Virus record (IMG/VR): IMGVR_UViG_3300020608_000013 | Coordinates: 62,001-126,000 of that record | Direction: 5' to 3' (one strand) | Length of the DNA: 64,000 bases | In this document: one piece after another, positions 1-64,000 of the stretch | Layout of the letters: each line of letters starts with the position of its first letter | Numbering within the stretch: position 1 is the first letter of the stretch | Notes under the pieces: model-generated | What the model was told of the DNA's origin: nothing | Databases searched by the model: none | The model's input: the letters and a program-made list of their open reading frames with translations, nothing else | Translations under genes and position numbers: made by a program

Positions 1-937
1 AACGCTCTTCTATTTTTAGTGTAAATCTAACAGGGTAAACACAACGGTAGGTAGGTACAATTTCAGTTGCTTTAGCTTTGAAAGGCGTTCCTGATAAGAA
101 TAGTAAATGCGCGGGTCTAATCTTTTTACAAAGCTCTGTGAACAACTTGGTACGGTTTGATTTAAGATCGTTAAAATTGTGCGACTCGTCTAATATGATA
201 ATCGTTTTCTCAGAGGGTTTAGCGCGATAATTTGTATAAAAACTACCTAGTGCCTCATAATGACAAATATAGTGTCGATACCTATCATTCATCGGCGTAT
301 TTTCATCTTTAGACGACCATGCCTTTACAGGGTTTTTATAAATACTCTCTACGGTCTTTACCCAGACTTTATTTATAACAGGTAGCGGACAGACGATAAC
401 AACTTTCACACACTTCTCTAACTCTGCTAAGAATAGACTAGCTGCCGTCTTACCAGAACCAGCAGCGCCGTTTAGTAAAAGCGCGTTGTTACCGTAACGT
501 TGGCATTTAATACTGTAGTCATCAAGAAAGTTTTGTTGATGAGGTAGTGGTTTCCAATGCATCGTGTCCAGTAGTTTCAAATTGTAATGGGGTAAATAAG
601 TTTTACTTAACCGCATTATTTCGGGTAGTTGTTCAAACTGGGTAAGAATATCCTTAATATCTTTCTTAACTCGTCTTGGGAAGCGTGCATAATCCTTGTT
701 TGTAGTTAACTCATGTAAAATACGTTTAGCAAATTCATAAAAATCGCGTATAAAGAAAAGTGGTATCTCTAAACGATTATGGGTAGATTTCTTAAACAAG
801 TAAGTTTTTACGCGTTCGGTACTAAAAACCTTTTTCGCCATATACAGGAATAGGTGCGCGTCTATATTATATACATAGACAGTCTCACCTTTAACCTCGA
901 TAAGTGTAGGTAGAAAACGACTTGTGATGACAGTCAT
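1..937 (-). CDS. SF2/SNF2-like helicase, N-terminal part; runs off the window edge and is absent from the ORF track
   Basis: Hand translation from ATG at 937 (AGAGGA RBS upstream) is open to the edge: MTVITSRFLPT...LLNGAAGSGKT (Walker A)...VVIVCP...IIILDESH (motif II)...LFLSGTP (motif III). Confidence 0.9.
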   Translation of the reverse strand, partial: MTVITSRFLPTLIEVKGETVYVYNIDAHLFLYMAKKVFSTERVKTYLFKKSTHNRLEIPLFFIRDFYEFAKRILHELTTNKDYARFPRRVKKDIKDILTQFEQLPEIMRLSKTYLPHYNLKLLDTMHWKPLPHQQNFLDDYSIKCQRYGNNALLLNGAAGSGKTAASLFLAELEKCVKVVIVCPLPVINKVWVKTVESIYKNPVKAWSSKDENTPMNDRYRHYICHYEALGSFYTNYRAKPSEKTIIILDESHNFNDLKSNRTKLFTELCKKIRPAHLLFLSGTPFKAKATEIVPTYRCVYPVRFTLKIEER

Positions 938-971
938 AAATTGATTATCCTCTTTAGTAAAAGGTTTAAAA

Positions 972-2270
972 ATGTTTAACATGGCTTCAATGGATGTACC
1001 CTCGCTAGAGTACGTCCGACAACAACATGGTGAGGAGGTATTCGTACCCCTAACTCACCATATTGACCAACTCTACGAAATACTCCACATAGATACTATG
1101 AAGGAGGACAAACTTAAAAAGATCAGCGCTTTTTTAAAAAATCGGTTTAAATTGAAATTTAAAGTGCGTGATGTAAAGAACCAAACTATTTGGGTAAACA
1201 TGCCCATCTTCAATGAAGATCATGTCTATAACAACCCAAACATGCCTAAAATGCCCAAACGTAAAAAATACATCGCAACTCAATTACTCGAAAAAGGGTT
1301 TGAGATTGATTTAGATACGGGTGCTGTAAAGGGAGCTGTTAGTGACATATCTGTTAGTATTGAAGTAGATTTTAAATTCATCCTCAACCAGCATAAACTA
1401 AATAGTAAAGAAATAGCGGCCTGTATACTCCATGAGGTTGGCCATGCGATATATTCGATGATACTTATCCATAACATCACTCGAACAAACACGGCATTAG
1501 AAACTGTCGCACGAATGAAAACACCTAAAAAGAAGAAACTTGAATACGTATTCAAACATCTTCTGACAGCAGAACAAAAGAGACAAGTAGAAGACAGTAG
1601 TTCAGAAGAGGCGGGTCGACTCAGAACGATAGACTTCGTATCCGCCCAAGCGGTCGAAAAGTTACCTGCAAGATATGGTAGTTTACAACACCGTAGAGAT
1701 GAAGAATCATTCGCAGATGCTTTCGCTATTCGTTTGGGGGCAGGTAGTGCGCTACTCACCGCACTTGAGAAACTGACTATACGTAAACGGTACTTTTTGG
1801 GTGGTGTTATAATGTTTCTATTAAATAAATTAATGAGTTCGATTAAGTTATTAGCCATCGCCATTGGGTCGACAGGTCTTGCTACCATTGCTAGTATCGC
1901 AGCCCCCTTCTATATAGTTTTCTCCGTTGTCCTAACTTTCTTCCTGCCATCAAGCGAATTTAATTCATACGGTACTTTTCGTATGCGATGCGCCCGAATA
2001 CTTAACCAGTATATTGAACGACTGAAAACCATTGAGCTAGACCCTAAAGATCGACAAGATTTGGCTTACCAAGCTGTTGAATTAAGGGCTAAGATAGACA
2101 CCATCCCAGACGAAGCGGGGTCGTTAGGTGTAGCAATACTATCACGTCTTAATAAGCGGCATATAATGGCACGAGCAATACAACTCGAAGAGTCTATGCT
2201 TGAAGAACTCATTAATAACGATCTATTCGTAACCCATGCACTAATTACAGCTAAAGGAGAAACAATGTAA
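972..2270 (+). CDS. M48-like zinc metallopeptidase-domain protein with membrane segment; possible virion/head protein
   Basis: HEVGH (HExxH) followed by EESFADAFAIRLGAGSALLTALEKL, the M48-type third-ligand motif; long hydrophobic stretch at about aa 275-325. Confidence 0.65.
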   Translation: MFNMASMDVPSLEYVRQQHGEEVFVPLTHHIDQLYEILHIDTMKEDKLKKISAFLKNRFKLKFKVRDVKNQTIWVNMPIFNEDHVYNNPNMPKMPKRKKYIATQLLEKGFEIDLDTGAVKGAVSDISVSIEVDFKFILNQHKLNSKEIAACILHEVGHAIYSMILIHNITRTNTALETVARMKTPKKKKLEYVFKHLLTAEQKRQVEDSSSEEAGRLRTIDFVSAQAVEKLPARYGSLQHRRDEESFADAFAIRLGAGSALLTALEKLTIRKRYFLGGVIMFLLNKLMSSIKLLAIAIGSTGLATIASIAAPFYIVFSVVLTFFLPSSEFNSYGTFRMRCARILNQYIERLKTIELDPKDRQDLAYQAVELRAKIDTIPDEAGSLGVAILSRLNKRHIMARAIQLEESMLEELINNDLFVTHALITAKGETM

Positions 2271-2713
2271 TGTATCATCTAAACGAAACGACACAAAAAG
2301 AGTTCCTTAAAGAACTCCTCTATAGTGGCAAACTCCGCGACGACTCAACGTCTTTCTTGTATGCTTTAGCCTATGCCGAGAAGAACGGACTCTCAAGAAG
2401 TAAGGACACACCTAGTGAGGAAAATTTCAGAACCCATATTGTCCCTAAACTTATCCATTCTTTAAGAGCATTCACTTTACAAACGAACAATTTAGATACG
2501 CAGGCAATTATTAGACACTTACGAGCAATTTCCAAAGGGTCTGTTTGTAAAGGAACTTTACGCACTAATAGTCAATTTAGCGACGAATTGTTCTTGTTGT
2601 CTTTATTCGGCATCAATGTCCAAACGTTGTCGCCAGCTCTCGTTGAAAGTTTAATGGTCGATAAACCACAGACGAGCCGCATTTATCGCGGTTTTATAGA
2701 GAACATAGTGTAG
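2270..2713 (+). CDS. Hypothetical protein
   Basis: 147-aa ORF translationally coupled (TAATG) to the upstream gene and followed by a terminator. Confidence 0.7.
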   Translation: MYHLNETTQKEFLKELLYSGKLRDDSTSFLYALAYAEKNGLSRSKDTPSEENFRTHIVPKLIHSLRAFTLQTNNLDTQAIIRHLRAISKGSVCKGTLRTNSQFSDELFLLSLFGINVQTLSPALVESLMVDKPQTSRIYRGFIENIV

Positions 2714-2719
2714 ACAGAA

Positions 2720-2754
2720 ATAAACGTTACCTGCATTTAGCAGGTAACGTTTAT
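2720..2754. terminator. Bidirectional terminator hairpin between convergent genes
   Basis: 15-bp perfect stem ATAAACGTTACCTGC/GCAGGTAACGTTTAT with a 5-nt loop and A/T tracts on both sides. Confidence 0.8.
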
Positions 2755-2761
2755 CTTTTAC

Positions 2762-3631
2762 TTAAAGGTTTGGTGTAACTAGCGCAAAATTAAACTGCCA
2801 GACACTAGCATATACACTAGAAAGTGAGCTTATAGACTTACCTTGTTTTAAGCCGTATCTACTACGTCCTGTACCACGACAGTAATTTTTACGAACACTT
2901 GAGGGTAGGTTATTACAAACAGCATTAACAAATCGCCGTTTCTGTTTAACGGAAACGCGACCGCCGCGATCCACCTGTTGCATCGTTATAACATTACCAG
3001 GTCCCAAATTATGATGAATGAAATTAGAATAAATACTACTGCGCCAATCCTTGGTTACGCTACGGTACTCTCTAATTAAATTCGGTACAACTTTAGCATT
3101 GTGGTAAGGGTTATGTCGACTAGCATTACGCGATGGTTTAAAATCACTCCATGCTGCTCGACCAATTTGAAAAGGACCACAATATCCTTTACTATTACAA
3201 ACATTCCGAAAACGCGACTCATAGAAGCTAATTGCTTTTAATGTTTTCGGAGCAAGGTTATTCACACCGTTCAAAGTATCGAGATATTGTAGATAATCCC
3301 GATTCTTTTTCAAGGTCTTATTGAAGTTTTTATGCACTACACAATATTCACTACCATCGGGTAAAATAGTACATCCTGAAACTCGATCGACTGAACACTT
3401 ATGTCGAGCTGCTGCCTTGGTAAAGACATCTGCTTGCGCTAAAAGCCTTTCTCTAGTTCGCACATCGAGTTGTAAGATAGCTTTTTCACGTAAGTCGTTC
3501 GCACGATCTAGGTTTCTAGTTTTATGTAAACGACAGTTTGCATCTGTAGCAATAGCTTTAGACATCGCGTACACAGAAACAGGTGAAAGCATTAACGAGA
3601 GGACGGTAAAAACATATAATAAAATACGCAT
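2762..3631 (-). CDS. Lytic transglycosylase (SLT/lysozyme-like) with N-terminal signal peptide; endolysin candidate
   Basis: SLT motifs ISFYESRF (catalytic E-S), GPFQI and HHNLGPG. Start moved to ATG 3631 (AGGTG RBS), giving signal peptide MRILLYVFTVLSLMLSPVSVYA. Confidence 0.8.
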   Translation of the reverse strand: MRILLYVFTVLSLMLSPVSVYAMSKAIATDANCRLHKTRNLDRANDLREKAILQLDVRTRERLLAQADVFTKAAARHKCSVDRVSGCTILPDGSEYCVVHKNFNKTLKKNRDYLQYLDTLNGVNNLAPKTLKAISFYESRFRNVCNSKGYCGPFQIGRAAWSDFKPSRNASRHNPYHNAKVVPNLIREYRSVTKDWRSSIYSNFIHHNLGPGNVITMQQVDRGGRVSVKQKRRFVNAVCNNLPSSVRKNYCRGTGRSRYGLKQGKSISSLSSVYASVWQFNFALVTPNL

Positions 3632-3710
3632 AATCACACCTATACTTAAAGGTTGGTTAATATGAAACGCATGAATACGTTTCATATTATATAAACCATA
3701 AAGTATTTCT

Positions 3711-4382
3711 TTACCAGTTTGAACCACTATAGAAATTAATTAGTCGATTCTTACCCGCTTCAGAAAGCCCTGATAGTAGCTCTGAATTAAGGTTAACTTG
3801 CGAGCGACGTTGAGCATGTGTTAAAGACAAATCACTTGTCACTTTTAGTAAGTTGAGCAGTCCTTGGAACGCACGTAAATGACTTACTGGACCACCCCAC
3901 CCTTCAGCTTGTTGAAAAATAATTGTCTCGTGAAAGGCGGTTTCGCGGTAAGCGTAGAAATACGCCATAATCGCACGCCAGCGAAGGCTAAAACCATCCA
4001 TAGGACTACTCTCCAACTGACCTCTTAAAAACTTCCAGAAGCGGAATAGGGTAGTTCTAGCCTCACTATCCGTTGTGTTTTTAGTAGGTCCCATTGTTTT
4101 TACAAAAGTATCTAATTGATCTAACGCTAAACTATCGTGTAACGACCCTTTGTCAAGAATGTGCGCCTTGAACTTCGCTAGTCTCTCCTCACCACTATCC
4201 TCTTTCACCTTATTTGGTGTTTCAGGGATATTTAACTTACGAGGGTTGCTAACTGTCGTCTCTGTCTTTGAAGTTTTTACAGGTTTGTTTTCAATAACCG
4301 TACGCTCAACCTCAACGCTCTTGACATCAGTTTCCTGATCTTTTTCAGGTTGAGTTTTCTTAGTTAGTGTTTTGTCTTGCAT
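3711..4382 (-). CDS. Hypothetical protein with low-complexity K/E/T N-terminus and helical C-terminal domain; possible virion protein
   Basis: 223-aa ORF with RBS, co-oriented with its neighbours. Confidence 0.65.
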   Translation of the reverse strand: MQDKTLTKKTQPEKDQETDVKSVEVERTVIENKPVKTSKTETTVSNPRKLNIPETPNKVKEDSGEERLAKFKAHILDKGSLHDSLALDQLDTFVKTMGPTKNTTDSEARTTLFRFWKFLRGQLESSPMDGFSLRWRAIMAYFYAYRETAFHETIIFQQAEGWGGPVSHLRAFQGLLNLLKVTSDLSLTHAQRRSQVNLNSELLSGLSEAGKNRLINFYSGSNW

Positions 4383-4394
4383 AATAAACTTTCC

Positions 4395-5078
4395 TTAATT
4401 ACGTGGTTTGTAGTCAAATTGAGTAGGGTCGAAAGAACCTTCCTCAAACATATTGTTGAAATTGTTCATGTGCTCATTAGCACGACTCAACGCATCGTCT
4501 CGTCCTAAATTGAATACAGGTATGTTCAAGTGCGACGCTAACTTAATAGTGATATTAAGTCGCCCTGTACGGGTAGTTACTTCATCTAGCGTCTCTTCGC
4601 CACCTTCAGTCCAACATAATAGTAGACGCACTGGTGCGTCGAGATTACGCCCAGCAATAGTATTCACCGCAGCACCTTGAAACGACCATAGTTTAAAAGA
4701 CTGATCTGCCAAACCTGGACCATAGCGGCAAGCAACAGCTTTCGCTTGTTTTGTGGTTACAAAATCACCTTTACCATCATTAAAAGAAGAGTAGGGTAGT
4801 GTAATCCATTTTAGTTTCGTCTTAATGCTCGCATGGATTGGCGAACCAGACATGGTGCGTGCAACAAACCCGTCGTCATATTGCTGTGAAAAATTACTCA
4901 TGTCATTAATAATATGATCTGGGACATTCTCGTTAGTCATCAATGCATAGTGTATCGGTACTATACCGTTTACAGGCAACGATAGGAAAAGCGGTTTATA
5001 AGCACGGTCTCCCCCACCTCCTGAATAACCGCCTTTCGGCTTTTTGTTCTCTTGAGAAGTCCAGTATTGTGAACTCAT
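4395..5078 (-). CDS. DprA/SLOG-like Rossmann-fold protein, degenerate
   Basis: C-terminal LLLCWTEGG...TG...IKLASHLNIPVFNL matches the CWT..G...TGGT...IPVFNL pattern of phage SLOG/DprA-like proteins. Confidence 0.55.
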   Translation of the reverse strand: MSSQYWTSQENKKPKGGYSGGGGDRAYKPLFLSLPVNGIVPIHYALMTNENVPDHIINDMSNFSQQYDDGFVARTMSGSPIHASIKTKLKWITLPYSSFNDGKGDFVTTKQAKAVACRYGPGLADQSFKLWSFQGAAVNTIAGRNLDAPVRLLLCWTEGGEETLDEVTTRTGRLNITIKLASHLNIPVFNLGRDDALSRANEHMNNFNNMFEEGSFDPTQFDYKPRN

Positions 5079-5111
5079 AAATACTCCTAAATAATTACAA
5101 GGTTATGAAAA

Positions 5112-7124
5112 ATGGCTTTACCTCCAAATGTTGAAGGCATTGAATGCCGCTTTGTTGTCCCTGTTTCTCCTAAAAAATATGGAGAGGATGACGTACATAT
5201 TATCAAAGAATTAATTCATTATAAAGATGGGACTACTAAACCAAACGTCCGTGTTATTAAAGGTTATAAAAGACCTTATTGGATCACTAAACCTCATTTA
5301 CGTAACTACAACGACAACCGAGAATGGGGACGAATGGAAGAAGTTGATAAGTATGTCGCACAAGACAAAGATTTAATCAACGACGCTGGCAATCGATTAC
5401 AAATCTATGGTAAAAATAAATATAAAGTTTTTAAATCCCCTTATTTGTTCGGCGCAAAGACCTCTGCGTCAGTGTATATCAAACACGCTTATCGGAAACG
5501 ATTTGCTAACATAAAAGAAACACCGTTTAACATTGGTTATCTGGATACTGAGGCAGACTTAGATCGTCCTACATATGTCGCCTATAATCTAAAAACGTAT
5601 AAATTATTGAAAAACACCACTGATTTAGACGAGCTTAAAAAATGGTCTGGGCTTTCTGATAAAGTGTTCAATCTCTTCATCTCTTTCGATGAAGAGTACT
5701 GGTTAGAATTTTTAAAAGATAGTTTAAAGAAGAAAAGAATTACGAACGAGATATACAACAAATTCTTAAACGTGCGGTTACGGAAACATTCACCAATCTC
5801 AATTCTAACCTATGTCACTACAGAAGGCGCTTATGCTTTTGTCGACGAACGCTACCTAAAGAAACAGAATTTAACCGTCGAAGAGATTAACGCGTACACG
5901 AAAGAAAAGATTGACGAAAAGAAAGCAGAGTTTAGTAAGGAAAACAAAGATAAGAATGGTTGGGTGTGGACTAGAGATATAAGTATAAACACAATCGCTT
6001 GTAAGGGTGAGGGCGACATACTGGAAAAAGCCTTCGCCACTATACATAAAAGTAAAATAGATTTACTAGCGATATGGAACATCGCTTACGACATGCCCTC
6101 TATGTTAAGAGCCTGCGCCATTAACGGATTAGAACCTAAACATTTATTCAGCGACCCCTCCGTACCTGAAGAGATGCGTCATTTCAAGTGGTGTCTTGGT
6201 CCGTTGAAGAAAGTAAGTCGGTCAGGTCAAGTAAAGCGTTACGATAAACAAGAACAGTGGCATACGGCTGAATTAACCGCAGGGTTCTATTTCATTGACC
6301 AGATGTGTTCTTACAGTGCCATTCGATTAGGTTCACCTAAAGAGCAATTCTATAACGTAGATGCTATTGCAAACAAACTACTAGGCATGGGGAAACTTTA
6401 CCTCGAAGTCGACGAGGGCATTTACCCAGGGTCTATTGAATGGCACTCTTTCTTAACCAACAACCACTTTAAAGAATATACGGCTTACGCGTTCTTCGAT
6501 GTCATAGTCATGTTATTAATGAATGACTACACTAGAGACCTCGATCTACTATTACCCACTTTCGTCAACAACTCACAGATACGTTCTTTCACTACGAGGA
6601 CACAGATGTTATCCGACAACTTCCAGACATGGCTGATGGATAACGAGAACGCTGCGCTAGGTGCGGCAGGGCTATTATCCGTTTACCAAAAACTTATACC
6701 GAATGTTGATTTAGATGATTGTAATCTACAATTAAGGGGCATTATTGTCAATCTAGATGTGTCGTTAGTACGATATAAGCACCGTAGTATGTTTGAAGAC
6801 GCACCTCACTTAAAGTCAACGGTACGGCGATTTGCGTTCGATATGGATGCCGTCTCCGCATACTTATCAGCTATTGTTCGTAGTAACCTTTCAAGAGAAA
6901 CTTGTCTCTACGAGACTTATGCAATCGATGGTAAATCTACTTACGATATACGGCGAGCAGGGCTTGACCTTTTAATGGGTCATGTGAGCGCCATCGATTT
7001 CTGTACAAATATGTTTAATTTCCCCACCATAACAGAATTGTGTACTGAATATGAAAAAGAAATAGCGCTACTAGATGAAAAGAAAACCGATGACGTACCT
7101 GACTTCAGCGGATGGTTTAACTGA
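5112..7124 (+). CDS. Split family-B DNA polymerase, exonuclease plus motif-A half (phiKZ gp82-like)
   Basis: ExoI YLDTEAD, ExoII IWNIAYD, ExoIII YAFFD, polymerase motif-A-like FDMDAVSAY; adjacent to the gp80-like gene as in phiKZ. Confidence 0.8.
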   Translation: MALPPNVEGIECRFVVPVSPKKYGEDDVHIIKELIHYKDGTTKPNVRVIKGYKRPYWITKPHLRNYNDNREWGRMEEVDKYVAQDKDLINDAGNRLQIYGKNKYKVFKSPYLFGAKTSASVYIKHAYRKRFANIKETPFNIGYLDTEADLDRPTYVAYNLKTYKLLKNTTDLDELKKWSGLSDKVFNLFISFDEEYWLEFLKDSLKKKRITNEIYNKFLNVRLRKHSPISILTYVTTEGAYAFVDERYLKKQNLTVEEINAYTKEKIDEKKAEFSKENKDKNGWVWTRDISINTIACKGEGDILEKAFATIHKSKIDLLAIWNIAYDMPSMLRACAINGLEPKHLFSDPSVPEEMRHFKWCLGPLKKVSRSGQVKRYDKQEQWHTAELTAGFYFIDQMCSYSAIRLGSPKEQFYNVDAIANKLLGMGKLYLEVDEGIYPGSIEWHSFLTNNHFKEYTAYAFFDVIVMLLMNDYTRDLDLLLPTFVNNSQIRSFTTRTQMLSDNFQTWLMDNENAALGAAGLLSVYQKLIPNVDLDDCNLQLRGIIVNLDVSLVRYKHRSMFEDAPHLKSTVRRFAFDMDAVSAYLSAIVRSNLSRETCLYETYAIDGKSTYDIRRAGLDLLMGHVSAIDFCTNMFNFPTITELCTEYEKEIALLDEKKTDDVPDFSGWFN

Positions 7125-8397
7125 ACACGCGATCGATACTGATAGTCACATTACGTGAAACCGTACCGTGGAAAACAGCCATTAACGCATATAGGAAGAC
7201 ACTACCTAAATCCAACGCGGCTAGTGATATACCATCTACTTTAGCACTAACTGTTTTACCTAAACAATGTTTACAAAAAGCAGAGTCTTTTGTTAAACAA
7301 AACCCAGGTGAGCGGAAAGTTTGCCAAGTGTCTATTAGTCCTGCTAAATCATCTTCTGTTTCAATCAGAACCCACTTACCTTGCTTACGTACTTCACAGC
7401 CAACAAAGGTTGACCTAATCTCTTTACCGATGTACTGGTATAGCCCCTGTTCTGTACCACAGTCCTCATCAACAATTTTATAAGGTGTAGACACTTTCAA
7501 CATGTCTTTAGTGACCACGCCAGCATACATCGTACGATAACCCCGCGAGTAGCTACCATAACGTACAACGTTAAGTATTGCAGGAAATTGTTCATCAGAT
7601 GTTGGCCAACCTTCCTCTAAGGAAGTCAAGATAGGCTCGCTAAACTCGCCAAACGATTCAGGTGTGCCTAGACCGTGAAGAAGTTTTTTACGCGACACCT
7701 TCTTCACTTTACCCGTCAAGAACTTATTATTCGTCGGGTCTTTGGCTAGATGTTGTTCATCAAACGCAGCCAACTCTTTCTCGTACTCATTGAATTTTAC
7801 TGGGTTTTTAAGCTCGTCACCATATTCTTCGATTTTACGTGCCCTGAAGTCTTTGAAGTCGTCTGCCACAACTAGGTTGGTTGGTGTATCTACTACAGTA
7901 GTAACAAGACTTAAATCTTCTAGGAAGTTAACAGCTTTCTTGAACTTGTGCATCTCATACACTTCAATCGTTTCAGGTGTACCCTTACCATTATCAACGA
8001 GTATCGGTGCAATAATATCACTAATCGTCCCTCCGTCGTGGCGTTTCAATAAGAAAGGTAGCTTCCCATTAAACGGGTACATTAAGGAGATGTAGTTACT
8101 GAATATTAGACCGACAGACACATCTTTCAACTCACTAACATTTTTCCATCGTTTATCAAATATACCCGTCCGTTCATCAAGTAAGAATAAAGGACGTTTA
8201 TTATATTGCTTTGGTTTAAAGCTATGGTATTCGCCCTTATCATAGTAGACGTACTCACCGTCGAAACAGTACACGTCATAAGGCTTTGGCGCTTCTGGTT
8301 TATCTGTTTCTATGATACTAAGTACACTAATCATCCATCGACGTTTAACGTACTTATTGTTGAGTAACGCCAGTCTTAAAAAATCATATTTATCCAT
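7117..8397 (-). CDS. Virion RNA polymerase beta' subunit, middle/C-terminal part (phiKZ gp80-like)
   Basis: Bridge-helix-like GSYSRGYRTMYAGVVTK, zinc-binding DCGT...RSPGFC...FCKHCLG, trigger-loop-like LMAVFH. Confidence 0.88.
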   Translation of the reverse strand: MDKYDFLRLALLNNKYVKRRWMISVLSIIETDKPEAPKPYDVYCFDGEYVYYDKGEYHSFKPKQYNKRPLFLLDERTGIFDKRWKNVSELKDVSVGLIFSNYISLMYPFNGKLPFLLKRHDGGTISDIIAPILVDNGKGTPETIEVYEMHKFKKAVNFLEDLSLVTTVVDTPTNLVVADDFKDFRARKIEEYGDELKNPVKFNEYEKELAAFDEQHLAKDPTNNKFLTGKVKKVSRKKLLHGLGTPESFGEFSEPILTSLEEGWPTSDEQFPAILNVVRYGSYSRGYRTMYAGVVTKDMLKVSTPYKIVDEDCGTEQGLYQYIGKEIRSTFVGCEVRKQGKWVLIETEDDLAGLIDTWQTFRSPGFCLTKDSAFCKHCLGKTVSAKVDGISLAALDLGSVFLYALMAVFHGTVSRNVTISIDRVFS

Positions 8398-9259
8398 CGA
8401 TAACCTCCGTTAACGACATTTGCAATGACCTTAATGTTAACATATATTGGTTACGTAGTAACGGGTCATGCGTGACCGTATTGAAAAACTTTAATAGTGT
8501 TTCACTATAACGCTCTTTTTCCACATCACTGAAAACGACCAAAGTGTAAACAAAATAGACTAATGGCTCATGTTCTTCTTTTTTAACATAATCCGTTATG
8601 TATAAGTCGAACAATTTACAATAGAACTCAAAAGGTTTACCAACTTCCATACCACATTGGTAAAAGGTTAATAAGATATTGTTATTACTCATATCAGTAA
8701 GTTTCTTAACCAAGTCACCAATAGCTCCACTAGAACTAGGTGATTTATGCAATACTTCATGACGGTCTGCTAAATTTTTAAACGCAAATAAAGCGTCGTC
8801 GTAAATAAAATCTATGAGTTCATCAAAGTAGTGTTCAGGACGGTCGTCTGCTATACTAAGTAATGCTGAAAGTTTCTCTCGATTGGTCGTTTCAGGACGG
8901 TCAAACACTTGTATAAAATAACTATAATCTTCAATAAATTGAGCTTTGTATAGAGCAGAGCAAATACTAACTATTTGACTAAGGCTCAAATCTTGTGCGG
9001 TGATAATATAGTGCGATTTTATCACCATTCGTAAATTGTTTTCGATAAGCTCACGCAGTTCAAGGTCTTTACCAGTGAACTCATCATCTTTATCTACAAT
9101 ATTTTGTATCATCGTATCATCAAAATTGTCGTAGAACCCATAAATAAGCACCATACCTTGTAGCAACAAATCCCTCATTTCATCGACATAGTTATCATCT
9201 AAATAGGTGATAATATTGGGATCAATTAAAGTTGTCTCGGTGTCTTGTGAATCTAACAT
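8390..9259 (-). CDS. Conserved phiKZ-like hypothetical protein (gp79 position)
   Basis: Start moved to ATG 9259 (AAGG RBS), giving 289 aa; the longer ORF-track version overlaps the opposite-strand gene. Assigned by synteny. Confidence 0.6.
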   Translation of the reverse strand: MLDSQDTETTLIDPNIITYLDDNYVDEMRDLLLQGMVLIYGFYDNFDDTMIQNIVDKDDEFTGKDLELRELIENNLRMVIKSHYIITAQDLSLSQIVSICSALYKAQFIEDYSYFIQVFDRPETTNREKLSALLSIADDRPEHYFDELIDFIYDDALFAFKNLADRHEVLHKSPSSSGAIGDLVKKLTDMSNNNILLTFYQCGMEVGKPFEFYCKLFDLYITDYVKKEEHEPLVYFVYTLVVFSDVEKERYSETLLKFFNTVTHDPLLRNQYMLTLRSLQMSLTEVIDG

Positions 9260-9287
9260 GTATTTACCTTTTTTTAAATAAACGGAA

Positions 9288-9683
9288 GTGATAATGAGCA
9301 CAGAATATATAAATGATGTCTTCGGCATAGATGACATACTCACAGAACTAAAACCCGCTCCTAGTGAAATGGAGCGTTTACGTTTAGTAGTATTAGATGC
9401 CCTCGATAAATCAGATGTGAACAACAAACCCATTGAGGAGTATTTAACAACCGACCTACCTAAAGAAATCAAAGCCATCGAAGATGGTGTAAGTAAAATA
9501 GAAGCCTACAAAGATACTTTAGGTGAAACAGAGGATATTGACGAGTTAATGGTTGTCATTAACAACTTAGTTGAGATTGGTACTAAAACAACAACCATTA
9601 CTGAAAAACTCACTAATTTATCTAATAACACAACAGGAAATGAACGACATGACGAAAACGTACTATTGGCGCGATCTACATGA
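9288..9683 (+). CDS. Hypothetical acidic, coiled-coil-like protein
   Basis: 131-aa ORF with GGA upstream; first gene of a + strand unit. Confidence 0.6.
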   Translation: MIMSTEYINDVFGIDDILTELKPAPSEMERLRLVVLDALDKSDVNNKPIEEYLTTDLPKEIKAIEDGVSKIEAYKDTLGETEDIDELMVVINNLVEIGTKTTTITEKLTNLSNNTTGNERHDENVLLARST

Positions 9684-9894
9684 ACTATTAGACGATGTAG
9701 TTTCAAAAACGAACAATCGTAGCGCTCTGTCCAAAACATTAGTAAATCGTATTGATACTGTACGATCACTGCTACCTACGACCAACACCCCTGTCCAACA
9801 AGACGAACTTAATAAATTTAGTGAATTACATTACACTATATTAGAGTTAAATGAAGCGTTAGATTTACATATTTTCAAAGGTGGAGTACAATGA
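9649..9894 (+). CDS. Small hypothetical protein
   Basis: AGGA at 9635-9638 supports ATG 9649 (or 9640); stop overlaps the next start (ATGA). Confidence 0.55.
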   Translation: MTKTYYWRDLHELLDDVVSKTNNRSALSKTLVNRIDTVRSLLPTTNTPVQQDELNKFSELHYTILELNEALDLHIFKGGVQ

Positions 9895-11312
9895 AAAACC
9901 CATTCACAACCCTAACCATTATTGATAAAAAAGGGAAAAAGACAGGTTTACCTGTTTTAGATTTACCCTCTTTGCGTAAAGACACTATTGAACAAATCTA
10001 CAGTACAGAATACTTAGAAGGTGTTGATACATACTCTAAGGCCTCAGAATGGGCTGAGTGTATCCGTGAAGGCGGTGTTCTAGAAATTGATAATGGAGCA
10101 CTTAATAAAGTCGCAGACGATCCTAATAGAAACTGGTCTCAACAGTATGAACACGATGGGAAGGTGTTTAAGTCTAGTGAAGGCATTTTCAACGAGTTAA
10201 CTAATCGTCAACTTGAAGGTAAAAGAGCCATCGCTTATTACCAACGTACTCGTAAGATTGGTAATGTGTTCAACGTCTACCTACCGCATTCTGGTTTCTG
10301 GGTATCTGTCGAACCACCATCGAATACAAGTATCGTTAACCTAACCTCATTAATCACACAAACCACTATTTCACTAGGTCGTGAAACTAAAGGGTTGTAT
10401 TTATCATGTGATAACATTTTCACCAATTCACATATCACCGACCATGTTCTAAGTCACATTAAACAAACGAACATTAAAAATAGTCCGCATGAAGATTTAT
10501 CGATCATGCGTAAATTAGTAAAACCACAAGACTTACCTATTGTATTCTGGGGAGGCGCTTGTAGTAAATATCGTGATGGGGTAGTATATAGACATGCGTG
10601 TATTAACAAAGATGTTGAGAAACATTGTAACACGATCTACGAAGAGAAGTTGAACTTAGACAATCTTTGTATCACAGACTACGATGTACTAGATGAGGTA
10701 CAGAAGAAGAATCTGATTCAAAAAGGCGCTGGTAGTCTTGAACTGGAAGATATTGAGTCTTATCAAAATAAATTACACAAACCTGTCACGTACGTTAATA
10801 AGACCGAGTTAGATGGGGAAGAACTCACTATTAAAATCACGATCGAGTCTCCTAACCTACATGACTATTTCAATACAGGCATGGACTGGATTAATGGGTT
10901 AGTTGATACGGTTGAAGGGTTTATTGATTCTAGTAAAGAACTCGATCAGGATAAAGAGAGTCTATTGGAAGTGTATAACAAATCAACTAAGATGCGTACG
11001 TACCACCACTGGATCACTAAGATTGAGCTTGATACTAACATCATCACTGACAAACAAACTATCGGTGAACTGTTAACCAATATATCCTCAACAAGTGACG
11101 ATGGTATATTCATTGCTGAAAGTGTGAATAACTACATTAATCAAACAACGATTAGTTTAGTAGGTATACCAGAGTTTGATTGTACGAACTGTGGTAAACT
11201 ACAGGAAACTATAGAGCACGAGGGACTTTCTAAAGTTATTCCGTTGGATTACATGCAGCTTTTTATACTACTAGCTTTGGCACAATTAGCAAAGACGGCC
11301 CGCCAAGGCTAG
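9891..11312 (+). CDS. Conserved phiKZ gp77-like protein with CxxC; possible tail/baseplate assembly chaperone
   Basis: 473 aa, GGAG RBS, C-terminal FDCTNCG knuckle; lies between the gp75-like and gp79-like genes. Confidence 0.6.
   Translation: MKNPFTTLTIIDKKGKKTGLPVLDLPSLRKDTIEQIYSTEYLEGVDTYSKASEWAECIREGGVLEIDNGALNKVADDPNRNWSQQYEHDGKVFKSSEGIFNELTNRQLEGKRAIAYYQRTRKIGNVFNVYLPHSGFWVSVEPPSNTSIVNLTSLITQTTISLGRETKGLYLSCDNIFTNSHITDHVLSHIKQTNIKNSPHEDLSIMRKLVKPQDLPIVFWGGACSKYRDGVVYRHACINKDVEKHCNTIYEEKLNLDNLCITDYDVLDEVQKKNLIQKGAGSLELEDIESYQNKLHKPVTYVNKTELDGEELTIKITIESPNLHDYFNTGMDWINGLVDTVEGFIDSSKELDQDKESLLEVYNKSTKMRTYHHWITKIELDTNIITDKQTIGELLTNISSTSDDGIFIAESVNNYINQTTISLVGIPEFDCTNCGKLQETIEHEGLSKVIPLDYMQLFILLALAQLAKTARQG
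11260..11312 (+). promoter_or_regulatory. Candidate programmed -1 ribosomal frameshift signal
   Basis: CTT TTT slippery T-run (11260-11264), 6-nt spacer, 11-bp stem CTAGCTTTGGC/GCCAAGGCTAG (11271-11281/11302-11312, one G-U pair); the -1 frame is open from 11234 to 11719. Confidence 0.6.
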
Positions 11313-11719
11313 AAAGGCAACACCATGTTACTAATAGAGATTTTAGTAACGGTATTAATCTAAAGCACTACGTTAACGAGGTATTAGGGTCTGTAAATGT
11401 TAAAAGTAGGACGGATCGTCAGATCATTATGAATGACATGTATCTCCATACGTTCAACATCTACCCTGCGTTAAAACCTGATAGAGTGTTAGGTTTTGCA
11501 GCTCTCCATGAGGCAGAGACCAACATCAACGACCACTTGTTAAACATGTATCACAGGGATTATTTAGACTACCAAATAAAACAACTTTGGGGCTACACAT
11601 TCTCAGAATACATGGATTTAACTTACTCGTATACAAAAAAATTAAACATGTTAAGTGAAGAGGAACTCCAACGGCGTTCCTTAAGAGAGCAACTACTTAC
11701 TGAAAACATGGGAGACTAA
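11264..11719 (+). CDS. -1-frame extension of the gp77-like gene (gp78-like); track ORF 11429-11719 is only its C-terminal part
   Basis: Frame is open from 11234 with no ATG, GTG or TTG before 11429 and reads ...FYTTSFGTISKDGPPRLERQHHVTNRDFSNGINLKHYVNEVLGSVNVKSRTDRQIIMNDMYL... Confidence 0.6.
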   Translation, partial: YTTSFGTISKDGPPRLERQHHVTNRDFSNGINLKHYVNEVLGSVNVKSRTDRQIIMNDMYLHTFNIYPALKPDRVLGFAALHEAETNINDHLLNMYHRDYLDYQIKQLWGYTFSEYMDLTYSYTKKLNMLSEEELQRRSLREQLLTENMGD

Positions 11720-11721
11720 AT

Positions 11722-11759
11722 TAACAACACACACTACCAGAATGTAGTGTGTGTTGTTA
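11722..11759. terminator. Bidirectional terminator hairpin
   Basis: 16-bp perfect stem TAACAACACACACTAC/GTAGTGTGTGTTGTTA between convergent genes. Confidence 0.8.
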
Positions 11760-11764
11760 TTGTA

Positions 11765-12196
11765 TTACCGATCGGCACTTTCAACTACGGCTTTCCAAAT
11801 AGCGGAAGCGCGTACCACATCAGAACTATGTCCCGATTTATTGAAATTATAATAGGCTTCTTTATAATCCACCCACATGGTCTTCATAGTATCCATGTCT
11901 CTATTGTTGGCAACTACGCTATTCCCAACGTAACGACTATAGCAGAAGCGTGTATACGTCTCTTCCTTAGCGTTTCGATAAGCGCGACCTTTATGGAATA
12001 TATCGAGTGTTACTACGTTATCGATCTCAACAAGCGCTTCTTCAAGAACTTCAGCGCGTGCCGCTTTAGCTAACGACCCGTGATCACTAATACCACCACC
12101 AGGTAGTGTTGTATAAGACTCCTCGCCCTCACTACCAACAACAAGTAAAACCTGACCTTGATCGTTAAGGACAACAGTCTCTACTCTAAATCTCAT
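11765..12196 (-). CDS. Nudix hydrolase
   Basis: Nudix-box-like LPGGGISDHGSLAKAARAEVLEEAL and N-terminal VVLNDQGQVLLV strand; 143 aa. Confidence 0.8.
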   Translation of the reverse strand: MRFRVETVVLNDQGQVLLVVGSEGEESYTTLPGGGISDHGSLAKAARAEVLEEALVEIDNVVTLDIFHKGRAYRNAKEETYTRFCYSRYVGNSVVANNRDMDTMKTMWVDYKEAYYNFNKSGHSSDVVRASAIWKAVVESADR

Positions 12197-12197
12197 C

Positions 12198-13673
12198 TTA
12201 TTTCACCTTCTTATCTTTCTTAAGGGGCGGTGCTCCGTAATAACAAATACGTTTAACACGCTCCTCCATTAATACAATTTTATCGTAATGATATTGTACT
12301 TGTTTAGCAATATCGAGACAATATAAATAACTAAAAAACAACTCGCGCCCTTTAATAGGTCTAGGACGATAAAGCGCTTGTAAATTACTAGACGCTTTAG
12401 ATAACGAGGTTGTCATAATAGCTGATGTTAAATTAGGTATGTCTACTAGTTCGCCAGATTTCGTTAATGTAGACACACATATATCAGTGTTATAAAGGTT
12501 AGCTTCAGGCTCACCTTGCACAAAACGCGTGACGCTCAATTTAGGGTATCGGTTGGCCAAATGGTCAATAATAGCGTCAATCATTTTTAGACTACTCGCA
12601 TAGATAAGACAACAATCACCTTCTCTATAATCTTTAAAGTAAGTACTAATAACAATTTGTTCAATCATTTGCAACCATGCTTTAAGATAGCTACCTGACA
12701 TTAACCACATCTCGAAAGTAATATGATTATACTCGTCACGCCCTGGAATGCGCCAACGTATATCTTTACGCTTAACTCCTTGTAGTTTATAATTAAACGC
12801 GTTAAGTGTAATATACCTATCATAATCCTTATCGATATAACGATTCTTCGTAGGAAAATAGGTTTGATAAACCACTTCGAGCGAATCATCATCTGTGATA
12901 AATGTACCTGATAAATTAATATCGTATGGTGTATCCATAAACAACTTAATACGTGCTACTGTTTTAAACTCGCGATGTATCTCGTCAAATATAAAAGCAC
13001 CAAGCTGTAACTTTTCTAAAACATAATCTAGTTTATAGGGGTACTTATCCTCATCGCAAATTAAATCGTAACATGCTTTAAAACCTATTATTACTGCTTT
13101 AAAAGAACCTACTATTAACCTACCATTAAGATAATTATCAACCATTTTACTTGATTTAAGTATAAGTACTTCACTTTCCTTTATTGCAAAATATTTATCA
13201 AGATCAGATAACCATTTTGACACATAGGTGTTCTTTACAATAATACCTAAACGATATTCAATTAAACTAACGGCTTTCATTGCACAGTAAGTTTTACCTT
13301 TACCCATTACAAGTTCGCAAAGTTTAGAACTAATTTCACTACTACTTAAATACTTTATAGGTTTTTTCTGATAGGGTCTATCAATAAACGTTTCGTTCAT
13401 CGAATAGTCTTGCATTACCCCATAAAAACGCGAATAGTGTAATTCAATATTCGCGTTTTTAACTTCCTCTATTTCTTTAACCTCATCATACAAACCCACT
13501 GGAAAACGCAACTCCGTACCATTATCATAATAATAAGTAGTGTACGTCTCTTCCTCCCCGCTCATATGATCCTGTAATTTTAATTTACCATCGAGAAAAA
13601 ATTTAATAGCGTTGTATTCCTCACTAGTTAGTTCCTTAGCTAATACACGTTGATACCCACATTTTAAAATCAT
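12198..13673 (-). CDS. SF2 (UvsW/Rad3-like) DNA helicase (phiKZ gp75-like)
   Basis: Walker A MGKGKT, motif II FDEIH, motif III LSGT, motif VI QALYRPR; immediately downstream of the gp74-like gene. Confidence 0.88.
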   Translation of the reverse strand: MILKCGYQRVLAKELTSEEYNAIKFFLDGKLKLQDHMSGEEETYTTYYYDNGTELRFPVGLYDEVKEIEEVKNANIELHYSRFYGVMQDYSMNETFIDRPYQKKPIKYLSSSEISSKLCELVMGKGKTYCAMKAVSLIEYRLGIIVKNTYVSKWLSDLDKYFAIKESEVLILKSSKMVDNYLNGRLIVGSFKAVIIGFKACYDLICDEDKYPYKLDYVLEKLQLGAFIFDEIHREFKTVARIKLFMDTPYDINLSGTFITDDDSLEVVYQTYFPTKNRYIDKDYDRYITLNAFNYKLQGVKRKDIRWRIPGRDEYNHITFEMWLMSGSYLKAWLQMIEQIVISTYFKDYREGDCCLIYASSLKMIDAIIDHLANRYPKLSVTRFVQGEPEANLYNTDICVSTLTKSGELVDIPNLTSAIMTTSLSKASSNLQALYRPRPIKGRELFFSYLYCLDIAKQVQYHYDKIVLMEERVKRICYYGAPPLKKDKKVK

Positions 13674-13701
13674 AATATGTCCTAAAATAAAAAAGAGTTT
13701 G

Positions 13702-13723
13702 AACGCACCTATTCAGGTGCGTT
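13702..13723 (-). terminator. Rho-independent terminator at the end of the gp74-like gene
   Basis: 9-bp stem AACGCACCT/AGGTGCGTT; U-rich tract follows on the minus strand. Confidence 0.6.
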
Positions 13724-15661
13724 ATATTTAAACCATTCTTCTGGAGAAACCAGTACATCGTAAGCAGAATCTGGGCGATTCTCCTGAAAGTAATTCCTAG
13801 AATTGCGGTATGTCTCTCTATGGCTCTCATAAGCTAGTTGTGCTGAAAGCGATCTATTCTTAAGGACTTCACTTAATATACCCAGTGTAGGGTTATCACT
13901 ATGTCTAGCAAGACCTGTTGTGAGTCCATCACACATCATAGCATAAATAGCCACTTCAGTGATTGCTATGTTAATGGTCATCTTTTTATTAACTAGATTA
14001 TATAGTTCTAACAATACGGAATCGTATCGCCCTTTCTTCACCCTGTCCCAATACAACGATTTTTTAGACTCGAGTAATGAAGCTATCTCGTCGGCAAACA
14101 ACGACATCTTATACTCCATTGCAGGCGCTCTAAATACAGGTGAATTAAAATCCCACTCATCTAAGTGGATAATGATGCGATTACTATCACTTATTGTATA
14201 TCTTTTACGATTAACGTACCTAACTAATTCCTCGCTAAGATGTACGGCTTTCTTGGGGACTATATCGAAAAACACGTCGAGTCCATTCTCCTCATCAACT
14301 AACCCTACAGACATAACCCAAGAGATCGTGTAAATATCTAACCGACGAACATCTTTAGATAACACAATATCATTAAGCCCACGAATATCCTTTGCTTTAA
14401 ATTTAAGATAGGCGTTTTTAGATAGTTTCAAACTCTTCTTAAAGTAAAAAAGGAATGAATGCTCACGCCGCTCAAGTACTGAAGTGGCGCGATCGTCAAG
14501 TTTAATCAAGCTCCCTAAGTCTGTCGAAGCATGGTGTTTCTCTTTCAATACTTTACCCGCCACACTCGCATTTAACTGACTTATCGTCTGTACGCCTAAA
14601 TTACCACCTGTGAATAGATTATAATATAGCTCACCAAAGCAAGTGGAGCACACTTGTGTAGGGTCTTTTAACTGACACTTATGTGCTGAACGGAGTTGTA
14701 GTGTTTCCCCATACAAATGGGTATCCCCTTCCTTAATGACTTGAAGTGCATCGATAGAGGGATCGTAGTAGTACTTACCTATTAAAGAAGGAAGCATATC
14801 AAACCCCTCACCTTTATTGACTTTAATCTCTAGGTACTTTTTCGACCCACAATCACCTTTAACAATCCCTGATACAACCATCATGTTCAGTTGTGACCGT
14901 CGAGCCATATACTCAACCTGACCAAGGTCGTCTTGCTGATAGGCTAAAGCTCGTGCTGCCGTACTAGATTCTGCACACACATCATACAGTGAAGATAGTC
15001 CATTATAATACCCTGTTGTAATAGGGTATTTATAAACCATAGCTGTCGCATCAGACCGTTTACCCACTGGACCAATAATAGATAACAGTTGGTCGACTTT
15101 CGTAGATTTGATCATCACAACAAATCGAATAGGGCTTTTCTTAAACTTGTCCTTTGTAAGTATAACTTGCTTAATACGTTTTTTCGCTTCTACAGCATCG
15201 ATAACCCCTTCATTAGCTTGTTGGTTAATATATTTAATATCTTCATCCAACATAATGAGTCTGTAATCAAACCCTGATAGGGGTATCATATACTCTTCTG
15301 CGATCGAATATATTTTAGTATTAATGTCATTGACTACCCCGTAGATTAAACGGTCTATATGCTCACGATCTTCGAGCGTATTGAAGAACCCGAAAAGTCT
15401 TAACGTTGCGTAAATATCATTAATGATGGTACCGTGGGTATGCTTTGTGACCAACACATCTTTCTGAAGAACATGTGTGGTTTTAAGCGGGATTGCATAC
15501 TGCTCATGTACTTTCCAAAACACCCTTGAGTAGGTTAATCTCGATCGTGTAGTATGTATCTCACCATCATCACACTTGGCTAATAAAGTACCTTTTGGAA
15601 GATCGTCATAAATTTCTTCAGGACTTAAGTTCAACAACTCTCTAACATCAACCACACTCAT
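13709..15661 (-). CDS. Non-virion RNA polymerase beta' subunit, C-terminal part (phiKZ gp74-like)
   Basis: GPVGKRSD, GDCGS, LRSAHKC and VCSTCFG zinc ligands, KHHAST trigger-loop-like motif, RSLSAQLAYE. Confidence 0.88.
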   Translation of the reverse strand: MSVVDVRELLNLSPEEIYDDLPKGTLLAKCDDGEIHTTRSRLTYSRVFWKVHEQYAIPLKTTHVLQKDVLVTKHTHGTIINDIYATLRLFGFFNTLEDREHIDRLIYGVVNDINTKIYSIAEEYMIPLSGFDYRLIMLDEDIKYINQQANEGVIDAVEAKKRIKQVILTKDKFKKSPIRFVVMIKSTKVDQLLSIIGPVGKRSDATAMVYKYPITTGYYNGLSSLYDVCAESSTAARALAYQQDDLGQVEYMARRSQLNMMVVSGIVKGDCGSKKYLEIKVNKGEGFDMLPSLIGKYYYDPSIDALQVIKEGDTHLYGETLQLRSAHKCQLKDPTQVCSTCFGELYYNLFTGGNLGVQTISQLNASVAGKVLKEKHHASTDLGSLIKLDDRATSVLERREHSFLFYFKKSLKLSKNAYLKFKAKDIRGLNDIVLSKDVRRLDIYTISWVMSVGLVDEENGLDVFFDIVPKKAVHLSEELVRYVNRKRYTISDSNRIIIHLDEWDFNSPVFRAPAMEYKMSLFADEIASLLESKKSLYWDRVKKGRYDSVLLELYNLVNKKMTINIAITEVAIYAMMCDGLTTGLARHSDNPTLGILSEVLKNRSLSAQLAYESHRETYRNSRNYFQENRPDSAYDVLVSPEEWFKYNAPE

Positions 15662-17790
15662 TTATAAACTCCTTTAGGGGGTACGTAAACAAAATCACAG
15701 CCAAAACAATTATTTATAAGCCGTACTACTTTTAATGGCCCTGTTGGTAAACGAAGTGTCTCTTTACTAACAGCACGTTCTATCCTAGCTGGGTTTGGAG
15801 CATATAGAATAGATTTAGAAATTTCATGCAGTGCTGCCGTCGTGTTGCGCGACATCTCTTCATAAGTCGTTGCAGGGCCGTTATACGCTAGACTAGCTCG
15901 ACTCTCTGACTCACCTTGGTTACGCGTAGGTACATCACGATGGGGTCTATTAGACATGGTTGACATTTTTGAGGGTATGTCATAGTGTGAAGTGGGTCGT
16001 ACAGAACATACGTTAAAATTGTCTCCTATGCGGTTTAATGCTAAGTAGTAAATAGGCGCTATAATACAAGGGTTTTTAGTAAGTCGTCTACGACCATCGT
16101 GACTCGTAAAATAGACTTGATCAACCACAGGCTTGTAAATTTTCTCCATAGCCTCCATTGCTTCGGCATGTTGGTATGGGTTGTCTATATGTAGCGGAGC
16201 TATGATGTGGATATGTAACGTCTCACCTATAACATGTACTTTCTCATCATGTGTAGCACTCACATAAACATCACTATCATCGGGACAAAAATGTGTTATG
16301 AATAGTAAGTAGTGGGTGTAGGCTTTACTCAACTTATCCTTACCTTCTCTTTGCACAAAAGCCTTAGCCTCAGCAACACTACCGAAACTACCTTCATATC
16401 TAGGCAAGCCATATATTTCACGGATAGCGCCCTCTACTTGCATAGCCATAAAAGTAACATCTTGTTCATGTAGTCTACCTATATTAGTGCGGTTTGTTGT
16501 CGCTCCACCATAAGCAACCACATCAGCTACAATACCATCTTTGGTACAAGGCATTTCACTAGCAGGTAACGCGTTACAATTGATACCTTTACCACCAATC
16601 AAATCCGTCATTTTGAAACGCACGCCCATTTCATGTATTTGTAATGTTTTAATGATTACTTGATAACCATTTATTTTCCTAACCTTATGTTGTAGAGAAA
16701 TGTTATTTTTCGGTACCGATGCAAGTAGTAATGATTTAGACCACACTAACGCAGTATGGAGTTCGTCAGTCACCGTCTCTGGTGAATATGTTAAACCATA
16801 CTCTTCAAGACCGCGATCGACAGCATATTGTAAGTTTCGCTGAAAGGTTAAGTAGGCAAGGGATAAATCATCGAGTTGCTTATGCCAATAGTTTAAACTA
16901 TTACGTACCTTAGCTTGCCGTGTGACCGTAATATCTTGAATAATGCTACCTGTAGGTGCAAGATACTCTGTATCAAAGATGACATCATGTTCTCTCGCAC
17001 GCTCCATTGTTGCGCTAATAGGTATGCCATCATATTCCTTTTTAACAGCAAGTAGACCATTCTTTACTACACCACCAATAACATCAAGCGGTCTGTATTC
17101 CTCATCGTCACCGAATATATTGGCAAGGTATGTCTCACCCCCAACATTAAATCGAGTCGTGTTGTGCGTGACGAACTTCCGTTTCTTTAATGTGTCCTCG
17201 TTGACTAGTAAAGCATCTTCATTACTTAATCGATGTGATATAAAGAGTGTGTTCAAAAGCATACCGAATGAATAATAGTCCTCGTATATCGACTGTGGTT
17301 CAATAATAGATTCGTCTTTTTCGTACACCGCTCCTATTTTTAACTTACCCTCAATTACCTCTTTATACATAAACCCAAACCTTGTATCGAAACGATCCAT
17401 ATATCTAGGTAACTCTAGTAAGCCTATATGCCTGTGCGTAAGTGAATAATAAACTGCATACGTCAATGGGTTATTTTTGGAATTAGGGTATTTCTTAACA
17501 ACATCAATTATCTTTAGATCGCAAGGCGCTCTGACACTAATCGTGGTATTACGTAGACCATCGGTGGCTGTGTTATGCCAATAAGGTATATCGACTAAAC
17601 CACCATTCACTGTAGATAACGATAAACCTTGGCTACGCTGCAACATACTCATAGCTGCCCTCGGTGAAGAACAATACCTCGACCAAGGGTAAGTGCCGTC
17701 AATATGATGGGCACGTATACCCACCTCCGTAGTTAACGGATTATTCAAACGCTCTTTTACCTGTTTTTCTAATACATTGTAGTCGTACAT
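15658..17790 (-). CDS. Non-virion RNA polymerase beta subunit, C-terminal part (phiKZ gp71/73-like)
   Basis: SSPRAAM, SNEDA, KMTDLIGGKG, ADVVAYGGATTNRTN, RNQGESE, all RpoB C-terminal-type motifs. Confidence 0.9.
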   Translation of the reverse strand: MYDYNVLEKQVKERLNNPLTTEVGIRAHHIDGTYPWSRYCSSPRAAMSMLQRSQGLSLSTVNGGLVDIPYWHNTATDGLRNTTISVRAPCDLKIIDVVKKYPNSKNNPLTYAVYYSLTHRHIGLLELPRYMDRFDTRFGFMYKEVIEGKLKIGAVYEKDESIIEPQSIYEDYYSFGMLLNTLFISHRLSNEDALLVNEDTLKKRKFVTHNTTRFNVGGETYLANIFGDDEEYRPLDVIGGVVKNGLLAVKKEYDGIPISATMERAREHDVIFDTEYLAPTGSIIQDITVTRQAKVRNSLNYWHKQLDDLSLAYLTFQRNLQYAVDRGLEEYGLTYSPETVTDELHTALVWSKSLLLASVPKNNISLQHKVRKINGYQVIIKTLQIHEMGVRFKMTDLIGGKGINCNALPASEMPCTKDGIVADVVAYGGATTNRTNIGRLHEQDVTFMAMQVEGAIREIYGLPRYEGSFGSVAEAKAFVQREGKDKLSKAYTHYLLFITHFCPDDSDVYVSATHDEKVHVIGETLHIHIIAPLHIDNPYQHAEAMEAMEKIYKPVVDQVYFTSHDGRRRLTKNPCIIAPIYYLALNRIGDNFNVCSVRPTSHYDIPSKMSTMSNRPHRDVPTRNQGESESRASLAYNGPATTYEEMSRNTTAALHEISKSILYAPNPARIERAVSKETLRLPTGPLKVVRLINNCFGCDFVYVPPKGVYK

Positions 17791-17805
17791 TTAAAGGTTC
17801 CTTTT

Positions 17806-18147
17806 ATGAATATTATTGATTTATTAAAAAGCAATACCGCGAACGTAAGTTACCAAGACCCTTCGTTCGTACATATGTTTCGTACCATGATCCCTGTTTA
17901 TAAAAAGGCTGGGAAAATCACAAAAAAAGAAATCCGACCAGTCGCCACTCATAAACATGAGGGCGACTTTTTTGGACTTCTACAACACTTAGGTATTGCT
18001 AAAGAACTACACGTAGTTCACCTACTGATCAACAATTTAAACTCGCCAGGCGATTACCTGGGCGAGACAAATAGTATCTATGTTATAAATGAAGAAGTTG
18101 TTAACGACTTATATAACATGAGTGCCACAGAAGAGATATTTATTTAA
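17806..18147 (+). CDS. Small conserved protein on the opposite strand inside the minus-strand RNAP block
   Basis: 113-aa ORF with AAAGG RBS; stop overlaps the stop region of 18144-19103. Confidence 0.7.
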   Translation: MNIIDLLKSNTANVSYQDPSFVHMFRTMIPVYKKAGKITKKEIRPVATHKHEGDFFGLLQHLGIAKELHVVHLLINNLNSPGDYLGETNSIYVINEEVVNDLYNMSATEEIFI

Positions 18148-19103
18148 AATATACTCTTATATTTTTGGGAGGTGGGTTGTGACTCAAACAAGGTTTTCTT
18201 CCCACGCTGCTGCTTCGCCCACTCGCTGTATGACATCTTTCCTTTAGGTTTCTCCTCTTGAGGTTTGTTTTTGAAGAGCGGCTCGCTCTTCGGCTCTTTA
18301 GGGTTGGGCGCAACCTTCGGTTGTTTAAGTTCTAATGTTGGGAGTGCGTTTATCACCCCGCTATTGAGATCAAAGTTCTCTATAAAGGTCTCAATAATTT
18401 CCCAATCATCGAATTCAATTAACTCGGTTTTCGATTCAATTGTTTTTATTAACGAATTATTTTTATTAATTCGTTTAATTAAAGAAATGACTGCTTTAAG
18501 GTATGTGTATGTATTAGGCGCAAGCAGCGCTCTTGACTCTATCTTAAACGAGTCAAAACCAACTAACTCCTCATAAAAGTCGCTCATTGGTTCACGATCT
18601 TTAAGCGCAAAATACTTACTATTTTTAGTAGCGGGCACGCTACCTAAAACATCCAGTATATCTGAGGTGACTTTAGTATACACTATTACGCCGTTACTAT
18701 CATTCACTCTACCAATAAAGGTAGATAATAAACTATTTTCCGCCCATAATGTAGGTGTGGATAATAGTTTATTTGCACCTACACTAAGGTTTGTCGGAAC
18801 CTTAGCTAAAAGCTTAACCATTTCATTGCTAGCGGTATGACCATCAATCGCCTTACTAATTTCTAGTAAAGCTTTCATTTGAGCATATATACTCAAATTG
18901 ATTTTAAGGTCAAACGCCTTTTTTAACTCCCATAGTGAATCGTTGGGTGGTGTACCCAATGGTTCACCAAATGGGTGGAACACCTTTTCTAGCGGTGTTT
19001 CACTGAGCACTGCTTCAGTGGGCAGAGGTCTTGCCACACCCTCATCTATCGAGGCACACTTCAAGAGTGTTTGATAAAACACAATTAATTTTTCACGTTT
19101 CAT
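18144..19103 (-). CDS. Conserved phiKZ gp70-like protein
   Basis: 319 aa with P/K-rich C-terminal tail; assigned by synteny between picA and the RNAP beta gene. Confidence 0.55.
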   Translation of the reverse strand: MKREKLIVFYQTLLKCASIDEGVARPLPTEAVLSETPLEKVFHPFGEPLGTPPNDSLWELKKAFDLKINLSIYAQMKALLEISKAIDGHTASNEMVKLLAKVPTNLSVGANKLLSTPTLWAENSLLSTFIGRVNDSNGVIVYTKVTSDILDVLGSVPATKNSKYFALKDREPMSDFYEELVGFDSFKIESRALLAPNTYTYLKAVISLIKRINKNNSLIKTIESKTELIEFDDWEIIETFIENFDLNSGVINALPTLELKQPKVAPNPKEPKSEPLFKNKPQEEKPKGKMSYSEWAKQQRGKKTLFESQPTSQKYKSIF

Positions 19104-19115
19104 ATTTTTCCGCCT

Positions 19116-20483
19116 TTAATGGTTAGCGAAATTGAATATAGCTTTTAAATTACTAGAGAAATCAGTAATCTGTTCACTCGTCATTCTTAAAGGACTAAGT
19201 AGGTCAGTCCCACACTTAGGGAAAACATACTCTTGATAGCTATGTTGATCGCCAGCTAATCCAATTTTAATTACATGTGACTCTCTTGTATCACATGTAA
19301 AGACGTAGGGTATCTCAGAACCCTTACTGAGCGTCTTATAGAAAGTTCGTAAGTGACCTTCTAGACACTTTGTAAGCTCTGGGGTAGCTAAAGTATTGCC
19401 ATTGTTACGTAGTATATACGTAACAACGATGGCTATTTTTTCACGCCCAAAGTTATCCACTTCTCCTGCGGCTGTCGCCGAAAACGCGGCAATATTAAAC
19501 TTCCTATGTATGTTAGGAATTTCTTTATTCAAAGTAGCCGCGCCATGGGATACTAAATCACCTCCACTACCACAATCCGTATCGAACTGTTTATTGAAAG
19601 TAAGCATTTTATTTGGATAGTACTCTAAAATATTATCCATTTGTGGATTCAGCTTTACTAAATCCTGATAATCGAATTGTAACGGGTCGTCGTACGATGA
19701 ATAATTCTTCATCAGTCTGAAGAAATCATCGCTGTACCGCACATCTCCTTTCACTAAGTATGCGCTTCGACGACTTACGTCACCATCATCGGCCAATTTA
19801 TCTAAAGTTTTACCGTGGGTGTAGGCTTGAACTAAATCAGACGAAAACTCTATAGGGCTATCCCAGCCCTGTGAATACATAGCGCTCGCGCCCTGATATA
19901 GGATAGTGGTCTCGTCGATAACATCTTGACTAGACCAGTTATCCTTTTCATCAAAGTACATAGACAGAGGCATTTCTGCATGTCTATTAAGTACACCAGT
20001 GACACTGGCGAGATGTACGTCTTCCCCACGGTCATCCTTTTTCGGACTAATTGTGACGTAAGTTTCGTCATCCAGTTTACTTTTATCTATCATAGGGATT
20101 TTAGTTACCCTTTCTACATGAAAGGTAATATCTGGCGGTAGTCTCTTTTTCAAAAGTAACTCCGATGACGGCGGCATATTTTCAGAATAGACATCTACTT
20201 CATATCGTACCCGTATGTTACGGGCAGTGGTATGCGTGAAATGAATTTTAGCCAGTAATCGATCTATCGACCAACCGCCTGGTATCGAGACTGTACTGGT
20301 TTGGTGGGATAAACCTGCGATGCTTTGGTCGCTGGCACCGTTTAAGATTTGGAGCGTTGAGGTGGTTGGTTCCACACTCATTCTACGCCCCTTTACTGCC
20401 GACGCGAAACCACCATAGGGTTTAACCTTCATCGATGTGATTGTAAACAGTGGCTTATTCGCCATATTTGGTAATTGTAACAT
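19116..20483 (-). CDS. picA: PicA/Imp1-like phage-nucleus protein import factor (phiKZ gp69 position)
   Basis: 455 aa; directly follows the gp68-like gene in the conserved block. Assignment is by synteny and size, not alignment. Confidence 0.6.
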   Translation of the reverse strand: MLQLPNMANKPLFTITSMKVKPYGGFASAVKGRRMSVEPTTSTLQILNGASDQSIAGLSHQTSTVSIPGGWSIDRLLAKIHFTHTTARNIRVRYEVDVYSENMPPSSELLLKKRLPPDITFHVERVTKIPMIDKSKLDDETYVTISPKKDDRGEDVHLASVTGVLNRHAEMPLSMYFDEKDNWSSQDVIDETTILYQGASAMYSQGWDSPIEFSSDLVQAYTHGKTLDKLADDGDVSRRSAYLVKGDVRYSDDFFRLMKNYSSYDDPLQFDYQDLVKLNPQMDNILEYYPNKMLTFNKQFDTDCGSGGDLVSHGAATLNKEIPNIHRKFNIAAFSATAAGEVDNFGREKIAIVVTYILRNNGNTLATPELTKCLEGHLRTFYKTLSKGSEIPYVFTCDTRESHVIKIGLAGDQHSYQEYVFPKCGTDLLSPLRMTSEQITDFSSNLKAIFNFANH

Positions 20484-20485
20484 TG

Positions 20486-21877
20486 CTACCTCTTTTTATC
20501 AATTAAGATGTCGGCGAGAATATACCGAACATCTTTGTTAATTTCTAAAATTTTGTTATCTCTGTACGAATAGTAATCGTACCCGTTTATTAATGCGGTC
20601 ACTTGTCCTATATATGTAACCACCCCTTCGTCACTTAGAGTTTTCACTCTATCTATATCGTCTTTCGTCGATTTTGTCAACCTCCTGGAAATGTGCAACT
20701 GTAAATCTATTTTTTTATGACATACTGCTAACATTATCTCGCTTATTAAAGATGAGAAGTGTACTTTAACATATAACGAGGCTAGGTATGTCACACGATA
20801 AATATCTTTATCGAGAAACTCGATCATTTGAGGGGCAAGCCCATTTAGTATAAACACCCATTTTGTAAGAAGTATGGATGGTTGATTCACATCACCCCCT
20901 ACTGTAACACAGGTGTTGTAATACATCTCATACTCTTCTTCATTAATCAATGAACGATCCAACCCCAGATACTCAGGTAAGTTGGTGTTTAAGAGAAATT
21001 TTAGCTCTTCTATTTCACCCGCACTTAACTTACGCGCCCCTTTAATCGCCTCATAAATAGAAATTTTATCGTTAGGGTTTTTACGAGCATTGTCTAATGA
21101 CTGACTCATATCCCTCCACTTACTCGTGGTATTTAATTTAGCCAACACAGACCTATATATTCTCGTAATAAGGTTATCCTCACCATCGATAGGTGCGAGC
21201 GGTGCAGTTCTGACCAATACCATTGAAAGTAAGTACTCGTTGAGTGTTATAGAAGTTATCTCCGTATCAATCGCTAACTGAGGGTTAACTTTAACATCTG
21301 ATAAGTAGGCTGTGTATCTACTGACCTTTGCGTATGGCGGGAGTTTTTTTATATCGTCTTCCAGTAAATCGACAATAACTTGCGAGTATTTGTATGTACC
21401 GTATAACCGCGAGTAAGCTATTATCGCAGTTGCCATAATAGGACTAATACCCCTTAAAGCTATAATAAAACCTATTAATTCTATATAAGCTTTATTGTCA
21501 TAGGTTAAATCCTCATGGTATTTATAACTCCATTGCCCATTTTTTTCAACATCAATTTTTGGTAAACAATCTAAGGCATACTGCCTGTATTTATAAAATA
21601 TTCTAAACGCGATTGAGAAAATAGAACTTAACTTCTCAGTGTGTTCAAGGGGTGTCTCTAATAATATGTTCGCATATTTAAACATATCAAATAGAGCACG
21701 ACTAGTTTCATCGTCCAGTTTCCCCAAAAGAATATTAATCACTTCGTACGGATCGTTTTTAAAACTAGGTCTACTGTAACCTGAATTAAAACGAATGCAT
21801 TCACCTTTATATAAAACTTCTATATATAAAGGCGAGGGATCATATAACCCACTTACCCTATAATTGATTTTACTCAT
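20486..21877 (-). CDS. Non-virion RNAP promoter-specificity (sigma-like) subunit (phiKZ gp68 position)
   Basis: 463-aa helical protein with GGAGG RBS and its own TATATTAT motif; syntenic between chmC and picA. Confidence 0.6.
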   Translation of the reverse strand: MSKINYRVSGLYDPSPLYIEVLYKGECIRFNSGYSRPSFKNDPYEVINILLGKLDDETSRALFDMFKYANILLETPLEHTEKLSSIFSIAFRIFYKYRQYALDCLPKIDVEKNGQWSYKYHEDLTYDNKAYIELIGFIIALRGISPIMATAIIAYSRLYGTYKYSQVIVDLLEDDIKKLPPYAKVSRYTAYLSDVKVNPQLAIDTEITSITLNEYLLSMVLVRTAPLAPIDGEDNLITRIYRSVLAKLNTTSKWRDMSQSLDNARKNPNDKISIYEAIKGARKLSAGEIEELKFLLNTNLPEYLGLDRSLINEEEYEMYYNTCVTVGGDVNQPSILLTKWVFILNGLAPQMIEFLDKDIYRVTYLASLYVKVHFSSLISEIMLAVCHKKIDLQLHISRRLTKSTKDDIDRVKTLSDEGVVTYIGQVTALINGYDYYSYRDNKILEINKDVRYILADILIDKKR

Positions 21878-21894
21878 AAAATACCTCCATATAA

Positions 21895-21902
21895 ATAATA
21901 TA
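21895..21902 (-). promoter_or_regulatory. Putative early promoter motif TATATTAT
   Basis: AAACA-TATATTAT, 18 nt upstream of the gp68-like start; one of seven similarly placed copies. Confidence 0.55.
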
Positions 21903-21924
21903 TGTTTATAAATATATAAATTAG

Positions 21925-21955
21925 ATAGCGTGGTAGGTCTTACCTACTACGCTAT
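21925..21955. terminator. Terminator hairpin downstream of chmC
   Basis: 14-bp stem ATAGCGTGGTAGGT/ACCTACTACGCTAT (one non-Watson-Crick position) with a 3-nt loop. Confidence 0.65.
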
Positions 21956-21959
21956 ATGT

Positions 21960-22571
21960 TTAATAAGGTATTTGATCTGAGTAATCATCTGCGTTGTTTG
22001 ATGTATTACTATTATAACCGTTGTTCTTATCATTACCAGTTGGTACTTCTACTTTACCTGCCTCTATTAGATAAGTTTGTCGCATGTGTTCAACATCAAT
22101 CACTTCTTGACACCTTAGTAAGGTATCGCACCAATTACGGAAAAAATTCGTCGAAACTACATTAAGCGGTACCTCCGCTTTATTTAACATAAGTTTAACC
22201 CAAGGGGGCGGGCGAAAGTTTATTCTTGTAGTTCCGTCCTCTGTTTTCATCAGAATGTTAAAAACACCTCCCTCATCTTTACTAAAAGATAATATTCGGC
22301 TTTCCTCACTATCTTTCGTCTTTACAAGAATCGTGTAGTCTGTACGACCCTCACGCTCATTCATTTTATCAGTAATCGTTTTGAACGCCACAAAGTTGTT
22401 CTTATGGGTAGACAGTTTAAGATTATTACCATCTTCACGTTGGTGTGTCCAATAGTTAAACGTGAATAAACTTGTTGATGGCGAATACACTACATGGATA
22501 GTTCCTTTATCATTAGAGACTCGACAATCTGGTATACTAATGAAAATTGGGGGGGCTTCTTGTTTTCGCAT
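21960..22571 (-). CDS. chmC: ChmC-like nucleic-acid-binding protein (phiKZ gp67 position) with N-rich tail ending DDYSDQIPY
   Basis: Beta-rich core, Asn-rich disordered tail, SSB-like acidic C-terminus; syntenic just before gp68. Confidence 0.6.
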   Translation of the reverse strand: MRKQEAPPIFISIPDCRVSNDKGTIHVVYSPSTSLFTFNYWTHQREDGNNLKLSTHKNNFVAFKTITDKMNEREGRTDYTILVKTKDSEESRILSFSKDEGGVFNILMKTEDGTTRINFRPPPWVKLMLNKAEVPLNVVSTNFFRNWCDTLLRCQEVIDVEHMRQTYLIEAGKVEVPTGNDKNNGYNSNTSNNADDYSDQIPY

Positions 22572-22604
22572 AATGAGTACTCCTTCGTACTTTTTAACAT
22601 TATA

Positions 22605-23441
22605 TTAATTATACTTGTATTTAATTACAGGTTTTATAAAATCACGGAGGTATGGGTCGTCTTCACGACTCAGTTGTTGTTTAACGAGACCGACACCCGT
22701 AGAAGGTGTCCATCTATATTTCCTACTAAGTTGTTCGACAATTAACCTAGTTTTAATCGGTGCTGCGGTATAGGTCGCACGATCGCCAAAAACTAAGAGT
22801 AGTATAAGGTTAAAAGGTAGTCTTGAAAGATCAATGTTCGTCTTACCTGCTCGCTTGACATATTTCGTATTCCATAAATCATGCGTTTTAACTTTACCCG
22901 TATGTGTTTCAAGTAAACACGATCGTCTATCTGCAATAACGAGGTCATTAACGCGGTGGGTTATTATTAACCCACGTTCTATGCGATAAAGGCGTTCCGT
23001 ATATACATAGTCACTCGATAGCGTAAAGTTATTAATAAAGCTCTCTAACACAGAGTTTGTATATCGTACAACCTTCGCTTTTGATTTACGCAAAAAACGT
23101 TTATCTATATCCACTTCACTTTGTTTAAAAAACAATACCTCTTTATCTTTTGTTGATTCATTTAACTTAAATGTATCTTGTAGTAACTCTAACTCAAGTA
23201 TTAGATCGTCAACAAACAAAACATCTGCAACATCTTCCACGCGTGTAAAACTGGTCACATAATTACGGACAATGGTTTCAATATTTATATAAATAGTTTC
23301 GTACGCGCTCACATCGGGTACGGGTAATGGTTTATTCTCACCATTAACCTCTTCAGTTGGAGAATACAATCCTTCGAGACCTAAAGATGTCCCAATAGAA
23401 AGACCGCTATCACCAACCTCCCTCTCATTGTTCTTGCTCAT
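22605..23441 (-). CDS. Conserved phiKZ gp66-like protein, possible PIN/FEN-fold nuclease
   Basis: 278 aa, YINIETIVRNY motif, follows sbcD as in phiKZ. Confidence 0.5.
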   Translation of the reverse strand: MSKNNEREVGDSGLSIGTSLGLEGLYSPTEEVNGENKPLPVPDVSAYETIYINIETIVRNYVTSFTRVEDVADVLFVDDLILELELLQDTFKLNESTKDKEVLFFKQSEVDIDKRFLRKSKAKVVRYTNSVLESFINNFTLSSDYVYTERLYRIERGLIITHRVNDLVIADRRSCLLETHTGKVKTHDLWNTKYVKRAGKTNIDLSRLPFNLILLLVFGDRATYTAAPIKTRLIVEQLSRKYRWTPSTGVGLVKQQLSREDDPYLRDFIKPVIKYKYN

Positions 23442-24510
23442 CTATTATATTTTTAAACTCCTCTTTTAGTAATATAGGACTATCCACGACAGATAGTTCA
23501 GGCTCAACTAGAAGCTTGTAAAGCGACTCTGGTGTGTAATGGTGTTGATCTGTCGTAGTATATTCCACTATGACAGACTGAGGTTTTTCGACCATCTCCA
23601 TTTCATACTGTATAATGTAAGTAGGGTAACGTCTATCAATCTCTCTAAAGACATTAGCTAGATACAACGCCTCTTTCATAATAATTTTGAATTGAGACCC
23701 ACTTTTAACATGACCTACTCGTTCAATCTCACTGTAAAGCATCATTAGATCATCAGCTTCGCTGTTAATTGTTATGAACGGTAATGCGTTATCATTATAA
23801 AGTCTTTGATAGGTTGCCTGATCACCTATTAAAGTGCTCAATACACCACCCTTACGCTCACTTTCCCCAAAACGTATACGATCGAAAGAATTTGTTGAAA
23901 TAATTCGATCAAATGTTTTATCGTTATGGATGTGTCCTGTATGAATAAAATATCGAGTGATTGCTAAATAAGCGACTGACGAGTGTGCGGCTGCTGAAGT
24001 AACGGGTAATTGAAAATCAAATTCTCCGTGTACAAAAGTATAGTCCACTTGGTCGAGATTACGCTCCTTTAATAATTCGTACACTTCTTCTAGCGTTTTA
24101 CTACTATCACCATTCCATCGATCTGGAATAAATAGCGCATTCAACCCATTTTCTAAAGTGACGATGGATAATTTATCAATGTAGTATACTATCGCATTAA
24201 TGCCGAACAGGTTATTGAAATGTCGAAATAACTCGTGTTGTTTCCAATCGTGCGAAGGTGTACCGTTTAGTAAATAAGTGACAATCCCTTTACTCTTAGC
24301 AAAATGGAGATACCACCTAATGAACTCGTAAAGCGCCAATGATGCTTTAGAATACATTTGTTGCTGTCCATCTGTAAAATCACCTAAAAAGAAAACATAA
24401 TCAGGAGTATGTTTTTCAACATACTCCTTTAACCAAACTTTTAGATTATCTAATATAAAAGGATTGCGCTTATGCCCACTATGGACATCGCTCACAATAA
24501 GAAATACCAT
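23425..24510 (-). CDS. sbcD: SbcD/Mre11-like metallophosphoesterase nuclease (phiKZ gp65-like)
   Basis: VSDVH, LGDF, NGTPSHD, VHG and HTGHIH metal-binding motifs. Confidence 0.9.
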   Translation of the reverse strand: MVFLIVSDVHSGHKRNPFILDNLKVWLKEYVEKHTPDYVFFLGDFTDGQQQMYSKASLALYEFIRWYLHFAKSKGIVTYLLNGTPSHDWKQHELFRHFNNLFGINAIVYYIDKLSIVTLENGLNALFIPDRWNGDSSKTLEEVYELLKERNLDQVDYTFVHGEFDFQLPVTSAAAHSSVAYLAITRYFIHTGHIHNDKTFDRIISTNSFDRIRFGESERKGGVLSTLIGDQATYQRLYNDNALPFITINSEADDLMMLYSEIERVGHVKSGSQFKIIMKEALYLANVFREIDRRYPTYIIQYEMEMVEKPQSVIVEYTTTDQHHYTPESLYKLLVEPELSVVDSPILLKEEFKNIIDEQEQ

Positions 24511-25085
24511 TATTCAACCATATCATCTAAATACGTGTTGTCAGTACCCGCAACACTAACAGCTTCCTCATTAACTACATCACCACCCTCATCATCTTCT
24601 AAAACATTCATCGTCAGACCATAGTCTTTTGCAATCGCGTTCCATTGCTTACGATGTTCTTCGTTGCCAGGGTGTTTAATAGTTTCTCGACACATCGCCT
24701 CTACATTGTCGAAGAGTTTATTCTTCGCATCTATTACGGCTAAATCCAATTCTGGTCGATTCGCTAACACAATCAACTGTTTATCAATCCCATTTTTACA
24801 CGCGTGTTCGATAGGGATAGTTGGTACTAATGGTGGTAAAATATATCTCAATTCATTTGTCTCATCATCTCGTATTTCTATTGATGAATAGATGGCGTTA
24901 AACCACCCTCTATTATTTAAAACATTAGAGATGTCGTCGACAGTAATTTCACCCTCCCCTAGTTGTTTTAAACAAGGTATCATAATACGCTCGAAAAAAG
25001 ATAAGGGTAATACCACTTTTTCATTTTTAATATTATCGAAAATCGTATTGACTTCTTCATTCATCGTAGTTAACATTTCAGTCAT
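24510..25085 (-). CDS. Conserved hypothetical protein (gp64 position) with acidic tail
   Basis: 191 aa, coupled to its neighbours, YILPPL motif. Confidence 0.6.
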   Translation of the reverse strand: MTEMLTTMNEEVNTIFDNIKNEKVVLPLSFFERIMIPCLKQLGEGEITVDDISNVLNNRGWFNAIYSSIEIRDDETNELRYILPPLVPTIPIEHACKNGIDKQLIVLANRPELDLAVIDAKNKLFDNVEAMCRETIKHPGNEEHRKQWNAIAKDYGLTMNVLEDDEGGDVVNEEAVSVAGTDNTYLDDMVE

Positions 25086-25870
25086 TCTTCAATCACCTTC
25101 GTTTTAAATTCACTTAATAATAAATCAATTACTCTATTCATACCATCAATTAAACGACGCTCTTTTCCTAACGCAATTAAAAGACCTTTAGAGCAATTAA
25201 TGTAATTTGCTTTAATAGCGCCCAACTCCATACGTTGCGTCTTTGTTAGAGTATTGCCTATTGTTACTAGACTAACTAAAAAACCTACATCTTTTTCAGG
25301 CGAACCGATGCGTCGTGTAATTCTAGGTAGCGCTTTCTCGATAACAGCTACGTTTTTATCGAGTGTCCCTATCCAATCTGTTTTTGAAAATGTTTTAAAA
25401 AAATTACCAAAAACAGGTGCTGTGCCACTCCCTACATGTAACGTAGTTAGTGTGTTCTTAGGATCAACATTTTCATTCAATTCATGGACAGCATTATAAA
25501 AACTGTCAACCTCCTCATTATATTTCTCACACTGAGTAATAAAAGACAATAACCCATCTTGATAAAGTTGCACCTCTGAAGACTTAAGTGTTCTGTGATC
25601 GAGTAATAGTAGATTGATGTTAACCACTAAACTCTCTCTAGCAGAGGCTAGATTAGCGAAACTATCCATTACCCAATTGAGTGTCTCCACATAATCTAAT
25701 AGCGTAACCGTAGTCCCTGTCAGTCGTTTGATATTAGAGTGGAATGTTATATCGAAAGCTATATTATTTTTAGCCTTCACTAATTGCTTAACTGTGCTTT
25801 TATCTGCATTAGTAAACAGTTTAAGTATGTCACGCACACCCTCTAAACTATACCCATCATTCATTTTCAT
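25082..25870 (-). CDS. Hypothetical helical protein
   Basis: Start taken at ATG 25870 (or 25864) to reduce overlap with the upstream gene; inside the coupled operon. Confidence 0.6.
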   Translation of the reverse strand: MKMNDGYSLEGVRDILKLFTNADKSTVKQLVKAKNNIAFDITFHSNIKRLTGTTVTLLDYVETLNWVMDSFANLASARESLVVNINLLLLDHRTLKSSEVQLYQDGLLSFITQCEKYNEEVDSFYNAVHELNENVDPKNTLTTLHVGSGTAPVFGNFFKTFSKTDWIGTLDKNVAVIEKALPRITRRIGSPEKDVGFLVSLVTIGNTLTKTQRMELGAIKANYINCSKGLLIALGKERRLIDGMNRVIDLLLSEFKTKVIEE

Positions 25871-26273
25871 ACACTCGTTTAGTATAAGTACCATACGTTA
25901 CAATGCGGTTTAGGTTGACTGTCTCGCCTTTATACGCTAAACCTAAGTAGATGTTTAGAATAGTGTTTGTCTTGTCAACCGTTTTTGTATTCTCTGTCAC
26001 CTCGACTTCAACATCGTCGAATACTGTACTATAATATCGTTTTATAGACAGTGTTATTTTCCGAATAATTTCATTAATGTCACTACTCCCGACACTCATC
26101 ATTACGTTCGGTAGGGAGTCAACATATTGGTATAATTCGTACGATTGTGAGTACTCGCTACATAGATAGTATGCGAACATTCTATCGGCAATAGCGAGTA
26201 GATCGAGTGACGGAGACAACATCACTGTCTCATCTAACGTTAATAAAACAGCGTTGTTTCCGTCATCATTCAT
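25857..26273 (-). CDS. Conserved phiKZ gp62-like small protein
   Basis: 138 aa, GGAGG RBS in the upstream gene's 3' end; syntenic. Confidence 0.55.
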   Translation of the reverse strand: MNDDGNNAVLLTLDETVMLSPSLDLLAIADRMFAYYLCSEYSQSYELYQYVDSLPNVMMSVGSSDINEIIRKITLSIKRYYSTVFDDVEVEVTENTKTVDKTNTILNIYLGLAYKGETVNLNRIVTYGTYTKRVYENE

Positions 26274-26897
26274 TTAAAATTTACCTCCTAGTGGGTCTGT
26301 AGGATCAAGGCCGTCCTCAATCATCAATTCTTGAAGCGCTTGTGCCTCAAGTAAATCTAGGCGATCGTTGTTTTCTATTTTTTTCGGTAAAATACTCGAA
26401 CGGTACTTCCTTGCCGAGTACTCACCTACTTCATGTTGAAGCCTTGCACCATTGTTAACAGCTTGGTAAGTAATATCTTCCGCTGGTTCTATAGTGGCTA
26501 TTGAACGTGGTACGGAGTCGTTGAATCCGTACAACCGTTCTTGACCAATATATCTTTTAACGACAGGACTCGTTAAAAGATAAGGTCTTAGTTCTGGTGC
26601 GATCAATTGTATTTCTTTAGTTTCTAACGCTTCCTCTAGGACAGTAGCGCAATATAAATAACTACTCGTTGAGTTGTAGAGGACATCTAACTCACCCAAC
26701 TCACTAATATTTTTAGTGAGGCTAACGCTACCGAGCGCGTCACTTAGTATCTTTTTACTGATACCCTCATTTACGTTCAATTCAAGCTCACTATTCCTTT
26801 TCTGGAAATACTTCAAGTCATCGACAACTTGCTGATAGTTCCCCGAAGACCCTAATTCAAACCCAAAAAATGCATGTCGTTCATCATATATTTTCAT
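26274..26897 (-). CDS. Conserved gp59/Imp3-like protein
   Basis: 207 aa directly after the gp55-like gene; C-terminal DGLDPTDP motif. Synteny-based. Confidence 0.5.
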   Translation of the reverse strand: MKIYDERHAFFGFELGSSGNYQQVVDDLKYFQKRNSELELNVNEGISKKILSDALGSVSLTKNISELGELDVLYNSTSSYLYCATVLEEALETKEIQLIAPELRPYLLTSPVVKRYIGQERLYGFNDSVPRSIATIEPAEDITYQAVNNGARLQHEVGEYSARKYRSSILPKKIENNDRLDLLEAQALQELMIEDGLDPTDPLGGKF

Positions 26898-28387
26898 TAC
26901 TCGTCCTCATCTAACCATCGACTTATTGTTTCTAGAGCAGGCATCGCTACCTCTACATTTCTACTAATTTTACCAGGCGTGTCTAGAACAAAAGCATTTC
27001 TATAAATATTGAACTTTTCTTGCTCTAACTGCACACGGTCAATTTTAATAGCGCAGGCTATGTGGTCGCCGTCGTGATCACCACTCACAGCAGGTAGTAC
27101 GAGACTATGCACTGAAATAGTGTAGTCGCTCACATTCGACTTCACGCCCCCTATAAAGAACCGATTGCGTGACCCGAACAACATCGTTGGGAAACGCACG
27201 CCTACACCAGGAAACCCTTTAGGACTATAGCCACCCTTAATAAGGCTATCCATTAGACCAGCTAACCAAGGACAATACACATCGTGCTTATAATACAAAT
27301 ATTTTATAATTTGATTATGTGTCCAAGGTTTTTCACCTCGTTCTATAATAGAGCGGTTCATTAGATTTACTAAATGTAATCTAAAAATAGCTATCCCAAT
27401 ATTCCAAGGAATGAATATTTGTTCTGGGTCGGAGAAGCGCTCTACCGAGGAAATGACAGCATACATAGTGAAATTACTACGTGAGGCGAATATATGTTTA
27501 CGATATAAGCCCTCAGGACCGCCTAAGCGATCTTTTATTTGTGCGTCGTAATATTTTATTAACAACATATATGCTTTACTCAAGCGATTCTCATCTCGTT
27601 TTTCAGGGCGTTGTGTGGTTAAATTACGCAAAACGATAATAGCCTGTGTAGCACTATCTGTGGAGAAATCGAGATAGCTACACATACTAAACTCTTCGAG
27701 AACAATTAGGTGTTTATCAGGTAATGGTAAATGTACTGACAAGAAACTCTCGTGATAGGCCATGAACAGTTCATGGAATATTTCACTACCCTTCTTCTTA
27801 AACTTCTTACACCCATTTAACTTTTCATAGATTTCAAGATAATTCTGTGTGAAGTAGGTTAGTCCTCGTTTAATACCTAAACTCTCAACTGTTTCGTAAA
27901 GCATGGCAGCTTTCGCATTAGCGGGTTTATCAATACTCGTGTCAATCAAGTATTCAATAATATTTGTCCTGAATACCGTAAAACGATCCATTAACTTGGA
28001 TAACATTTTCATATTCGGGTTAAGGGACATACCCTCTAATTGCTTAAACCACAACCGTGTCCCGTCAGGTATACTAGGCGCATCTTTAACAGGCTCGTTG
28101 CATTTTGGACATATTCTACCCACAAGATGTGCGCCTTTCAACGCAATGTTTTCAGGACAAGCGCACTTAGGTATGTATATCCTATCACTGTCGCTGTCAG
28201 TATAACTCACACTGACCAGTTCTCTCATTTTTGTCGTTGGAGGGACGGTTGATAATTCTACTACACGGTACAATTTCGCCATCCGTTCGTAGTACTCATC
28301 GCCATTCACGACTACTTCAATAACGGGCACATTCTTACTCCTATTAATTTCACGAACAAAAAAAATATAGTCGTCATGCGTTAACAT
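26897..28387 (-). CDS. Non-virion RNA polymerase beta' subunit, N-terminal/catalytic part (phiKZ gp55-like)
   Basis: Zinc finger PKCAC...ICPKC, GLYRKHIFASR, RFPTM, catalytic DxDGD as SGDHDGD. Confidence 0.9.
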   Translation of the reverse strand: MLTHDDYIFFVREINRSKNVPVIEVVVNGDEYYERMAKLYRVVELSTVPPTTKMRELVSVSYTDSDSDRIYIPKCACPENIALKGAHLVGRICPKCNEPVKDAPSIPDGTRLWFKQLEGMSLNPNMKMLSKLMDRFTVFRTNIIEYLIDTSIDKPANAKAAMLYETVESLGIKRGLTYFTQNYLEIYEKLNGCKKFKKKGSEIFHELFMAYHESFLSVHLPLPDKHLIVLEEFSMCSYLDFSTDSATQAIIVLRNLTTQRPEKRDENRLSKAYMLLIKYYDAQIKDRLGGPEGLYRKHIFASRSNFTMYAVISSVERFSDPEQIFIPWNIGIAIFRLHLVNLMNRSIIERGEKPWTHNQIIKYLYYKHDVYCPWLAGLMDSLIKGGYSPKGFPGVGVRFPTMLFGSRNRFFIGGVKSNVSDYTISVHSLVLPAVSGDHDGDHIACAIKIDRVQLEQEKFNIYRNAFVLDTPGKISRNVEVAMPALETISRWLDEDE

Positions 28388-28402
28388 GACGACTATTATT
28401 TG

Positions 28403-29605
28403 TTAGAAGAACAGAGTTCGAGGGTTGGCGCTCTCCTCAACACCAAGGTCCATAGCGAATCCGCCTAGACCCCCAAAGATGTTATTACCAACTTGACCAA
28501 CATTGGTAGAGTAACCGTTGGCATTCATAACCTTTTCGGGCGGGATTACAATGTCACAACCAATCCCTGTTACTGTAAAACCGAAAGTAGTGGAGAATTT
28601 TAGTAGGGATTGAATTGAGTTTTGACTTTCAATAAACCCTGGAGCTTGATCTCTCGCATCATTTGCGAGACGAGACACCTTTAGGAAATTCCCAATGGCT
28701 TCATTATTATAGTCGCCGATTAAGATTGGGACTACTCGATCTCCCTTATATTGCTTAAACAGTCCCCGTGTGTAGTCGGACTCCCGACTAGTGACAGCAC
28801 TCAAAATACTATCGATCCCGAAACCAGTGAGGAATTCTCTCACGTCATCAACCGTCGAAACGGTCACGTTCTGTTCTACCAGAGCTTCCAAGCGCTCTGT
28901 GGCGAGCGCCTTCAAGTACGTCTTCGTTTTCGTAACGAAGTTGAGCGCCATGAGCGCAATACGCTCATACATATCAGTGTCTAGTGGAAGACTATTAGAT
29001 GTAATACCTGTTACGGTATTGACGAGGAATCGCGATCTTGAATCCGCGATGATCTTACTATCCACGAATACAGTGTAGCTCCCACCGTTTTGAGGGGCTG
29101 CAACCTCAAGAACTTGATTGTGCGGGACATAATTCCCAAACAATCGCGCATTTGGCATTTTAACACCATTACTAATGTTATAGTGGTGCTTGGTTTTGTC
29201 CCCCAACACAGTGTCTAGGGATGAGTTTATAACCTGATTAAGGAGGGCCTCGTACTCCCCTGGCGGTAGGTTCTCAGGAACCCAAGTCAGACTGATACTA
29301 TTCCCCTTGCCTTCAAAAGCCTCTTTGTTGAGACTTGACATGGGTGTTATCACGGTCGCGTCGTTGTTTAGATAAACAGAAGACTCGATTAATAAGTGCT
29401 CCAGTTTGAAGGGTGTACCACCCTCGTCCTTAACCAACATTTCTAGAGTAATAGCCTCGCGCTCCCCTAGACGGAGTGGACTAATTCTTACGCTTTTCCC
29501 CCATACGCTATCTTCCAGGGCGCTTAAGGCTTTAGCCTGTAAAGAACCTGTAGGGTTAATTCTAGTTAGAAATGGTACTAGACCTGACATGTCACTGTTG
29601 TTCAT
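28403..29605 (-). CDS. chmA: Chimallin (ChmA) phage-nucleus shell protein candidate, unusually short at 400 aa
   Basis: Occupies the chmA slot directly upstream of the gp55-like gene, with AGGAG RBS and TATATTAT motif. Terminal segments GLVPFLTR...AKALSAL and SIQSLLKFSTTFGFTVT...VGNNIFGG resemble the ChmA ends as I recall them. Confidence 0.65.
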   Translation of the reverse strand: MNNSDMSGLVPFLTRINPTGSLQAKALSALEDSVWGKSVRISPLRLGEREAITLEMLVKDEGGTPFKLEHLLIESSVYLNNDATVITPMSSLNKEAFEGKGNSISLTWVPENLPPGEYEALLNQVINSSLDTVLGDKTKHHYNISNGVKMPNARLFGNYVPHNQVLEVAAPQNGGSYTVFVDSKIIADSRSRFLVNTVTGITSNSLPLDTDMYERIALMALNFVTKTKTYLKALATERLEALVEQNVTVSTVDDVREFLTGFGIDSILSAVTSRESDYTRGLFKQYKGDRVVPILIGDYNNEAIGNFLKVSRLANDARDQAPGFIESQNSIQSLLKFSTTFGFTVTGIGCDIVIPPEKVMNANGYSTNVGQVGNNIFGGLGGFAMDLGVEESANPRTLFF

Positions 29606-29657
29606 TTAATTGCTCCTTGTTAATGAACGTTGCTAATGAGCAAGTAAGCTCATATTT

Positions 29658-29665
29658 ATAATATA
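29658..29665 (-). promoter_or_regulatory. Putative early promoter motif TATATTAT upstream of chmA
   Basis: AACCG-TATATTAT, 53 nt upstream of the chmA start. Confidence 0.55.
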
Positions 29666-29751
29666 CGGTTGAATATATGTATAATCGTTATTACGACGCT
29701 ACATAGTTTCAATGTATAACAAACCTTTGTAAAAAAATACTAGAGTAAATA

Positions 29752-30813
29752 ATGTTAAGAAAATATTTCGATAAAATAAGTGGTACACACGTTAGTACCT
29801 ACGCAAACGATGATTGGTTACGGCGTACCGTTAGTATATCATCAGCGCAAGTCCGACGATATTATATGTACTCAAACCATTATATAAAAACCGAGCATTT
29901 ACTCGTTAGGTTTTTACGTTCCCTTGACCTTCCAATTGAGAAAAGTAAAGAGGCTTATTTAAACCACGCTAAAGTACAAGGTATGCAACTGAGTAAAGTT
30001 TTCCAATTCACTTCACCGTTACAACTTGGTGTGCTCCACGATGATGTATTGTATAGTGGTAAACACCTTATCTACACTTTTAAAGGTAGTTCAAATAACC
30101 AGGTTAGTTGGTATCGACGAAAACCCATACGTTTAATCTATACGCGTGCAAACTACTTAGACTTCCCGCCTCTACACGGTATATTGCCGAGCACCATGAC
30201 AATCATATCGATTAACTTAATAGACCTTATGAGTATGTATTATGAATATAAGGTACACCGTTCTCGTTTAAACAGTCTTTACCGAAAAGTTCGACCCGAT
30301 TTACCTATTTCGGCAGGACATTTTATAAACACAATGATACTACCTTCCTTATCCGTCGATTCTTTTTTAAGTACAATAACAAACAATATTATTAAACCAA
30401 AATCGAGAGAGAAGGCAAATATACACTCTTTCACATTAAGGGAGTATACAAAAGAATTTGATGAAATTATTGAAAACTACCGACAGAATGTAGTGTTACA
30501 GGGTAGTGATTATAACACTGCTTTAGTTAACTACCCTAATTTACTCTACAAGCAACCTAATGGGTTCTTATCCTATAAACTACCCTTTAGTACCTTTAAC
30601 ACTATATCACGGCTTGTAGCTTACCTCATGCGGTTAGACCATATGTATAGTTATATCCATCTAGACCGTGAAGGATTTAAACAATCTAATGGTAGTGAAT
30701 ACTATTACCTCACTCGTTTCTCTCGTTTACTTAAACGTGATAACCAAATGAAGACCTTAGTAAGTGCCTTTAACGACACCGCTTTAGAAGAACGTTTTAA
30801 CTACTTTTTATAA
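29752..30813 (+). CDS. Conserved phiKZ gp52-like protein
   Basis: 353 aa, divergent from chmA; assigned by synteny. Confidence 0.55.
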   Translation: MLRKYFDKISGTHVSTYANDDWLRRTVSISSAQVRRYYMYSNHYIKTEHLLVRFLRSLDLPIEKSKEAYLNHAKVQGMQLSKVFQFTSPLQLGVLHDDVLYSGKHLIYTFKGSSNNQVSWYRRKPIRLIYTRANYLDFPPLHGILPSTMTIISINLIDLMSMYYEYKVHRSRLNSLYRKVRPDLPISAGHFINTMILPSLSVDSFLSTITNNIIKPKSREKANIHSFTLREYTKEFDEIIENYRQNVVLQGSDYNTALVNYPNLLYKQPNGFLSYKLPFSTFNTISRLVAYLMRLDHMYSYIHLDREGFKQSNGSEYYYLTRFSRLLKRDNQMKTLVSAFNDTALEERFNYFL

Positions 30814-30827
30814 AACGACGTAAAAAG

Positions 30828-30852
30828 CAGGGATCGCGAAACACGATCCCTG
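30828..30852 (-). terminator. Rho-independent terminator
   Basis: 9-bp stem CAGGGATCG/CGATCCCTG; AAAAAG to the left gives a U-tract on the minus strand. Confidence 0.65.
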
Positions 30853-31236
30853 AATATATGAACAACGTACAATTCCCCCATTGGCACTGTCTAAACCAGA
30901 GCTTGAGGAGTAGGACCGCAAAGTCACTACAATCTATTATATAAAATAGGTGTTGTTATTCGATAATCTAATCTAGACCTTCTCAACAACTAACATACTG
31001 GGTTATGCACAAACCTATCTAACATGATAAATCACACTTAGTGAATATTACTTATTATCTCTTTTTCTACTATACACTGGTAGTCAAACTTAGTGTAACC
31101 TAAACACTTTAACATTGTTGGATAATCTATACAGATGATTTACCATTAAACACTATTACTAAATTCATCTACACAATACCTATCCTTAGTCTATGTGTTA
31201 TTAATTCATCTTCTATCTGATTATACAAGATGGAAA

Positions 31237-31329
31237 ACTAAACTATAAATACTATCCTTTAAAACAGGGCTACCCCCCCCCCAAGTATGCTTAGTTTAGT
31301 GTTTGATGGCTCGTTCCTTCGTAACTCGT
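31237..31329. repeat. Structured poly-C element, copy 1
   Basis: ACTATCCT..AGGGCTAC10AAGT inside stem ACTAAACTA..ATACT/AGTAT..TAGTTTAGT, followed by box CTCGTTCCTTCGTAACTCGT (31310-31329). Confidence 0.8.
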
Positions 31330-31454
31330 ACAATACATTACAACACAAGGTATAAAAATACAGAGTGAAAAATAGGCAAGAAAAAAATAAGGACACAAAT
31401 AAAGTGTACTACGACATTACGCCATAGCACACTCGGTGGGTTAAGGTAACTTAC

Positions 31455-31940
31455 CTATTTACATAACGACGATCTTGTTTTTACCGAAAGTTGATAAACA
31501 TCGTCAACTAAATGGTAGGTCACGTTGAAGGTTTTAAAAACATCACCTCCAAAAGCTCTCATTAGGGCATCAACGTCTATGGGTGTACTACTCCCTATTA
31601 ACTCAGCCACATATTCAGTAGGCTCTTTAGTCTTCAGACCCACAAAATTTAAAAGGTCGTACTTGTTCACCCATCTACTAAAATACGGCTCTACCCGCAC
31701 TAACTCCTCATCCACCTTTCCTATATGGACTATCGCGTCTATACTCCCCTCATGCCATGTAATTTCAAAACGTTTAACTTCGATAGCATCGTAGCCATAG
31801 TGATTATCCAATACTTCATTTATACCATATACATCCCCTTCACCACACCCAGTGGTGACGACATCAATCAGTTCTAAGTGATCGAAATCGTATACTTCGC
31901 ACAATCCTTTACAAAGGTGGACTTTCATTGATTTAAACAT
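31455..31940 (-). CDS. Hypothetical acidic protein; the only convincing gene in the non-coding island
   Basis: 161 aa, GAG RBS and TATATTAT motif upstream. Confidence 0.7.
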   Translation of the reverse strand: MFKSMKVHLCKGLCEVYDFDHLELIDVVTTGCGEGDVYGINEVLDNHYGYDAIEVKRFEITWHEGSIDAIVHIGKVDEELVRVEPYFSRWVNKYDLLNFVGLKTKEPTEYVAELIGSSTPIDVDALMRAFGGDVFKTFNVTYHLVDDVYQLSVKTRSSLCK

Positions 31941-31987
31941 AACGCTATCTCTTAATGGTTATTGACTACTCCATTATAGTCATGTCT

Positions 31988-31995
31988 ATAATATA
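31988..31995 (-). promoter_or_regulatory. Putative early promoter motif TATATTAT
   Basis: 48 nt upstream of the ATG at 31940. Confidence 0.5.
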
Positions 31996-32421
31996 CCCGT
32001 ATACCAATCTATATTAACCACGATACTTCACTCGACAGACACAAGTAGACCACCTGTAACGCCTTAACGCTACTGATGGTTATACTACGTTCCAACAACT
32101 CACTCTACGCTATCTACAGTCCACGTTATAAGGTTTTCACAACCTAAGTGATGCCTAACCTCACTATCGTGTTATAAACCCTCTCCCTACTCAGTATACC
32201 TTTAACCTTTCTACGACGTTATTACAGTTACCTCACTTTGGTGTTATCAGACCAACCCTAATGACCCATAGGGCATAGGGATAGACATAACGGATACTGT
32301 ATACCTTATGGCTTAACGTTATCACTATGTTATACTTTACCTTAATCGTCTACCTTCGTCTTCCTATATGCACCCAAGGCACGGAAGGTATTATATATCA
32401 TCATGATTACACTATAGGTTA

Positions 32422-32518
32422 ACTATATTACGACACTATACACTATCCTCTTAAGAAGGGCTACCCCCCCCCCCAAGTCGTAATATAGTAGAAGAGGACT
32501 CGTTCCTTCGTAACTCGT
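32422..32518. repeat. Structured poly-C element, copy 2
   Basis: ACTATCCT..AGGGCTAC11AAGT inside perfect 13-bp stem ACTATATTACGAC/GTCGTAATATAGT, followed by the identical box CTCGTTCCTTCGTAACTCGT (32499-32518). Confidence 0.8.
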
Positions 32519-33239
32519 TCAACACATAAATAAAGATTGGGGTTGCTATTCGGTATGGGTAAAAAGTAGTCAACTTAAAATAGACCTCAGTAGTCATCTA
32601 CAGATGGTTAAAAAATAGGCTTAAGTAACACACCTCTGGTAGCGGTCTCACCCACCAGACTAGACTCATGTCGAGAAGGTAGTCTAGACTAACCAAGTGG
32701 TACACTAACACAATAACACAGTAAAGCTAGGTTTACCTACCAGTCTAGGCAGAAAGTCTAGAATGGGTAACAGAGTCACGCTTTGTGCTTAGGGAATATT
32801 CTCTACCAGGTTAATAAACGTGCTAATCGTTAAAGTTTCTGGCCAGTCTACTAACCCTTATATTTTTAATATTAGTTAGGTTATTTAGCCTTAGCTTACA
32901 CGCTTAGCGAAGGGGGTAGTTAATGTACCGTTATAAACCTCTCAGTGACGCTAGATTGATTTTTTAACCCTATAGGCAAGCTTACCTACTACCTAGCGTG
33001 GTGATGGGCACTATAGCCCTTTAAAACAGATTTAAGCAATCAGTGTACATACGCCATTGTCAATGACCTTTAACGAGTTTTTGGGTTAGTCACGACACTT
33101 TCTGGCCATTAGTTTCAGAGGACTACCGTAGACCTTATTCCAGCGATCGATCATTGATCAGACGATCTGGAATTAGTCCCTAACGGTGTCGTTTTTAAGG
33201 GTTTTATAGGGTGTCTAACTATTGACCATTTTAGGATAT

Positions 33240-33279
33240 ACCCTTCTATATATAATCTATAGATTATATATAGAAGGGT
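33240..33279. repeat. Perfect 40-bp palindrome with no spacer
   Basis: ACCCTTCTATATATAATCTA|TAGATTATATATAGAAGGGT equals its own reverse complement. Confidence 0.95.
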
Positions 33280-33354
33280 GGATGGAATCTGAAAAATGGT
33301 ACTTTTAGGTCGTGTTATACAAGTAGTCGCGCACGCCCGCATGGTTCCTATTTA

Positions 33355-33381
33355 GTTTATAATATCTAAGATATTATAAAC
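33355..33381. repeat. 13-1-13 palindrome flanked by GC-rich CGCG tracts
   Basis: GTTTATAATATCT-A-AGATATTATAAAC. Confidence 0.9.
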
Positions 33382-33432
33382 ATGCGCGAGCGCGTGGGCG
33401 CGAACGCGTGCGGTACTTTAGATTTTATTTCT

Positions 33433-34112
33433 AGCGATCGTGATGGTTTAATTCACCGACCTGTTAAAAAAATCAGGTGGAAGCGAAGAACATCGATCGC
33501 TCTTCAGTTCCAAGCTCAGCTCCCTTAGCGAGAGACTACACACCACCCCTGTCTTAAACCCCAGCCGCTGAAAGCTTGGGCTGGGGTTACTTCGATTCAA
33601 CCGTGGAAATTAATAATCACCACCGAGGGCCTTTTTCTAACCATCGAACCAACCCCCCGAAAATTTCAAAACCCTGAAACACAATGGTGAACGTCGTCAG
33701 GTTGAACACCATGACTCGTCCTGACTTAGGGGTCAGGACTTCGTGGCATACACAGACCTAGCCTATATCGCTCTGTAATCGATTCTAAGCCATTTTTTAC
33801 CTTGAGATGATTCATGTTAGGGGTAGGGGTAGATAAAGGCGATATGAGCTTCTGAGGGCTATAGAAAAAAGATAAACCAAACTAAACAAAACCGAAGGTT
33901 TATCACTAAAATCCCTCGAAGAGGGGATAGAGCGTCTGCAAGACAAAAGTATTATAACCCCGCGACCCCAGGCGAAAAAAAGCGCTGCGAGCGAAACTGG
34001 AGAAAACTGAAAGGTAGATTGTGCGCTATATGGGCGTGAGATCGCCATACAGACGTTTTAGGGGGCTAGCCTATGTTTTGGTATAGGTGGGTGTTATAAA
34101 GTGGCTTAAAAT
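33433..34112. ncRNA. Candidate structured non-coding RNA or ssDNA-structured origin segment
   Basis: Stems at 33433-33501, 33557-33588, 33684-33712, 33718-33739, 33871-33904 and 33911-33928, plus long-range pairing 33782-33796/34098-34112; no credible ORF. Confidence 0.4.
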
Positions 34113-34148
34113 GCATTCTACGGTATTTTAGCATTTTGAGTAATGTAG

Positions 34149-34168
34149 TGATAATTGATCAATTATCA
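34149..34168. promoter_or_regulatory. Perfect 20-bp palindrome, operator-like
   Basis: TGATAATTGATCAATTATCA, about 105 nt upstream of the 34275 gene. Confidence 0.6.
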
Positions 34169-34274
34169 TTCACTATTAAACGACAAATCACTTTGAAAAA
34201 TTTTAATGGTGTTGTGCTGTAGTACAAGATCGGTGTTTTGATAAATTGTTAAAAACAAAGGAGTTATTAAGGAA

Positions 34275-35108
34275 ATGGATACGATTAACGGTGTTATAAA
34301 TGCCATCAAGCATCAGATACCTCGGGCGATTCTAGAAGAAACGTTTAATGAACCTGATGCTGGGTTGTTACGCAGTATCGATGATGGAATTTACCGCAAT
34401 GTGATACTAGGTCGAGTCGTTCTAGATTGTAACCTAATCGGAGGTGAAGAGGCTTTAATTTACATAAGTCAAAGCCAAGCCGAACGGGTTAATGACATGG
34501 TGTCGCTTTATGATATACCTGATAGTGCGACACAAAACAGAGAGGTTATATCGCCACTTAGCGTGACTTATGCGACCTCATTAATGTCTAACGCAGGGTC
34601 TAGTCTTTCGATGGGTAGGGCACGGCACATGGGCGCTTCTCAATCGTCTGGTGGATGTAGTCAGAGTGAGCTTTTAAAGCAAGCTAAGAGTATGTTAGAC
34701 ACGATGAAACCATTACCCGTACTTTCCCACACTAACCTGAAAATGACCGCACGTAACGTACTAAGAGTGACGGATAGTAGTGGTATTTTTGGTGATTTCA
34801 TTCTTCGTTGTATCTTGGGTAATTCAGCGAATATGGAGAACCTCCAACCCTACTCTCGATTAAATTTCAACGAGCTTTGTGTACTGGCTTGTAAGGCGTA
34901 TTGTCATAACGAACTTGTCATTAAGCTGAATAAACAAAAAATTGCGTATGGGCAAGGTCTAGGGGTTATAAAGGATATTGTCGATGAGTATAGTGAGGCG
35001 AATGAACTTTACTTAGATTATCTGAAGAATGTGTGGACGACCGTTGCTTTTTGCAATGACCGCGATACCTACCGTAGATTTATCTCGTTGCAAATACCTA
35101 ATTTTTAA
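34275..35108 (+). CDS. Conserved phiKZ-like core protein
   Basis: 277 aa, AAGGA RBS; N-terminal AIKHQIPRAILEETF resembles a phiKZ-group core family as recalled. Confidence 0.6.
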   Translation: MDTINGVINAIKHQIPRAILEETFNEPDAGLLRSIDDGIYRNVILGRVVLDCNLIGGEEALIYISQSQAERVNDMVSLYDIPDSATQNREVISPLSVTYATSLMSNAGSSLSMGRARHMGASQSSGGCSQSELLKQAKSMLDTMKPLPVLSHTNLKMTARNVLRVTDSSGIFGDFILRCILGNSANMENLQPYSRLNFNELCVLACKAYCHNELVIKLNKQKIAYGQGLGVIKDIVDEYSEANELYLDYLKNVWTTVAFCNDRDTYRRFISLQIPNF

Positions 35109-35125
35109 GAAAAAAAAACAAATGA

Positions 35126-35161
35126 CTACTACCAAGATGGGATAACCCATCTTGGTAGTAG
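35126..35161. terminator. Bidirectional terminator hairpin
   Basis: 16-bp perfect stem CTACTACCAAGATGGG/CCCATCTTGGTAGTAG between convergent genes. Confidence 0.85.
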
Positions 35162-35167
35162 CTTTGG

Positions 35168-35683
35168 TTACTCTGTTAAAATTTTAGCATATTCACTCGC
35201 CGCCTCGCTTAACTTTTTGGCGTGGTCTTCCTCACCTTCCGTATATTTAGTAAAGCTGAATACAGGGAGTACGCTTTTACGAAGACGGTTGTCACCATCC
35301 TCTACATCTTTTCCTGGGAGCTTTATCTCGCGAACCACACGTCCGTGATACTCGTGCTTTCCATACGTTGCGCTCAATTGAACCCTGGTGAGTTCAGAGT
35401 TGTCTTTAAGTGCTTTCGCACCTTCATCAAGTAACGCGAGGTCCATTTCCCGCGCATACTTTTCATCGAACTCTTGATATTTTAAGGACACTTCATAATC
35501 CAAGCCCTCTTGTTCAAGGGCTTGTTTATAGGCGCTCTCGTCCACTGTAGTGGTCATGGTTTTTGTTTTCTTATCTTTTTCTCCTATTTCTTTACTTAGC
35601 GCTTCCCCAATATTCTTTTTTAGAATATCGTTTATAGTTAGAAGCTGTTTAGTTTCGATGTTAGGACTATTTGGTTTAGACAT
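35168..35683 (-). CDS. Highly charged (K/E-rich) hypothetical protein, probably early
   Basis: 171 aa, AAGGCG RBS, TATATTAT motif upstream. Confidence 0.7.
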   Translation of the reverse strand: MSKPNSPNIETKQLLTINDILKKNIGEALSKEIGEKDKKTKTMTTTVDESAYKQALEQEGLDYEVSLKYQEFDEKYAREMDLALLDEGAKALKDNSELTRVQLSATYGKHEYHGRVVREIKLPGKDVEDGDNRLRKSVLPVFSFTKYTEGEEDHAKKLSEAASEYAKILTE

Positions 35684-35722
35684 TTTTATTCGCCTTTTAA
35701 TAAGGGTTGATACATAAATAAA

Positions 35723-35761
35723 AATGACATAGTTTAACTACTATGTCATTCATATAATATA
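35723..35761 (-). promoter_or_regulatory. TATATTAT motif (35754-35761) followed by an 11-bp leader hairpin (35723-35750)
   Basis: Stem AATGACATAGT/ACTATGTCATT lies immediately downstream of the motif on the minus strand. Confidence 0.5.
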
Positions 35762-35827
35762 TTTTTTTAATAAACTATATTATGACTTCTCGTCACTATA
35801 TAAATAACATTAGTAAAAAAATACTAT

Positions 35828-37990
35828 TTAAATAATATCACAATTTCCACCACCACAAGAGACAATAGTTTTAATAGACCCGTCTTCTGATTCATAGTTA
35901 CGTAATTTAGTCCAATCGATTATTGTAGGACATTTTTCAATTAAGGTATTATAAGTCTCTTCATCAATGTCTTGGAAGGGCGCTTGCGGGTAAACGTGAT
36001 TGTCTTTCGGTAAGAAGGATAACCCTGACAGGTTATTGAATCGTGTAAATACCCAATCAGCTACTTTATCCCACTCGTCATCTTCTACGTAAATTGTGCA
36101 AGAGGGTTTGTGTTCACACCAATGGTTTTGATAAGTATACCATAGTTCTAACTGTTGAATACAATCCACCTCATTTCTATACAATGGTTTATCAGTAATT
36201 GTTTTAAAGGGGAAATAAATTACCACACTATTAAGTGGGTCGTATTTAAGAGGTTCTTTTAAAAGACCTTGATCGCCGATGAATGTACAGATGGGGTCTT
36301 TAATATCGCCTTGTACAGTGCGTCGGTAGAAAGGCGCGTGTCGTGGGTGGATACCTGAACTACATTCTACTAGTGCCGATACAGTCCCCGATGGTTTTAT
36401 ACAAGTGGTTGCTTGCGATTGAGGGATTGATAAATAGCCCGCCCACTCTTTGTTCGTAGCGACAACTTTAGCGCGTAAGTTATTTAAAAAGTTGTCTAGA
36501 GTGGGTGAAGGTGTACGCATCATTTCGTTATCGTAAATGCCTGTAAAGGATACGCCTAATAAACGCCCTCGCTCAGTCGCCTCTTTCCATTCAGTGGATA
36601 GGTAACAGAAGTCTGTTAATGTTGATTGTAGCGTGCCTAGAATAGTCGTATAGACGACTTTACGTTCTATGGTCTGTTTGGTATCATCGTATCGTAAAAC
36701 ACTTTCTGTGAGGTTACAGAATTGACCGTTTTCTAAAAATGTTTCACTACATGGGTTACACCCATAGTGCGCGTCTGGGTCGCGTCGTTGTTTAGTAGGC
36801 TCGTTTGCGAGTAATGCTCTATTATACTCTCGCTCATTCATTTCGTTAATCGCTTTACGTGCCGCGATAGCGTTAAAGAACCCCCGCTCACCTGAACGCG
36901 ATTCTACTAGCGCAGCCCATTCACTATCGAACGCCATTCGGTCAGGTAAATGGTCATAATACACGGAGTTGTTAGCCTTATAATACTCTACATGTAAACT
37001 TTGCCAATCTTCACCGCGTTTCGCATTACGCATGTCCTCATCGTCGAGGTCTGAAAGAGAAATCAGGGCGCTGCGTCGCACACCACCCACCACGATTACA
37101 TGGGCGATCATACAAACAATCCCATGTACCTCGATTGCTTTTAATCGTTTCCGATTTTCATTAATAAGGGTTTTGAATATATTTACAACATACTCGAATA
37201 ATTTCACTAGCGGTCCAGGTCCACTAGCACGCCCACCAAAGGTCTTCAATCTTGCGCCTTTAGGTCGTACAGTGCTAGTATCCCATTGTATATTAAGATT
37301 ACCTTTGTAAAGCTCTGTGATAAGGATACGTACTGCTGAAGCCCAACCATATTTACTGTCATGGACATGTAGTGTATTTTCTTCAACATTAAATCGAGAA
37401 ATTTCTTCTGGGTTTATACCAGGGTAGTTTTCGTTAGTAGGTAGGTAGCGTGAAGTTAAGTCGTCACCTACTTCAGGTAGTTTGTCAATAAATTTTTGTT
37501 GACAATTAAACCCAACGCCAGTCCCTACTGAAAGCAGGTATAAAATTTCATCAAACGCGATAAGGCCGTTGACCACGCGGTACGCACAATTGTAAGCTGC
37601 TGCATTATCACGCTTTACAGCTTTACCAGCCGTCATCAATAAGCGCATCGATGGCATGATCTCAGTTCTTAAAATACTTTCTTTAATAGAGTAGAACAAC
37701 GGGTTTGATTTTGTTAATAGCCCGAGTTCGTCCCAGAAATTCATATACCTGGTTACAGCTTCTTCCCAAGTCTCTCGTCGACCTTCTTCGTCTAACCATC
37801 TTGAATAACGTGAAGCTACGATGTACTCGCTATAAGCTGCATTCGAGATATACGGGCAACGTTTCAAGTACCCGTCAGGGAGGTCAATATGTTCGTCATC
37901 TGCCCAAGGTGTATAGGTTAACGAATTCATGTACTTTTCATAGTCAGGGTTCGTGAAGTTCGGAGCGTTGTAAGAAAAAAGTTGGTTCAT
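35828..37990 (-). CDS. nrdJ: Class II (adenosylcobalamin-dependent) monomeric ribonucleotide reductase
   Basis: MPSMR, NCAY, GTGVGF, RLKTFGGRASGPGPL, GGVRRSA, NPCSE (thiyl Cys), CNLTE, KPSGT, WCEHKPS, C-terminal CGGGNC. Start set at ATG 37990 (GAGGT RBS). Confidence 0.93.
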   Translation of the reverse strand: MNQLFSYNAPNFTNPDYEKYMNSLTYTPWADDEHIDLPDGYLKRCPYISNAAYSEYIVASRYSRWLDEEGRRETWEEAVTRYMNFWDELGLLTKSNPLFYSIKESILRTEIMPSMRLLMTAGKAVKRDNAAAYNCAYRVVNGLIAFDEILYLLSVGTGVGFNCQQKFIDKLPEVGDDLTSRYLPTNENYPGINPEEISRFNVEENTLHVHDSKYGWASAVRILITELYKGNLNIQWDTSTVRPKGARLKTFGGRASGPGPLVKLFEYVVNIFKTLINENRKRLKAIEVHGIVCMIAHVIVVGGVRRSALISLSDLDDEDMRNAKRGEDWQSLHVEYYKANNSVYYDHLPDRMAFDSEWAALVESRSGERGFFNAIAARKAINEMNEREYNRALLANEPTKQRRDPDAHYGCNPCSETFLENGQFCNLTESVLRYDDTKQTIERKVVYTTILGTLQSTLTDFCYLSTEWKEATERGRLLGVSFTGIYDNEMMRTPSPTLDNFLNNLRAKVVATNKEWAGYLSIPQSQATTCIKPSGTVSALVECSSGIHPRHAPFYRRTVQGDIKDPICTFIGDQGLLKEPLKYDPLNSVVIYFPFKTITDKPLYRNEVDCIQQLELWYTYQNHWCEHKPSCTIYVEDDEWDKVADWVFTRFNNLSGLSFLPKDNHVYPQAPFQDIDEETYNTLIEKCPTIIDWTKLRNYESEDGSIKTIVSCGGGNCDII

Positions 37991-38107
37991 TGATATACCT
38001 CGTTTTGGATTGTATTGCCAACAATTCCATAAGTTTATAGGGCCAAATTTTAAGCTAGGCCATTTAATGTTTGTCATAGAATCACCGTAAGTGTCAAGTA
38101 TATTAAC

Positions 38108-38500
38108 TTAACGGTAAAGGTTTAAATCATAGTTGTACGTGTCAACATCGCCGTAGATAGTCAATTTATTGTCCTTGACGTTTATTATCTTCCCATAGCC
38201 CTGATCATTGAGTTTTTTCTCATAGAGGTCATGTAGATGATGGAGTTTCCCGTTTGTTAATCTATAGAGCATTACTTCACCACCATCGAAAGTGGAGTAT
38301 TCGTAACAATGAGCATAATTGTTAAATATAATAATAATTATATCTTTTTCTAAAAGAGCGTAACTTATTCTATTTTTAAAATGACGGCGATCTGTCTCCA
38401 TTTTTAAAAGAGTGTTTGGTTTAATTTTTTTAATAACCAAATCTTTTTTATTATATTCAATAATGTAATTACTTTCTGTCGTTTCTTTAAAAGGTAACAT
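38108..38500 (-). CDS. Hypothetical protein
   Basis: 130-aa AT-rich ORF with GTGGT RBS. Confidence 0.6.
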   Translation of the reverse strand: MLPFKETTESNYIIEYNKKDLVIKKIKPNTLLKMETDRRHFKNRISYALLEKDIIIIIFNNYAHCYEYSTFDGGEVMLYRLTNGKLHHLHDLYEKKLNDQGYGKIINVKDNKLTIYGDVDTYNYDLNLYR

Positions 38501-38543
38501 TTTTTATACCACTTATGAAAAAAAAAATAAAGAAATGCATTAA

Positions 38544-38579
38544 AATAGAACCGACTCCTATAAAGAAGTCGGTTCTATT
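38544..38579 (-). terminator. Rho-independent terminator
   Basis: 13-bp stem AATAGAACCGACT/AGTCGGTTCTATT; U-rich tract follows on the minus strand. Confidence 0.75.
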
Positions 38580-38599
38580 ATTATATTTAATTAATAATA

Positions 38600-38977
38600 T
38601 TAATCAAGTTTAACTGTTTTAGTCTCGTTTTCTTCGATGCGGATAGTTTTCGTTTTACCCATGTTATATTGGACAGTACATCGATTGGGCGTGAGGTTCA
38701 GATTCACGGTCGTCCCACCTACCACGTTTTGTGCGTAGACAAGTACATGTGGACTACTCATGTTTTTATCCTCTCGACAAGTTACACATACGTTCATACT
38801 ACCTGTGATTGCAGGTACTAATATTTCCAACTTCGCGTTACCAATGTCGTTAATTCCGACATTTTTTACTGCTGGACATAGCCCAGCAGTACCCTCAGCA
38901 TGTGCTGGGGAACATGCTGTTAATGTAGTTGTTAAAACAGTTGCAATGGTTGAAGTGATAATGGTTTTAATTTTCAT
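38600..38977 (-). CDS. Small exported protein or lipoprotein, Cys-rich
   Basis: Signal peptide MKIKTIITSTIATVLTTTLTAC with lipobox LTAC and alternative AHA-E cleavage site; four further Cys; beta-rich. Confidence 0.75.
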   Translation of the reverse strand: MKIKTIITSTIATVLTTTLTACSPAHAEGTAGLCPAVKNVGINDIGNAKLEILVPAITGSMNVCVTCREDKNMSSPHVLVYAQNVVGGTTVNLNLTPNRCTVQYNMGKTKTIRIEENETKTVKLD

Positions 38978-39000
38978 AATGTTTCTCTCTTGTTAAAGGT

Positions 39001-39423
39001 TTAGTAGTTTATTCCGAATGTACCCGTGTTACGAGGCGGTTCGATTACAATAGTCTGCTCAGGTGTTTTTTCAGTGACGATAACGACACCCGTGAAATAC
39101 CCTGCCGTAACTATGTACTCACCGACTGGCAAGTCTGGCACACTTTTGTTCTTTTCAATCGCTCCACAGAACACGTTGAAGTGTCTTTTCTCGCGTGGGT
39201 TGTCGCTAGGGTTTTTATAGGAGACCCCGACCCATACTGATTCAACTTCATCGGGCTTGATGAACTTAATCACCCCTGGACCGATTTGATCAGAGTTTAG
39301 TTCACTACCCATAGTCGACCCTTCAATCAGGCAGTCCATTCTGTAACCATAGGCTTCTACGTTAGTAATGCCCGCCACTGTTATTGCGAAGCTAAGCATT
39401 AATTTCTGAGCAAGGTGTTTCAC
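39001..39423 (-). CDS. Small exported protein, beta-sandwich-like
   Basis: Signal peptide MKHLAQKLMLSFAITVAGITNVEA; LPVGEYIVTAG motif typical of prealbumin/CnaB-like folds; two Cys. Confidence 0.7.
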   Translation of the reverse strand: MKHLAQKLMLSFAITVAGITNVEAYGYRMDCLIEGSTMGSELNSDQIGPGVIKFIKPDEVESVWVGVSYKNPSDNPREKRHFNVFCGAIEKNKSVPDLPVGEYIVTAGYFTGVVIVTEKTPEQTIVIEPPRNTGTFGINY

Positions 39424-39424
39424 G

Positions 39425-39985
39425 TCATACTCCTGTAATGTATTTAAGGTCAGATGGGTTTGTGGTGGCTAGTACTCTGTAATTTGTACTTCCTAGATGA
39501 CGAATATCGCCGAATGGGGTTTTAATAAGATCGTTTTTACGTCTCAATGTTGAAAGCATGTCGATGACCTCTCGGTACTGTGACGGCGTATGTACCTCGA
39601 AACACACTACTTTTTGCAATGCTAAAGTACCGTGTTGTTTGTAGTTCCCTTCTTCTTCTGGGTTCTCAAAGAGGTAAAGTGTACTAGTTAACACCCCATC
39701 TTTTTCGTGGAAGAAAGGGGCTAGGTGTCCGAGTTTATCCTCGATAAGTTCCTTCTGGTATATTTGTAAACCAGTTCTTGCCCAGTCAACCCCTTTTATT
39801 CGGACTACACCATAGGCAGCCTTTTCTTTAGATGGTATTTTCATACCAATGAAGGCTATTTCAAGTCCAGTCAGTCTTCTCGATACCTGTACCGCTAAGG
39901 CATCTAATAAGTTTTTGGCAGGACGTATCTCTATCAGCCCGCCTGTGTGGGTGAAAATGTTGACAAAAGTTGGTTTCATGCTCAT
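39425..39985 (-). CDS. Hypothetical protein, first gene of the putative early operon
   Basis: 186 aa, GAGGA RBS. Confidence 0.65.
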   Translation of the reverse strand: MSMKPTFVNIFTHTGGLIEIRPAKNLLDALAVQVSRRLTGLEIAFIGMKIPSKEKAAYGVVRIKGVDWARTGLQIYQKELIEDKLGHLAPFFHEKDGVLTSTLYLFENPEEEGNYKQHGTLALQKVVCFEVHTPSQYREVIDMLSTLRRKNDLIKTPFGDIRHLGSTNYRVLATTNPSDLKYITGV

Positions 39986-40041
39986 TACATGTCCTCTTGT
40001 TTTTTAAAAAAAAGATGTTTGAGTTTAGTAAACTCATTATT

Positions 40042-40049
40042 ATAATATA
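40042..40049 (-). promoter_or_regulatory. Putative early promoter motif TATATTAT
   Basis: AAACC-TATATTAT upstream of 39985, followed by a small hairpin at 40020-40036. Confidence 0.55.
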
Positions 40050-40114
40050 GGTTTATATCTATTTAAAATAAGCTAATTAGCTCAACGTTATTATTTCTAT
40101 AGGGTAAAAAAATA

Positions 40115-42244
40115 CTAATAAAATCCCCCATAAATATATTCAGTCAACGTCATTTTTTCAGGTATTACAATTCCGAGAGTTTCTAATACGACGTATATAG
40201 GACTACAGGAATTTGTAATGATGCGCTCGTAGTCGATTACGCGTAGTATCTCATCTGGCATACCTTTAGTACTAATGTTTACACGCGGTAGGTCAAAATG
40301 GTTGACATCTGTCTTTTTACTAAAAGCGAGCCAGTCAACGACGTTTTCTCTAATATAAGAATCCTTTATCGTAGCTATCCACGCATTCAGTGCTGTTTTA
40401 TTAGGGAGTTTTGTCAAGACACGTACCGCAGTATAAGGTATACTACCCACATCACCTTTACTCGGTTTAAAAACTCTATCCCAAAATAAGTAGTGTAGGT
40501 AAGGCGCAGCCTCCTCCCCTAGTGCGTAAGTAAAGACAGATTTTATTTGTTTTATTTGGTAGTACTTTAAGTCAACACCTTCTTTTAAGGTGTCGTAGAT
40601 AACGCGTTCTAGTTTAGTGATTGTAGCTATTACGGTAGCGTAACGCATCATTTTGTTATTTTCAACACAATAACCAATTTCGTTCATGAGGTCGGTTCTT
40701 GTTTGAATAACTTCTTTAGGTAAGGTTGCGTTTATTAGATGTGCGCCAGATACATCGAGTTGTGTTTTTGCGAAGATGTTACCTTCAGCGATATATGTTC
40801 CGCAATAGTAGTGGTTTTTCATATTCATGGAAACGGTTAAGTGTACCCACGACATTTCACTTTTCATAGACAGCCGACCCACATCTTTTAAATCGGTGTT
40901 CATATTAATAGAGAAAACTTTTACAGCGTGGTGGATGGTTAATGTTGCTTGATAGATAATCGCACCTGCTATCGCTGCTGTTTTTGCGTTAAGACGGACA
41001 TCACCCTTAGTGTACCATGTGATAAATTCATCTACTGAAGCGCAAGAGCTGTCTGTGTTTGATACGGCAACAACACGTCGTATAAATTTAGGCATAGCGC
41101 TAACACTAGGGGGTATATTGTCGGTCATTGCAAGCCCAAAGAAATCCCAATACTTCTCTGTCACTTTCTGAATGTGCCTGCAAGTATGGTAGAGTACACC
41201 GAAAGCACCTGCCTTTTTTATCTTCTCTATATCTGTCCCAAGACCTTTAGTTTCCTCATAACAAATTTGACCTGCTAGAATACGAATAGGTTCTGAGAAT
41301 TTGTAAATTGCTTTAGTAGGTTGATCGGTATCACCATGTACCTTCACTGTCAATTCGTTTAAGAAGTTATAGATAAAGGTTTCGTTGAGTTCGCGGAGGG
41401 TTTTTAGATCGCCGTAGTAACAGAACCCTGCTCTTGAAATAGGATCGGATTTTTCCACATAGGTAAGAAAACGAGTCTCGTCAGGGTTGTTTGAGTAAAG
41501 TTTGTAACAGCGTTTCGCTTTATGCACGACATCTTCAACGGTTGGTATTTTTAATTGATAGCGTTCGATAGTATCTTTTAACGCTTTTAGCTTCTCAGGT
41601 TTTCTTTGTAAGTAACTTTCTATTGAGAGAAAGTTGACGAGTGCGTGGTCAGGTGTGAAGAATGCTAAATTACCACCAATAAAACGTTCGTTGCAAGCGT
41701 TACTTAAAGAGGTTATAGCGCGAATAGTACTAGTCATCACAGGATGTGCGCTTTGTGCGTAAAGTGACGACCCCATAACTGACATACCACCTGATATGTC
41801 TAAGAGTCCTTGTTTCACCATTTTTTGTTGAGCATACTTCATTAAGTAAGTTTTCAACATACCGTTGAGCTTGGCATCGAACATCTCACGTTTTAGTCTT
41901 TTTCGATAGGCTAATTGTTCTGTAATAAATTTTGCGACCAGTGATAGCTTGACATCAGCGGGCAGGAATAAAGAAAATGTCGCAGAGGTAATTAAACGTT
42001 TCTCCCTAATGCTTTCTAACATTAGGGAGAGTTTAGTATCTTTCTTAAGACTATCTAAATTACCGTTTACTTTTTTCTCAATTCCACGAACCATCGGGTC
42101 AATCGCTTTACGCTTCACGATTTTTTTAATGATTTCTTTATTTTCAGGTCGATACCCGTAAATTGTGTTAATCATTTTTTCTGTTTGTATATAGTACTCT
42201 TTTATAGGGTCTATATAACGGCTCAATTCGGAATCACGATTCAT
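40115..42244 (-). CDS. Split family-B DNA polymerase, polymerase half (phiKZ gp50-like)
   Basis: Motif-B-like QQKMVKQGLLDISG, HPVMTSTIR, motif C as VSNTDS, MKSEM; 709 aa. Confidence 0.85.
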   Translation of the reverse strand: MNRDSELSRYIDPIKEYYIQTEKMINTIYGYRPENKEIIKKIVKRKAIDPMVRGIEKKVNGNLDSLKKDTKLSLMLESIREKRLITSATFSLFLPADVKLSLVAKFITEQLAYRKRLKREMFDAKLNGMLKTYLMKYAQQKMVKQGLLDISGGMSVMGSSLYAQSAHPVMTSTIRAITSLSNACNERFIGGNLAFFTPDHALVNFLSIESYLQRKPEKLKALKDTIERYQLKIPTVEDVVHKAKRCYKLYSNNPDETRFLTYVEKSDPISRAGFCYYGDLKTLRELNETFIYNFLNELTVKVHGDTDQPTKAIYKFSEPIRILAGQICYEETKGLGTDIEKIKKAGAFGVLYHTCRHIQKVTEKYWDFFGLAMTDNIPPSVSAMPKFIRRVVAVSNTDSSCASVDEFITWYTKGDVRLNAKTAAIAGAIIYQATLTIHHAVKVFSINMNTDLKDVGRLSMKSEMSWVHLTVSMNMKNHYYCGTYIAEGNIFAKTQLDVSGAHLINATLPKEVIQTRTDLMNEIGYCVENNKMMRYATVIATITKLERVIYDTLKEGVDLKYYQIKQIKSVFTYALGEEAAPYLHYLFWDRVFKPSKGDVGSIPYTAVRVLTKLPNKTALNAWIATIKDSYIRENVVDWLAFSKKTDVNHFDLPRVNISTKGMPDEILRVIDYERIITNSCSPIYVVLETLGIVIPEKMTLTEYIYGGFY

Positions 42245-42260
42245 GGGGGAGGTACTTTAT

Positions 42261-42620
42261 TTATGTTTTAACAAATTCTAATTTTAGTTTTTTCATAAGT
42301 GTTTCTAAGGCACTTATTTTTTCCTTAGTAGGTTGTATTATCTTGTAGGTAACATCTTCGTTCAAATATTCTTCAACATCGATCAACCACTCTCGTGCGA
42401 AAATTGTACCATCGTTAAATTCGATATACTCATATTCTTTGTAATTGAGGTGTGTCGTGGGCGCTATAATACTACTTATGGCAGATTGTGTTAGGTCGAT
42501 GTTACCCCCAGCTCGCATCGCTGTTTCGTAGCCGTGTAGAGCTACAACCGTTTTGATGTAACTCCCTCCAAGTATGGCAGGAGCTTTAGTTTTGAATCGA
42601 TAGGTTTTCTTACGTTCCAT
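42261..42620 (-). CDS. Conserved gp49-like small protein upstream of the DNA polymerase
   Basis: 119 aa, TYRFKTKAPAILG N-terminus; syntenic. Confidence 0.55.
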   Translation of the reverse strand: MERKKTYRFKTKAPAILGGSYIKTVVALHGYETAMRAGGNIDLTQSAISSIIAPTTHLNYKEYEYIEFNDGTIFAREWLIDVEEYLNEDVTYKIIQPTKEKISALETLMKKLKLEFVKT

Positions 42621-43144
42621 TAGGTAATCTCCGTCGTAAATGTTATAATCTGTGATCGTCGGACGAATTCACTTTTTCTACTAAGTATAGTAGCGATTGC
42701 TCTATCGTGGTCAGAGTCATGGTTTAATAACAAGTTTGTCCAGACGCACATTGTTGTTTCAGTAACAATATTAATGATGTTTTCTTGAGTGTCTTCCGAT
42801 AAGGGTAAAAACCCACCCTCTTTATCGTAAACTTCGCTTATGTTATAAAAGATGTTGTCGACAGTAGCGTGGTATAAATTCTCTAAAAGTGTGTCGTTAC
42901 TACGATCATTCATAATCGTTAAGATGTCGTCTATTAATGAGCAAAGCATACGGTGTACTTGTTTTGGGAATAAAACGCGTCGCTTGCCTTTAGTGTATGA
43001 GAAGTATTCGATATTAAGACTGTTATCACCTACTGCGTTTAAAAAGTTTGGGGCATAATATAGTCTCCAAAAAACTTGGTCGAGGTCTTGGGCGATGGGT
43101 TGTAAGTACGGGTGTATGTTCGGAGTTATTGTGATTTTTCTCAT
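42620..43144 (-). CDS. Hypothetical protein
   Basis: 174 aa, translationally coupled to its neighbours. Confidence 0.65.
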   Translation of the reverse strand: MRKITITPNIHPYLQPIAQDLDQVFWRLYYAPNFLNAVGDNSLNIEYFSYTKGKRRVLFPKQVHRMLCSLIDDILTIMNDRSNDTLLENLYHATVDNIFYNISEVYDKEGGFLPLSEDTQENIINIVTETTMCVWTNLLLNHDSDHDRAIATILSRKSEFVRRSQIITFTTEIT

Positions 43145-43452
43145 TTTCTTAGGTAGATATGTTGTTTAAAGGGTAGGATCGTGTAGTTAGCGTAGAAAAA
43201 ATCGTAAGGCATAATCAGAGGGAGGGTTTCATCATTAATGTAATTAACTAGGTCGAAAATTTCTTCCTCGGTTTTGTAAGGGCAGATTGATTGACTGTAT
43301 TCCAATACATGTCTATTACTGCGAATAAGGTAGTATAAAACATTCCTCGCTTCTTCATCCGTTATGCCAAAATTATCACTTAAAGAGTGGATAATATCTA
43401 GAGGTATCCACACTCGAATGTACCGCCATTTGCTTCTTTCTCTTGTAACCAT
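43141..43452 (-). CDS. Hypothetical protein
   Basis: 103 aa; overlaps the upstream gene by 55 nt and its stop overlaps the next start. Confidence 0.55.
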   Translation of the reverse strand: MVTRERSKWRYIRVWIPLDIIHSLSDNFGITDEEARNVLYYLIRSNRHVLEYSQSICPYKTEEEIFDLVNYINDETLPLIMPYDFFYANYTILPFKQHIYLRK

Positions 43453-44141
43453 TGGTAAATTCTATAATCGATGTGCTTGTTTATCACTATTTCATTAAAA
43501 TTTGAATTAAAAGTGAGGATAGGTAAAGTTTGACCATGAAATAGGAAATTTTCAACGCGCTCATGCATACTATAATAAACAAAAGCGGTTTCTATGTGAT
43601 CGAGAAGAGTATCTTCATCATCGTTGTGGGTGTATTTTTTAAATTTTTGGTAGGCGCTCCACGCATTATTCCTGTAGAAGTTTTCACTAGCAGGTATGTT
43701 GTGAAGGGTTAATATGCTATCCAAGTAATCACAAAGTATAGTGTTAGTCGTGTAACGTATATAGTCGTAGAAAATGTCAGGTGATTTACAGTGTTCGTAC
43801 GACTCATCTGCCCATTCAAAATAAAAAATAGACTTACTTAACATGTTTTTGTGTACTCTATTATGTTTTGGCGTAATGAACACACTGTGTTTTTCATAGT
43901 AGTCCTCGATATGTTCGACCAACTTCGCGTCATTAGGGACAGATGTTTTTTCTGATAGTACGCCTATTTCAAAGGTTTCGATTAATTTATTTTTATGAAA
44001 TAAATTAACTAACGTTCCATCAGGGGTTACTAACAAGTGTTTTTTCTCGTCGATTACCTTTACCATGTCTTGTGTTTTAATACAATACCTGTTTACAGGG
44101 TTCATCAAAGCTTCATGTGTTGTCATAGGTGATTTTATCAT
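43398..44141 (-). CDS. Hypothetical protein
   Basis: 247 aa, AGGGA RBS, TATATTAT motif upstream. Confidence 0.65.
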   Translation of the reverse strand: MIKSPMTTHEALMNPVNRYCIKTQDMVKVIDEKKHLLVTPDGTLVNLFHKNKLIETFEIGVLSEKTSVPNDAKLVEHIEDYYEKHSVFITPKHNRVHKNMLSKSIFYFEWADESYEHCKSPDIFYDYIRYTTNTILCDYLDSILTLHNIPASENFYRNNAWSAYQKFKKYTHNDDEDTLLDHIETAFVYYSMHERVENFLFHGQTLPILTFNSNFNEIVINKHIDYRIYQWLQEKEANGGTFECGYL

Positions 44142-44193
44142 ACGTCCCTTGTGAGTTATTCTTGATACAAGTAATTATAAACTTGTGTAATGA

Positions 44194-44250
44194 AATACAG
44201 TCTTAAACCCATTAGTCTAAGACTGTATTATGAGTCGTAATTATAATATA
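44194..44250 (-). promoter_or_regulatory. TATATTAT motif (44243-44250) followed by a 12-bp leader hairpin (44194-44229)
   Basis: AAACG-TATATTAT; stem AATACAGTCTTA/TAAGACTGTATT. Confidence 0.5.
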
Positions 44251-44531
44251 CGTTTAAATAAATCTAACCCTCTGTTACAATAAAGTCTATCGATAGAGTC
44301 TTTAGCGTGCCAGATAGAAATACTTTTCATGTAGTATTTCATGGATAGACAAACAAATAACCAAGCTATACCGCAAGTGCCAAGTGTAATAATTAAGCTT
44401 TTTACAAAGTCTAGTGGTGAAAATAAAGTTAAGATTCCCCAGCCTAGTACGGGGATTGTTACCATAACCTTACTGTTTAATATAGGTTTTTTTACCAAAT
44501 AGTTTGACAAAGAGAACATAGAGGTACTCAT
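44241..44531 (-). CDS. Possible small two-transmembrane protein (holin-like topology)
   Basis: 96 aa from ATG 44531; two hydrophobic helices and a basic C-terminus; fills an otherwise empty 290-bp gap, but has no clear RBS. Confidence 0.3.
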   Translation of the reverse strand: MSTSMFSLSNYLVKKPILNSKVMVTIPVLGWGILTLFSPLDFVKSLIITLGTCGIAWLFVCLSMKYYMKSISIWHAKDSIDRLYCNRGLDLFKRIL

Positions 44532-44922
44532 GTTAATATTAACGTTACAAGAAATTATTGAATCAGATGTCGACACTGGTCCAACGGCTGATGAAGCTAG
44601 TACAATACCACACAATATAGATGTAAAGGGTTTTTTCCCAGAAGAGATAACTAACGCCTTAAATGAACACTTTGCTAAAAGTAACTTGCCTTTAAAAGTG
44701 GGTAACGAGAGTGTTTGTTTGTACGGTGTTGATCAAGTGGCACTTGAGAGTGGGTTAGAAGACACTTACAAGACTATACGAGATATTGCACAAAGTAAGA
44801 AAACACTAGTTTTCTTACCTGACGGTGACAGTAGGTCTAAGGTTAAACATTTGTCGCGTGTTTTACGATACGACCGAGTGCCTACGTACTCATCTTTAAA
44901 CACTTTATTGGAGGCTTTATGA
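44530..44922 (+). CDS. Hypothetical alpha/beta protein
   Basis: 130 aa, GAGGT RBS, coupled to the next gene. Confidence 0.65.
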   Translation: MLILTLQEIIESDVDTGPTADEASTIPHNIDVKGFFPEEITNALNEHFAKSNLPLKVGNESVCLYGVDQVALESGLEDTYKTIRDIAQSKKTLVFLPDGDSRSKVKHLSRVLRYDRVPTYSSLNTLLEAL

Positions 44923-46106
44923 AACTCAAACAAGTGCTAGACGGTCATTTTGAGAAGGTTTCGTTCGATCGTGAGTTGATTAAACGACTTTATGAATTTC
45001 AGTTGAAATTCATAAATAGGAATGATGACCATCTGTCTTTTTTCAGTGGTAAATTAATGGGCGTTGAAGTCATACGCTTCACAGAGAAAGATGTTAATGC
45101 GATTTTCGTAGACTTACTTCAATTAGATAAACAGAGATTGAGTAAAGATATTTTGAATGCAGAGGAAATTAACCCTGACTGGAGTATTTCAAGTAACTAT
45201 ATCAATCTAACTTTCCTTTACATAGCACATCGGTTTAACATAGAAGGACGTTTACCTAAAAAGTTAAGAGAGACAGGTGTGGTTTTAGCAATAATGATAC
45301 TCCATTATTATGTCATAACCGCAGAAGTCTCTAATTTTTTCCGTTACCCAACTACACCAGATAAAGCGCAAATGGTGTATGAGCGATTGAGTAAACGTTT
45401 TTTGATAAAGCGTTTTAATAATTGGAACGAAGTGTTAGACCATAGAACATTGATGTCGATCGATCTCCACAAAGAAGTAATACACACGTTATCAGATGAG
45501 AAAAAAATACGCTATTTCGTAACCAATATAGTAGGGTCGATACGAGATATAGTACACGAGCATTTTACGGTATTATTGAAGGTTAACGAATTAGACGAAC
45601 GTGTTAAGAAAACAACTTCACTAGGGAGTACGCCTGACGGCGATGTCGCGTTTAAAGATAGTGTGGAAGAGGTGTCCATCCTAGTTCAAAAACTAACCAA
45701 CACTTTAGTGGATTACGGTTCGTTTTATGTGCCCAGAGATATTGAAGTTGTTCTTAAAGTAGTACGAACTACCCGCGCCAAACATCTACAACGGCTTTGT
45801 TTTTGGCTTGTAGATAACTACTTGGAAAATAACGACAGTATAACAACAACGTTGAAAGATGTTATAGTTTATATTCACGGGCGTATGAATAACGTTAAAT
45901 ACGCGAGTACCTCACTAGAGGATAGGTTAAGAGTGTTAAAAGGTATTATTGGTAGTCCTCGTACGTCTGAGCCAGCGTTGTTAAGCCTACGGGAACGAGT
46001 AGAGCGTTTAGCTACAGATGCAGGGATAGACCTCAGTTACCCTAATATCTGTTCCTTGAGGACAGCCTTCATTATTTACCTCTATTTGAGAATTTCATAT
46101 ATTTAA
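44919..46106 (+). CDS. Conserved phiKZ-like core protein upstream of terminase (gp32-like)
   Basis: 395 aa; FINRNDDHLSFFSGKLMGV and INPDWSISSNYIN segments recalled from this family; GGAGG RBS. Confidence 0.65.
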   Translation: MKLKQVLDGHFEKVSFDRELIKRLYEFQLKFINRNDDHLSFFSGKLMGVEVIRFTEKDVNAIFVDLLQLDKQRLSKDILNAEEINPDWSISSNYINLTFLYIAHRFNIEGRLPKKLRETGVVLAIMILHYYVITAEVSNFFRYPTTPDKAQMVYERLSKRFLIKRFNNWNEVLDHRTLMSIDLHKEVIHTLSDEKKIRYFVTNIVGSIRDIVHEHFTVLLKVNELDERVKKTTSLGSTPDGDVAFKDSVEEVSILVQKLTNTLVDYGSFYVPRDIEVVLKVVRTTRAKHLQRLCFWLVDNYLENNDSITTTLKDVIVYIHGRMNNVKYASTSLEDRLRVLKGIIGSPRTSEPALLSLRERVERLATDAGIDLSYPNICSLRTAFIIYLYLRISYI

Positions 46107-46122
46107 CTAATAGGGGGTTGGA

Positions 46123-48240
46123 ATGATATTATTCCGTGAAGATTGGGATAAATACCCTTACGCCGTTGTTCATGAAGAAACTAAGAACAAAACTTTTAAA
46201 GCATTTAGTTACAAAATGTTAAAAAACGGCGTAAGGAATCACAACTTCCCACTAGTCTTGATGAATAAAGGGTTGGCTAAAGTAGACCCACATAGTAATA
46301 ACCTCAGTAGAGAGACTATTAGCGAAATCGTTGAAGAGTGTGGTATCAACCCTTTTTATAGTTTCCGCGAGATAATACGCGCACCTGCTGGTGAATTAGA
46401 ACCGTTCAGAGCAAATCGCGCAAATATGGCGTTCTTGTGGAGTTTTTTTAACCATGTCACGTTTGTCGCAATACAACCTCGACAAACAGGTAAATCCTTT
46501 ACAGCACATTCGTTAACAGTCGTACTGGCTAATTTCTTAACAAGACGTACCGACATCAGTTGGCTTTTAAAAGACACTGATTTAAGGGTCGGGACGTTAG
46601 TAAAGATTAAGCAAATAGAGAAAGCGATGCCACACTATTTGCAGTTCAGAAAACCATCTGATGCCGATAACACACACGTACTCGAAGTTAGTGCGTTGGA
46701 AAACTTAATTAAATGTTACATCGGTAACGATAACCCTGCTAACGCAGAGCGTGTTGCTCGGGGTATTACTTCTGCGATCTTTTTCGGCGATGAGATTGCT
46801 TTTGTTAGGAATTTAAAAATTGTATTACCCATTATTTTGTCTTCAGGTGGTGATGCCAGAGATAAGGCGGCTCGGTATAATAAACCCTATGGTACAGTTC
46901 TAATGACAACCGCAGGGAATCCTGATGATCGTGATGGTGGTGTCGCGCATCGTGTTGCGTTGCGTAGTGCCGAATGGTATGATAGTTACTACGATTGTGA
47001 GAATCAAGAGGAGTTACATAAGGTAATTACTAGCGTTCGAGGTACGTTAAGAATTAATGGGACGTTCAACCATCGTCAACTAGGTTACACCGACGAGTGG
47101 TTGAGAAGAAAAATTAAAGAGCGTGAGCTTGACCCTGAAGACGATCGTGAGGGCATTGAACGAGACTATCTTAACATATGGCCAGCAGGGACACTATCTT
47201 CACCATTAAACCCTAATCAAACTAGACTTTTAAAAGAAGCGCCTGTAGAACCAGAGTATATAGAAATTGATGATAATAATGGTTTGTCAGTACGTTGGTA
47301 TATTGAGGAGATGTTAATCGAATCTTACGTTAATGGTAGACCTCATGTACTAAGTATGGATAGTTCGGATGCATCTGGTGATGATGACATTGGCATTGTG
47401 TTACGTGATGTGCGTACAGGCGGTACAACAGCGGCAGCAGAGTTCAATGTTGTTAATGTTATTGTCTTTTGTGAGTGGCTGAGTAAATGGTTTATTCGCT
47501 TTCCAAATATTGTTATGATTCCTGAACGCCGATACAATGGTTCTACAATGATCGATTATTTTATTTTAGCGTTAGAAGCGGCAGGTGAAGACCCGTTTAA
47601 ACGTATTTTTAATCGAGTCGTACACGAGCCTGAAAATTATCCCGCGCTGTTTGAAGAGATACAAAAACCCGTAATGCACCGTCAACGAGGTCTCACTGAA
47701 CGGAATAAAAAAGTGTTTGGGTTCACCACATCGGGTTCTGGGTATGCTTCTCGAAGTAACTTGTACGGGACAGTATTAAAACAATGTGTTAATAAGACAG
47801 GAAGGGTGGTCAAAGATAAGAAAATTGTTAGTCAGCTACTCGCGTTACGAAAGGTTAATAACCGTGTCGATCATGACGCGAACGGTAACGATGATTTAGT
47901 TATTGCTTGGTTGTTATCTTTTTGGTTCTTAGTTTATGCAGAGAATACTGATTTTTATGGGTTAGAACCTACCTCCGTGTTACGCGATTTAGATTTAGAG
48001 AATAACCGTGAAGCTGCGGTTAAGAAAGAGACAACTGCGAGAAATTTAAATCGCATACAACAGCTTTCAATGCGATTGAAGACCGTTAAAGATGCGCGGC
48101 TTATTCGTGCCTATGAGGATCAACTGCGTAAATTATACGATGAGTTACCTCAAGATAGTCGAGATAACAATACTAATGTTGCCGATTATATCCAGTCTAT
48201 AAAACAACGACGTGATAGAATGCGTTTTCGTAATCGTTAA
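46123..48240 (+). CDS. terL: Terminase large subunit (phiKZ gp25-like)
   Basis: Walker A QPRQTGKS, Walker B FFGDE, motif III MTTAG, nuclease SMDSSD and NDDLVIAW. Confidence 0.93.
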   Translation: MILFREDWDKYPYAVVHEETKNKTFKAFSYKMLKNGVRNHNFPLVLMNKGLAKVDPHSNNLSRETISEIVEECGINPFYSFREIIRAPAGELEPFRANRANMAFLWSFFNHVTFVAIQPRQTGKSFTAHSLTVVLANFLTRRTDISWLLKDTDLRVGTLVKIKQIEKAMPHYLQFRKPSDADNTHVLEVSALENLIKCYIGNDNPANAERVARGITSAIFFGDEIAFVRNLKIVLPIILSSGGDARDKAARYNKPYGTVLMTTAGNPDDRDGGVAHRVALRSAEWYDSYYDCENQEELHKVITSVRGTLRINGTFNHRQLGYTDEWLRRKIKERELDPEDDREGIERDYLNIWPAGTLSSPLNPNQTRLLKEAPVEPEYIEIDDNNGLSVRWYIEEMLIESYVNGRPHVLSMDSSDASGDDDIGIVLRDVRTGGTTAAAEFNVVNVIVFCEWLSKWFIRFPNIVMIPERRYNGSTMIDYFILALEAAGEDPFKRIFNRVVHEPENYPALFEEIQKPVMHRQRGLTERNKKVFGFTTSGSGYASRSNLYGTVLKQCVNKTGRVVKDKKIVSQLLALRKVNNRVDHDANGNDDLVIAWLLSFWFLVYAENTDFYGLEPTSVLRDLDLENNREAAVKKETTARNLNRIQQLSMRLKTVKDARLIRAYEDQLRKLYDELPQDSRDNNTNVADYIQSIKQRRDRMRFRNR

Positions 48241-48246
48241 ATAAAA

Positions 48247-48276
48247 AACCTATGGGTGCTATAACACCCATAGGTT
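48247..48276. terminator. Bidirectional terminator hairpin
   Basis: 12-bp perfect stem AACCTATGGGTG/CACCCATAGGTT with flanking A/T tracts. Confidence 0.8.
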
Positions 48277-48287
48277 GTTCTTTTTCG

Positions 48288-48587
48288 TCACCACCCTTCT
48301 AAGGGTATCAAGTAAGTGTTTTCTTCGGCAGTGAAAGGTTCTGTGCTATAGGTTATGTAGTCACCTACATTTATCAAAAGAACACTATCCGTCGTATCTC
48401 GTGTTATACGACAAAGTGCGTGACGTTCTTTAGCAGTAAATACGTCAATAGTGCCGTTATGAAGCTCAGTAAACTTCCCATAGAGTTCAGTATCATGGAT
48501 GTCATCCAGTGTTCTCGCAAAGTGTCGTGAGATAACACCTTTGATAGTATTTGATTGACCATCATAGATATTAAACCGTTTACCCAT
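48288..48587 (-). CDS. Small hypothetical protein
   Basis: 99 aa, GGAGA RBS, coupled to the upstream structural gene. Confidence 0.6.
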   Translation of the reverse strand: MGKRFNIYDGQSNTIKGVISRHFARTLDDIHDTELYGKFTELHNGTIDVFTAKERHALCRITRDTTDSVLLINVGDYITYSTEPFTAEENTYLIPLEGW

Positions 48588-50199
48588 CGCCCGTCTCCTC
48601 TATTACTATAGTAAAGACTGTTATCCCCGTAACAATACCTTTATAAGTATCCATAAATGCACAGATTACAATATCATTATCTGCTAAAGGTGTTGTGAAA
48701 TCAATAGGGTTTTCAACAGCTTCTTTGTTAATGAGTACACTACCCTTACCCACTACACTGATTTTAATTTTATCAAAATCTTTGTGTTTGGTTAATGGCG
48801 TGAAGTTTGTTAAAGACCATTCATAGAATGGTTGATTGTCGATCATTTTAAGTTGGTTATTAGTCGCTTTCACAATTTTCTGTTCGATAGGTACACGGTA
48901 CTTATCTAAATAGGCCCAACTACTTCTAACTTGCTGAGGTTCGTTTAATACAACCTCAAAAGTTTGTTGTTTAACATAGGCAAGGTTTGCGGGGTTTATT
49001 TTATCTACCTCAACACCAAGTAGAAGCGACTGTACTTGATTATATAGTTGGTTGTCGAAATAATTACCATTACCTAATACAGTGATTAACTCATTACAGA
49101 CCACATACGTACCATCGCGGTAATTGTATAAAACACCGTTTAAATGGTAGACACCATCCTTAAGCTCAATAAAAGGTATTAAATGGAATTGGTATGAGAT
49201 GATAGGGTCTACAATTTTAATCGTATACTGACGTGTTATCGCAGTGTGGTCGTCAGTTGCTTGATTAGTCGTTTCTTCATCACTTAGTGTATAACGTAAG
49301 GTTACAGGGTATTTAGCACCATTTCTAATCTCGTGGAAGAAAACGTCCCTGTTCATTAGTTTGAATTTACTACCATTGAGCGGGAGATTGAGGTGATCGC
49401 CATTTGAATATTTAACGCGTCCAAATAGGTTTAAATCATCAAGCGTTAGATTTGAAGGACATTGTATAACATCAGGTTCGGTAGGGCTGATAAACGGCGA
49501 TGTTATTTCGATCTGGCTAATATAACGTTGCGTTAAATTGACAGGTCTTATAAAGTTAGTGTTGATGACAGTAAACTCATCCGTGTGGATCACGCTACCT
49601 TGATCGTTATAGAACACAGCCGTAATAGTCTCGCCATCTCTTAACAATTCCCTTGTGCTGGTCGGACGCATTGTTTTTATAGCAATGTTATCATGAGAGT
49701 CAATGGCTACTTTTTCTAGTAAGACTTTGTGTGATGTAATCTCACCAATAGAGTTGTATTGATGTGATAATACATGACCGTTCGTACTAATATCAGTACC
49801 TTTAAATAAGATTGCGTATGAGAGCATTGTACCGCCCACGAAATACGCGCAGCTTATGGTTAGTTGGTAAGGGTCAATTGTAGTATCTAGGTAGGCCTTA
49901 TTTGCAAGATTACCGCGTCGTGTTAAAGAAGTTTCGCTACTTTTAGTGTTAATGTAGATTGGTTCAATTTCTGGTATGAGTGTTGCGGCATCAATGCGTA
50001 CAACTTTAAAGAAAGTGAAGTCTGTAATACGTACAAGGTAGTCGTCAACATTTGGAACGATTTTATTTTTACCTACCTTGCCCCAGTAAATTTCATTATA
50101 GCTTCGTATTTTCCAAGATTCGTTAGGGTTGTGTAGCGGTACGTGACCATCTGTTCCGATTACACTCACTGTGGGTATAAAGTTAATTTGATTTGACAT
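48580..50199 (-). CDS. Virion structural protein (phiKZ gp26-like)
   Basis: 539-aa beta-rich protein with KIVPNVDDY motif; in the terminase-to-sheath block. Confidence 0.7.
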   Translation of the reverse strand: MSNQINFIPTVSVIGTDGHVPLHNPNESWKIRSYNEIYWGKVGKNKIVPNVDDYLVRITDFTFFKVVRIDAATLIPEIEPIYINTKSSETSLTRRGNLANKAYLDTTIDPYQLTISCAYFVGGTMLSYAILFKGTDISTNGHVLSHQYNSIGEITSHKVLLEKVAIDSHDNIAIKTMRPTSTRELLRDGETITAVFYNDQGSVIHTDEFTVINTNFIRPVNLTQRYISQIEITSPFISPTEPDVIQCPSNLTLDDLNLFGRVKYSNGDHLNLPLNGSKFKLMNRDVFFHEIRNGAKYPVTLRYTLSDEETTNQATDDHTAITRQYTIKIVDPIISYQFHLIPFIELKDGVYHLNGVLYNYRDGTYVVCNELITVLGNGNYFDNQLYNQVQSLLLGVEVDKINPANLAYVKQQTFEVVLNEPQQVRSSWAYLDKYRVPIEQKIVKATNNQLKMIDNQPFYEWSLTNFTPLTKHKDFDKIKISVVGKGSVLINKEAVENPIDFTTPLADNDIVICAFMDTYKGIVTGITVFTIVIEETGDG

Positions 50200-50206
50200 A
50201 GCTCGC

Positions 50207-52693
50207 CTATTTTGTAATTTTAACTAGTTCGTCTAAATCATCGATAGGTGTGTTAATAAACATATCGATAATCTTTTTAAAGAAGACGTATTGTGGTGGG
50301 TTTAACGTTATGGGTTCTTTATAGGTGTGAGGATGTATCTTAATAAAACGTTTATCAAATAAATTATTAGGGTTGATTGGATCAATCTCTAACCAATGTA
50401 AATGAGGTTTTGTTTGCTCGTAAACGTTCTCTGTGGTAGCTGTTACTTTTATTTTTTCGTAGCGAATATAGTGTAACATGGTGGCTAGAAAGGGGCTATA
50501 CAAAAGATATTTGTTTGGGATAACTGTATTGACTACGGAAGGAGATTTTGGGTAGAGCGTCGTTAAATAGTGATCGATTTCAGCGTCTTTTTCAACAGCC
50601 TCCTCTTTTAAAGAAATAGCCTCATCCTCATCTATTTCGATGGCGTTGAGCGTATGGTTTTTTTGAATAACCATATAGGGTAAACCGCTATAATCGTTAT
50701 AAGGGTTTACGCCATCTTCGTCAAACGTGACGTTGCTGAGTGTTTTTAGTTGACCGCCTACGATTAATTTTAAAACTTTATCCTCTTTTGTTTGGTGGTA
50801 AAAATCTCTAGACAACATACCGCGTTCAACAAACCCCCGATTAATTACGCGGTCGGTTAGTGCAGAAACATTCGTCTCGTACACGATTAAGTCTTGCGAT
50901 GTATCGTGCAAGTGTTGTTTATTTAGTATAAGGATGAGATGGTTATAGCGTATATAATCCACACCTTCGATTAGTGTATAACCATTCATGATGACGTTAA
51001 GCGTAGCTTTAGGCGTGTAGTCAACGACACTTTTACCTTCTTTTTTATACGTTAATGGTGTTTGGTATACTCCTCGATTGATTTGTAATGGTTTTTTGTT
51101 AAGGTTGAAACGACCATCTGTTTTGACAAGGGTTTTTATATTGTAATTAAGTTGTTTACGGGTTAGCGTAGTACCTTGTAAACGGTAGTTGTCGTTATCT
51201 ACAATTTCCCAAACAGGTGCTTCAGATTCCTCATAGTTCTGAGGTGACTCGTAGATGGTGACGACATTGCCCTCTAATTCAACCGTACCCACACCTTCAA
51301 AATAACAACCCTCATCACTTCCCGTGCCAGTAATGACTTCAATATTACTCCATACACTTTCAAAATAATTATCTAACGTTTGTTCTTGTAACTCTACCTC
51401 TCGTACAAGACCTGCGTTATTGTAATGGAGTAGCGTAACAGCCTGGTCGTGGAATACGATAGGACGTGCCGCACGACCTCGACGTACTGGAACTGGGTAA
51501 GGTGCGATCATTTTAATAATAGCGTTGTACCCGTACAATGAACTAAAAGAATGGGGTGTTAAGTGCTCAACCGTGTTCGTTTCGACACTGTTGTATATCG
51601 ACGCTTCGAGTGTGCTGGCTTTCCAGAAATTCAGTTGATCGTCTGTGGACAAGAGTAGTTTATTCCTATGCTCTTCAGGTAGTTTTTCTAACTCATGTTG
51701 TTTATTTGTCTCATAAACACCATGTCGATCAATTCCTGTGGCTTTAACTTTTACGGTGATGTAGAGGTTTGTTTCGTCTAAGTTGTTTATAGGTGTTATA
51801 TCGCGCAAATTGTCGATGAAGTTTACTTCAAGACTAATGCGGTGGTGTGTAACATTACGGTGGTAACGTTTGTTAGCGCGATGATAATAGGTGTATAGAT
51901 TCTGCGTACCCACATAGACATCAAGATCATTGTTGTAATAACGTTCGCTAAGCCCTTCTAGCGTTAAAAGGTATTTATAGCAGTTGTCTAACGCACTATG
52001 GAATACAGGTAAGTCTGATAGTTTGAATTGGTAAACCTTTATTATACTGGGGTCTACGATAACGTGTACGTCTGTAGGTTGTGATACATTCCGTAGAGTG
52101 AATTCATGTACTCCCCAACCATTCACGACAATTTCTTGATGTCCTTCAGTGTTCTCTAAATCGTTCCGTAGTTGAGTTACATCGCGTTGTGTTTTCACAG
52201 TTTCGCTGTAACATACTAAACTATTTTTATGTTTAGTGTAGTCGTATGTGTTCTGATAGAAACGAAAGTAGAGGTGATTGTCATTTAAATTAAACACTCG
52301 GTTGGTTGGCGACTTAATAGCAAATAGTATATAACGTTCCCTTGTATACAACGTGTAGGCGTTATGTAATGGTAAGCGTAAGCCGTTATCTAAGTAAATG
52401 TCAATTCTAACGTTATTGTTAGTGACATGCTCATCGATAGGTTGCCATCTCGAAAACGCTAAGTGGTCAGTACGTGTGGTAACGCCTAACTTAGCAGGGT
52501 TACTTATGCCTAAATAGTAGATGTAGTAACGACTGTCTTTAGTAGGTAGTCTGTAAGTTGAACTAAAAGCCGTTACTGTATTTTTAATGTTCCTACCTTT
52601 AGTTAATGGTGTTAGACCGTAAATTAAATGCGATTCTTGATCGGGCGCTCCCCAAATGTCAAAGAGCGCTCTATTTATTAAATACTGACTCAT
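50207..52693 (-). CDS. Virion structural protein (phiKZ gp27-like)
   Basis: 828 aa; N-terminal IWGAPDQE, C-terminal KYLLYSPFL...IHPH; syntenic. Confidence 0.72.
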   Translation of the reverse strand: MSQYLINRALFDIWGAPDQESHLIYGLTPLTKGRNIKNTVTAFSSTYRLPTKDSRYYIYYLGISNPAKLGVTTRTDHLAFSRWQPIDEHVTNNNVRIDIYLDNGLRLPLHNAYTLYTRERYILFAIKSPTNRVFNLNDNHLYFRFYQNTYDYTKHKNSLVCYSETVKTQRDVTQLRNDLENTEGHQEIVVNGWGVHEFTLRNVSQPTDVHVIVDPSIIKVYQFKLSDLPVFHSALDNCYKYLLTLEGLSERYYNNDLDVYVGTQNLYTYYHRANKRYHRNVTHHRISLEVNFIDNLRDITPINNLDETNLYITVKVKATGIDRHGVYETNKQHELEKLPEEHRNKLLLSTDDQLNFWKASTLEASIYNSVETNTVEHLTPHSFSSLYGYNAIIKMIAPYPVPVRRGRAARPIVFHDQAVTLLHYNNAGLVREVELQEQTLDNYFESVWSNIEVITGTGSDEGCYFEGVGTVELEGNVVTIYESPQNYEESEAPVWEIVDNDNYRLQGTTLTRKQLNYNIKTLVKTDGRFNLNKKPLQINRGVYQTPLTYKKEGKSVVDYTPKATLNVIMNGYTLIEGVDYIRYNHLILILNKQHLHDTSQDLIVYETNVSALTDRVINRGFVERGMLSRDFYHQTKEDKVLKLIVGGQLKTLSNVTFDEDGVNPYNDYSGLPYMVIQKNHTLNAIEIDEDEAISLKEEAVEKDAEIDHYLTTLYPKSPSVVNTVIPNKYLLYSPFLATMLHYIRYEKIKVTATTENVYEQTKPHLHWLEIDPINPNNLFDKRFIKIHPHTYKEPITLNPPQYVFFKKIIDMFINTPIDDLDELVKITK

Positions 52694-53637
52694 AAAGTAC
52701 CTTCGTTCTTGAACTTCGTGTGTTCGTTAATAATCATATCAACTTGTTTATTAAACGTTGATAAGTCTGTATTTCTAGCTTGACGTTTGATGAGTGAGAA
52801 AAGTCGTGTATTACTGTATAAACTACTCTGTAGCGTAACCGTAATTAAAGCCAGCCATAAGGGTGGGTATTCTAACGCACAGCCTAGCATTGTTTTTGCT
52901 TCATACCCGTACCAAATGTTTGAAGTGATATTGATTAACCCACCTACTTCTAAACTAGTAAGTTGGGGGTTATCTGTTAACCCTTTAATAACTTCACATA
53001 GGTGGTCTAGGTTAGCAATACGTCCAGTGTTTTGGAAAATGGGTAGCACGGTACTAATAGGAATTTTAAAAGTATTCTTAAACGTAAGTGCGAGTAAATC
53101 GATGTCGATTTGATTATTATAGTAAGGTGTGTGGTAATAAGCATAGGCTGCGGCCATTACTTTAAGTTCGTCTAACGGGTTTAGACCGTATCTATTCTTT
53201 AATGAATTTGCAATCCATTGCGTGTAAATAAACGCAGCAATTGGTGAAATAAGGCGGAGTGAATCACGTTTACCATCTAACCACACTTGCGTAAAAATGG
53301 CATGAAGTACCGTTAGTTTAAACCCTTCGTGATTTGAGAATTTATCTTTATTATAGTTGGCTAGTGTTACTTTCTCACCCTTTTTCAAGAATGGGCGTAT
53401 GTCGATAATAAGGTAATCATTACCACCGTGTTCGACAACAAAGGGGTATTTTAACACAGGTATGTCTGTTTGGTAATTATCACTCCCTTGTAAGAAAACA
53501 GGCGTAACTGAACTTTTCTTTAAAATAAATTGTTCGTTCTTTAAGTCGCTTAAAATAAGAACTTGTTTAATGGTGTTGATGAGTTTGTCAGTATGGTATA
53601 CACTACCCATAGTAGTGTTAATAATGTGTTCGTACAT
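52690..53637 (-). CDS. Virion structural protein (phiKZ gp28-like)
   Basis: 315 aa, divergent from the sheath gene; ALEYPPLW motif; syntenic. Confidence 0.7.
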   Translation of the reverse strand: MYEHIINTTMGSVYHTDKLINTIKQVLILSDLKNEQFILKKSSVTPVFLQGSDNYQTDIPVLKYPFVVEHGGNDYLIIDIRPFLKKGEKVTLANYNKDKFSNHEGFKLTVLHAIFTQVWLDGKRDSLRLISPIAAFIYTQWIANSLKNRYGLNPLDELKVMAAAYAYYHTPYYNNQIDIDLLALTFKNTFKIPISTVLPIFQNTGRIANLDHLCEVIKGLTDNPQLTSLEVGGLINITSNIWYGYEAKTMLGCALEYPPLWLALITVTLQSSLYSNTRLFSLIKRQARNTDLSTFNKQVDMIINEHTKFKNEGTL

Positions 53638-53697
53638 ATCAGTATCCTGTTACGGTTAAATAGATTGAGTCTGACATTTTTTATAGGAGTTACATTA

Positions 53698-55794
53698 ATG
53701 CCAGTAACAATGATTAATGCTGCACCAATGGTCATCGATTTAGGTACAGAGGATTTATCTACACGGACGCTACCACGCGCACCTGAAGAAATCCCACAAC
53801 ATTTACCTAAAATCTTCCTTTGGGCGCAAAGAGGTAATACACTACCACATTTAGTTGTAGGTAATGAACGTCAGCGTATGTACGGTGACGCAACCTTCGA
53901 TTACTTAGATAAATATTCTAATCACGCGACACCTTTTGCGAACTACATGAATACAGAAGGTAACTCGCAAATGTTGCAACGGGTTATCCCTGAAGATGCA
54001 GGACCTAAAGCCAACATGACTTTCTGGCTAGATGTTCTTGCGACAAAAGTACCGAAATACAAGCGTCATATTGATGGAGCAATCCAGCTTGATGAACTTG
54101 GTGAACCAATCGTTGATAGTATTATCGATGGGTATAAGGTTAAGTGGGTCATCACCCGTGCATCAACACATGAAGAAGCCAGAAAGATCGGGTCTCAGGA
54201 TATTGAGTTTGGCGATCAAGTAGACCCCGATACAGGTGAGCGCTCAACACGTTACCCAATGCATGAATGGGAAGTGTTGTCACAAGGGAGTTATGGGAAC
54301 GATTGCGGTATTAACTTATTCGCACCGACCCAAGATGATACCGTTATGCCTACCACCATGATGTCTGAGAAACGAGCTTATCCTTACAAGTTCCGCATGA
54401 TTGAGCGTCAAGATGGGTTAACTACACCAAAAATCATGCCAACTATCTTTGGTGAGTATGATATTCAAATGGTGTTTAAACCAGAGACTATTGACCCAAC
54501 CACGACACAAGAGCTTTCGGCTGATAAAATCGTCTTTAAAAGCTATCATAACGACGATTCACGCTACCCTACACAGTACAGTAATTTCCCACGTTACGTA
54601 CAATATGTAGATAACATGGAACATGTTTTAAAACTATTCCATCAAGCAGAAATCCCTCATATTGATGAGTTTTCAGATTTTAATGAAGATGAGAATGATT
54701 TTTATTTGTTTAATTTTATTAGTGGGGTTAGTAGCGCTAATGTTCCATACCATTCGTTCCACTTTGTAGATGATAGCGATAGTGTCCGTCTTACAAAACA
54801 TACGAATATTTATGCAGGTGGTGGGTCTGATGGGACAATGAACGACGAAACTTATGCAGCACTTGTTTCTGCACAAATGAATCGTTATGCCGACCCTATT
54901 GATGAAATTCAAGACATTGCTGTGAACGTAGAGAGTATTTACTACGACTCTGGTTTACCGTTGAAATCAAAGTACGATGCGATTAAGTTTATTTCTGAGC
55001 GTAAAGATACTTTCGTAGTGCTATCTACCTTCACGCATGGAGAACCTACCTTTACACCTTCGCAAGAACATGCGATGGCGATTGCTTTGAGAACACGTTT
55101 ACAAATGTATCCAGAGTCTTCGTATTTTGGCACTCATGTTATGCGTGGCATGATCATGGGACGTGATGCGCGGATTCGTAATAGCTTGTATCGTGAACGC
55201 GTACCTTCTTCACTAGAAGTGGCGATTAAATCTGCTCGCTATATGGGTGCAGGGCACGGTCGTTGGAAGGCAGGTAAGAACTTCGATAACGCACCATTGA
55301 GTGTAATCGATTACTTATACGACTTCAATGAAACATGGGTACCTCGTTCAGTGCGTAACCGTAACTGGGATGTTGGTTTAAACTTCGTGTTGAATTTCAA
55401 CCGTCGTGAGCAATTCTTCCCCGCGCTTAAAACGTGTTATGATGACGACACTAGTGTTTTAAACTCATACTTCACAGCGATGGCGATCTGCTACCTTAAC
55501 AAAGTAGCCCATGCGACATGGCGTGATTTCTCAGGTTCAGCAGGTTTGACTAACGAACAGTTAGAAGAACGCATGAACGCTAAGGTTATTGAGTTAACCA
55601 CAGGTCGTTTCGATGGACGTTACATTATCCAACCTCGTGCATTCCACACCTATATGGATAAATTACGCGGTTACTCTGTATCGTTACCAATCGAGATTTA
55701 CTCACCTAACATGAAGACCGTTATGACAACTTACGTACAAGCGCTACGTATCGACGACTTCGGTAAACCTGTTGTTGGTCGTACAGGCATCTAG
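53698..55794 (+). CDS. Tail sheath protein (phiKZ gp29-like)
   Basis: Start moved to ATG 53698 (AGGAG RBS), 698 aa; INAAP, PQHLP, YGDATFD, YDSGLPL, YPESSYFGT, FFPALKT sheath motifs. Confidence 0.9.
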   Translation: MPVTMINAAPMVIDLGTEDLSTRTLPRAPEEIPQHLPKIFLWAQRGNTLPHLVVGNERQRMYGDATFDYLDKYSNHATPFANYMNTEGNSQMLQRVIPEDAGPKANMTFWLDVLATKVPKYKRHIDGAIQLDELGEPIVDSIIDGYKVKWVITRASTHEEARKIGSQDIEFGDQVDPDTGERSTRYPMHEWEVLSQGSYGNDCGINLFAPTQDDTVMPTTMMSEKRAYPYKFRMIERQDGLTTPKIMPTIFGEYDIQMVFKPETIDPTTTQELSADKIVFKSYHNDDSRYPTQYSNFPRYVQYVDNMEHVLKLFHQAEIPHIDEFSDFNEDENDFYLFNFISGVSSANVPYHSFHFVDDSDSVRLTKHTNIYAGGGSDGTMNDETYAALVSAQMNRYADPIDEIQDIAVNVESIYYDSGLPLKSKYDAIKFISERKDTFVVLSTFTHGEPTFTPSQEHAMAIALRTRLQMYPESSYFGTHVMRGMIMGRDARIRNSLYRERVPSSLEVAIKSARYMGAGHGRWKAGKNFDNAPLSVIDYLYDFNETWVPRSVRNRNWDVGLNFVLNFNRREQFFPALKTCYDDDTSVLNSYFTAMAICYLNKVAHATWRDFSGSAGLTNEQLEERMNAKVIELTTGRFDGRYIIQPRAFHTYMDKLRGYSVSLPIEIYSPNMKTVMTTYVQALRIDDFGKPVVGRTGI

Positions 55795-55824
55795 TTCTTC
55801 AGTAAAAAAATATAGTCTAGCAAT

Positions 55825-55864
55825 ATGTATTGTCACAGTACGATTAAGTACTGTGACAATACAT
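55825..55864 (+). terminator. Terminator-like hairpin after the sheath gene
   Basis: 17-bp perfect stem ATGTATTGTCACAGTAC/GTACTGTGACAATACAT followed by TTGTT. Confidence 0.75.
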
Positions 55865-55883
55865 TTGTTATTAATAACTTAAA

Positions 55884-56450
55884 GTGAGTAACGTTATGGA
55901 ATTTCATGACAAGATTAAACTTATCAAACATAATCCTGCATTAGGTGTGACGATCGACTACCCTCGACGTGCTACAAAAGGGTCTGTTGGTTATGACATT
56001 CATGCGTGTATCGACGCGCCTGTGGTTGTACCTAGACGTGAATTGTGGTGTCGCCAAGATGAATACTTTAAAGCAGGTCATCTTGTTTATGGTCCTATTG
56101 TAGAAGAGAAACAAGAACATGTGGTGACAATCCCTTGTGGTTTCTCTTTCGATTATCGTGATAGTGGGACATTCCCTTTAATCGCACCACGATCAGGAAG
56201 AGGATGTAAAGAGGGTCTGGTTTTAGCCAACTCTGTTGGTATCGGTGATCCAGATTACAAGGGAGAGTATAAACTATGTGTCATGAACAGAGGGCATGAA
56301 GACATTACCATCAACCCCAACGATCGTATTATGCAGATTGTTTTCTTACCTGCTATTTTCGTGGAGTTTGTTGATGATAAGTTTGAACCACTCGCACCTG
56401 TTGCACAAGTACCTGAGCGAACAGGTGGATTTGGTCATACAGGGAGTTAA
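55884..56450 (+). CDS. dut: Trimeric dUTPase
   Basis: Motifs I GSVGYDI, II APRSG, III GIGDPDYKGE, IV DRIMQ, V ERTGGFGHTG; GTG start. Confidence 0.93.
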   Translation: MSNVMEFHDKIKLIKHNPALGVTIDYPRRATKGSVGYDIHACIDAPVVVPRRELWCRQDEYFKAGHLVYGPIVEEKQEHVVTIPCGFSFDYRDSGTFPLIAPRSGRGCKEGLVLANSVGIGDPDYKGEYKLCVMNRGHEDITINPNDRIMQIVFLPAIFVEFVDDKFEPLAPVAQVPERTGGFGHTGS

Positions 56451-56704
56451 CCCCTTGCGTTCACATTAAGCTCTTTTAGAAGATATTCGGTAAAGGCTTT
56501 CATCATCTTGTGATTTTCCTCATACAGGTATGTTGCGTATAATTTTTTATACGCAACCATTGTTTTGTAGGTGTAAGTCGTAATATCTTCTTCGTAATTG
56601 AAGAATTTAGTGAAAGCTCTCACGATACCATCATGGGTTTCAACCATGTCTTTGGGGATATTAACCACCCCAAACCCATGATAATGTTTACTAATTAGCG
56701 ACAT
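56447..56704 (-). CDS. Small hypothetical protein
   Basis: Start moved to ATG 56704, right after the upstream stop; 85 aa. Confidence 0.55.
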   Translation of the reverse strand: MSLISKHYHGFGVVNIPKDMVETHDGIVRAFTKFFNYEEDITTYTYKTMVAYKKLYATYLYEENHKMMKAFTEYLLKELNVNARG

Positions 56705-56705
56705 T

Positions 56706-57302
56706 TTATGTAACGTTCTCCATCTCAATATTGTAAGAATAGTTGTGGTCAACGATCTTAAATATGCGTACACCTTCCACCGTTGTTATTTTAAAGGCGG
56801 CAATGATGTGACCGTGACCCACCAACCCATAAAACTCGATTTTCCAACCGAGTGTAGTTTCCTCAAACGTCGTTTTACGATTTTTAGGAATATATTCAGG
56901 TTGGGTTGCGACGACCCACCCCTTTACCGCGTCCCATTGTTTGAAAGGGCGTGCTTTGTTCACCCGCCCTAAAGCTTCGGCAAACAGTACCTTATCAACT
57001 CTTTTATTTAAGAGTAGAGCGTCTGCTTTTAACTCGTTTACTAAGGTCGTGTACTTAGCATAGCGCAAGAGTTGGCTCTTACCTCCTTTAGTATTAACTA
57101 CTATATAATAGTTACTGTTTTGTTTTGTAACTATTATACTTTCATCAACATCAACTTCTTGATATTGCGTCACCGTTCCTTGATTGCAAAATAAAAGACT
57201 GTTAATATCCACGCCTAGATCGTAGTTAGATGCAATGATTGTTAGCTTTTTGGGATTGATCTTTTTAAGATCAATCCCTTGATCTAAGAATCTTTTGTAC
57301 AT
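56706..57302 (-). CDS. Hypothetical basic protein, probably early
   Basis: 198 aa, AGGAG RBS, TATATTAT motif upstream. Confidence 0.7.
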   Translation of the reverse strand: MYKRFLDQGIDLKKINPKKLTIIASNYDLGVDINSLLFCNQGTVTQYQEVDVDESIIVTKQNSNYYIVVNTKGGKSQLLRYAKYTTLVNELKADALLLNKRVDKVLFAEALGRVNKARPFKQWDAVKGWVVATQPEYIPKNRKTTFEETTLGWKIEFYGLVGHGHIIAAFKITTVEGVRIFKIVDHNYSYNIEMENVT

Positions 57303-57352
57303 TAGTTTTGTACTCCTTGTTCAGAATTGTGATTTTACAATGTGTCGTTAAT

Positions 57353-57360
57353 ATAATATA
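57353..57360 (-). promoter_or_regulatory. Putative early promoter motif TATATTAT
   Basis: GAACA-TATATTAT just downstream of a terminator and 51 nt upstream of the ATG at 57302. Confidence 0.55.
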
Positions 57361-57375
57361 TGTTCATAAAAAAGC

Positions 57376-57415
57376 ATAATAAGCTATTACGCCGTCACAC
57401 GTAATAGCTTATTAT
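57376..57415 (-). terminator. Rho-independent terminator after the head protease gene
   Basis: 16-bp perfect stem ATAATAAGCTATTACG/CGTAATAGCTTATTAT; U-tract follows on the minus strand. Confidence 0.8.
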
Positions 57416-57416
57416 A

Positions 57417-58229
57417 TTATTTCCAGTTGTAATAGATAGGTTTTGGCACATCGTCTTCAGGTATTCGGCGATGAGTGTAGTCTTCAACCATTACATTCAA
57501 GGATTCGAGAGAGAACATGGGGACTAAATTCGTTTTATCTTTAAGGTCAGTTGGACAGCTATCTCCAGTACACTGCAATGGAAGTGAAATAGACTCCATC
57601 GATGGCACGCTTACATTTCTAGGACAATCGCCTTGGTTAGCGATAGAGATACCACCATCAACAACTTGGTCAAAGGCTAATAAATTTGTTATTTTTTTAT
57701 ACCATTTATTATTGACACGGTGGGCATCTACTGTAGATCGTACACTAAATGCTACGTTCATATGTGGGTCTAATAAATCTTTTTCTAAGCTATTGCCAAG
57801 AGGACCAGTAGGTCTTAGCTTAGCGAGGATGGGTAGTACCCTATTATGTCCATCGCCAATGTTTTTCACATCAGTGTAGTTTTCATCGAAATATAGCCCG
57901 TACATAGTACCGCAAATCCGATCTTCATCGTAGTGTTTTAATCGGTAGATGAACTCTTGTTCAGTCCAGTGAGGTTCCCATTTAGGATGACCGTGCTCAC
58001 TTCTTAAAACCCCACGCTTAGCTCGATCGGATAACACACTATTTTTCTCTACAAGGTCTTTTGCTTGGTCTGCAACATAATACTCTCCTCTACTATTATG
58101 TGCATTGAGTGCGCCAACACAAACGACGAAATACCCATCCTTATCCACTTCTGATTTGAAAAGATTAGGCACCTCTCCTAATCTCCCCACCTCTATACGA
58201 TTCCCTCTTTGGGGAGTCTGATGATTCAT
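57417..58229 (-). CDS. Prohead (head maturation) serine protease (phiKZ gp175-like)
   Basis: SEHGHP (catalytic His), VAFSVRS (catalytic Ser), AFDQV; 270 aa; C-terminal SMES/SLES putative self-cleavage sites. Confidence 0.88.
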   Translation of the reverse strand: MNHQTPQRGNRIEVGRLGEVPNLFKSEVDKDGYFVVCVGALNAHNSRGEYYVADQAKDLVEKNSVLSDRAKRGVLRSEHGHPKWEPHWTEQEFIYRLKHYDEDRICGTMYGLYFDENYTDVKNIGDGHNRVLPILAKLRPTGPLGNSLEKDLLDPHMNVAFSVRSTVDAHRVNNKWYKKITNLLAFDQVVDGGISIANQGDCPRNVSVPSMESISLPLQCTGDSCPTDLKDKTNLVPMFSLESLNVMVEDYTHRRIPEDDVPKPIYYNWK

Positions 58230-58231
58230 TT

Positions 58232-58915
58232 TTAACTCCTTAGAACACGTTCTGCTTCATCTATAACATCATCCTGCGTAACAATCGCGCTAATTATACC
58301 GTCTTGTGAGTAACTATTGAGTAGTTTATTCATAGACCCTTTTGTAGAAAGTATAGGGTTACTTAATCCGATATAAGAGAGGTCTGTTTCGTTTGGGTAA
58401 TGTCTAGCAAGCTTCTTTAAGTCACTTTTTAAACGAGCGGTTAATGACCCCAGTAATTCACTAGCTACTCGAAAAAGTCCTGATTTAGAACCCCCATAAG
58501 CTTTCGCGCTATTTAAAATTGTTAACATATCTTCATATTCAAAGAACCAAGGTATTTTCCCTTTAATACGGATACGTTCAAAAAACTTAAAAGTAAGGTC
58601 CGACGTTTCTGCGATGTGGAGGGACTCGATAATAAAACTACCTGGGTTTATGTGTAATCTGTAATACGTGTCACCATCTCGGTTAAATAGTTCGATCTTA
58701 TCAGGATGCGTTGTCACCATTGCGGTTGCGTTATAAACAGTATACTCGTCTTCACAGATCAATGCAAATGTGCCAAAGATTGAAACAGTATCTGCTATAC
58801 GCATTAAGCCTGTTATTTCATAATCAGCTAGTGTCTCTATAGTCACTAGCTTATCATGTGTAATAGACCCACCAACAATAGTGAACGTGTTAATTAGTTT
58901 ACTATTGCGTTTCAT
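58232..58915 (-). CDS. Conserved phiKZ gp176-like virion protein
   Basis: 227 aa, KGKIPWFFEYED motif; syntenic. Confidence 0.65.
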   Translation of the reverse strand: MKRNSKLINTFTIVGGSITHDKLVTIETLADYEITGLMRIADTVSIFGTFALICEDEYTVYNATAMVTTHPDKIELFNRDGDTYYRLHINPGSFIIESLHIAETSDLTFKFFERIRIKGKIPWFFEYEDMLTILNSAKAYGGSKSGLFRVASELLGSLTARLKSDLKKLARHYPNETDLSYIGLSNPILSTKGSMNKLLNSYSQDGIISAIVTQDDVIDEAERVLRS

Positions 58916-58920
58916 AGTAC

Positions 58921-60381
58921 CTACTTAATGAGTAAGTTGTCAGTGTAACGGACTAAGTTGGCTAAGGTTGCAACGGTAGCCGCTTCCCTTGGGTCTTGTG
59001 TACTACCACTTGCTTGACGCATGTAGTAGAGTACTTCACCTGCGTCTGTGGTGTGGAAGATGATCGTAGTAATGCCTTTCTCAACAACAACAGGGATGTT
59101 ATCAAGATCGTCCAGTTTAAGGTCTCTTACAAACGTTTCATATAACGCTTTCGCTTTATTACGATGGGCTTCGGGTGTGGTAGTGCAACAATCAATCCAG
59201 CTCTCACCTTGGATTAATTCAAAGATGAGTTCTTTAAAAACAACCTTAAAGAGCTTCAACCGCTCTGTCTTTAACCGTAACGTATCAAGTCTTAAATGAT
59301 CGTCCCACGCTCGTTTACTCGCCTCTATACGTGATTGTAATCCCTCAAAGTTCTTCGTACTGGGGTTGACTGTCGCCGTAGCGATCAAATCTTCTTTACT
59401 ATGTTTTTGCATCCATGCATCGTATGCGTTTCGCACGATTGTTATTGAGTATTTATCCTCATCGCCTTTTAAAATAACATCGCCTCGACGTACTTGTAGT
59501 TTAAATAATTTATAGTGATAATCGAGACGGCTTACCGTTGTTAAAACCCAATGTTGGATAATGTGTTCATATCGCACATTACTTTCATGGCTAATCAAAT
59601 GATTTTTGAACCCTTTACCTAACTGACGGGCAATTAGCATAAGTAAAACGTTGATAGTTAAACTTTGATATAAGGGTAATTCATCGATTTTCTCGAATGT
59701 GATAGCGTTATCGACACGTTCTTTAGTGAACATGCTCAACCATAAATGTTTCAGTAATGGCTCAGTGTAATCGCTCCCAACTAGGACACGTATTTCACCA
59801 TACCATTCTTGAATAGCGGTGATAGTATGTGGTAAGAACCCTTCTGTGATAATATCAAGAAGTTTCCCTTCACTGAGTGTTTCATGGTTCATCATGCTAG
59901 GCTTACGATTAGTTTTTAATCGTGTACCTTCATACTCACTTAAATAAGTGGTTACGTCATCAAACCGCATGAACTCTGGGTCTGGATAGGTTCGTACAGT
60001 GTACTTATCTTTCGCATTATGTTTAGGGTCTAGTCGATCTAACTGCTGTGTTAACTTATCCGCGCTTTCATTGACTACGGGTATAATAGTATTTTTAAGG
60101 TAGTGTGTTTTTGCCTTAATAATTGTTTTAAACTCATCGACGAGACGATCTAAGTTTAACCCGAAAGATAACGTGTCCTCAGTATTTTCAAGCGCTTTCG
60201 TTAAACCGTAGGCATCAACAACACCATTAAGGTGGTCGTTAATATACTGTTTAATATCGACATCATTAAGTTTATTACGCACCGCTCCAACAGGTGAGCT
60301 ATGATAGGTTAATGGTTTTCGATGATCGCTTAACTCTTTCGCTAACGTATACGCTAGAGTGATACTTGTGTTTGAAATCAT
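58921..60381 (-). CDS. Conserved phiKZ gp177-like protein
   Basis: 486 aa between the gp176-like and gp178-like genes. Confidence 0.6.
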   Translation of the reverse strand: MISNTSITLAYTLAKELSDHRKPLTYHSSPVGAVRNKLNDVDIKQYINDHLNGVVDAYGLTKALENTEDTLSFGLNLDRLVDEFKTIIKAKTHYLKNTIIPVVNESADKLTQQLDRLDPKHNAKDKYTVRTYPDPEFMRFDDVTTYLSEYEGTRLKTNRKPSMMNHETLSEGKLLDIITEGFLPHTITAIQEWYGEIRVLVGSDYTEPLLKHLWLSMFTKERVDNAITFEKIDELPLYQSLTINVLLMLIARQLGKGFKNHLISHESNVRYEHIIQHWVLTTVSRLDYHYKLFKLQVRRGDVILKGDEDKYSITIVRNAYDAWMQKHSKEDLIATATVNPSTKNFEGLQSRIEASKRAWDDHLRLDTLRLKTERLKLFKVVFKELIFELIQGESWIDCCTTTPEAHRNKAKALYETFVRDLKLDDLDNIPVVVEKGITTIIFHTTDAGEVLYYMRQASGSTQDPREAATVATLANLVRYTDNLLIK

Positions 60382-60385
60382 TAAC

Positions 60386-60574
60386 TTAGTCCTCTTCGAT
60401 TAATTTAGTACGCAAGTTTTCATATGCGATTCGCTTGATCGTTTGTTGCGTAAGGGTTTCGCCGTCCTTATTTGGAGATAAGTCGTTTCCTATACACGCA
60501 TGAGTCGTGCGGGCGATAAATTCGATCGCCACTGCTAACGCCAGTGTGTCGTTAATAAGTTTCGTGTTTTTCAT
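60386..60574 (-). CDS. Small hypothetical protein
   Basis: 62 aa, AGGTG RBS, fills the gap in the operon. Confidence 0.5.
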   Translation of the reverse strand: MKNTKLINDTLALAVAIEFIARTTHACIGNDLSPNKDGETLTQQTIKRIAYENLRTKLIEED

Positions 60575-60582
60575 AAATCACC

Positions 60583-63500
60583 TTATTTTAAGTAATTGCT
60601 AGAAGTTATCTTGCTAAATTTCTTACAAATGAAGACAGACATGCCTAGTAATTTAGCAGAGTTCACAATACGCGCCGCATCACTACGACCACCAAACCGT
60701 AGATCAATTTTAGTCCCGTCTTCGGCTTCCACGTTATCTGGGTATACTTCAGCGATAGTTGCCTTCAACTGATGTGAGATAACCAGTTTGTCTACCGTGT
60801 TAATCGGGATGTCTTTTACCAGAAATATTTTAAGTTCAACCGTATTAGGTGGGAGAGGTTGCCCTTTTGTACGATAACGGCTATCAACAAAACCTGTTAA
60901 AGTTTTGTCTTTAGTACGCTCTTTTAACTCTATATCGGCTTGCTCAACAACTTTCCTTAATTGAGGGCTTAAATCTTCTAACGGTGCGTTATACCGAGCC
61001 TCAATACGATCAACGGTGGCGAGATATTTAGCAGTTGGTTTGTCACTTGCACGATGTTTGATTAAATCAGAAGTCTCTTTATCAAACATCTCTAATGTAC
61101 TAATCGCACTACTTTCAATATACATTAAAACATCGTCAGGTTTAAGGGATTGACCGACCTTCACAATCTTGCGAATTGTATAATCGGCAGGTACTTGTAT
61201 ATTACGTTCGTATATTTTATGCGTCTTAAGTCGTTTAGTGAGCGCCGTAGAGACTGTTACCGAATCCTCCCAAGTGATGCGTTCTTCAGTATAAGCCATC
61301 GTAGCTGTTAAGTAGGGCAGGTAGATTAGTTTAGCAGGGTCGTGTGGATCGGGTTTAAAATAGCTTTTGTTATAGGCAAGCGCATCATAAGGCTCTACTT
61401 TATCACCGACCTTCAAACTCGTTGTTATGTCATGAATATAATTACTCCCTTCAAAAGACCCGTAGTGTCTACCTAAGAAAACATCTTCTGTAGTTCCGTC
61501 TTCGTACTCGACTACTAACCCTTTATCAGAAACCTCTTTAACAACACCTTTACCTTTTGCGTGTCTAGCATGTATTTTATTCACACGGTAAGGGATAGTT
61601 TTCTCAGCCCCTGTACGCACTATAGGGGACTCGTAACCACTTTTCGGTGCGATGACGTGCGACTCCATAATGGTCGCCATATTTGCCCGTTTAGGGTCGT
61701 CTTGCGTAGAGAAGGGGTTTTTCATATTACTGGTCGATATGAGTCGATTGGCAGTCTCTGGGTTATCATCCCATTTCTGTCCTTGCCCACGTAATGTTTT
61801 AAAATCAGGGTCGTTTGTTAAGTATTTAACAATACCTACATCAGAGGAGTCAACTGTCGCTTCTGAATAAATACCCTTTTGTGTTTTATGTACTGCGCGA
61901 AGTTCTTCAGGTATAGCGTCTTTAGACCGCCCCCCTTCACCAACCATTGTGACCACTTCCTTAGACTTGATGTTTTGGAAGGGGTTGATGTCACGCTCTA
62001 GTTCTACACAAGGGTCTTGCATTATCGTCAACCATGTTGCGTTAGGCTTCATTTCTGGTTTTTGACGACGTTTAGCTTTCCTATTCTTGTAATCCTCGAC
62101 CGATTTAAACAATTCTTTATAAGCGATGCTCGGTAGACGTTCATAACCTCTAACGCGTGACATTAACTCACTGTTAGGGTCTTCATGGTAATCGAAAGTT
62201 AATAGTTCTACAGCACGTACAAGTAACGGAATGAACTCGTGGGGTTCGCCCATAGTAATTAACAAGTCTCTTGAGATCGGGTCTATGAATAGTTCGTTAT
62301 AAGTCTCTATTTTCACCAGACCTCGCGCTTCTACGTTTAAGGTGTTTAGTATACCTAATAACCCTTCAGGGGTGTCGTAGTGAGCGACATTGTAATTTAA
62401 GTTGGTTTTGTTGTAGGCGGCTAACCCGCTAAATAATAACTCCTCTTGAAAGTTTATTCGGTTAAATATTAGGTGGTAGTCTTTAAAGGTTATTGCATAT
62501 TGATCAGGTTTTAATACATATTCCTCACCAACAGGTTTTACCGTTACATCTCGTGCAAAATGTTCAATACAGTAAGATAGCCCTTTTAAAGTCGCTAAGA
62601 TTATAATGACAGGGATATTTCTCCCCATAAGTTTAACGGTTGCGTACTCTGTGAGCGAGTGTGTATCGAAGCGTAAAACATCCGTTAAATGTTTTTTATC
62701 AACGTTGTTGTTTTCGTTTAAATAAGTGACTACCCCATCGTTGTTTAAGAAAAGTAATTGCCCTCCGTTATTAGTAACACCTATGAAAGTACCGTACTTT
62801 TTTTCAGGCTTGGTGATGTCTTTTGTAGTCAACGTTTGACGTGTTTTATGGTTAAATGTTAAACGTGTGTCGTCACTAGTCTCGATCCAGTCAAATGATT
62901 TTGCTAATGCGCTATAGTGTCGACCCTGTTGTTTAAAGTTGTTGTCGAAAACAGGTGTTGGGTTAAGTGAATAGTTTTCATATTTTAAACTAGTTTGGTT
63001 CACCGTTTTCTTTAACCATACCGCATAGTTATTTGCCTTACGAATACCTCGTTGTACAAATATTTTACTGACTGCGCTAGAGATAACGACATTTTCAGGA
63101 CCAATTTTTCTAAGCGGCATATCGACGGTTTGCTTACGCATCCGTGATAGATTACCGTTATTCATGAAAACACCGTCTTCATCTACCACAGGTAGCTGTA
63201 TAGTGAGTGTCGTTGCCTCGCCTTGTATGGGTTTATACCTTACTTTATACAACATGTAATTATCCTTAACAGATTTGACATGTTGTTTACTATACCCTTC
63301 TAAAACCCAACCACCTCGTTGAATGTGTGAAATGGTGTTAACCATATCCTTTTCCAACAGTTCTTCGATGTACTGTGTATTATCGTTAAATAACGATGAC
63401 TTTAACATCGACGCTTTAGTCACGCCTTTTATTTTAGGGAGTTTATCCCCTTTTAGTATAAGTTCGTCAGGCTTGATAGCAGTCAAATCATCTAGTCGGA

Positions 63501-64000
63501 TGGTAGGATCATCAGGGCTTTTAATATCGCGCCATTTACCAAGTTTACTTACAGTGTCGCGATGCGTCTTTTCATCAATAAGACCCACTTTAAGTAAATA
63601 ATTTAGTTTATTTTCGTTGAACGTTTCTATTTTCGGGATCGGTTCATTGTAAGTTTTATTTACATAAGTAGGTTTAGTGGTCGGGATTAACGTGTCGTTT
63701 AACTCCTCTTCTAAAATATCTAACTTTTCGACATCTTGATCATCATACTCTTTTGTAACAGTCGCCTCACTAATCCCATTTAAGAAAGACATGAGTTGTT
63801 TATTAAGTACTTTTGAATCTTTTCTAGAACGGGGTGGTATGTTTTTCCCTATAGTGGGTGAATATGTTTTATCTTTATTAAGATTGTGCAACCAACCTAA
63901 ATTTAAAATAACATAGTGTGTATTAAATTTCAAAATAAAGTTTAACCGACTTGCTTGTTCGGGTGTTAGCTTCCCAAGTCGTGTGGCGGTGTCATTTACA
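60583..64000 (-). CDS. Virion RNA polymerase beta subunit (phiKZ gp178-like); 5' end lies beyond the window
   Basis: EATVDSSDVG, QDDPKRAN, WEDS, DKLVISHQLKAT and RFGGRSDAARIV RpoB-type motifs; the frame stays open upstream of TTG 63933 to the window edge. Confidence 0.92.
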   Translation of the reverse strand, partial: VNDTATRLGKLTPEQASRLNFILKFNTHYVILNLGWLHNLNKDKTYSPTIGKNIPPRSRKDSKVLNKQLMSFLNGISEATVTKEYDDQDVEKLDILEEELNDTLIPTTKPTYVNKTYNEPIPKIETFNENKLNYLLKVGLIDEKTHRDTVSKLGKWRDIKSPDDPTIRLDDLTAIKPDELILKGDKLPKIKGVTKASMLKSSLFNDNTQYIEELLEKDMVNTISHIQRGGWVLEGYSKQHVKSVKDNYMLYKVRYKPIQGEATTLTIQLPVVDEDGVFMNNGNLSRMRKQTVDMPLRKIGPENVVISSAVSKIFVQRGIRKANNYAVWLKKTVNQTSLKYENYSLNPTPVFDNNFKQQGRHYSALAKSFDWIETSDDTRLTFNHKTRQTLTTKDITKPEKKYGTFIGVTNNGGQLLFLNNDGVVTYLNENNNVDKKHLTDVLRFDTHSLTEYATVKLMGRNIPVIIILATLKGLSYCIEHFARDVTVKPVGEEYVLKPDQYAITFKDYHLIFNRINFQEELLFSGLAAYNKTNLNYNVAHYDTPEGLLGILNTLNVEARGLVKIETYNELFIDPISRDLLITMGEPHEFIPLLVRAVELLTFDYHEDPNSELMSRVRGYERLPSIAYKELFKSVEDYKNRKAKRRQKPEMKPNATWLTIMQDPCVELERDINPFQNIKSKEVVTMVGEGGRSKDAIPEELRAVHKTQKGIYSEATVDSSDVGIVKYLTNDPDFKTLRGQGQKWDDNPETANRLISTSNMKNPFSTQDDPKRANMATIMESHVIAPKSGYESPIVRTGAEKTIPYRVNKIHARHAKGKGVVKEVSDKGLVVEYEDGTTEDVFLGRHYGSFEGSNYIHDITTSLKVGDKVEPYDALAYNKSYFKPDPHDPAKLIYLPYLTATMAYTEERITWEDSVTVSTALTKRLKTHKIYERNIQVPADYTIRKIVKVGQSLKPDDVLMYIESSAISTLEMFDKETSDLIKHRASDKPTAKYLATVDRIEARYNAPLEDLSPQLRKVVEQADIELKERTKDKTLTGFVDSRYRTKGQPLPPNTVELKIFLVKDIPINTVDKLVISHQLKATIAEVYPDNVEAEDGTKIDLRFGGRSDAARIVNSAKLLGMSVFICKKFSKITSSNYLK

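Follow-up and report, generated by a model that had tools for sequence, protein, structure and literature searches.

Does the phiKZ gp77-like gene of an uncultivated jumbo phage end where its reading frame ends, or do some ribosomes slip back one base at a run of T's and continue into the next gene? The question arises in a 64,000-nucleotide stretch of IMG/VR record IMGVR_UViG_3300020608_000013 (positions 62,001 to 126,000 of that record; hereafter the window, in whose coordinates all positions are given). A sequence-only reading had proposed an unannotated programmed -1 frameshift fusing a gp77-like gene to a gp78-like gene, based on a start-less -1 frame, a CTT TTT slip site and a stem 6 nt downstream, and had compared it to the G/GT frameshift of long-tailed phages. 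We first re-examined the sequence, and found that every statement made about it holds; the observation is therefore confirmed. The features of the locus are as follows.

9571 to 9894, plus strand: upstream gp78-like small gene, with a likely start at ATG 9640 or 9649 and a TGA stop that overlaps the ATG of the next gene (ATGA).
9891 to 11312, plus strand: ORF1, the phiKZ gp77 homologue and 0-frame product of 473 aa (stop TAG 11310-11312), with four invariant Cys (C237, C246, C431, C434).
11231 to 11233, plus strand: TAA in the -1 frame, which sets the upstream limit of the interval in which a -1 shift can occur (11234-11309).
11258 to 11267, plus strand: slip region G CTT TTT ATA, with 0-frame codons CTT TTT at 11259-11264 and the T-run at 11260-11264; tRNA-Phe on TTT 11262-11264 can re-pair on 11261-11263, and the next -1 codon is TAT 11264-11266.
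11271 to 11312, plus strand: candidate stimulatory hairpin, with arms 11271-11281 and 11302-11312 and loop 11282-11301; the 3' arm contains the 0-frame stop.
11264 to 11719, plus strand: the -1 frame extension of 151 codons plus TAA (11717-11719); 11264-11428 has no start codon, and 11429-11719 is the 96-aa ORF that a gene caller reports.
11722 to 11759, no strand assigned: 16-bp bidirectional terminator-like hairpin that closes the transcription unit of the gp78-like gene, the gp77-like gene and the -1 ORF.

The -1 frame is open from 11234 for 161 codons, and its first ATG, GTG or TTG is at 11429. The predicted products would be 473 aa and 458 + 151 = 609 aa, with ...DYMQLF joined to YTTSFGTISK at the junction. 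The resulting 65-codon start-less lead is the second longest among the 73 open segments of at least 100 codons in the window (median 5), and the longest lies antisense to a real gene; from base composition, the product of the probabilities of no stop and no start is about 7e-4, so that this is more than chance would give. The stem is both the minimum-free-energy and the centroid structure, with 11 bp including one G-U, a 20-nt loop, a 6-nt spacer after 11264 and an energy of -20.1 kcal/mol (z = -2.35; 3 of 200 shuffles fold as well).

We next asked what the two genes are. ORF1 belongs to the phiKZ gp77 family, a conserved Chimalliviridae gene: it matches phrog_4585 at E 5.8e-75 over residues 45-469, and tblastn recovers 166 phage records including PHIKZ077 (E 8e-31, 88% coverage), consistent with two alignments of the family. 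The downstream gene was not identified correctly by the sequence-only reading. It is the homologue of phiKZ gp76.4, as the extended 161-aa reading matches phrog_12109 from residue 28 (profile positions 8-136 of 147, E 8e-9) and not the gp78 family phrog_14050, whereas the 96-aa ORF alone matches phrog_12109 at only E 7e-5. In phiKZ the gene order is gp78, gp77, gp76.4, and in the window the gp78-like gene likewise lies upstream; its assignment rests on a weak BLASTP match (E 0.01) to AgentSmith gene 10, which occupies the gp78 position. We also suspected a second frameshift or assembly error in this upstream gene, given the ORFs at 9288-9683 and 9571-9894, but only the second ORF resembles the AgentSmith gene and the first overlaps the divergent minus-strand gene, so this idea was rejected. 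A megablast of the locus against phage records returned nothing and a word-indexed protein search returned only the window's own protein, indicating that the lineage has no close relatives and that comparison had to be distant.

To evaluate whether the arrangement is conserved, a comparison that the sequence-only reading had itself proposed as a test, we examined 46 loci, comprising the window and 45 relatives (40 distinct downstream proteins) from phiKZ, 201phi2-1, PhiPA3, RAY, Goslar, PCH45, SPAsTU, RSL2, AgentSmith and metagenomic contigs, among others. In all of them the next gene lies in the -1 frame, and that frame is open back to a T-run at one aligned Phe-Phe codon pair, although the distance from the T-run to the 0-frame stop varies from 24 to 133 nt. 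The distance from the slip site to a conserved Glu anchor takes 13 different values (80-99 codons), all in frame, so that at least 12 indels kept the frame, which would have a probability of about (1/3)^12 if unconstrained. All 45 relatives have X_TTT_TTN, which is canonical or near-canonical; the heptamer is T_TTT_TTT (the usual form), A/G_TTT_TTT, T_TTT_TTC or T_TTT_TTA. The first Phe codon is TTT in 25 of 25 representative lineages although TTC is preferred elsewhere (TTT:TTC of 2:24 in RSL2, 2:21 in RP12 and 3:22 in PhiPA3), with a joint probability of about 1e-12.6.

The start-less stretch also behaves as coding sequence. The first ATG, GTG or TTG lies anywhere from 8 to 101 codons after the slip site, often inside conserved protein sequence (codon 85 in phiKZ, 87 in AgentSmith and 55 in the window), as seen in an alignment of the window's extension with 36 relatives. 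A profile search for the downstream family found 1417 representative clusters, in which the N-termini assigned by gene callers scatter over profile positions 4-71 of 167. In three of the related loci (designated L004, L005 and L007), the stretch between the 0-frame stop and the first start has dN/dS of 0.05-0.13 and 0 stops in the -1 frame, while the other frames give more than 1.3 with 4-8 stops. In the window, homology to the N-terminal part of gp76.4-like proteins begins at about nt 11315, 114 nt before ATG 11429, and no Shine-Dalgarno motif with a near-cognate start is present there. We also looked for natural in-frame fusions, and none appears among the best 150 of the 1417 representative clusters, so both products seem to be kept.

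Some elements of the site are less well supported. By homology the window's site is T_TTT_ATA, or equivalently G_CTT_TTT, and not a canonical X_XXY_YYZ heptamer; its nearest relatives have CTT TTT TTC/T at this position, and the second Phe codon of the family's slippery heptamer has been lost in the window. The window therefore has the weakest site, and the only non-canonical one, among the loci examined: tandem slippage is impossible, only tRNA-Phe can re-pair, and efficiency may be very low. A hungry-codon pause at ATA is not supported, because ATA makes up 31% of Ile codons in this phage and the window holds no tRNA genes. U_UUU_UUU and U_UUU_UUA are weaker shift sites than A_AAA_AAG in E. 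coli (PMC5009743). The hairpin, although correctly spaced in the window, is not conserved; relatives carry different, non-homologous hairpins at spacers of 2-10 nt, and a consensus structure computed across 15 Pseudomonas-type loci gave only 4 weak pairs, leading us to reject the idea of a conserved stimulatory structure.

To gain insight into function we combined structural and contextual evidence. Neither Pfam nor NCBIfam gave anything meaningful for ORF1, for eight homologues or for the -1 product, and searches of the PDB by sequence profile, by Foldseek and by a wide structural alignment (VIA-align) gave no match above noise; a model of the -1 domain matches only its own family. The AF2 model of ORF1 (pLDDT 73) has Foldseek hits in BFVD to several T4-like baseplate hub subunit or hub assembly proteins, with E 1e-4 to 5e-2, probability about 1 and target-normalised TM of about 0.5, a modest similarity on which the functional assignment solely rests, and Atlas neighbour clusters carry PF12322. 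By contrast, the PF12322 HMM had no hit above its cut-off in ORF1, in the eight homologues, in five phiKZ-like genomes or in the window's own genome, while T4 as a positive control gave two, and hhalign and BLASTP of gp77 against T4 gp26 and gp51 were not significant. In phiKZ, both PHIKZ077 and PHIKZ076.4 have 0 transposon insertions (PMC12676376 supplement), and gp77 is not among the 40 virion proteins (PMC13250141). Assembled phiKZ-type RNA contigs run uninterrupted across gp77 and gp76.4, end just after the gp76.4 stop and keep the genomic T-run length, although such contigs show co-transcription, carry no information on translation and hide minor species.

Taken together, these results favour a -1 ribosomal frameshift, to which we assign a probability of roughly 0.8. 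In this view most ribosomes stop at TAG 11310-11312 and make the 473-aa protein, while a minority slip back one base when tRNA-Phe sits on TTT 11262-11264 and re-pairs on TTT 11261-11263, probably helped by the hairpin, then read TAT at 11264 and continue to TAA 11717-11719. The longer product would comprise gp77 residues 1-458 plus a 151-aa linker and small helical domain, the gp76.4 homologue. Our analysis directly demonstrates the anatomy of the window, the shared -1 arrangement across the loci examined, nucleotide-level selection for the T-run and protein-level selection on the start-less -1 stretch; that the longer protein is made, that the slippage is ribosomal, that its efficiency is probably low, that the hairpin stimulates it, and what the proteins do are all inferences from sequence, fold and context. 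Given the modest similarity of the predicted fold to the T4 gp26/gp51 hub-assembly chaperones, the absence of gp77 from the phiKZ virion and its essentiality, the two isoforms probably act in a fixed ratio as non-structural tail or baseplate-hub assembly factors, as lambda gpG and gpGT do. The interpretation offered by the sequence-only reading is thus partly supported: its core idea is strongly supported by the comparative evidence, but the fused partner, the nature of the slip site and the status of the hairpin required correction.

Other explanations are possible but appear unlikely. The two could be separate genes, with the downstream protein initiated independently by termination-reinitiation or at a non-canonical start near the gp77 stop, and the T-run conserved only because gp77 needs Phe-Phe. 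All 19 GenBank records inspected annotate two genes, and in some lineages a start codon does sit at or just after the 0-frame stop (an ATG overlapping TGA in RP12, a TTG in 201phi2-1 and an ATG at +23 in the D6 group), where separate initiation could add to or replace frameshifting. However, Phe-Phe does not require TTT TTT, and the codon choice goes against genome usage in GC-rich phages; the -1 frame stays open back to the T-run even when the overlap is 111-133 nt (LPKP23, Kodama and PCH45); and the frame relation is tied to the T-run, not to the stop codon. Moreover, in the window, phiKZ, AgentSmith, RAY and the related loci L004-L007 no ATG, GTG or TTG exists before 51-101 conserved codons, and the start-less stretch is under strong purifying selection.

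Transcriptional slippage, in which the phage polymerase adds one U to part of the transcripts, is similarly unlikely. Runs of 7-8 T occur in many lineages, homopolymer runs are recognized slippage sites (PMC5009743), Chimalliviridae use their own multisubunit RNA polymerases, which may or may not be faithful on such runs, and the title of Vladimirov et al. 2022 (cited in PMC10885494) suggests a non-ribosomal mechanism for T4-like tail-chaperone genes. Many lineages nevertheless have only 5-6 T (the D6 group, PhiPA3, Noxifer and the window), which is short for efficient polymerase slippage, and the run is always phased as X_TTT_TTN, although the Phe-Phe codons would impose that phase anyway. 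Least likely is that a homopolymer assembly error or recent mutation split one gene in the window, or that ATG 11429 is the true start and the open lead is chance. The record is metagenome-derived and its T-run is the shortest and least canonical, but the same two-frame layout occurs in 45 independent relatives including many isolate genomes, and no sign of indel errors was found in the neighbouring gene; the upstream homology, the improbable lead and the lack of in-frame fusions among the best 150 representatives also argue against it.

We found no prior description of this frameshift in our literature searches, in which the gp77 hits in the Goslar and PCH45 papers refer to unrelated genes, and it is annotated in none of the GenBank records inspected. 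As phiKZ-like phages are the main model for the phage nucleus and are candidates for phage therapy, it matters that an essential, family-wide gene pair appears to be mis-annotated in every genome inspected, with the downstream small hypothetical protein given arbitrary truncated starts and a fusion product of roughly 600-700 aa missing from proteome lists. Recognising the frameshift would add a protein isoform to an essential assembly gene, suggests how these phages control the ratio of two assembly factors, and offers a candidate for a tail or hub chaperone function that has not been assigned in this family. It also supplies a large natural series of U-rich bacterial frameshift sites, in more than 600 clusters at 50% identity, with diverse downstream structures and with one lineage, that of the window, that has lost half of the slippery heptamer. 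A more far-reaching possibility, which we consider tentative, is that this is the missing tail-assembly-chaperone system of nucleus-forming jumbo phages. In that case gp77 would be a greatly enlarged relative of the T4 hub chaperones acting as the short form, and the fusion would be the long form that recruits tube or hub subunits to the tape measure. The principle of a fixed ratio of two isoforms made by -1 slippage would then be conserved from lambda to Chimalliviridae, in a protein family and genome position where nobody has looked, and the window lineage would be a natural variant that manages with a single-tRNA slip site plus a strong hairpin.

Compared with lambda gpG/gpGT and the conserved tail-assembly-chaperone frameshift of long-tailed phages (Levin 1993; Xu, Hendrix & Duda 2004; P2 E/E+E'), the inferred arrangement works in the same way: a -1 shift near the 3' end of a morphogenesis gene would give a short major product and a C-terminally extended minor product that share the N-terminus, and the arrangement is conserved across very divergent phages while sequence is not. 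P2 uses a T-rich heptamer (T_TTT_TTG). Neither lambda product is in the virion (PMC5009743), and gp77 is absent from the phiKZ virion atlas. Membership of that family is unproven, however, and fails on synteny, size and Pfam hits. The pair does not lie between the tail tube and tape measure genes, as phiKZ gp77 sits beside head genes gp79/80 and small ORFs and the putative tape measure orf181 is far away (PMC12676376); the short product is 470-600 aa, not about 100-150 aa; there are no Phage_TAC Pfam hits; and similarity to the HK97 tail chaperone (Z 3.8) and to the Atlas Phage_TAC_13 row (TM 0.14 by query and 0.45 by row) is at noise level.

T4 gp26 and gp51, which are listed as hub assembly chaperones (PMC3004832), are like gp77 essential and non-structural, and T4 gp26 ends with CxxC...FF-x-LL, which by eye resembles the gp77 C-terminus where the slip site lies. 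T4 gene 26 also gives two products, but by internal initiation. Beyond the lack of a significant sequence or profile match, gp77 is more than twice as long, and T4 genes 26 and 51 are separate, divergently transcribed genes without a T-run or -1 extension at their 3' ends. With the signals of E. coli dnaX (A_AAA_AAG plus hairpin) and HIV-1 gag-pol (U_UUU_UUA plus stem-loop), the locus shares a slippery run followed by a 5-9 nt spacer and a stem-loop, and AgentSmith uses exactly U_UUU_UUA while most relatives use U_UUU_UUU. It differs in that the window's heptamer allows re-pairing of only one tRNA, no upstream Shine-Dalgarno-like stimulator was seen, and the stimulatory structure is not conserved between lineages. 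Lastly, the Pakpunavirus/Andersonviridae tail-chaperone frameshift with the conserved GTTTTT motif (PMC12846349) was also found by comparative genomics and has an invariant poly-T motif near the 3' end, an uninterrupted -1 frame and a downstream ORF routinely annotated as a hypothetical protein, but that locus is a recognisable tail chaperone immediately upstream of the tape measure gene, in a different phage family and protein family.

In the window, ORF1 ends at a TAG stop and the next ORF that a gene finder reports lies in the -1 frame relative to it. That frame has an upstream TAA and is then open for 161 codons, of which the first 65 contain no ATG, GTG or TTG. The features of the locus and its surroundings are as follows.

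7121-7483 (+): longest start-less open segment in the window (69 codons), antisense to the 426-aa minus-strand ORF 7117-8397 and most likely non-coding
About 9640-9894: gp78-like gene, upstream of ORF1
9891-11312 (+): ORF1, 473 aa, with its TAG stop at 11310-11312
11231-11233: TAA in the -1 frame, after which that frame is open
11259-11264: CTT TTT in the 0 frame
11271-11281 with 11302-11312: 11-bp stem with one G-U pair and a 20-nt loop, after a 6-nt spacer
11291-11294: A_AAG (0-frame GCA AAG) within the overlap, in the hairpin loop
11325-11363: 12-codon 0-frame mini-ORF, its ATG preceded by AAAGG at 7 nt, in the gap between the ORF1 stop and ATG 11429
11429-11719: -1 frame ORF of 96 aa as reported by a gene finder
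11722-11759: 16-bp perfect inverted repeat with T-tracts on both strands, forming a bidirectional terminator between the convergent + strand unit and the minus-strand genes from 11765

The 11-bp stem is both the minimum-free-energy and the centroid fold, at -20.1 kcal/mol with z -2.35. A shift at the T-run would give the junction ...DYMQLF|YTTSFGTISK... and a 609-aa product. The start-less lead is the second longest of the 73 long open segments in the window, for which the median is 5 codons, and it is improbable from base composition. No promoter-like or terminator-like site was found in the 116-nt gap, and the mini-ORF within it, which is out of frame with the conserved -1 reading, is probably fortuitous. 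The sequence-only reading, which had described this slippery site, spacer, stem and start-less frame, was therefore accurate as an observation.

ORF1 is a homolog of phiKZ gp77 (phrog_4585, E 5.8e-75), and a tblastn search matched it to 166 jumbo-phage records. The window belongs to a 212-kb uncultivated virus record with terminal repeats, which has no close relatives in the libraries searched. As the gene order in phiKZ is gp78 -> gp77 -> gp76.4, the downstream ORF corresponds to gp76.4 (phrog_12109) and not to gp78, as had been proposed from sequence alone. The extended -1 reading matches phrog_12109 better than the 96-aa ORF does (E 8e-9 against 7e-5), with the match starting at residue 28, nt ~11315, which is 114 nt before the first start codon. 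Four Cys residues of ORF1 (C237, C246, C431 and C434) are invariant in 20 gp77 homologs, suggesting a zinc site, and ORF1 lacks the acidic N-terminal extension of about 70-100 aa found in most homologs.

To evaluate whether this arrangement is conserved, we collected 45 related loci, comprising 19 annotated phage genomes (phiKZ, AgentSmith, D6, FLC9, RAY, Vibrio sm033, Klebsiella LPKP23, RP12, RSL2, Noxifer, SA002, pEa_SNUABM_29, JM-2012, Goslar, Kwan, SPAsTU, Kodama, PCH45, and LucasX), 23 IMG/VR contigs, and 3 further metagenome contigs. In every one of these the gene after the gp77 homolog is in the -1 frame, and that frame is open back to a T-run located at the same aligned Phe-Phe codon pair, just after the conserved IP(L/I)D motif. 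The 0-frame heptamers are T_TTT_TTT in most loci, with A/G_TTT_TTT, T_TTT_TTC, T_TTT_TTA (AgentSmith), and G_TTT_TTC (Noxifer) in others. The distance from the run to the 0-frame stop varies from 24 to 133 nt, and the distance from the run to a conserved Glu in the downstream domain takes 13 different values, all in frame. None of the GenBank records marks a ribosomal slippage. The published annotations instead leave gaps of about 215 nt before truncated downstream ORFs in phiKZ (gp76.4, 81 aa; gap at 3776-3993 of L001, our phiKZ locus) and AgentSmith (gene 12, 77 aa; 3839-4053 of L002, the AgentSmith locus), while in RAY the annotation starts the ORF upstream of the T-run (2460 of L028, the RAY locus); all of these are symptoms of a missing start codon.

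Three independent lines of evidence indicate that the T-run and the -1 stretch are functional. First, the first Phe codon is TTT in 25 of 25 representative lineages, including GC-rich phages that use TTC almost exclusively elsewhere in the same genes, with a joint probability of about 1e-12.6. Second, there is no conserved start: the first ATG/GTG/TTG lies 8 to 101 codons after the slip site, often deep inside conserved sequence, and in 150 representative proteins from a 1.8-billion-protein library the N-termini assigned by gene callers scatter over profile positions 4-71 of 167. Lastly, in three loci (L004, L005, and L007) the 61-83 codons between the 0-frame stop and the first start have dN/dS of 0.05-0.13 and no stops in the -1 frame, while the other frames give values of more than 1.3 with 4-8 stops. 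Protein that is conserved but has no start codon must be reached from upstream, and the only conserved entry point is the T-run.

The site in the window itself departs from that of the family. Protein alignment and the three nearest relatives (CAG/CAA CTT TTT TTC/T) show that TTT at 11262-11264 corresponds to the first Phe codon of the family heptamer, whereas ATA (11265-11267) has replaced the second. The site is therefore T_TTT_ATA, or G_CTT_TTT as it had been phrased from sequence alone; in either case only tRNA-Phe can re-pair, and both descriptions give the same protein. This is the weakest site of the 46, and ATA is not rare in this phage. The well-placed 11-bp hairpin may compensate. 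The A_AAG at 11291-11294 is a possible second -1 slip site, which would give a fusion differing by about 10 residues. Most lineages have some hairpin 2-10 nt after the heptamer, but the hairpins are not homologous and no consensus structure emerges. The 27 nt after the run are highly conserved within the Pseudomonas-type group, but this is expected for a dual-coding overlap, given that the 0-frame tail (an amphipathic TLA..K.. helix) also looks conserved.

An alternative to ribosomal slippage is slippage by the polymerase during transcription. Runs of only 5-6 T in many lineages favor the ribosomal mechanism. RNA-seq contigs of the phiKZ type cross gp77 and gp76.4 without a break, keep the genomic run length, and end just after gp76.4, although contigs cannot reveal minor species. 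Polymerase slippage remains possible, but we consider it unlikely.

Possible functions were explored through structure. The AlphaFold model of ORF1 (pLDDT 73, pTM 0.77) has no PDB match, but beyond its own family it matches T4-like entries in BFVD annotated as baseplate hub subunit, baseplate hub assembly protein, and hub assembly chaperone, with E values of 1e-4 to 5e-2 and a target-normalised TM of about 0.5, and Atlas neighbor clusters carry PF12322. T4 gp26 and gp51, the two PF12322 proteins of T4, are listed as hub assembly chaperones, and gp51 is not in the particle (PMC3004832). phiKZ gp77 is likewise not among the 40 virion proteins (PMC13250141), and PHIKZ077 and PHIKZ076.4 both lack transposon insertions (PMC12676376 supplement). 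T4 gp26, encoded at 1492-2118 of our T4 sequence L044, ends in ...CPECGK...EFFELL*, that is, a CxxC followed by FF-x-L at the very C-terminus, which by eye resembles the gp77 C-terminus (CPxC ... FFTLA) where the slip site lies, but BLASTP and hhalign comparisons are not significant. As sequence-level tests of the T4 link fail, this resemblance is a structural lead and not a family assignment; Vladimirov et al. 2022 is the paper most likely to bear on it. The -1 extension is predicted to be a disordered Pro/Gly-rich linker followed by a small helical domain with no informative matches. Adjacent UniProt accessions in BFVD hit both parts in Leptospira phage LE4 (A0A343LED6 and A0A343LED7), and Myoviridae sp. 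ctLnO19 gave the same pattern; the pair of a hub-chaperone-like gene and a small helical protein may therefore extend beyond Chimalliviridae.

Taken together, the layout of the locus, its recurrence in the related loci, the codon bias at the T-run, and the purifying selection on the start-less stretch are shown by the sequences, whereas frameshifting itself, any contribution of the hairpin, and the role of the two proteins are inferred, as all of the evidence is at the sequence level without protein-level confirmation. The initial interpretation is partly supported, being right in substance, wrong on the name of the partner gene, and optimistic about the slippery site of the window. A programmed -1 frameshift is very likely at the level of the family (about 0.9), and for this window we place the probability at about 0.8. 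Recoding of this type is already established in other phages; what would be new is its location in an essential and universally conserved jumbo-phage gene, and we found no prior description for gp77/gp76.4 or for any Chimalliviridae in literature that excluded most subscription journals.

Mechanistically, the inferred shift works like lambda G/GT and P2 E/E+E', in which a low-level -1 shift near the 3' end of a non-structural assembly gene yields two proteins with a common N-terminus (PMC5009743). The gp77/gp76.4 pair nevertheless fails the membership criteria of that family on synteny, size, and Pfam. A closely analogous comparative discovery, with a poly-T motif, an uninterrupted -1 frame, and a mis-annotated downstream ORF, was recently reported for Pakpunavirus tail chaperones (PMC12846349).

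What the first reader, a model, noticed from the sequence alone, without database searches (positions are those of the whole stretch)
28403..29605. Mini-chimallin: a 400-aa phage-nucleus shell candidate
Seen: a 400-aa gene in the exact chmA slot, with an early-type motif and an intact downstream nucleus block (Imp3-, ChmC-, gp68- and PicA-like). Characterised ChmA proteins are about 630 aa. From my recollection of 201phi2-1 ChmA, its GINSQFTR...ARASEAL and FIEALDRYLAEAGLQIT...IGNNMVSG segments match GLVPFLTR...AKALSAL and SIQSLLKFSTTFGFTVT...VGNNIFGG with similar spacing. The lattice-forming ends may therefore be retained while the Q-rich leader and about 180 internal residues are lost. This could be a minimal or ancestral nucleus shell with different lattice or pore geometry.
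Basis: partly seen in the sequence, partly recalled or inferred. Interest (0 to 1): 0.85.

Follow-up and report, generated by a model that had tools for sequence, protein, structure and literature searches.

The report
Unrecognisable 400-aa gene in chimallin slot
A complete 212-kb jumbo phage from the nucleus-forming phage lineage has no recognisable copy of the family's shell protein (chimallin); exactly where that gene always sits it carries a real but one-third-shorter orphan gene, which is the best candidate for a very diverged or replacement shell, although homology could not be shown.

Summary
The observation largely holds. Window 28403-29605 (-) is an intact 400-aa gene with a strong ribosome-binding site and a recurrent AT-rich promoter-like motif. 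It lies between the same two genes that flank chmA in other chimalliviruses: a divergent gp52-like gene and the nvRNAP subunit. The gp59-, gp62-, SbcD-, gp66-, gp68- and PicA-like genes follow downstream.

The gene is not an assembly error. It is identical in two samples, and there is no room for a longer or split gene.

I tiled the whole contig, whose identical 141-bp ends suggest it is circular. It holds no canonical chmA.

In a survey of 79 related metagenomic loci, 75 carry a 580-739-aa ChmA directly upstream of the polymerase gene. This phage alone has an intact slot gene that the ChmA profiles do not recognise.

The claimed homology is not shown:
- The recalled 201phi2-1 motifs score at chance.
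- Pfam, PHROG, two custom ChmA profiles, hhalign and an exhaustive 1.84-billion-protein search find nothing.
- AlphaFold without an alignment failed.

Only faint hints remain: a C-terminal tail whose composition resembles ChmA tails and no other tail in this proteome, and a marginal collinear signal (z about 3).

Verdict: a positional counterpart of chmA and a plausible diverged or replacement shell protein. "Mini-chimallin" is unproven.

The parts
28403..29605 (-). 400-aa orphan gene in the chmA position (the finding)
   Evidence: ORF. No Pfam, PHROG, NCBIfam, PDB or database homologue. Identical in two samples.
29613..29618 (-). Shine-Dalgarno AAGGAG, 7 nt before the ATG at 29605; in-frame TAA at 29606-29608
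   Evidence: Sequence read.
29649..29665 (-). Promoter-like motif TATATTATAAATATGAG (consensus TATATTATA-N3-AYGAS)
   Evidence: 6 exact copies against 0.26 expected. The other copies are at 31979-31995, 35745-35761, 40033-40049, 44234-44250 and 57344-57360, all on the - strand and intergenic.
29752..30813 (+). Divergently transcribed gp52-like gene (phrog_3938), the usual upstream neighbour of chmA
   Evidence: E 3.8e-19. BLASTP E 4e-10 to AgentSmith_97. PhiPA3 gp051 and AgentSmith_97 belong to the same PHROG.
26897..28387 (-). Non-virion RNA polymerase subunit (phiKZ gp55 / PhiPA3 gp054 type), the usual downstream neighbour of chmA
   Evidence: phrog_2987, E 2.4e-72.
26274..26897 (-). gp59-like protein (phrog_3254)
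   Evidence: E 1.8e-5; maps PhiPA3 gp055 to the same PHROG.
25857..26273 (-). gp62-like protein (phrog_3294)
23425..24510 (-). SbcD-like nuclease (phiKZ gp65 position)
22605..23441 (-). gp66-like protein (phrog_3229)
21960..22571 (-). 203-aa gene in the gp67/ChmC position; no detectable similarity
   Evidence: PhiPA3 gp061 is phrog_3284; this protein has no hit.
20486..21877 (-). gp68-like nvRNAP-associated protein (phrog_3209)
19116..20483 (-). PicA (phiKZ gp69 / PhiPA3 gp063)-like protein (phrog_3141)
   Evidence: E 9.8e-8; BLASTP 1.6e-7. PMC11087766 describes PicA as shell-associated and conserved in all ChmA phages.

Best explanation
The 400-aa gene is the positional descendant of chmA in an unusually fast-evolving, streamlined member of the nucleus-forming phage lineage. 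It has diverged beyond sequence recognition and lost about a third of its length, but it probably still makes the protein shell around the replicating phage DNA.

Proposed mechanism, with each step marked:
1. The injected virion RNA polymerase transcribes it early from the AT-rich motif 44 nt upstream. The motif is shown; the timing is inferred.
2. It is translated efficiently from a consensus Shine-Dalgarno site (shown).
3. Protomers self-assemble into a lattice by docking their glycine/asparagine-rich, low-charge C-terminal tails, which end in aromatic residues, onto neighbouring protomers, as ChmA does. The tail composition is shown; the docking is inferred.
4. The retained PicA-like and gp59/gp68-like proteins work at this shell for import and transcription. 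Their presence is shown; their function is inferred.
For: Position and context:
- Both flanking genes are the ones that flank chmA in phages as distant as PhiPA3 and Bacillus phage AgentSmith.
- All 14 cultured-phage loci fetched have a 602-711-aa ChmA upstream of the polymerase gene.
- Of 79 IMG/VR loci, 75 have a profile-positive ChmA of 580-739 aa directly upstream. Three more have one further upstream behind small inserts. In one locus only its end is visible at the contig edge, one locus is cut off entirely, and L088 has none within 4 kb.
- No canonical chmA or PF25677 hit occurs anywhere in the 212,020-bp contig, and the target has no paralogue. The identical 141-bp ends suggest a closed genome.
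- The polymerase subunit nests inside the ChmA-bearing clade when rooted on PBS1 and BpSp (SH-aLRT 95), so ChmA was probably ancestral to this lineage.
- A PicA-like gene is retained. PicA is reported as shell-associated and present in all ChmA phages (PMC11087766).

Why divergence is plausible:
- The polymerase terminal branch is 1.77 against a median of 0.25.
- This phage has the lowest polymerase similarity to both references. In phages with polymerase scores of 180-255 bits, ChmA pairwise scores have already fallen to 31-63 bits.
- Other nucleus-block proteins are also shorter than in PhiPA3, and several are unrecognisable.

Sequence hints:
- The last 45 residues are 33% G/N/Q and 13% charged, and end in LFF. 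ChmA tails average 34% and 12%, and 71 of 86 have an aromatic residue among the last three. The phage proteome averages 14% and 26%. None of 157 other proteins reaches the target's ChmA-tail score.
- Capped-gap collinear chaining against the 20-sequence ChmA profile gives z about 3. At most 1 of 36 real phage proteins reaches it, and reversed and unrelated profiles give z about 0-1.

Expression signals: promoter-like motif and Shine-Dalgarno site.
Against: No profile similarity of any kind:
- Pfam, PHROGs and NCBIfam give nothing.
- hhalign probability is 0.2-0.5%.
- hmmsearch with 20-sequence, 86-sequence and sister-clade ChmA profiles reports nothing, even at E<=1000 for the last two.
- Sliding sub-profiles place the target no higher than rank 259 of 4995 sequences.
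- phmmer against 1.84 billion representatives and against PDB chains finds no relative.

Weakness of the hints:
- The z of about 3 appears with one profile only. It is 0.8-2.5 or negative with the 86-sequence profile and about 0 with the sister-clade profile.
- Real, very divergent ChmAs cut down to 405 aa still give z of 9-16. If this is a ChmA it is far outside the known range.
- The match of target 279-319 to conserved ChmA residues was found post hoc.

Other points:
- The protein is 400 aa, while all surveyed ChmAs are 580-739 aa.
- No structural model is available: AlphaFold2 gave pLDDT 31.
- Tail composition is not evidence of homology.
Confidence: 0.42

Rival explanations
1. chmA was lost and an unrelated early gene now sits in the vacated position, for example a host-takeover or anti-defence protein. 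This phage makes no chimallin-type nucleus, or relies on another protection such as the early membrane vesicle alone.
For: - There is a complete lack of profile similarity, even though the same profiles detect every other ChmA surveyed, including ones Pfam misses.
- The protein is a true orphan.
- Several other nucleus-block proteins (gp63, gp64 and gp67/ChmC positions) are also unrecognisable.
- No PhuZ-like tubulin was found, although that was a weak single-query test.
Against: - The PicA-like, gp59-like, gp62-like and gp68-like genes are retained in order. PicA is described as working at the ChmA shell (PMC11087766).
- The gene keeps chmA's exact position, orientation and own promoter-like motif.
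- Its C-terminal tail resembles ChmA tails and no other tail in the proteome.
- Loss of the family-defining protein has not been reported for this lineage (PMC10299810, PMC12908238).
Confidence: 0.3
2. Non-homologous replacement. A protein of independent origin has taken over the shell-forming role, making it an analogue of chimallin rather than a descendant.
For: The contextual evidence is the same as for the best explanation. In addition, sequence similarity in the folded part is absent.
Against: - In-place replacement of a protein with many specific partners (PicA and other shell-associated proteins) is less parsimonious than divergence.
- There is a faint collinear signal with the ChmA profile.
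Confidence: 0.13
3. Artefact: a truncated, frameshifted or mis-assembled chmA.
For: It is shorter than any known ChmA.
Against: - The gene and 146 nt upstream are identical in two independently assembled samples.
- An in-frame stop lies directly upstream. The intergenic space to the divergent neighbour is 146 nt, and the polymerase gene starts 16 nt after the stop, so no space is left for missing exons.
- No ChmA-like fragment occurs in any frame of the window or the rest of the contig.
Confidence: 0.02

Closest known systems
Chimallin (ChmA; Pfam PF25677, phrog_4795; 201phi2-1 gp105, phiKZ gp54, PhiPA3 gp053)
   Same: - Genomic position between the gp52-like gene and the nvRNAP subunit, and orientation.
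- Its own AT-rich promoter-like motif.
- A G/N/Q-rich, low-charge C-terminal tail ending in aromatic residues.
- Co-occurrence with PicA-like and other nucleus-block genes.
   Different: - 400 aa rather than 580-739 aa.
- No Q/P-rich N-terminal leader.
- No hit to any ChmA profile.
- The conserved ChmA motifs were not recovered above chance.
Divergent metagenomic ChmAs of the apparent sister clade (loci L037, L042, L047, L050, L059, L064, L077-L079; 659-688 aa)
   Same: - Nearest polymerase relatives in the tree.
- Already the most divergent ChmAs seen, at 143-204 bits against the 20-sequence profile.
   Different: - They are full length and clearly ChmA (E 1e-44 or better).
- Their own profile shows no similarity to the 400-aa protein.
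msRNAP jumbo phages without chimallin (PBS1, AR9 and other Takahashivirus phages)
   Same: They encode split multisubunit RNA polymerases and lack a recognisable ChmA.
   Different: - This phage's polymerase subunit nests inside the ChmA clade rather than with PBS1 and BpSp.
- It keeps the chimallivirus gene block, including a PicA-like gene.

Membership tests
Chimallin (ChmA) | Sequence membership in the family profiles (Pfam PF25677, phrog_4795, custom 20- and 86-sequence profiles) | tested here: not met
   The same custom profile detects all surveyed ChmAs at E<=2e-31.
Chimallin (ChmA) | Length and two-domain architecture (about 600-700 aa reported; 580-739 aa in this survey) | tested here: not met
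   400 aa. PMC12625630 states the 600-700 aa range.
Chimallin (ChmA) | Conserved position immediately upstream of the nvRNAP subunit, same strand, with the gp52-like gene divergent on the other side | tested here: met
Chimallin (ChmA) | Extended N- and C-terminal segments that dock onto neighbouring protomers | tested here: inconclusive
   The C-terminal tail composition resembles ChmA tails and no other tail in the proteome. Motif-level alignments are at chance. There is no Q-rich leader.
Chimallin (ChmA) | Fold: N-terminal alpha+beta domain plus acetyltransferase-like C-terminal domain (from my knowledge of the published structures) | not testable with these tools
   AlphaFold2 without an alignment gave pLDDT 31. 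No homologues exist to build an alignment.
Chimallin (ChmA) | Self-assembly into a square lattice enclosing phage DNA | not testable with these tools
   Needs experiments.
Chimalliviridae (the phage) | Multisubunit RNA polymerases, phiKZ-type capsid and inner-body proteins, conserved core blocks | tested here: met
   PhiKZ_MCP and phiKZ_IP Pfam hits; phiKZ_gp29PR, PhiKZ_VTX; polymerase tree.
Chimalliviridae (the phage) | Encodes a recognisable chimallin | tested here: not met
   The whole contig was scanned in six frames.

The most novel reading that the evidence does not exclude
This is a new, minimal (about 400 aa) phage-nucleus shell protein. It is either a chimallin descendant stripped of its leader and roughly 200 internal residues, or an independent replacement. 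Either way it would build a compartment with different protomer size, lattice spacing or pore geometry, while still working with a PicA-type importer.
Probability: 0.45. Interest if true: 0.85.

Novelty: new variant of a known kind. Interest (0 to 1): 0.65.

Why it matters
Chimallin defines the nucleus-forming phage family and is reported as present in every member. Published surveys look for it by profile, and one considers only proteins of 500-800 aa (PMC12625630), so a phage like this would be missed.

A genome that sits inside the family, keeps the import and transcription block, and yet has only a short unrecognisable protein in the chimallin position leads to one of two conclusions:
- It shows how far the shell protein can be reduced. 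That would reveal which parts are essential for lattice formation, selectivity and partner binding.
- It is the first case of the nucleus being lost or replaced in this lineage.

Either outcome bears on how this compartment evolved and on how such phages escape DNA-targeting bacterial defences.

Tried and rejected
- Direct similarity gave nothing. I tried BLASTP against PhiPA3 ChmA, tblastn against 50,697 phage records, PDB phmmer, the k-mer search of 5.8 billion proteins, exhaustive phmmer over 1.84 billion representatives, and NCBIfam and PHROGs at E up to 1 and 10.
- AlphaFold2 on the single sequence gave pLDDT 31 and is unusable, so I ran no fold search.
- I ran no further search on the target aligned with ChmA sequences. 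The alignment would dictate the model, so the result would be circular.
- Closer relatives to bridge the gap were not found. The polymerase k-mer search found only itself. IMG/VR relatives are at most 30% identical. The metagenome and genome scans found nothing closer.
- A ChmA alignment was too diverse for pattern scanning.
- A second chmA elsewhere was rejected after tiling the whole contig.
- Assembly error was rejected.
- The PicA-like protein has no tblastn hit at database scale. Its assignment rests on the PHROG profile, a pairwise match and gene order.
- The motif T.G.F-x21-G.[YFW]-x8-D.R[DE] at target 279-319 looked striking: 3 of 200,000 shuffles and 0 of 1,994 non-ChmA ORFs carry it. 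It was chosen after seeing the alignment, and the corresponding sub-profile is not significant. I keep it only as a lead.

Full report
**What is there**

Window 28403-29605 (- strand) is an intact 400-codon ORF.
- AAGGAG lies 7 nt before the ATG at 29605, and an in-frame TAA sits directly upstream.
- A 146-nt intergenic region separates it from a divergently transcribed 353-aa gene.
- The next gene on the same strand starts 16 nt after its stop.
- JGI called it from the second Met, giving 395 aa.

The window is positions 62,001-126,000 of IMG/VR contig IMGVR_UViG_3300020608_000013 (212,020 bp). In a second sample (3300020607) the same phage assembled as two contigs. The gene plus its upstream region is identical there. 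The gene is real and its length is not an artefact.

**The slot**

The downstream gene is the non-virion RNA polymerase subunit of phiKZ gp55 / PhiPA3 gp054 type (phrog_2987, E 2.4e-72; 27% identity).
- In PhiPA3 that gene directly follows the nuclear shell gene gp053.
- The same order holds in RTH11, RP12, Eowyn, Noxifer, phiKZ, Xoo-sp14, RSL2, RAY, FLC9, SA002, pEa_SNUABM_48 and, with short inserted genes, Bacillus phage AgentSmith. Their ChmAs are 602-711 aa.

The divergent upstream gene belongs to phrog_3938. So do PhiPA3 gp051 and AgentSmith_97, which occupy the same place next to chmA.

Downstream, the order matches PhiPA3 gp055 to gp063:
- gp59-like (phrog_3254) and gp62-like (phrog_3294);
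- two unrecognisable genes;
- SbcD and gp66-like (phrog_3229);
- an unrecognisable gene in the gp67/ChmC position;
- gp68-like (phrog_3209) and PicA/gp69-like (phrog_3141);
- then the large polymerase subunits.

The exception is "ChmC-like", which is positional only.

**Promoter motif**

The sequence TATATTATA-N3-AYGAS occurs six times in the window against 0.26 expected. All copies are on the - strand, in intergenic positions upstream of genes, and one lies 44 nt upstream of this ORF. This fits the published description of early promoters of RNAP-encoding jumbo phages: roughly 10-nt AT-rich motifs near -10 (PMC7598289). Early timing itself is inferred.

**Is it a chimallin by sequence? No.**

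Aligned to the target they score at chance:
- N-terminal: 17 against a shuffle mean of 18.5.
- C-terminal: z 1.6, reached by 73 of 1000 shuffles.

Whole-protein Smith-Waterman z-scores against 20 ChmAs are all 1.8 or lower.

Library and database searches give nothing:
- Pfam (which contains PF25677), PHROGs (which contains phrog_4795) and NCBIfam.
- PDB sequences, the 5.8-billion-protein k-mer search, and exhaustive phmmer over 1.84 billion representatives. The last two return only the protein itself.

Custom profiles also give nothing:
- A 20-sequence diverse ChmA profile (A1), an 86-sequence profile and a sister-clade profile report no hit.
- hhalign probabilities are 0.2-0.5%.
- In twelve sliding sub-profiles from each of the first two alignments, the target never ranked better than 259th of 4995 sequences.

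**Power of these profiles**

A1 detects every ChmA in an independent survey. Of 79 IMG/VR loci recovered through the polymerase gene:
- 75 have a 580-739-aa ChmA directly upstream (E 1.9e-31 to 1e-225);
- three more have one further upstream behind small inserts;
- in L054 only the C-terminal end is visible at the contig edge, and L030 is cut off entirely;
- one (L088) has a tRNA array upstream and no ChmA within 4 kb.

The detected ChmAs include one that Pfam misses entirely (L096). The phage of this window is the only one with an intact slot gene that the profile does not recognise.

**No chmA elsewhere**

I tiled the rest of the contig with 17 overlapping loci. I searched every six-frame ORF of 50 aa or more with both ChmA profiles, with filters off.
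- The best E-value was 1.1, so nothing was found.
- No PF25677 appears in the pre-computed gene tables.
- The target has no paralogue.

The contig's first and last 141 bp are identical, which suggests a circular, complete assembly.

**Where the phage sits**

In a maximum-likelihood tree of the polymerase subunit rooted on Bacillus phages PBS1 and BpSp, this phage falls inside the ChmA-bearing clade.
- SH-aLRT support is 95 for sisterhood with a clade of metagenomic phages. Their ChmAs are themselves the most divergent seen.
- The terminal branch is 1.77 against a median of 0.25, so long-branch effects are possible.

Calibration points the same way. This phage has the lowest polymerase similarity to both PhiPA3 (162 bits; next lowest 199) and AgentSmith (150; next 180). 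In phages with 180-255 polymerase bits, ChmA pairwise scores have already fallen to 31-63 bits. Failure of pairwise detection is roughly what extrapolation predicts. Complete failure of profiles goes further than expected.

Other non-enzymatic block proteins are also at or beyond the detection limit, and they are shorter than in PhiPA3:

| Position | This phage (aa) | PhiPA3 (aa) |
|---|---|---|
| gp67 position | 203 | 252 |
| gp68-like | 463 | 525 |
| PicA-like | 455 | 548 |
| chmA slot | 400 | 602 |

**Hints in favour of a ChmA-like protein**

1. *Tail composition, tested without alignment.*

| Set | G/N/Q in last 45 aa | Charged | C-terminal end |
|---|---|---|---|
| Target | 33% | 13% | ends in LFF |
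| 86 ChmAs (mean) | 34% | 12% | aromatic within the last three residues in 71 of 86 |
| Phage proteome (mean) | 14% | 26% | - |

None of 157 other proteins of 150 aa or more reaches the target's ChmA-tail log-odds.

2. *Collinear chaining.* Large deletions would cripple HMMER scores, so I wrote a local chaining alignment with a capped gap cost.
   - Against A1 the target scores z about 3: 1-3 of 150-300 shuffles reach it, and at most 1 of 36 real phage proteins of similar size.
   - The chain is collinear across ChmA residues about 101-594.
   - Its best ungapped block (target 279-319) matches conserved ChmA residues at the most common family spacing.

3. *Why these hints are weak.*
   - The signal falls to z 0.8-2.5, or below zero at the highest gap cost, with the 86-sequence profile. 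It is about 0 with the sister-clade profile.
   - Reversed and unrelated profiles give 0-1. Real, very divergent ChmAs artificially cut to 405 aa give z of 9-16.
   - The motif was picked after seeing the alignment, and its sub-profile is not significant.
   - I count all of this as a lead, not as evidence of homology.

**Structure**

AlphaFold2 on the single sequence failed (mean pLDDT 31). No homologue exists to build an alignment. The metagenome and genome scans brought nothing closer. I did not feed the target with a ChmA alignment, because the result would be circular.

**Interpretation**

Four points make this gene the positional counterpart of chmA and the best candidate for the shell protein:
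- the position;
- the absence of any other chmA in the contig;
- the placement of the phage within the ChmA clade;
- retention of a PicA-like gene, which the literature describes as shell-associated and present in all ChmA phages (PMC11087766).

My estimates for what it is:

| Reading | Probability |
|---|---|
| Extreme, shortened descendant of ChmA | about 0.42 |
| Unrelated early protein left after loss of the nucleus | about 0.30 |
| Independent replacement that still forms a shell | about 0.13 |
| Artefact | about 0.02 |

The remaining probability is not assigned to any specific reading.

**Comparison with what is known**

Published definitions and surveys of the family rely on a recognisable ChmA (PMC10299810, PMC12908238). 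One survey also filters for 500-800 aa (PMC12625630). A case like this has not been described in the papers I could search.

Noticed in passing
window 31246-31338 and 32437-32527 (within 30813-34275): Two copies of a roughly 95-nt element (73-84% identical), each containing a run of 10-11 C. They lie 1.19 kb apart in a 3.4-kb stretch that holds only one ORF over 100 aa. The second sample's assembly breaks here (about window 31,300). The stretch has no Rfam family, no tRNA and no similarity to known phages.
   Followed up: partly
window 33240-33279: A perfect 40-nt palindrome (ACCCTTCTATATATAATCTAT and its complement, overlapping) in the same ORF-poor region.
   Followed up: no
window 31979-31995, 35745-35761, 40033-40049, 44234-44250, 57344-57360 (- strand): Five further exact copies of the promoter-like motif TATATTATA-N3-AYGAS, each in an intergenic position upstream of a - strand gene. 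Together with the copy at 29649-29665 they define a likely early regulon.
   Followed up: partly
L088 (IMGVR_UViG_3300028549_000365), 1-3800: Another chimallivirus-like contig (222 kb) without a ChmA within 4 kb upstream of its polymerase gene. It has a tRNA array and three small ORFs there instead. Its chmA may simply be displaced.
   Followed up: partly
window 19116-22571 and 28403-29605: The non-enzymatic nucleus-block proteins are consistently shorter than in PhiPA3 (203 vs 252, 463 vs 525, 455 vs 548, 400 vs 602 aa). This suggests lineage-wide streamlining rather than a change confined to the slot gene.
   Followed up: partly
L096:831-2627 and L037:1899-3875: Pfam PF25677 (Chimallin_Phikzvirus) is narrow. 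It misses the L096 ChmA entirely and scores the L037 ChmA at only 30 bits, although a 20-sequence custom profile finds both easily. Surveys based on Pfam will under-count chimallins.
   Followed up: yes
contig ends (L110 and L113): The first and last 141 bp of the 212,020-bp contig are identical, which suggests a circularly closed genome of about 211.9 kb. That is small for this family.
   Followed up: yes
window 26897-28387: The polymerase subunit has a terminal branch about seven times the median of 72 relatives, which marks an unusually fast-evolving or long-isolated lineage. No relative above 30% identity was found in any collection searched.
   Followed up: yes

What the first reader, a model, noticed from the sequence alone, without database searches (positions are those of the whole stretch)
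31237..32518. Two copies of a poly-C stem-loop element with different stems but conserved loop and downstream box
Both copies (31237-31329 and 32422-32518) carry ACTATCCT-N6/7-AGGGCTA-C10/11-AAGT and, 20-23 nt later, the identical 20-mer CTCGTTCCTTCGTAACTCGT. In each copy the core is enclosed by an inverted repeat, yet the stem sequences are unrelated (ACTAAACTA/TAGTTTAGT versus ACTATATTACGAC/GTCGTAATATAGT). Structure kept with sequence changed suggests selection on a folded ssDNA or RNA element. The minus strand shows a G10-11 run, and the box (ACGAGTTACGAAGGAACGAG) loosely recalls CGAG/CGAA-rich single-strand initiation sites of plasmids. Candidates: priming or nicking site, protein-binding RNA motif, or nuclear-shell tether. 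I know no named family for it.
Basis: partly seen in the sequence, partly recalled or inferred. Interest (0 to 1): 0.75.

Follow-up and report, generated by a model that had tools for sequence, protein, structure and literature searches.

The report
Three-copy hairpin–G-run element at phage origin
A 212-kb nucleus-forming-type jumbo phage carries exactly three copies of a hairpin with a 10-11-base G/C run and an invariant 20-base box, and they sit where the genome's strand bias flips, so they may mark where this phage, in which no primase was found, starts copying its DNA.

Summary
Both copies carry the exact 20-mer and the AGGGCTA-C10/11-AAGT core, and each core is closed by a different inverted repeat. 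None of this is expected by chance.

- **Copy number.** A third copy lies outside the window, at genome 211,805-211,958. The three copies are the only repeats in the 212-kb genome.
- **Phage type.** It is a deep-branching chimallivirus-like phage: divergent family-B DNA polymerase, split RNA polymerase, DnaB-like helicase, and no detectable primase.
- **What the elements are not.** They are not the phage's promoter (TATATTATA), not canonical terminators, not coding, not in Rfam, and not found in any other public genome except near-identical strains.
- **Position.** Codon-third-position GC skew has a sharp, highly significant minimum exactly at copies 1 and 2, next to a 1.75-kb ORF-poor, palindrome-rich region. 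A second, weaker origin-like switch lies within about 2 kb of copy 3.
- **Flanks.** On the minus strand each element reads T-rich tract, box, hairpin with G run, then a 260-430-nt G-rich, C-poor noncoding tail.

Best reading (about 35%): an origin-associated element that works on the minus strand, probably by forming a G-run-anchored RNA-DNA hybrid that primes replication. This is inferred, not shown. Other noncoding-RNA or DNA-site roles remain open.

The parts
31237..31300 (-). Copy 1 stem-loop. Outer stem 31237-31245 / 31292-31300; inner ACT/AGT pairs; core AGGGCTA 31266-31272, C10 (G10 on the minus strand) 31273-31282, AAGT 31283-31286.
31310..31329 (-). Copy 1 invariant 20-nt box. On the minus strand it reads ACGAG-TT-ACGAA-GGA-ACGAG, three ACGAR pentamers.
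31330..31390 (-). A-rich (+) / T-rich (-) tract beside the box, shared at about 93% identity with copy 3. It marks the end of the copy 1/3 homology block.
30853..31236 (-). Copy 1 'tail': noncoding, and G-rich and C-poor on the minus strand. GC skew on the + strand was measured as -0.22 over 30814-31236, which includes the terminator hairpin. The tail ends at a minus-strand intrinsic terminator.
30828..30852 (-). Intrinsic-terminator-like hairpin with a U run on the minus strand only. It implies minus-strand transcription through copy 1 and its tail.
32422..32489 (-). Copy 2 stem-loop. 13-bp outer stem 32422-32434 / 32477-32489; core AGGGCTA 32457-32463, C11 32464-32474 (C9 in a related strain), AAGT 32475-32478.
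32499..32518 (-). Copy 2 invariant 20-nt box.
31996..32421 (-). Copy 2 'tail': 426 nt, noncoding, GC skew on the + strand -0.33 (minus strand G 114, C 58). It runs into the promoter of the 161-aa gene.
31987..31995 (-). Phage promoter motif TATATTATA that drives the 161-aa ORFan. The elements themselves lack this motif.
31455..31940 (-). 161-aa ORFan with its own promoter and its own terminator-like hairpin (31402-31434). Copies 2 and 1 flank it as direct repeats. It has the most extreme GC skew in the genome.
32519..34274 (.). ORF-poor region to the right of copy 2, where the GC3-skew minimum falls. It holds the 40-bp perfect palindrome 33240-33279, the palindrome 33355-33381 with divergent near-promoters, several hairpins, and a hypervariable stretch at 32590-33230.

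Best explanation
The three copies are cis-acting elements tied to the phage's replication origins, and the functional strand is the minus strand.

On that strand each unit reads as follows:
- a T-rich tract;
- a 20-nt box, ACGAGTTACGAAGGAACGAG, made of three ACGAR pentamers and likely a protein-recognition site;
- a hairpin that carries a G10-11 run;
- a 260-430-nt G-rich, C-poor noncoding tail.

Proposed mechanism, inferred from this anatomy. Transcription in the minus direction, which is the direction of most genes, crosses the G run. The rG:dC tract and the G-rich tail hold the RNA on the template as a persistent RNA-DNA hybrid. An RNase H-type activity of the replisome trims the RNA to a 3'-OH. 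The split family-B polymerase then extends it leftwards as a leading strand. The displaced G-rich strand, with its hairpin and box, is where the DnaB-like helicase is loaded to start the opposite fork.

Copies 1 and 2, together with the adjacent palindrome-rich region, would form the main origin. Copy 3 would be a secondary origin.

What is shown: the anatomy, the copy number, the conservation, and the position at the strand-bias switches. What is inferred: transcription through the element, hybrid formation and priming.
For: 1. Position at the main switch. Cumulative GC3 skew has a sharp global minimum right after the gene at genome 93,455-93,940, which lies between copies 1 and 2. The range is 874 against 332 +/- 74 for shuffled gene order (p < 1e-4). 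Minus-strand genes flip from about -0.12 on the left to +0.28 on the right.

2. Model fits. A strand-corrected two-breakpoint fit puts the origin-like switch in 93,940-96,275. Adding a second origin-like switch at 209.6-211 kb improves BIC from 130.6 to 120.4. Placing that switch at copy 3 itself costs almost nothing (RSS 296.4 against 292.7). T-over-A skew at third positions moves the same way, though weakly.

3. Uniqueness. These are the only repeats in the genome. There are exactly three copies and no degenerate extras.

4. Tails. All three have a C-poor tail on the same side, with + strand skew -0.22, -0.33 and -0.40. Only 2-5% of 300-nt windows are that low, and other long intergenic regions are not.

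5. Strand. Minus-strand folds are 5-9 kcal/mol more stable. The G run pairs with a conserved CCCU-pyrimidine tract through G-U pairs, which cannot form on the + strand. A strain variant in copy 3 changes a minus-strand U-G pair to U-A (read loose ends). A minus-strand terminator closes the copy 1 tail.

6. Conservation. The core and box are invariant across copies whose intervening stems are fully replaced, and across related strains. Only the C-run length varies, from 9 to 11.

7. Context. The region next to copy 2 holds a 40-bp perfect palindrome that stays perfect, at 44 bp, in another strain. [quoted passage not shown]

8. Literature. Chimalliviruses lack a known primase and have RNase H built into the polymerase. 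The authors of PMC13648698 speculate that RNA-DNA hybrids could provide initiation sites.
Against: - There are no RNA or replication-intermediate data. No usable RNA run was found, and only assembled contigs could be laid.
- No promoter was identified upstream of the box.
- The tails are only 19-27% G, which is below the roughly 40% that I recall being used for classical R-loop elongation zones.
- The skew dip near copy 3 is not significant on its own: prominence 113 against a shuffled range of about 330. It lies about 2 kb from the element. Copy 3 is also only about 11 kb from the antipode of the main minimum, so it could equally be called terminus-proximal.
- Copy 1 is inside the negative-skew block, not at a switch.
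- Fold energies are not exceptional.
- The RNase H domain itself was not detected here by Pfam.
- The closest cultured relative shows no skew structure and no such element.
- Skew minima only suggest origins; they do not prove them.
Confidence: 0.35

Rival explanations
1. The element is the conserved 5' domain of three paralogous noncoding RNAs, each about 350-550 nt on the minus strand (box, hairpin, G run, variable G-rich tail). Their job would be regulatory or protein-binding, for example a sponge or an export/stability signal in the phage nucleus, and not replication.
For: - A minus-strand terminator lies 400 nt beyond copy 1, after the upstream gene's own terminator-like hairpin.
- The G-U-dependent hairpin forms only on the minus strand.
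- The tails carry many SD-like AGGT/AAGGTA motifs without ORFs.
- The invariant box would suit a sequence-specific RNA-binding protein.
Against: - No promoter was found; the phage's TATATTATA motif is absent upstream of the box.
- Fold z-scores are insignificant.
- The three tails share no sequence.
- This reading does not explain why the elements coincide with the strand-bias switches.
- No RNA data are available.
Confidence: 0.2
2. It is a double-stranded DNA origin or organiser site. The three ACGAR pentamers of the box act as iteron-like binding sites for an initiator or helicase loader. The adjacent A/T-rich tract is the unwinding element. The hairpin forms only after melting. No RNA hybrid is involved.
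For: - The positional evidence is the same as for the best explanation.
- The box is invariant and internally repetitive.
- A strongly A-rich 60-125-nt tract lies beside the box in copies 1 and 3, with AT skew +0.44 and +0.48.
- Multi-origin phages that use repeated boxes are known; SPP1 oriL/oriR is an example I recall from memory.
Against: - It does not explain the G run, its pyrimidine partner, or the strand-specific C-poor tails.
- No candidate initiator gene was identified next to the elements: the neighbours are ORFans or a portal-associated protein.
- The loops are too large for cruciform extrusion.
Confidence: 0.15
3. The copies are passive repeats: remnants of a duplication or Campbell-type insertion that brought in the 161-aa gene cassette, or a small selfish element, kept similar by gene conversion. 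The hairpins would have arisen by template switching and would have no function of their own.
For: - Copies 2 and 1 are direct repeats flanking one complete promoter-gene-terminator unit.
- Copies 1 and 3 are 93% identical over 157 bp.
- Copy 3 is a mosaic: its inner left part resembles copy 2 and the rest resembles copy 1, which shows gene conversion.
- Only two independent stem versions exist.
Against: - The pattern conserved core, replaced stem, conserved box, diverged flank within 100 nt is not what conversion tracts produce.
- Both stems are individually improbable.
- There are no target-site duplications, no shared terminal repeats, and no transposase, tyrosine recombinase or serine recombinase.
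- The cassette is present in all strains, with no deletion joints.
- The shared compositional tails and the position at skew switches are left unexplained.
Confidence: 0.12
4. It is a transcription terminator, pause site or insulator for a phage RNA polymerase, placed between minus-strand transcription units.
For: - Each copy lies downstream of a minus-strand unit: 90-125 nt after the stop codon in copies 1 and 3.
- Each lies upstream of the next promoter, or at a convergent junction.
- From memory, G runs stop single-subunit polymerases at mitochondrial CSB II.
Against: - The phage uses ordinary GC-hairpin-plus-U-run terminators elsewhere, including just upstream of copy 1.
- The element has no U run after the hairpin, an AU-rich outer stem and a 42-46-nt loop.
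- There are only three copies for roughly 100 unit ends.
Confidence: 0.08
5. It is a short protein-coding gene on the minus strand, 45-48 aa, with the box read as ELRRNE and the G run as GGG.
For: ORFs 31259-31396(-) and 32451-32597(-) share the same frame through the box and the G run.
Against: - There is no Shine-Dalgarno sequence and no consistent start. The copy 3 ORF starts later, at a TTG.
- G10 against G11 shifts the frame after the run, so the C-termini are unrelated.
- All 20 box positions are identical, third codon positions included, while the flanks have diverged.
Confidence: 0.02

Closest known systems
Mitochondrial H-strand origin: LSP transcript, conserved sequence block II (G6AG8) and the R-loop primer (PMC3488243, PMC6317783)
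   Same: - A length-polymorphic G run lies on the RNA-like strand inside a noncoding control region.
- Short invariant sequence blocks sit beside hypervariable stretches.
- The replication system lacks a classical origin primase and uses RNase H processing.
- The run's position coincides with the start of leading-strand synthesis as inferred from skew.
   Different: - No promoter is mapped here.
- The polymerases are multisubunit phage enzymes.
- The G run sits inside a large hairpin closed by a variable stem.
- There are three copies per genome.
- No hybrid or G-quadruplex has been demonstrated.
ColE1 RNA II preprimer and phage T4 oriF/oriG R-loop origins (from general knowledge)
   Same: - A noncoding transcript several hundred nt long stays hybridised through G/C-rich contacts and is cut by RNase H to prime the leading strand.
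- T4 uses several such origins in one genome.
   Different: - There is no sequence similarity and no antisense regulator is evident.
- The tails are only moderately G-rich (19-27% G).
- T4 origins are defined by a middle promoter plus an unwinding element, not by a conserved hairpin and box.
Single-strand initiation (ssi) / primosome assembly sites of plasmids and ssDNA phages (RSF1010 ssiA/ssiB, G4 and phiX types; from general knowledge)
   Same: Both are orientation-specific hairpins with conserved sequence blocks, located at or near an origin.
   Different: - Those sites are recognised by DnaG, PriA or a plasmid primase, none of which was found here.
- RSF1010 sites face each other on opposite strands, whereas these all face the same way.
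- No sequence relationship could be tested.
Multi-site phage origins with repeated initiator boxes (SPP1 oriL/oriR; HSV oriS/oriL palindromes; from general knowledge)
   Same: - A few dispersed copies of a short conserved box lie next to an A/T-rich tract.
- An A/T-centred perfect palindrome (33240-33279) lies in the same control region.
   Different: - No initiator protein has been identified.
- The box carries three 5-nt repeats rather than long iterons.
- The G-run hairpin has no counterpart in those origins.

Membership tests
Any Rfam RNA family | Covariance-model score at or above the family's gathering threshold | tested here: not met
   There were 0 matches over the whole window at gathering thresholds. 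In 30800-34300, only chance-level hits appeared at E >= 0.4, and none lay on the core of the elements.
R-loop-primed replication origin (ColE1 RNA II / mitochondrial CSB II / T4 ori type) | Located where leading-strand synthesis diverges (origin) | tested here: met
   The GC3-skew global minimum and the best-fit origin breakpoint fall in genome 93,940-96,275, at copies 1 and 2. A second switch lies within about 2 kb of copy 3. This is indirect, compositional evidence only.
R-loop-primed replication origin (ColE1 RNA II / mitochondrial CSB II / T4 ori type) | G cluster on the RNA-like strand, followed by a G-rich stretch that stabilises the hybrid | tested here: inconclusive
   A G10-11 run is present in all copies. 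The tails have G over C by skew 0.22-0.40 but are only 19-27% G.
R-loop-primed replication origin (ColE1 RNA II / mitochondrial CSB II / T4 ori type) | A promoter that drives transcription across the element, and a persistent RNA-DNA hybrid processed by RNase H | not testable with these tools
   No promoter motif lies upstream of the box. No RNA or DRIP data were available. A protein of the Rhc-like ribonuclease family is present, but its RNase H domain was not detected.
Plasmid/ssDNA-phage ssi (primosome assembly) sites | Recognition by a cognate primase or PriA; in RSF1010-type origins, two sites on opposite strands | tested here: not met
   No DnaG-type or Prim-Pol primase was detected. All three copies lie in the same orientation. 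Function on ssDNA could not be tested.
Intrinsic (factor-independent) terminator | GC-rich stem with a short loop, immediately followed by a U run | tested here: not met
   The scanner finds terminators at 31434-31402(-) and 30852-30828(-), but not at the elements. The element stems are AU-rich, the loops are 42-46 nt, and no U run follows.
Phage early-type promoter of this genome (TATATTATA) | Presence of the motif shared by about 20 intergenic sites | tested here: not met
   Mapping the motif with up to 1 mismatch found no site inside any element.
Integron attC or other site-specific recombination site | Conserved core sites (RYYYAAC / GTTRRRY) at the stem ends and a cognate recombinase | tested here: not met
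   The stems read ACTAAACTA/TAGTTTAGT and ACTATATTACGAC/GTCGTAATATAGT, and copy 2 lacks the AAC/GTT core. No tyrosine or serine recombinase was found. No excision joints appeared in four runs.
MITE / small transposable element | Terminal inverted repeats shared by all copies, flanked by target-site duplications | tested here: not met
   The inner stem sequences differ between the two stem versions. The three-copy alignment with flanks shows no duplicated sequence at the copy borders, though this was judged by eye and no dedicated search was run. There are only three copies.

The most novel reading that the evidence does not exclude
These elements are the long-sought initiation sites of chimallivirus-type replication. 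In this reading a G-run hairpin plus box converts an ordinary transcript into a persistent RNA-DNA hybrid. The polymerase-associated RNase H trims that hybrid into the leading-strand primer, which would explain how these phages replicate without a primase. A bolder variant is that the box of copy 3, where the assembled contig happens to begin, also marks a physical genome end from which replication proceeds inward.
Probability: 0.22. Interest if true: 0.85.

Novelty: new variant of a known kind. Interest (0 to 1): 0.58.

Why it matters
Nucleus-forming jumbo phages have a distinctive replisome: a split family-B polymerase, an RNase H-clamp subunit and a DnaB-like helicase, with no known primase and no mapped origin in the sources I found. 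The authors of that work could only speculate that RNA-DNA hybrids start replication.

This genome offers a concrete, compact and testable candidate. It has three copies of a roughly 100-150-bp element with a G run, an invariant box and a strand-specific G-rich tail, placed at the origin-like switches of strand composition.

If the link holds, it would give the first cis-acting origin determinant for this group and a natural substrate for reconstituting initiation. If it fails, the element is still an unusually clean example of a lineage-specific structured repeat.

Tried and rejected
- **Other genomes.** Exact scans for the box and the core in IMG/VR, JGI metagenomes and 185,579 prokaryote genomes gave only chance hits. 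blastn of the region against GenBank phages found nothing.
- **Relatives found through proteins.** The nearest are too distant to help: about 31% identity to one 206-kb IMG/VR contig and to Bacillus phage AgentSmith. The element profile finds nothing in either. AgentSmith shows no skew structure, and the IMG/VR contig has a different repeat family.
- **Neighbouring proteins.**
  - The 161-aa gene is an ORFan with a poor model.
  - The genes beside copy 3 have no annotation.
  - The 353-aa neighbour's weak Cdc13_N hint was not borne out: a confident AlphaFold model (pLDDT 87) has no PDB fold match.
  - DUF7484 is a PHIKZ042-like portal-associated protein.
- **Known sequence classes.** No tRNAs or tmRNA. 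Sigma-70-like promoter matches were below the shuffled expectation.
- **Phase-variable promoter spacer.** The hexamers do not fit on either strand, by inspection.
- **Small ORF across the box.** Rejected.
- **Specific motif in the tails.** None found beyond general C depletion.
- **RNA evidence.** No usable RNA run was found.
- **Boundary idea.** I tested whether the box is the edge between conserved and diverged sequence among strains. The jump in divergence is at about 32590, 70 nt beyond the box.
Full report
**1. Observation**

The 20-mer CTCGTTCCTTCGTAACTCGT lies at 31310-31329 and 32499-32518. AGGGCTA followed by C10 or C11 and AAGT lies at 31266-31286 and 32457-32478. Neither motif has any other match in the window even with 3 mismatches, and shuffled sequence gives none.

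Each core is closed by an inverted repeat. Copy 1 has 9 perfect pairs (31237-31245 / 31292-31300) plus inner ACT/AGT pairs. Copy 2 has 13 perfect pairs (32422-32434 / 32477-32489). Across the whole genome there are only 37 perfect inverted repeats of 9 nt or more with 30-60-nt loops, and the 13-nt one is unique. Two different stems centred on the same core are therefore far from chance.

**2. The wider picture**

The window is bases 62,001-126,000 of a 212,020-bp virus record. Its 141-bp terminal repeat equals what I recall as a common assembler word size, so I treat the record as a circular assembly.

A third copy lies at 211,805-211,958 and runs on into 1-79. Self-comparison shows that these three copies are the only repeats in the genome. 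A profile search finds no degenerate extras.

Copies 1 and 3 are 93% identical over 157 bp and share the outer stem. Copy 2 is about 80% identical and has a different stem. Copy 3 is a mosaic: its inner left part resembles copy 2 and the rest resembles copy 1. The copies therefore exchange sequence.

Only the core (AGGGCTA-Cn-AAGT), the 20-nt box and a few neighbouring bases are invariant. The stem and spacer between them are replaced. That pattern points to selection on two separate blocks plus a hairpin, not to a single conversion tract.

**3. The phage**

- It encodes a divergent family-B DNA polymerase (PF20286), a second polymerase-like protein, split RNA-polymerase beta subunits, a DnaB-like helicase and a protein of the chimallivirus 'ribonuclease' family.
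- No DnaG-type or Prim-Pol primase was detected, and no tyrosine or serine recombinase.
- The closest GenBank relative, Bacillus phage AgentSmith, is only 31% identical in the polymerase.
- Near-identical strains occur in biofilm, hydrothermal-vent and hot-spring metagenomes. No intermediate relatives were found. Comparative evidence is therefore limited to strain variation.

**4. What the elements are not**

- **Not the promoter.** The genome has a clear promoter motif, TATATTATA, often followed by a hairpin. It has about 20 exact intergenic copies, nearly all on the minus strand. The elements lack it.
- **Not ordinary terminators.** Ordinary GC-hairpin-plus-U-run terminators are common. One follows the 161-aa gene just upstream of copy 1 (31434-31402, minus strand) and another closes the copy 1 tail (30852-30828, minus strand). 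The elements have AU-rich stems, 42-46-nt loops and no U run.
- **Not unusually stable folds.** Their fold energies are not better than shuffled sequence.
- **Not a known RNA family.** Rfam and tRNA searches are empty.
- **Not coding.** Small minus-strand ORFs read the box as ELRRNE. They have no ribosome-binding site, inconsistent starts, frames that diverge after the G10 or G11 run, and 20 of 20 identical bases including third positions. I reject coding.

**5. Context on the minus strand**

Most genes run on the minus strand. Read that way, each unit is a T-rich tract, the box (ACGAG-TT-ACGAA-GGA-ACGAG), a 9-10-nt spacer, the hairpin with G10-11, and then a noncoding tail.

- **Copy 1.** It lies 125 nt beyond the stop codon of the 161-aa ORFan, between convergent genes. 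Its tail ends at a terminator whose U run is on the minus strand only.
- **Copy 2.** It lies downstream of the 1.75-kb ORF-poor region. A 426-nt tail follows it and runs into the ORFan's promoter at 31987-31995.
- **Copy 3.** It lies 87 nt beyond a 398-aa gene. A 263-nt tail follows it and runs into the next promoter.

Copies 2 and 1 therefore flank one complete promoter-gene-terminator unit as direct repeats.

The three tails share no sequence, but all are C-poor and G-rich on the minus strand. GC skew on the + strand is -0.22, -0.33 and -0.40, values reached by only 2-5% of 300-nt windows and not by other long intergenic regions. The other flank is A-rich on the + strand.

**6. Which strand**

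- The minus-strand folds are 5-9 kcal/mol more stable. The G run pairs with a conserved CCCU-pyrimidine tract through G-U pairs that become C-A mismatches on the + strand.
- A strain variant in copy 3 turns a minus-strand U-G pair into U-A.
- The terminator beyond copy 1 is minus-specific.
- One variant at the last pair of the copy 1 stem (31237 A>G) would instead suit the + strand.

The balance favours the minus strand.

**7. Position in the genome**

I measured G-versus-C skew at codon third positions, referred to the + strand.

- Minus-strand genes flip from about -0.12 left of 94 kb to +0.28 right of it.
- The cumulative curve has a sharp V-shaped global minimum right after the gene at 93,455-93,940, between copies 1 and 2. 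Its range is 874, against 332 +/- 74 for shuffled gene order.
- A regression that corrects for gene strand places the origin-like breakpoint in 93,940-96,275 and the terminus-like one near 41.3 kb.
- Adding a second pair of breakpoints flips 194.7 to 209.6-211 kb and improves BIC from 130.6 to 120.4. Putting that second origin-like switch at copy 3 itself is almost as good.
- T-over-A skew moves the same way but weakly.

Both origin-like switches of strand composition therefore coincide with the only repeat family in the genome.

Caveats apply. The second dip is not significant alone. It is about 2 kb from copy 3. Copy 3 is also near the antipode of the main minimum. Skew is indirect evidence.

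**8. The neighbouring ORF-poor region (32519-34274)**

- It contains a 40-bp perfect palindrome (33240-33279). In another strain this becomes a 44-bp perfect palindrome through a TA insertion in both arms.
- A second palindrome (33355-33381) carries divergent near-consensus promoters between GC-rich blocks.
- It also has several hairpins, three of the genome's eight AGCGATCG sites, and five AGTCTAG repeats.
- A stretch at 32590-33230 differs by 10-30% between strains that are otherwise under 2% apart.

These points rest. The mix of conserved blocks and hypervariable sequence at the skew minimum is what a replication control region would look like.

**9. Interpretation**

Recent work shows that chimalliviruses have no recognisable primase or clamp and that their polymerase carries an RNase H-clamp subunit. 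Its authors speculate that RNA-DNA hybrids may provide initiation sites (PMC13648698; bioRxiv 10.64898/2026.09.30.755723).

The closest mechanistic analogue is the mitochondrial H-strand origin. There a transcript stalls at a length-polymorphic G run (CSB II), stays hybridised, and is processed by RNase H into the primer (PMC3488243, PMC6317783). ColE1 RNA II and the T4 R-loop origins are further analogues from general knowledge.

I therefore rank first, at about 35%, an origin-associated element acting on the minus strand. In this reading the G run and G-rich tail hold a transcript on the template as a primer, while the box and hairpin on the displaced strand recruit the helicase or another factor.

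None of the dynamic steps is shown. No promoter was found in front of the box, and the tails are less G-rich than classical R-loop zones.

The rivals are:
- a noncoding RNA with another role (20%);
- a purely duplex initiator-binding site (15%);
- passive or selfish repeats (12%);
- a terminator or insulator (8%);
- a small ORF (2%).

A recombination (att-type) site scores lower still and was not entered as a separate rival. No recombinase was found and no excision joints appeared.

**10. Verdict**

The finding is real, statistically solid and wider than reported, with three copies that are the only repeats in the genome. It belongs to no named family.

Its function is not established. The replication-origin reading rests on position, anatomy and the biology of the phage group.

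I class it as a new variant of a known kind, an origin-linked hairpin/G-run element. Interest is moderate to high because it would make the open question of how nucleus-forming phages start replication directly testable.

Noticed in passing
window 29657-29665, 31987-31995, 35753-35761, 40041-40049, 44242-44250, 57352-57360 (all minus strand), plus about 14 more sites elsewhere in the genome: There is a clear phage promoter motif, [CG][AG]TATATTATA(A). It has about 20 exact intergenic copies, nearly all on the minus strand, and is often followed within 10-20 nt by a perfect hairpin. It is probably the early (virion RNA polymerase) promoter of this lineage.
   Followed up: partly
window 33240-33279: This is a 40-bp perfect A/T-centred palindrome in the ORF-poor region at the skew minimum. 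In a related strain (Logan ERR15087779) a TA is added in both arms, giving a perfect 44-bp palindrome. That is a compensated change and points to selection on the symmetry.
   Followed up: partly
window 33320-33415: The palindrome at 33355-33381 carries two divergent near-consensus promoters (GATATTATAAA on each strand). GC-rich blocks bracket it. One strain has a 14-nt deletion in the right-hand block.
   Followed up: no
window 32590-33230: This noncoding stretch differs by 10-30%, with many 1-2-nt indels, between strains that are under 2% apart on both sides. The predicted hairpins are not kept, so it behaves as a hypervariable region rather than a structured RNA.
   Followed up: partly
genome position 1 (outside the window; copy 3 box): The assembled contig begins exactly at the first base of the 20-nt box of copy 3. 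The base just before the box is polymorphic between copies and strains (G/A, as at 31309). A graph branch at that site may explain the start, but a real physical end was not excluded.
   Followed up: partly
window 32650-32770 and 33141-33501: Five AGTCTAG repeats fall within about 120 nt, and three of the genome's eight AGCGATCG sites fall within 360 nt. They look like iterons, but the AGTCTAG copies are not all kept in the variant strain.
   Followed up: partly
whole genome; terminus-like switches near genome 41.3 kb and 194.7 kb: The strand-composition domains are very unequal: about 100 kb and 53 kb around the main minimum, and about 15 kb and 43 kb around the second. This is unlike a simple two-replichore circle.
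   Followed up: partly
window 29752-30813 (+): This is a lone + strand gene beside copy 1. It belongs to a conserved family of about 360-aa proteins (phrog_3938, about 120 clusters). The AlphaFold model is confident (pLDDT 87, pTM 0.88), but no solved structure matches it.
   Followed up: yes
window 34275-35108 (+): This DUF7484 protein is related to PHIKZ042 and to portal-associated proteins gp36/gp233 in solved virion structures (PDB 9xpe, 36za, 11ed; E about 1e-21 to 1e-23).
   Followed up: partly
window 31455-31940 (-): The 161-aa ORFan between copies 1 and 2 has the most extreme GC skew of any 300-nt window in the genome, down to -0.44 on the + strand.
   Followed up: no
L030 23-34 and L032 1901-1910 (Bacillus phage AgentSmith, MW749006.1): The closest cultured relative has only two long G/C homopolymers: a G12 run 23 nt from the start of its record, and a C10 run at 101,901. 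Whether these relate to genome ends or origins was not examined.
   Followed up: no
genome 7399-8832 (+), locus L039 100-1533: This 477-aa protein matches the phage 'ribonuclease' family phrog_3265 over its C-terminal half (E 8.5e-19). It is the same size as AgentSmith's annotated RNase HI, so it is a candidate Rhc (RNase H-clamp) homologue. Its RNase H domain is not recognised by Pfam.
   Followed up: partly
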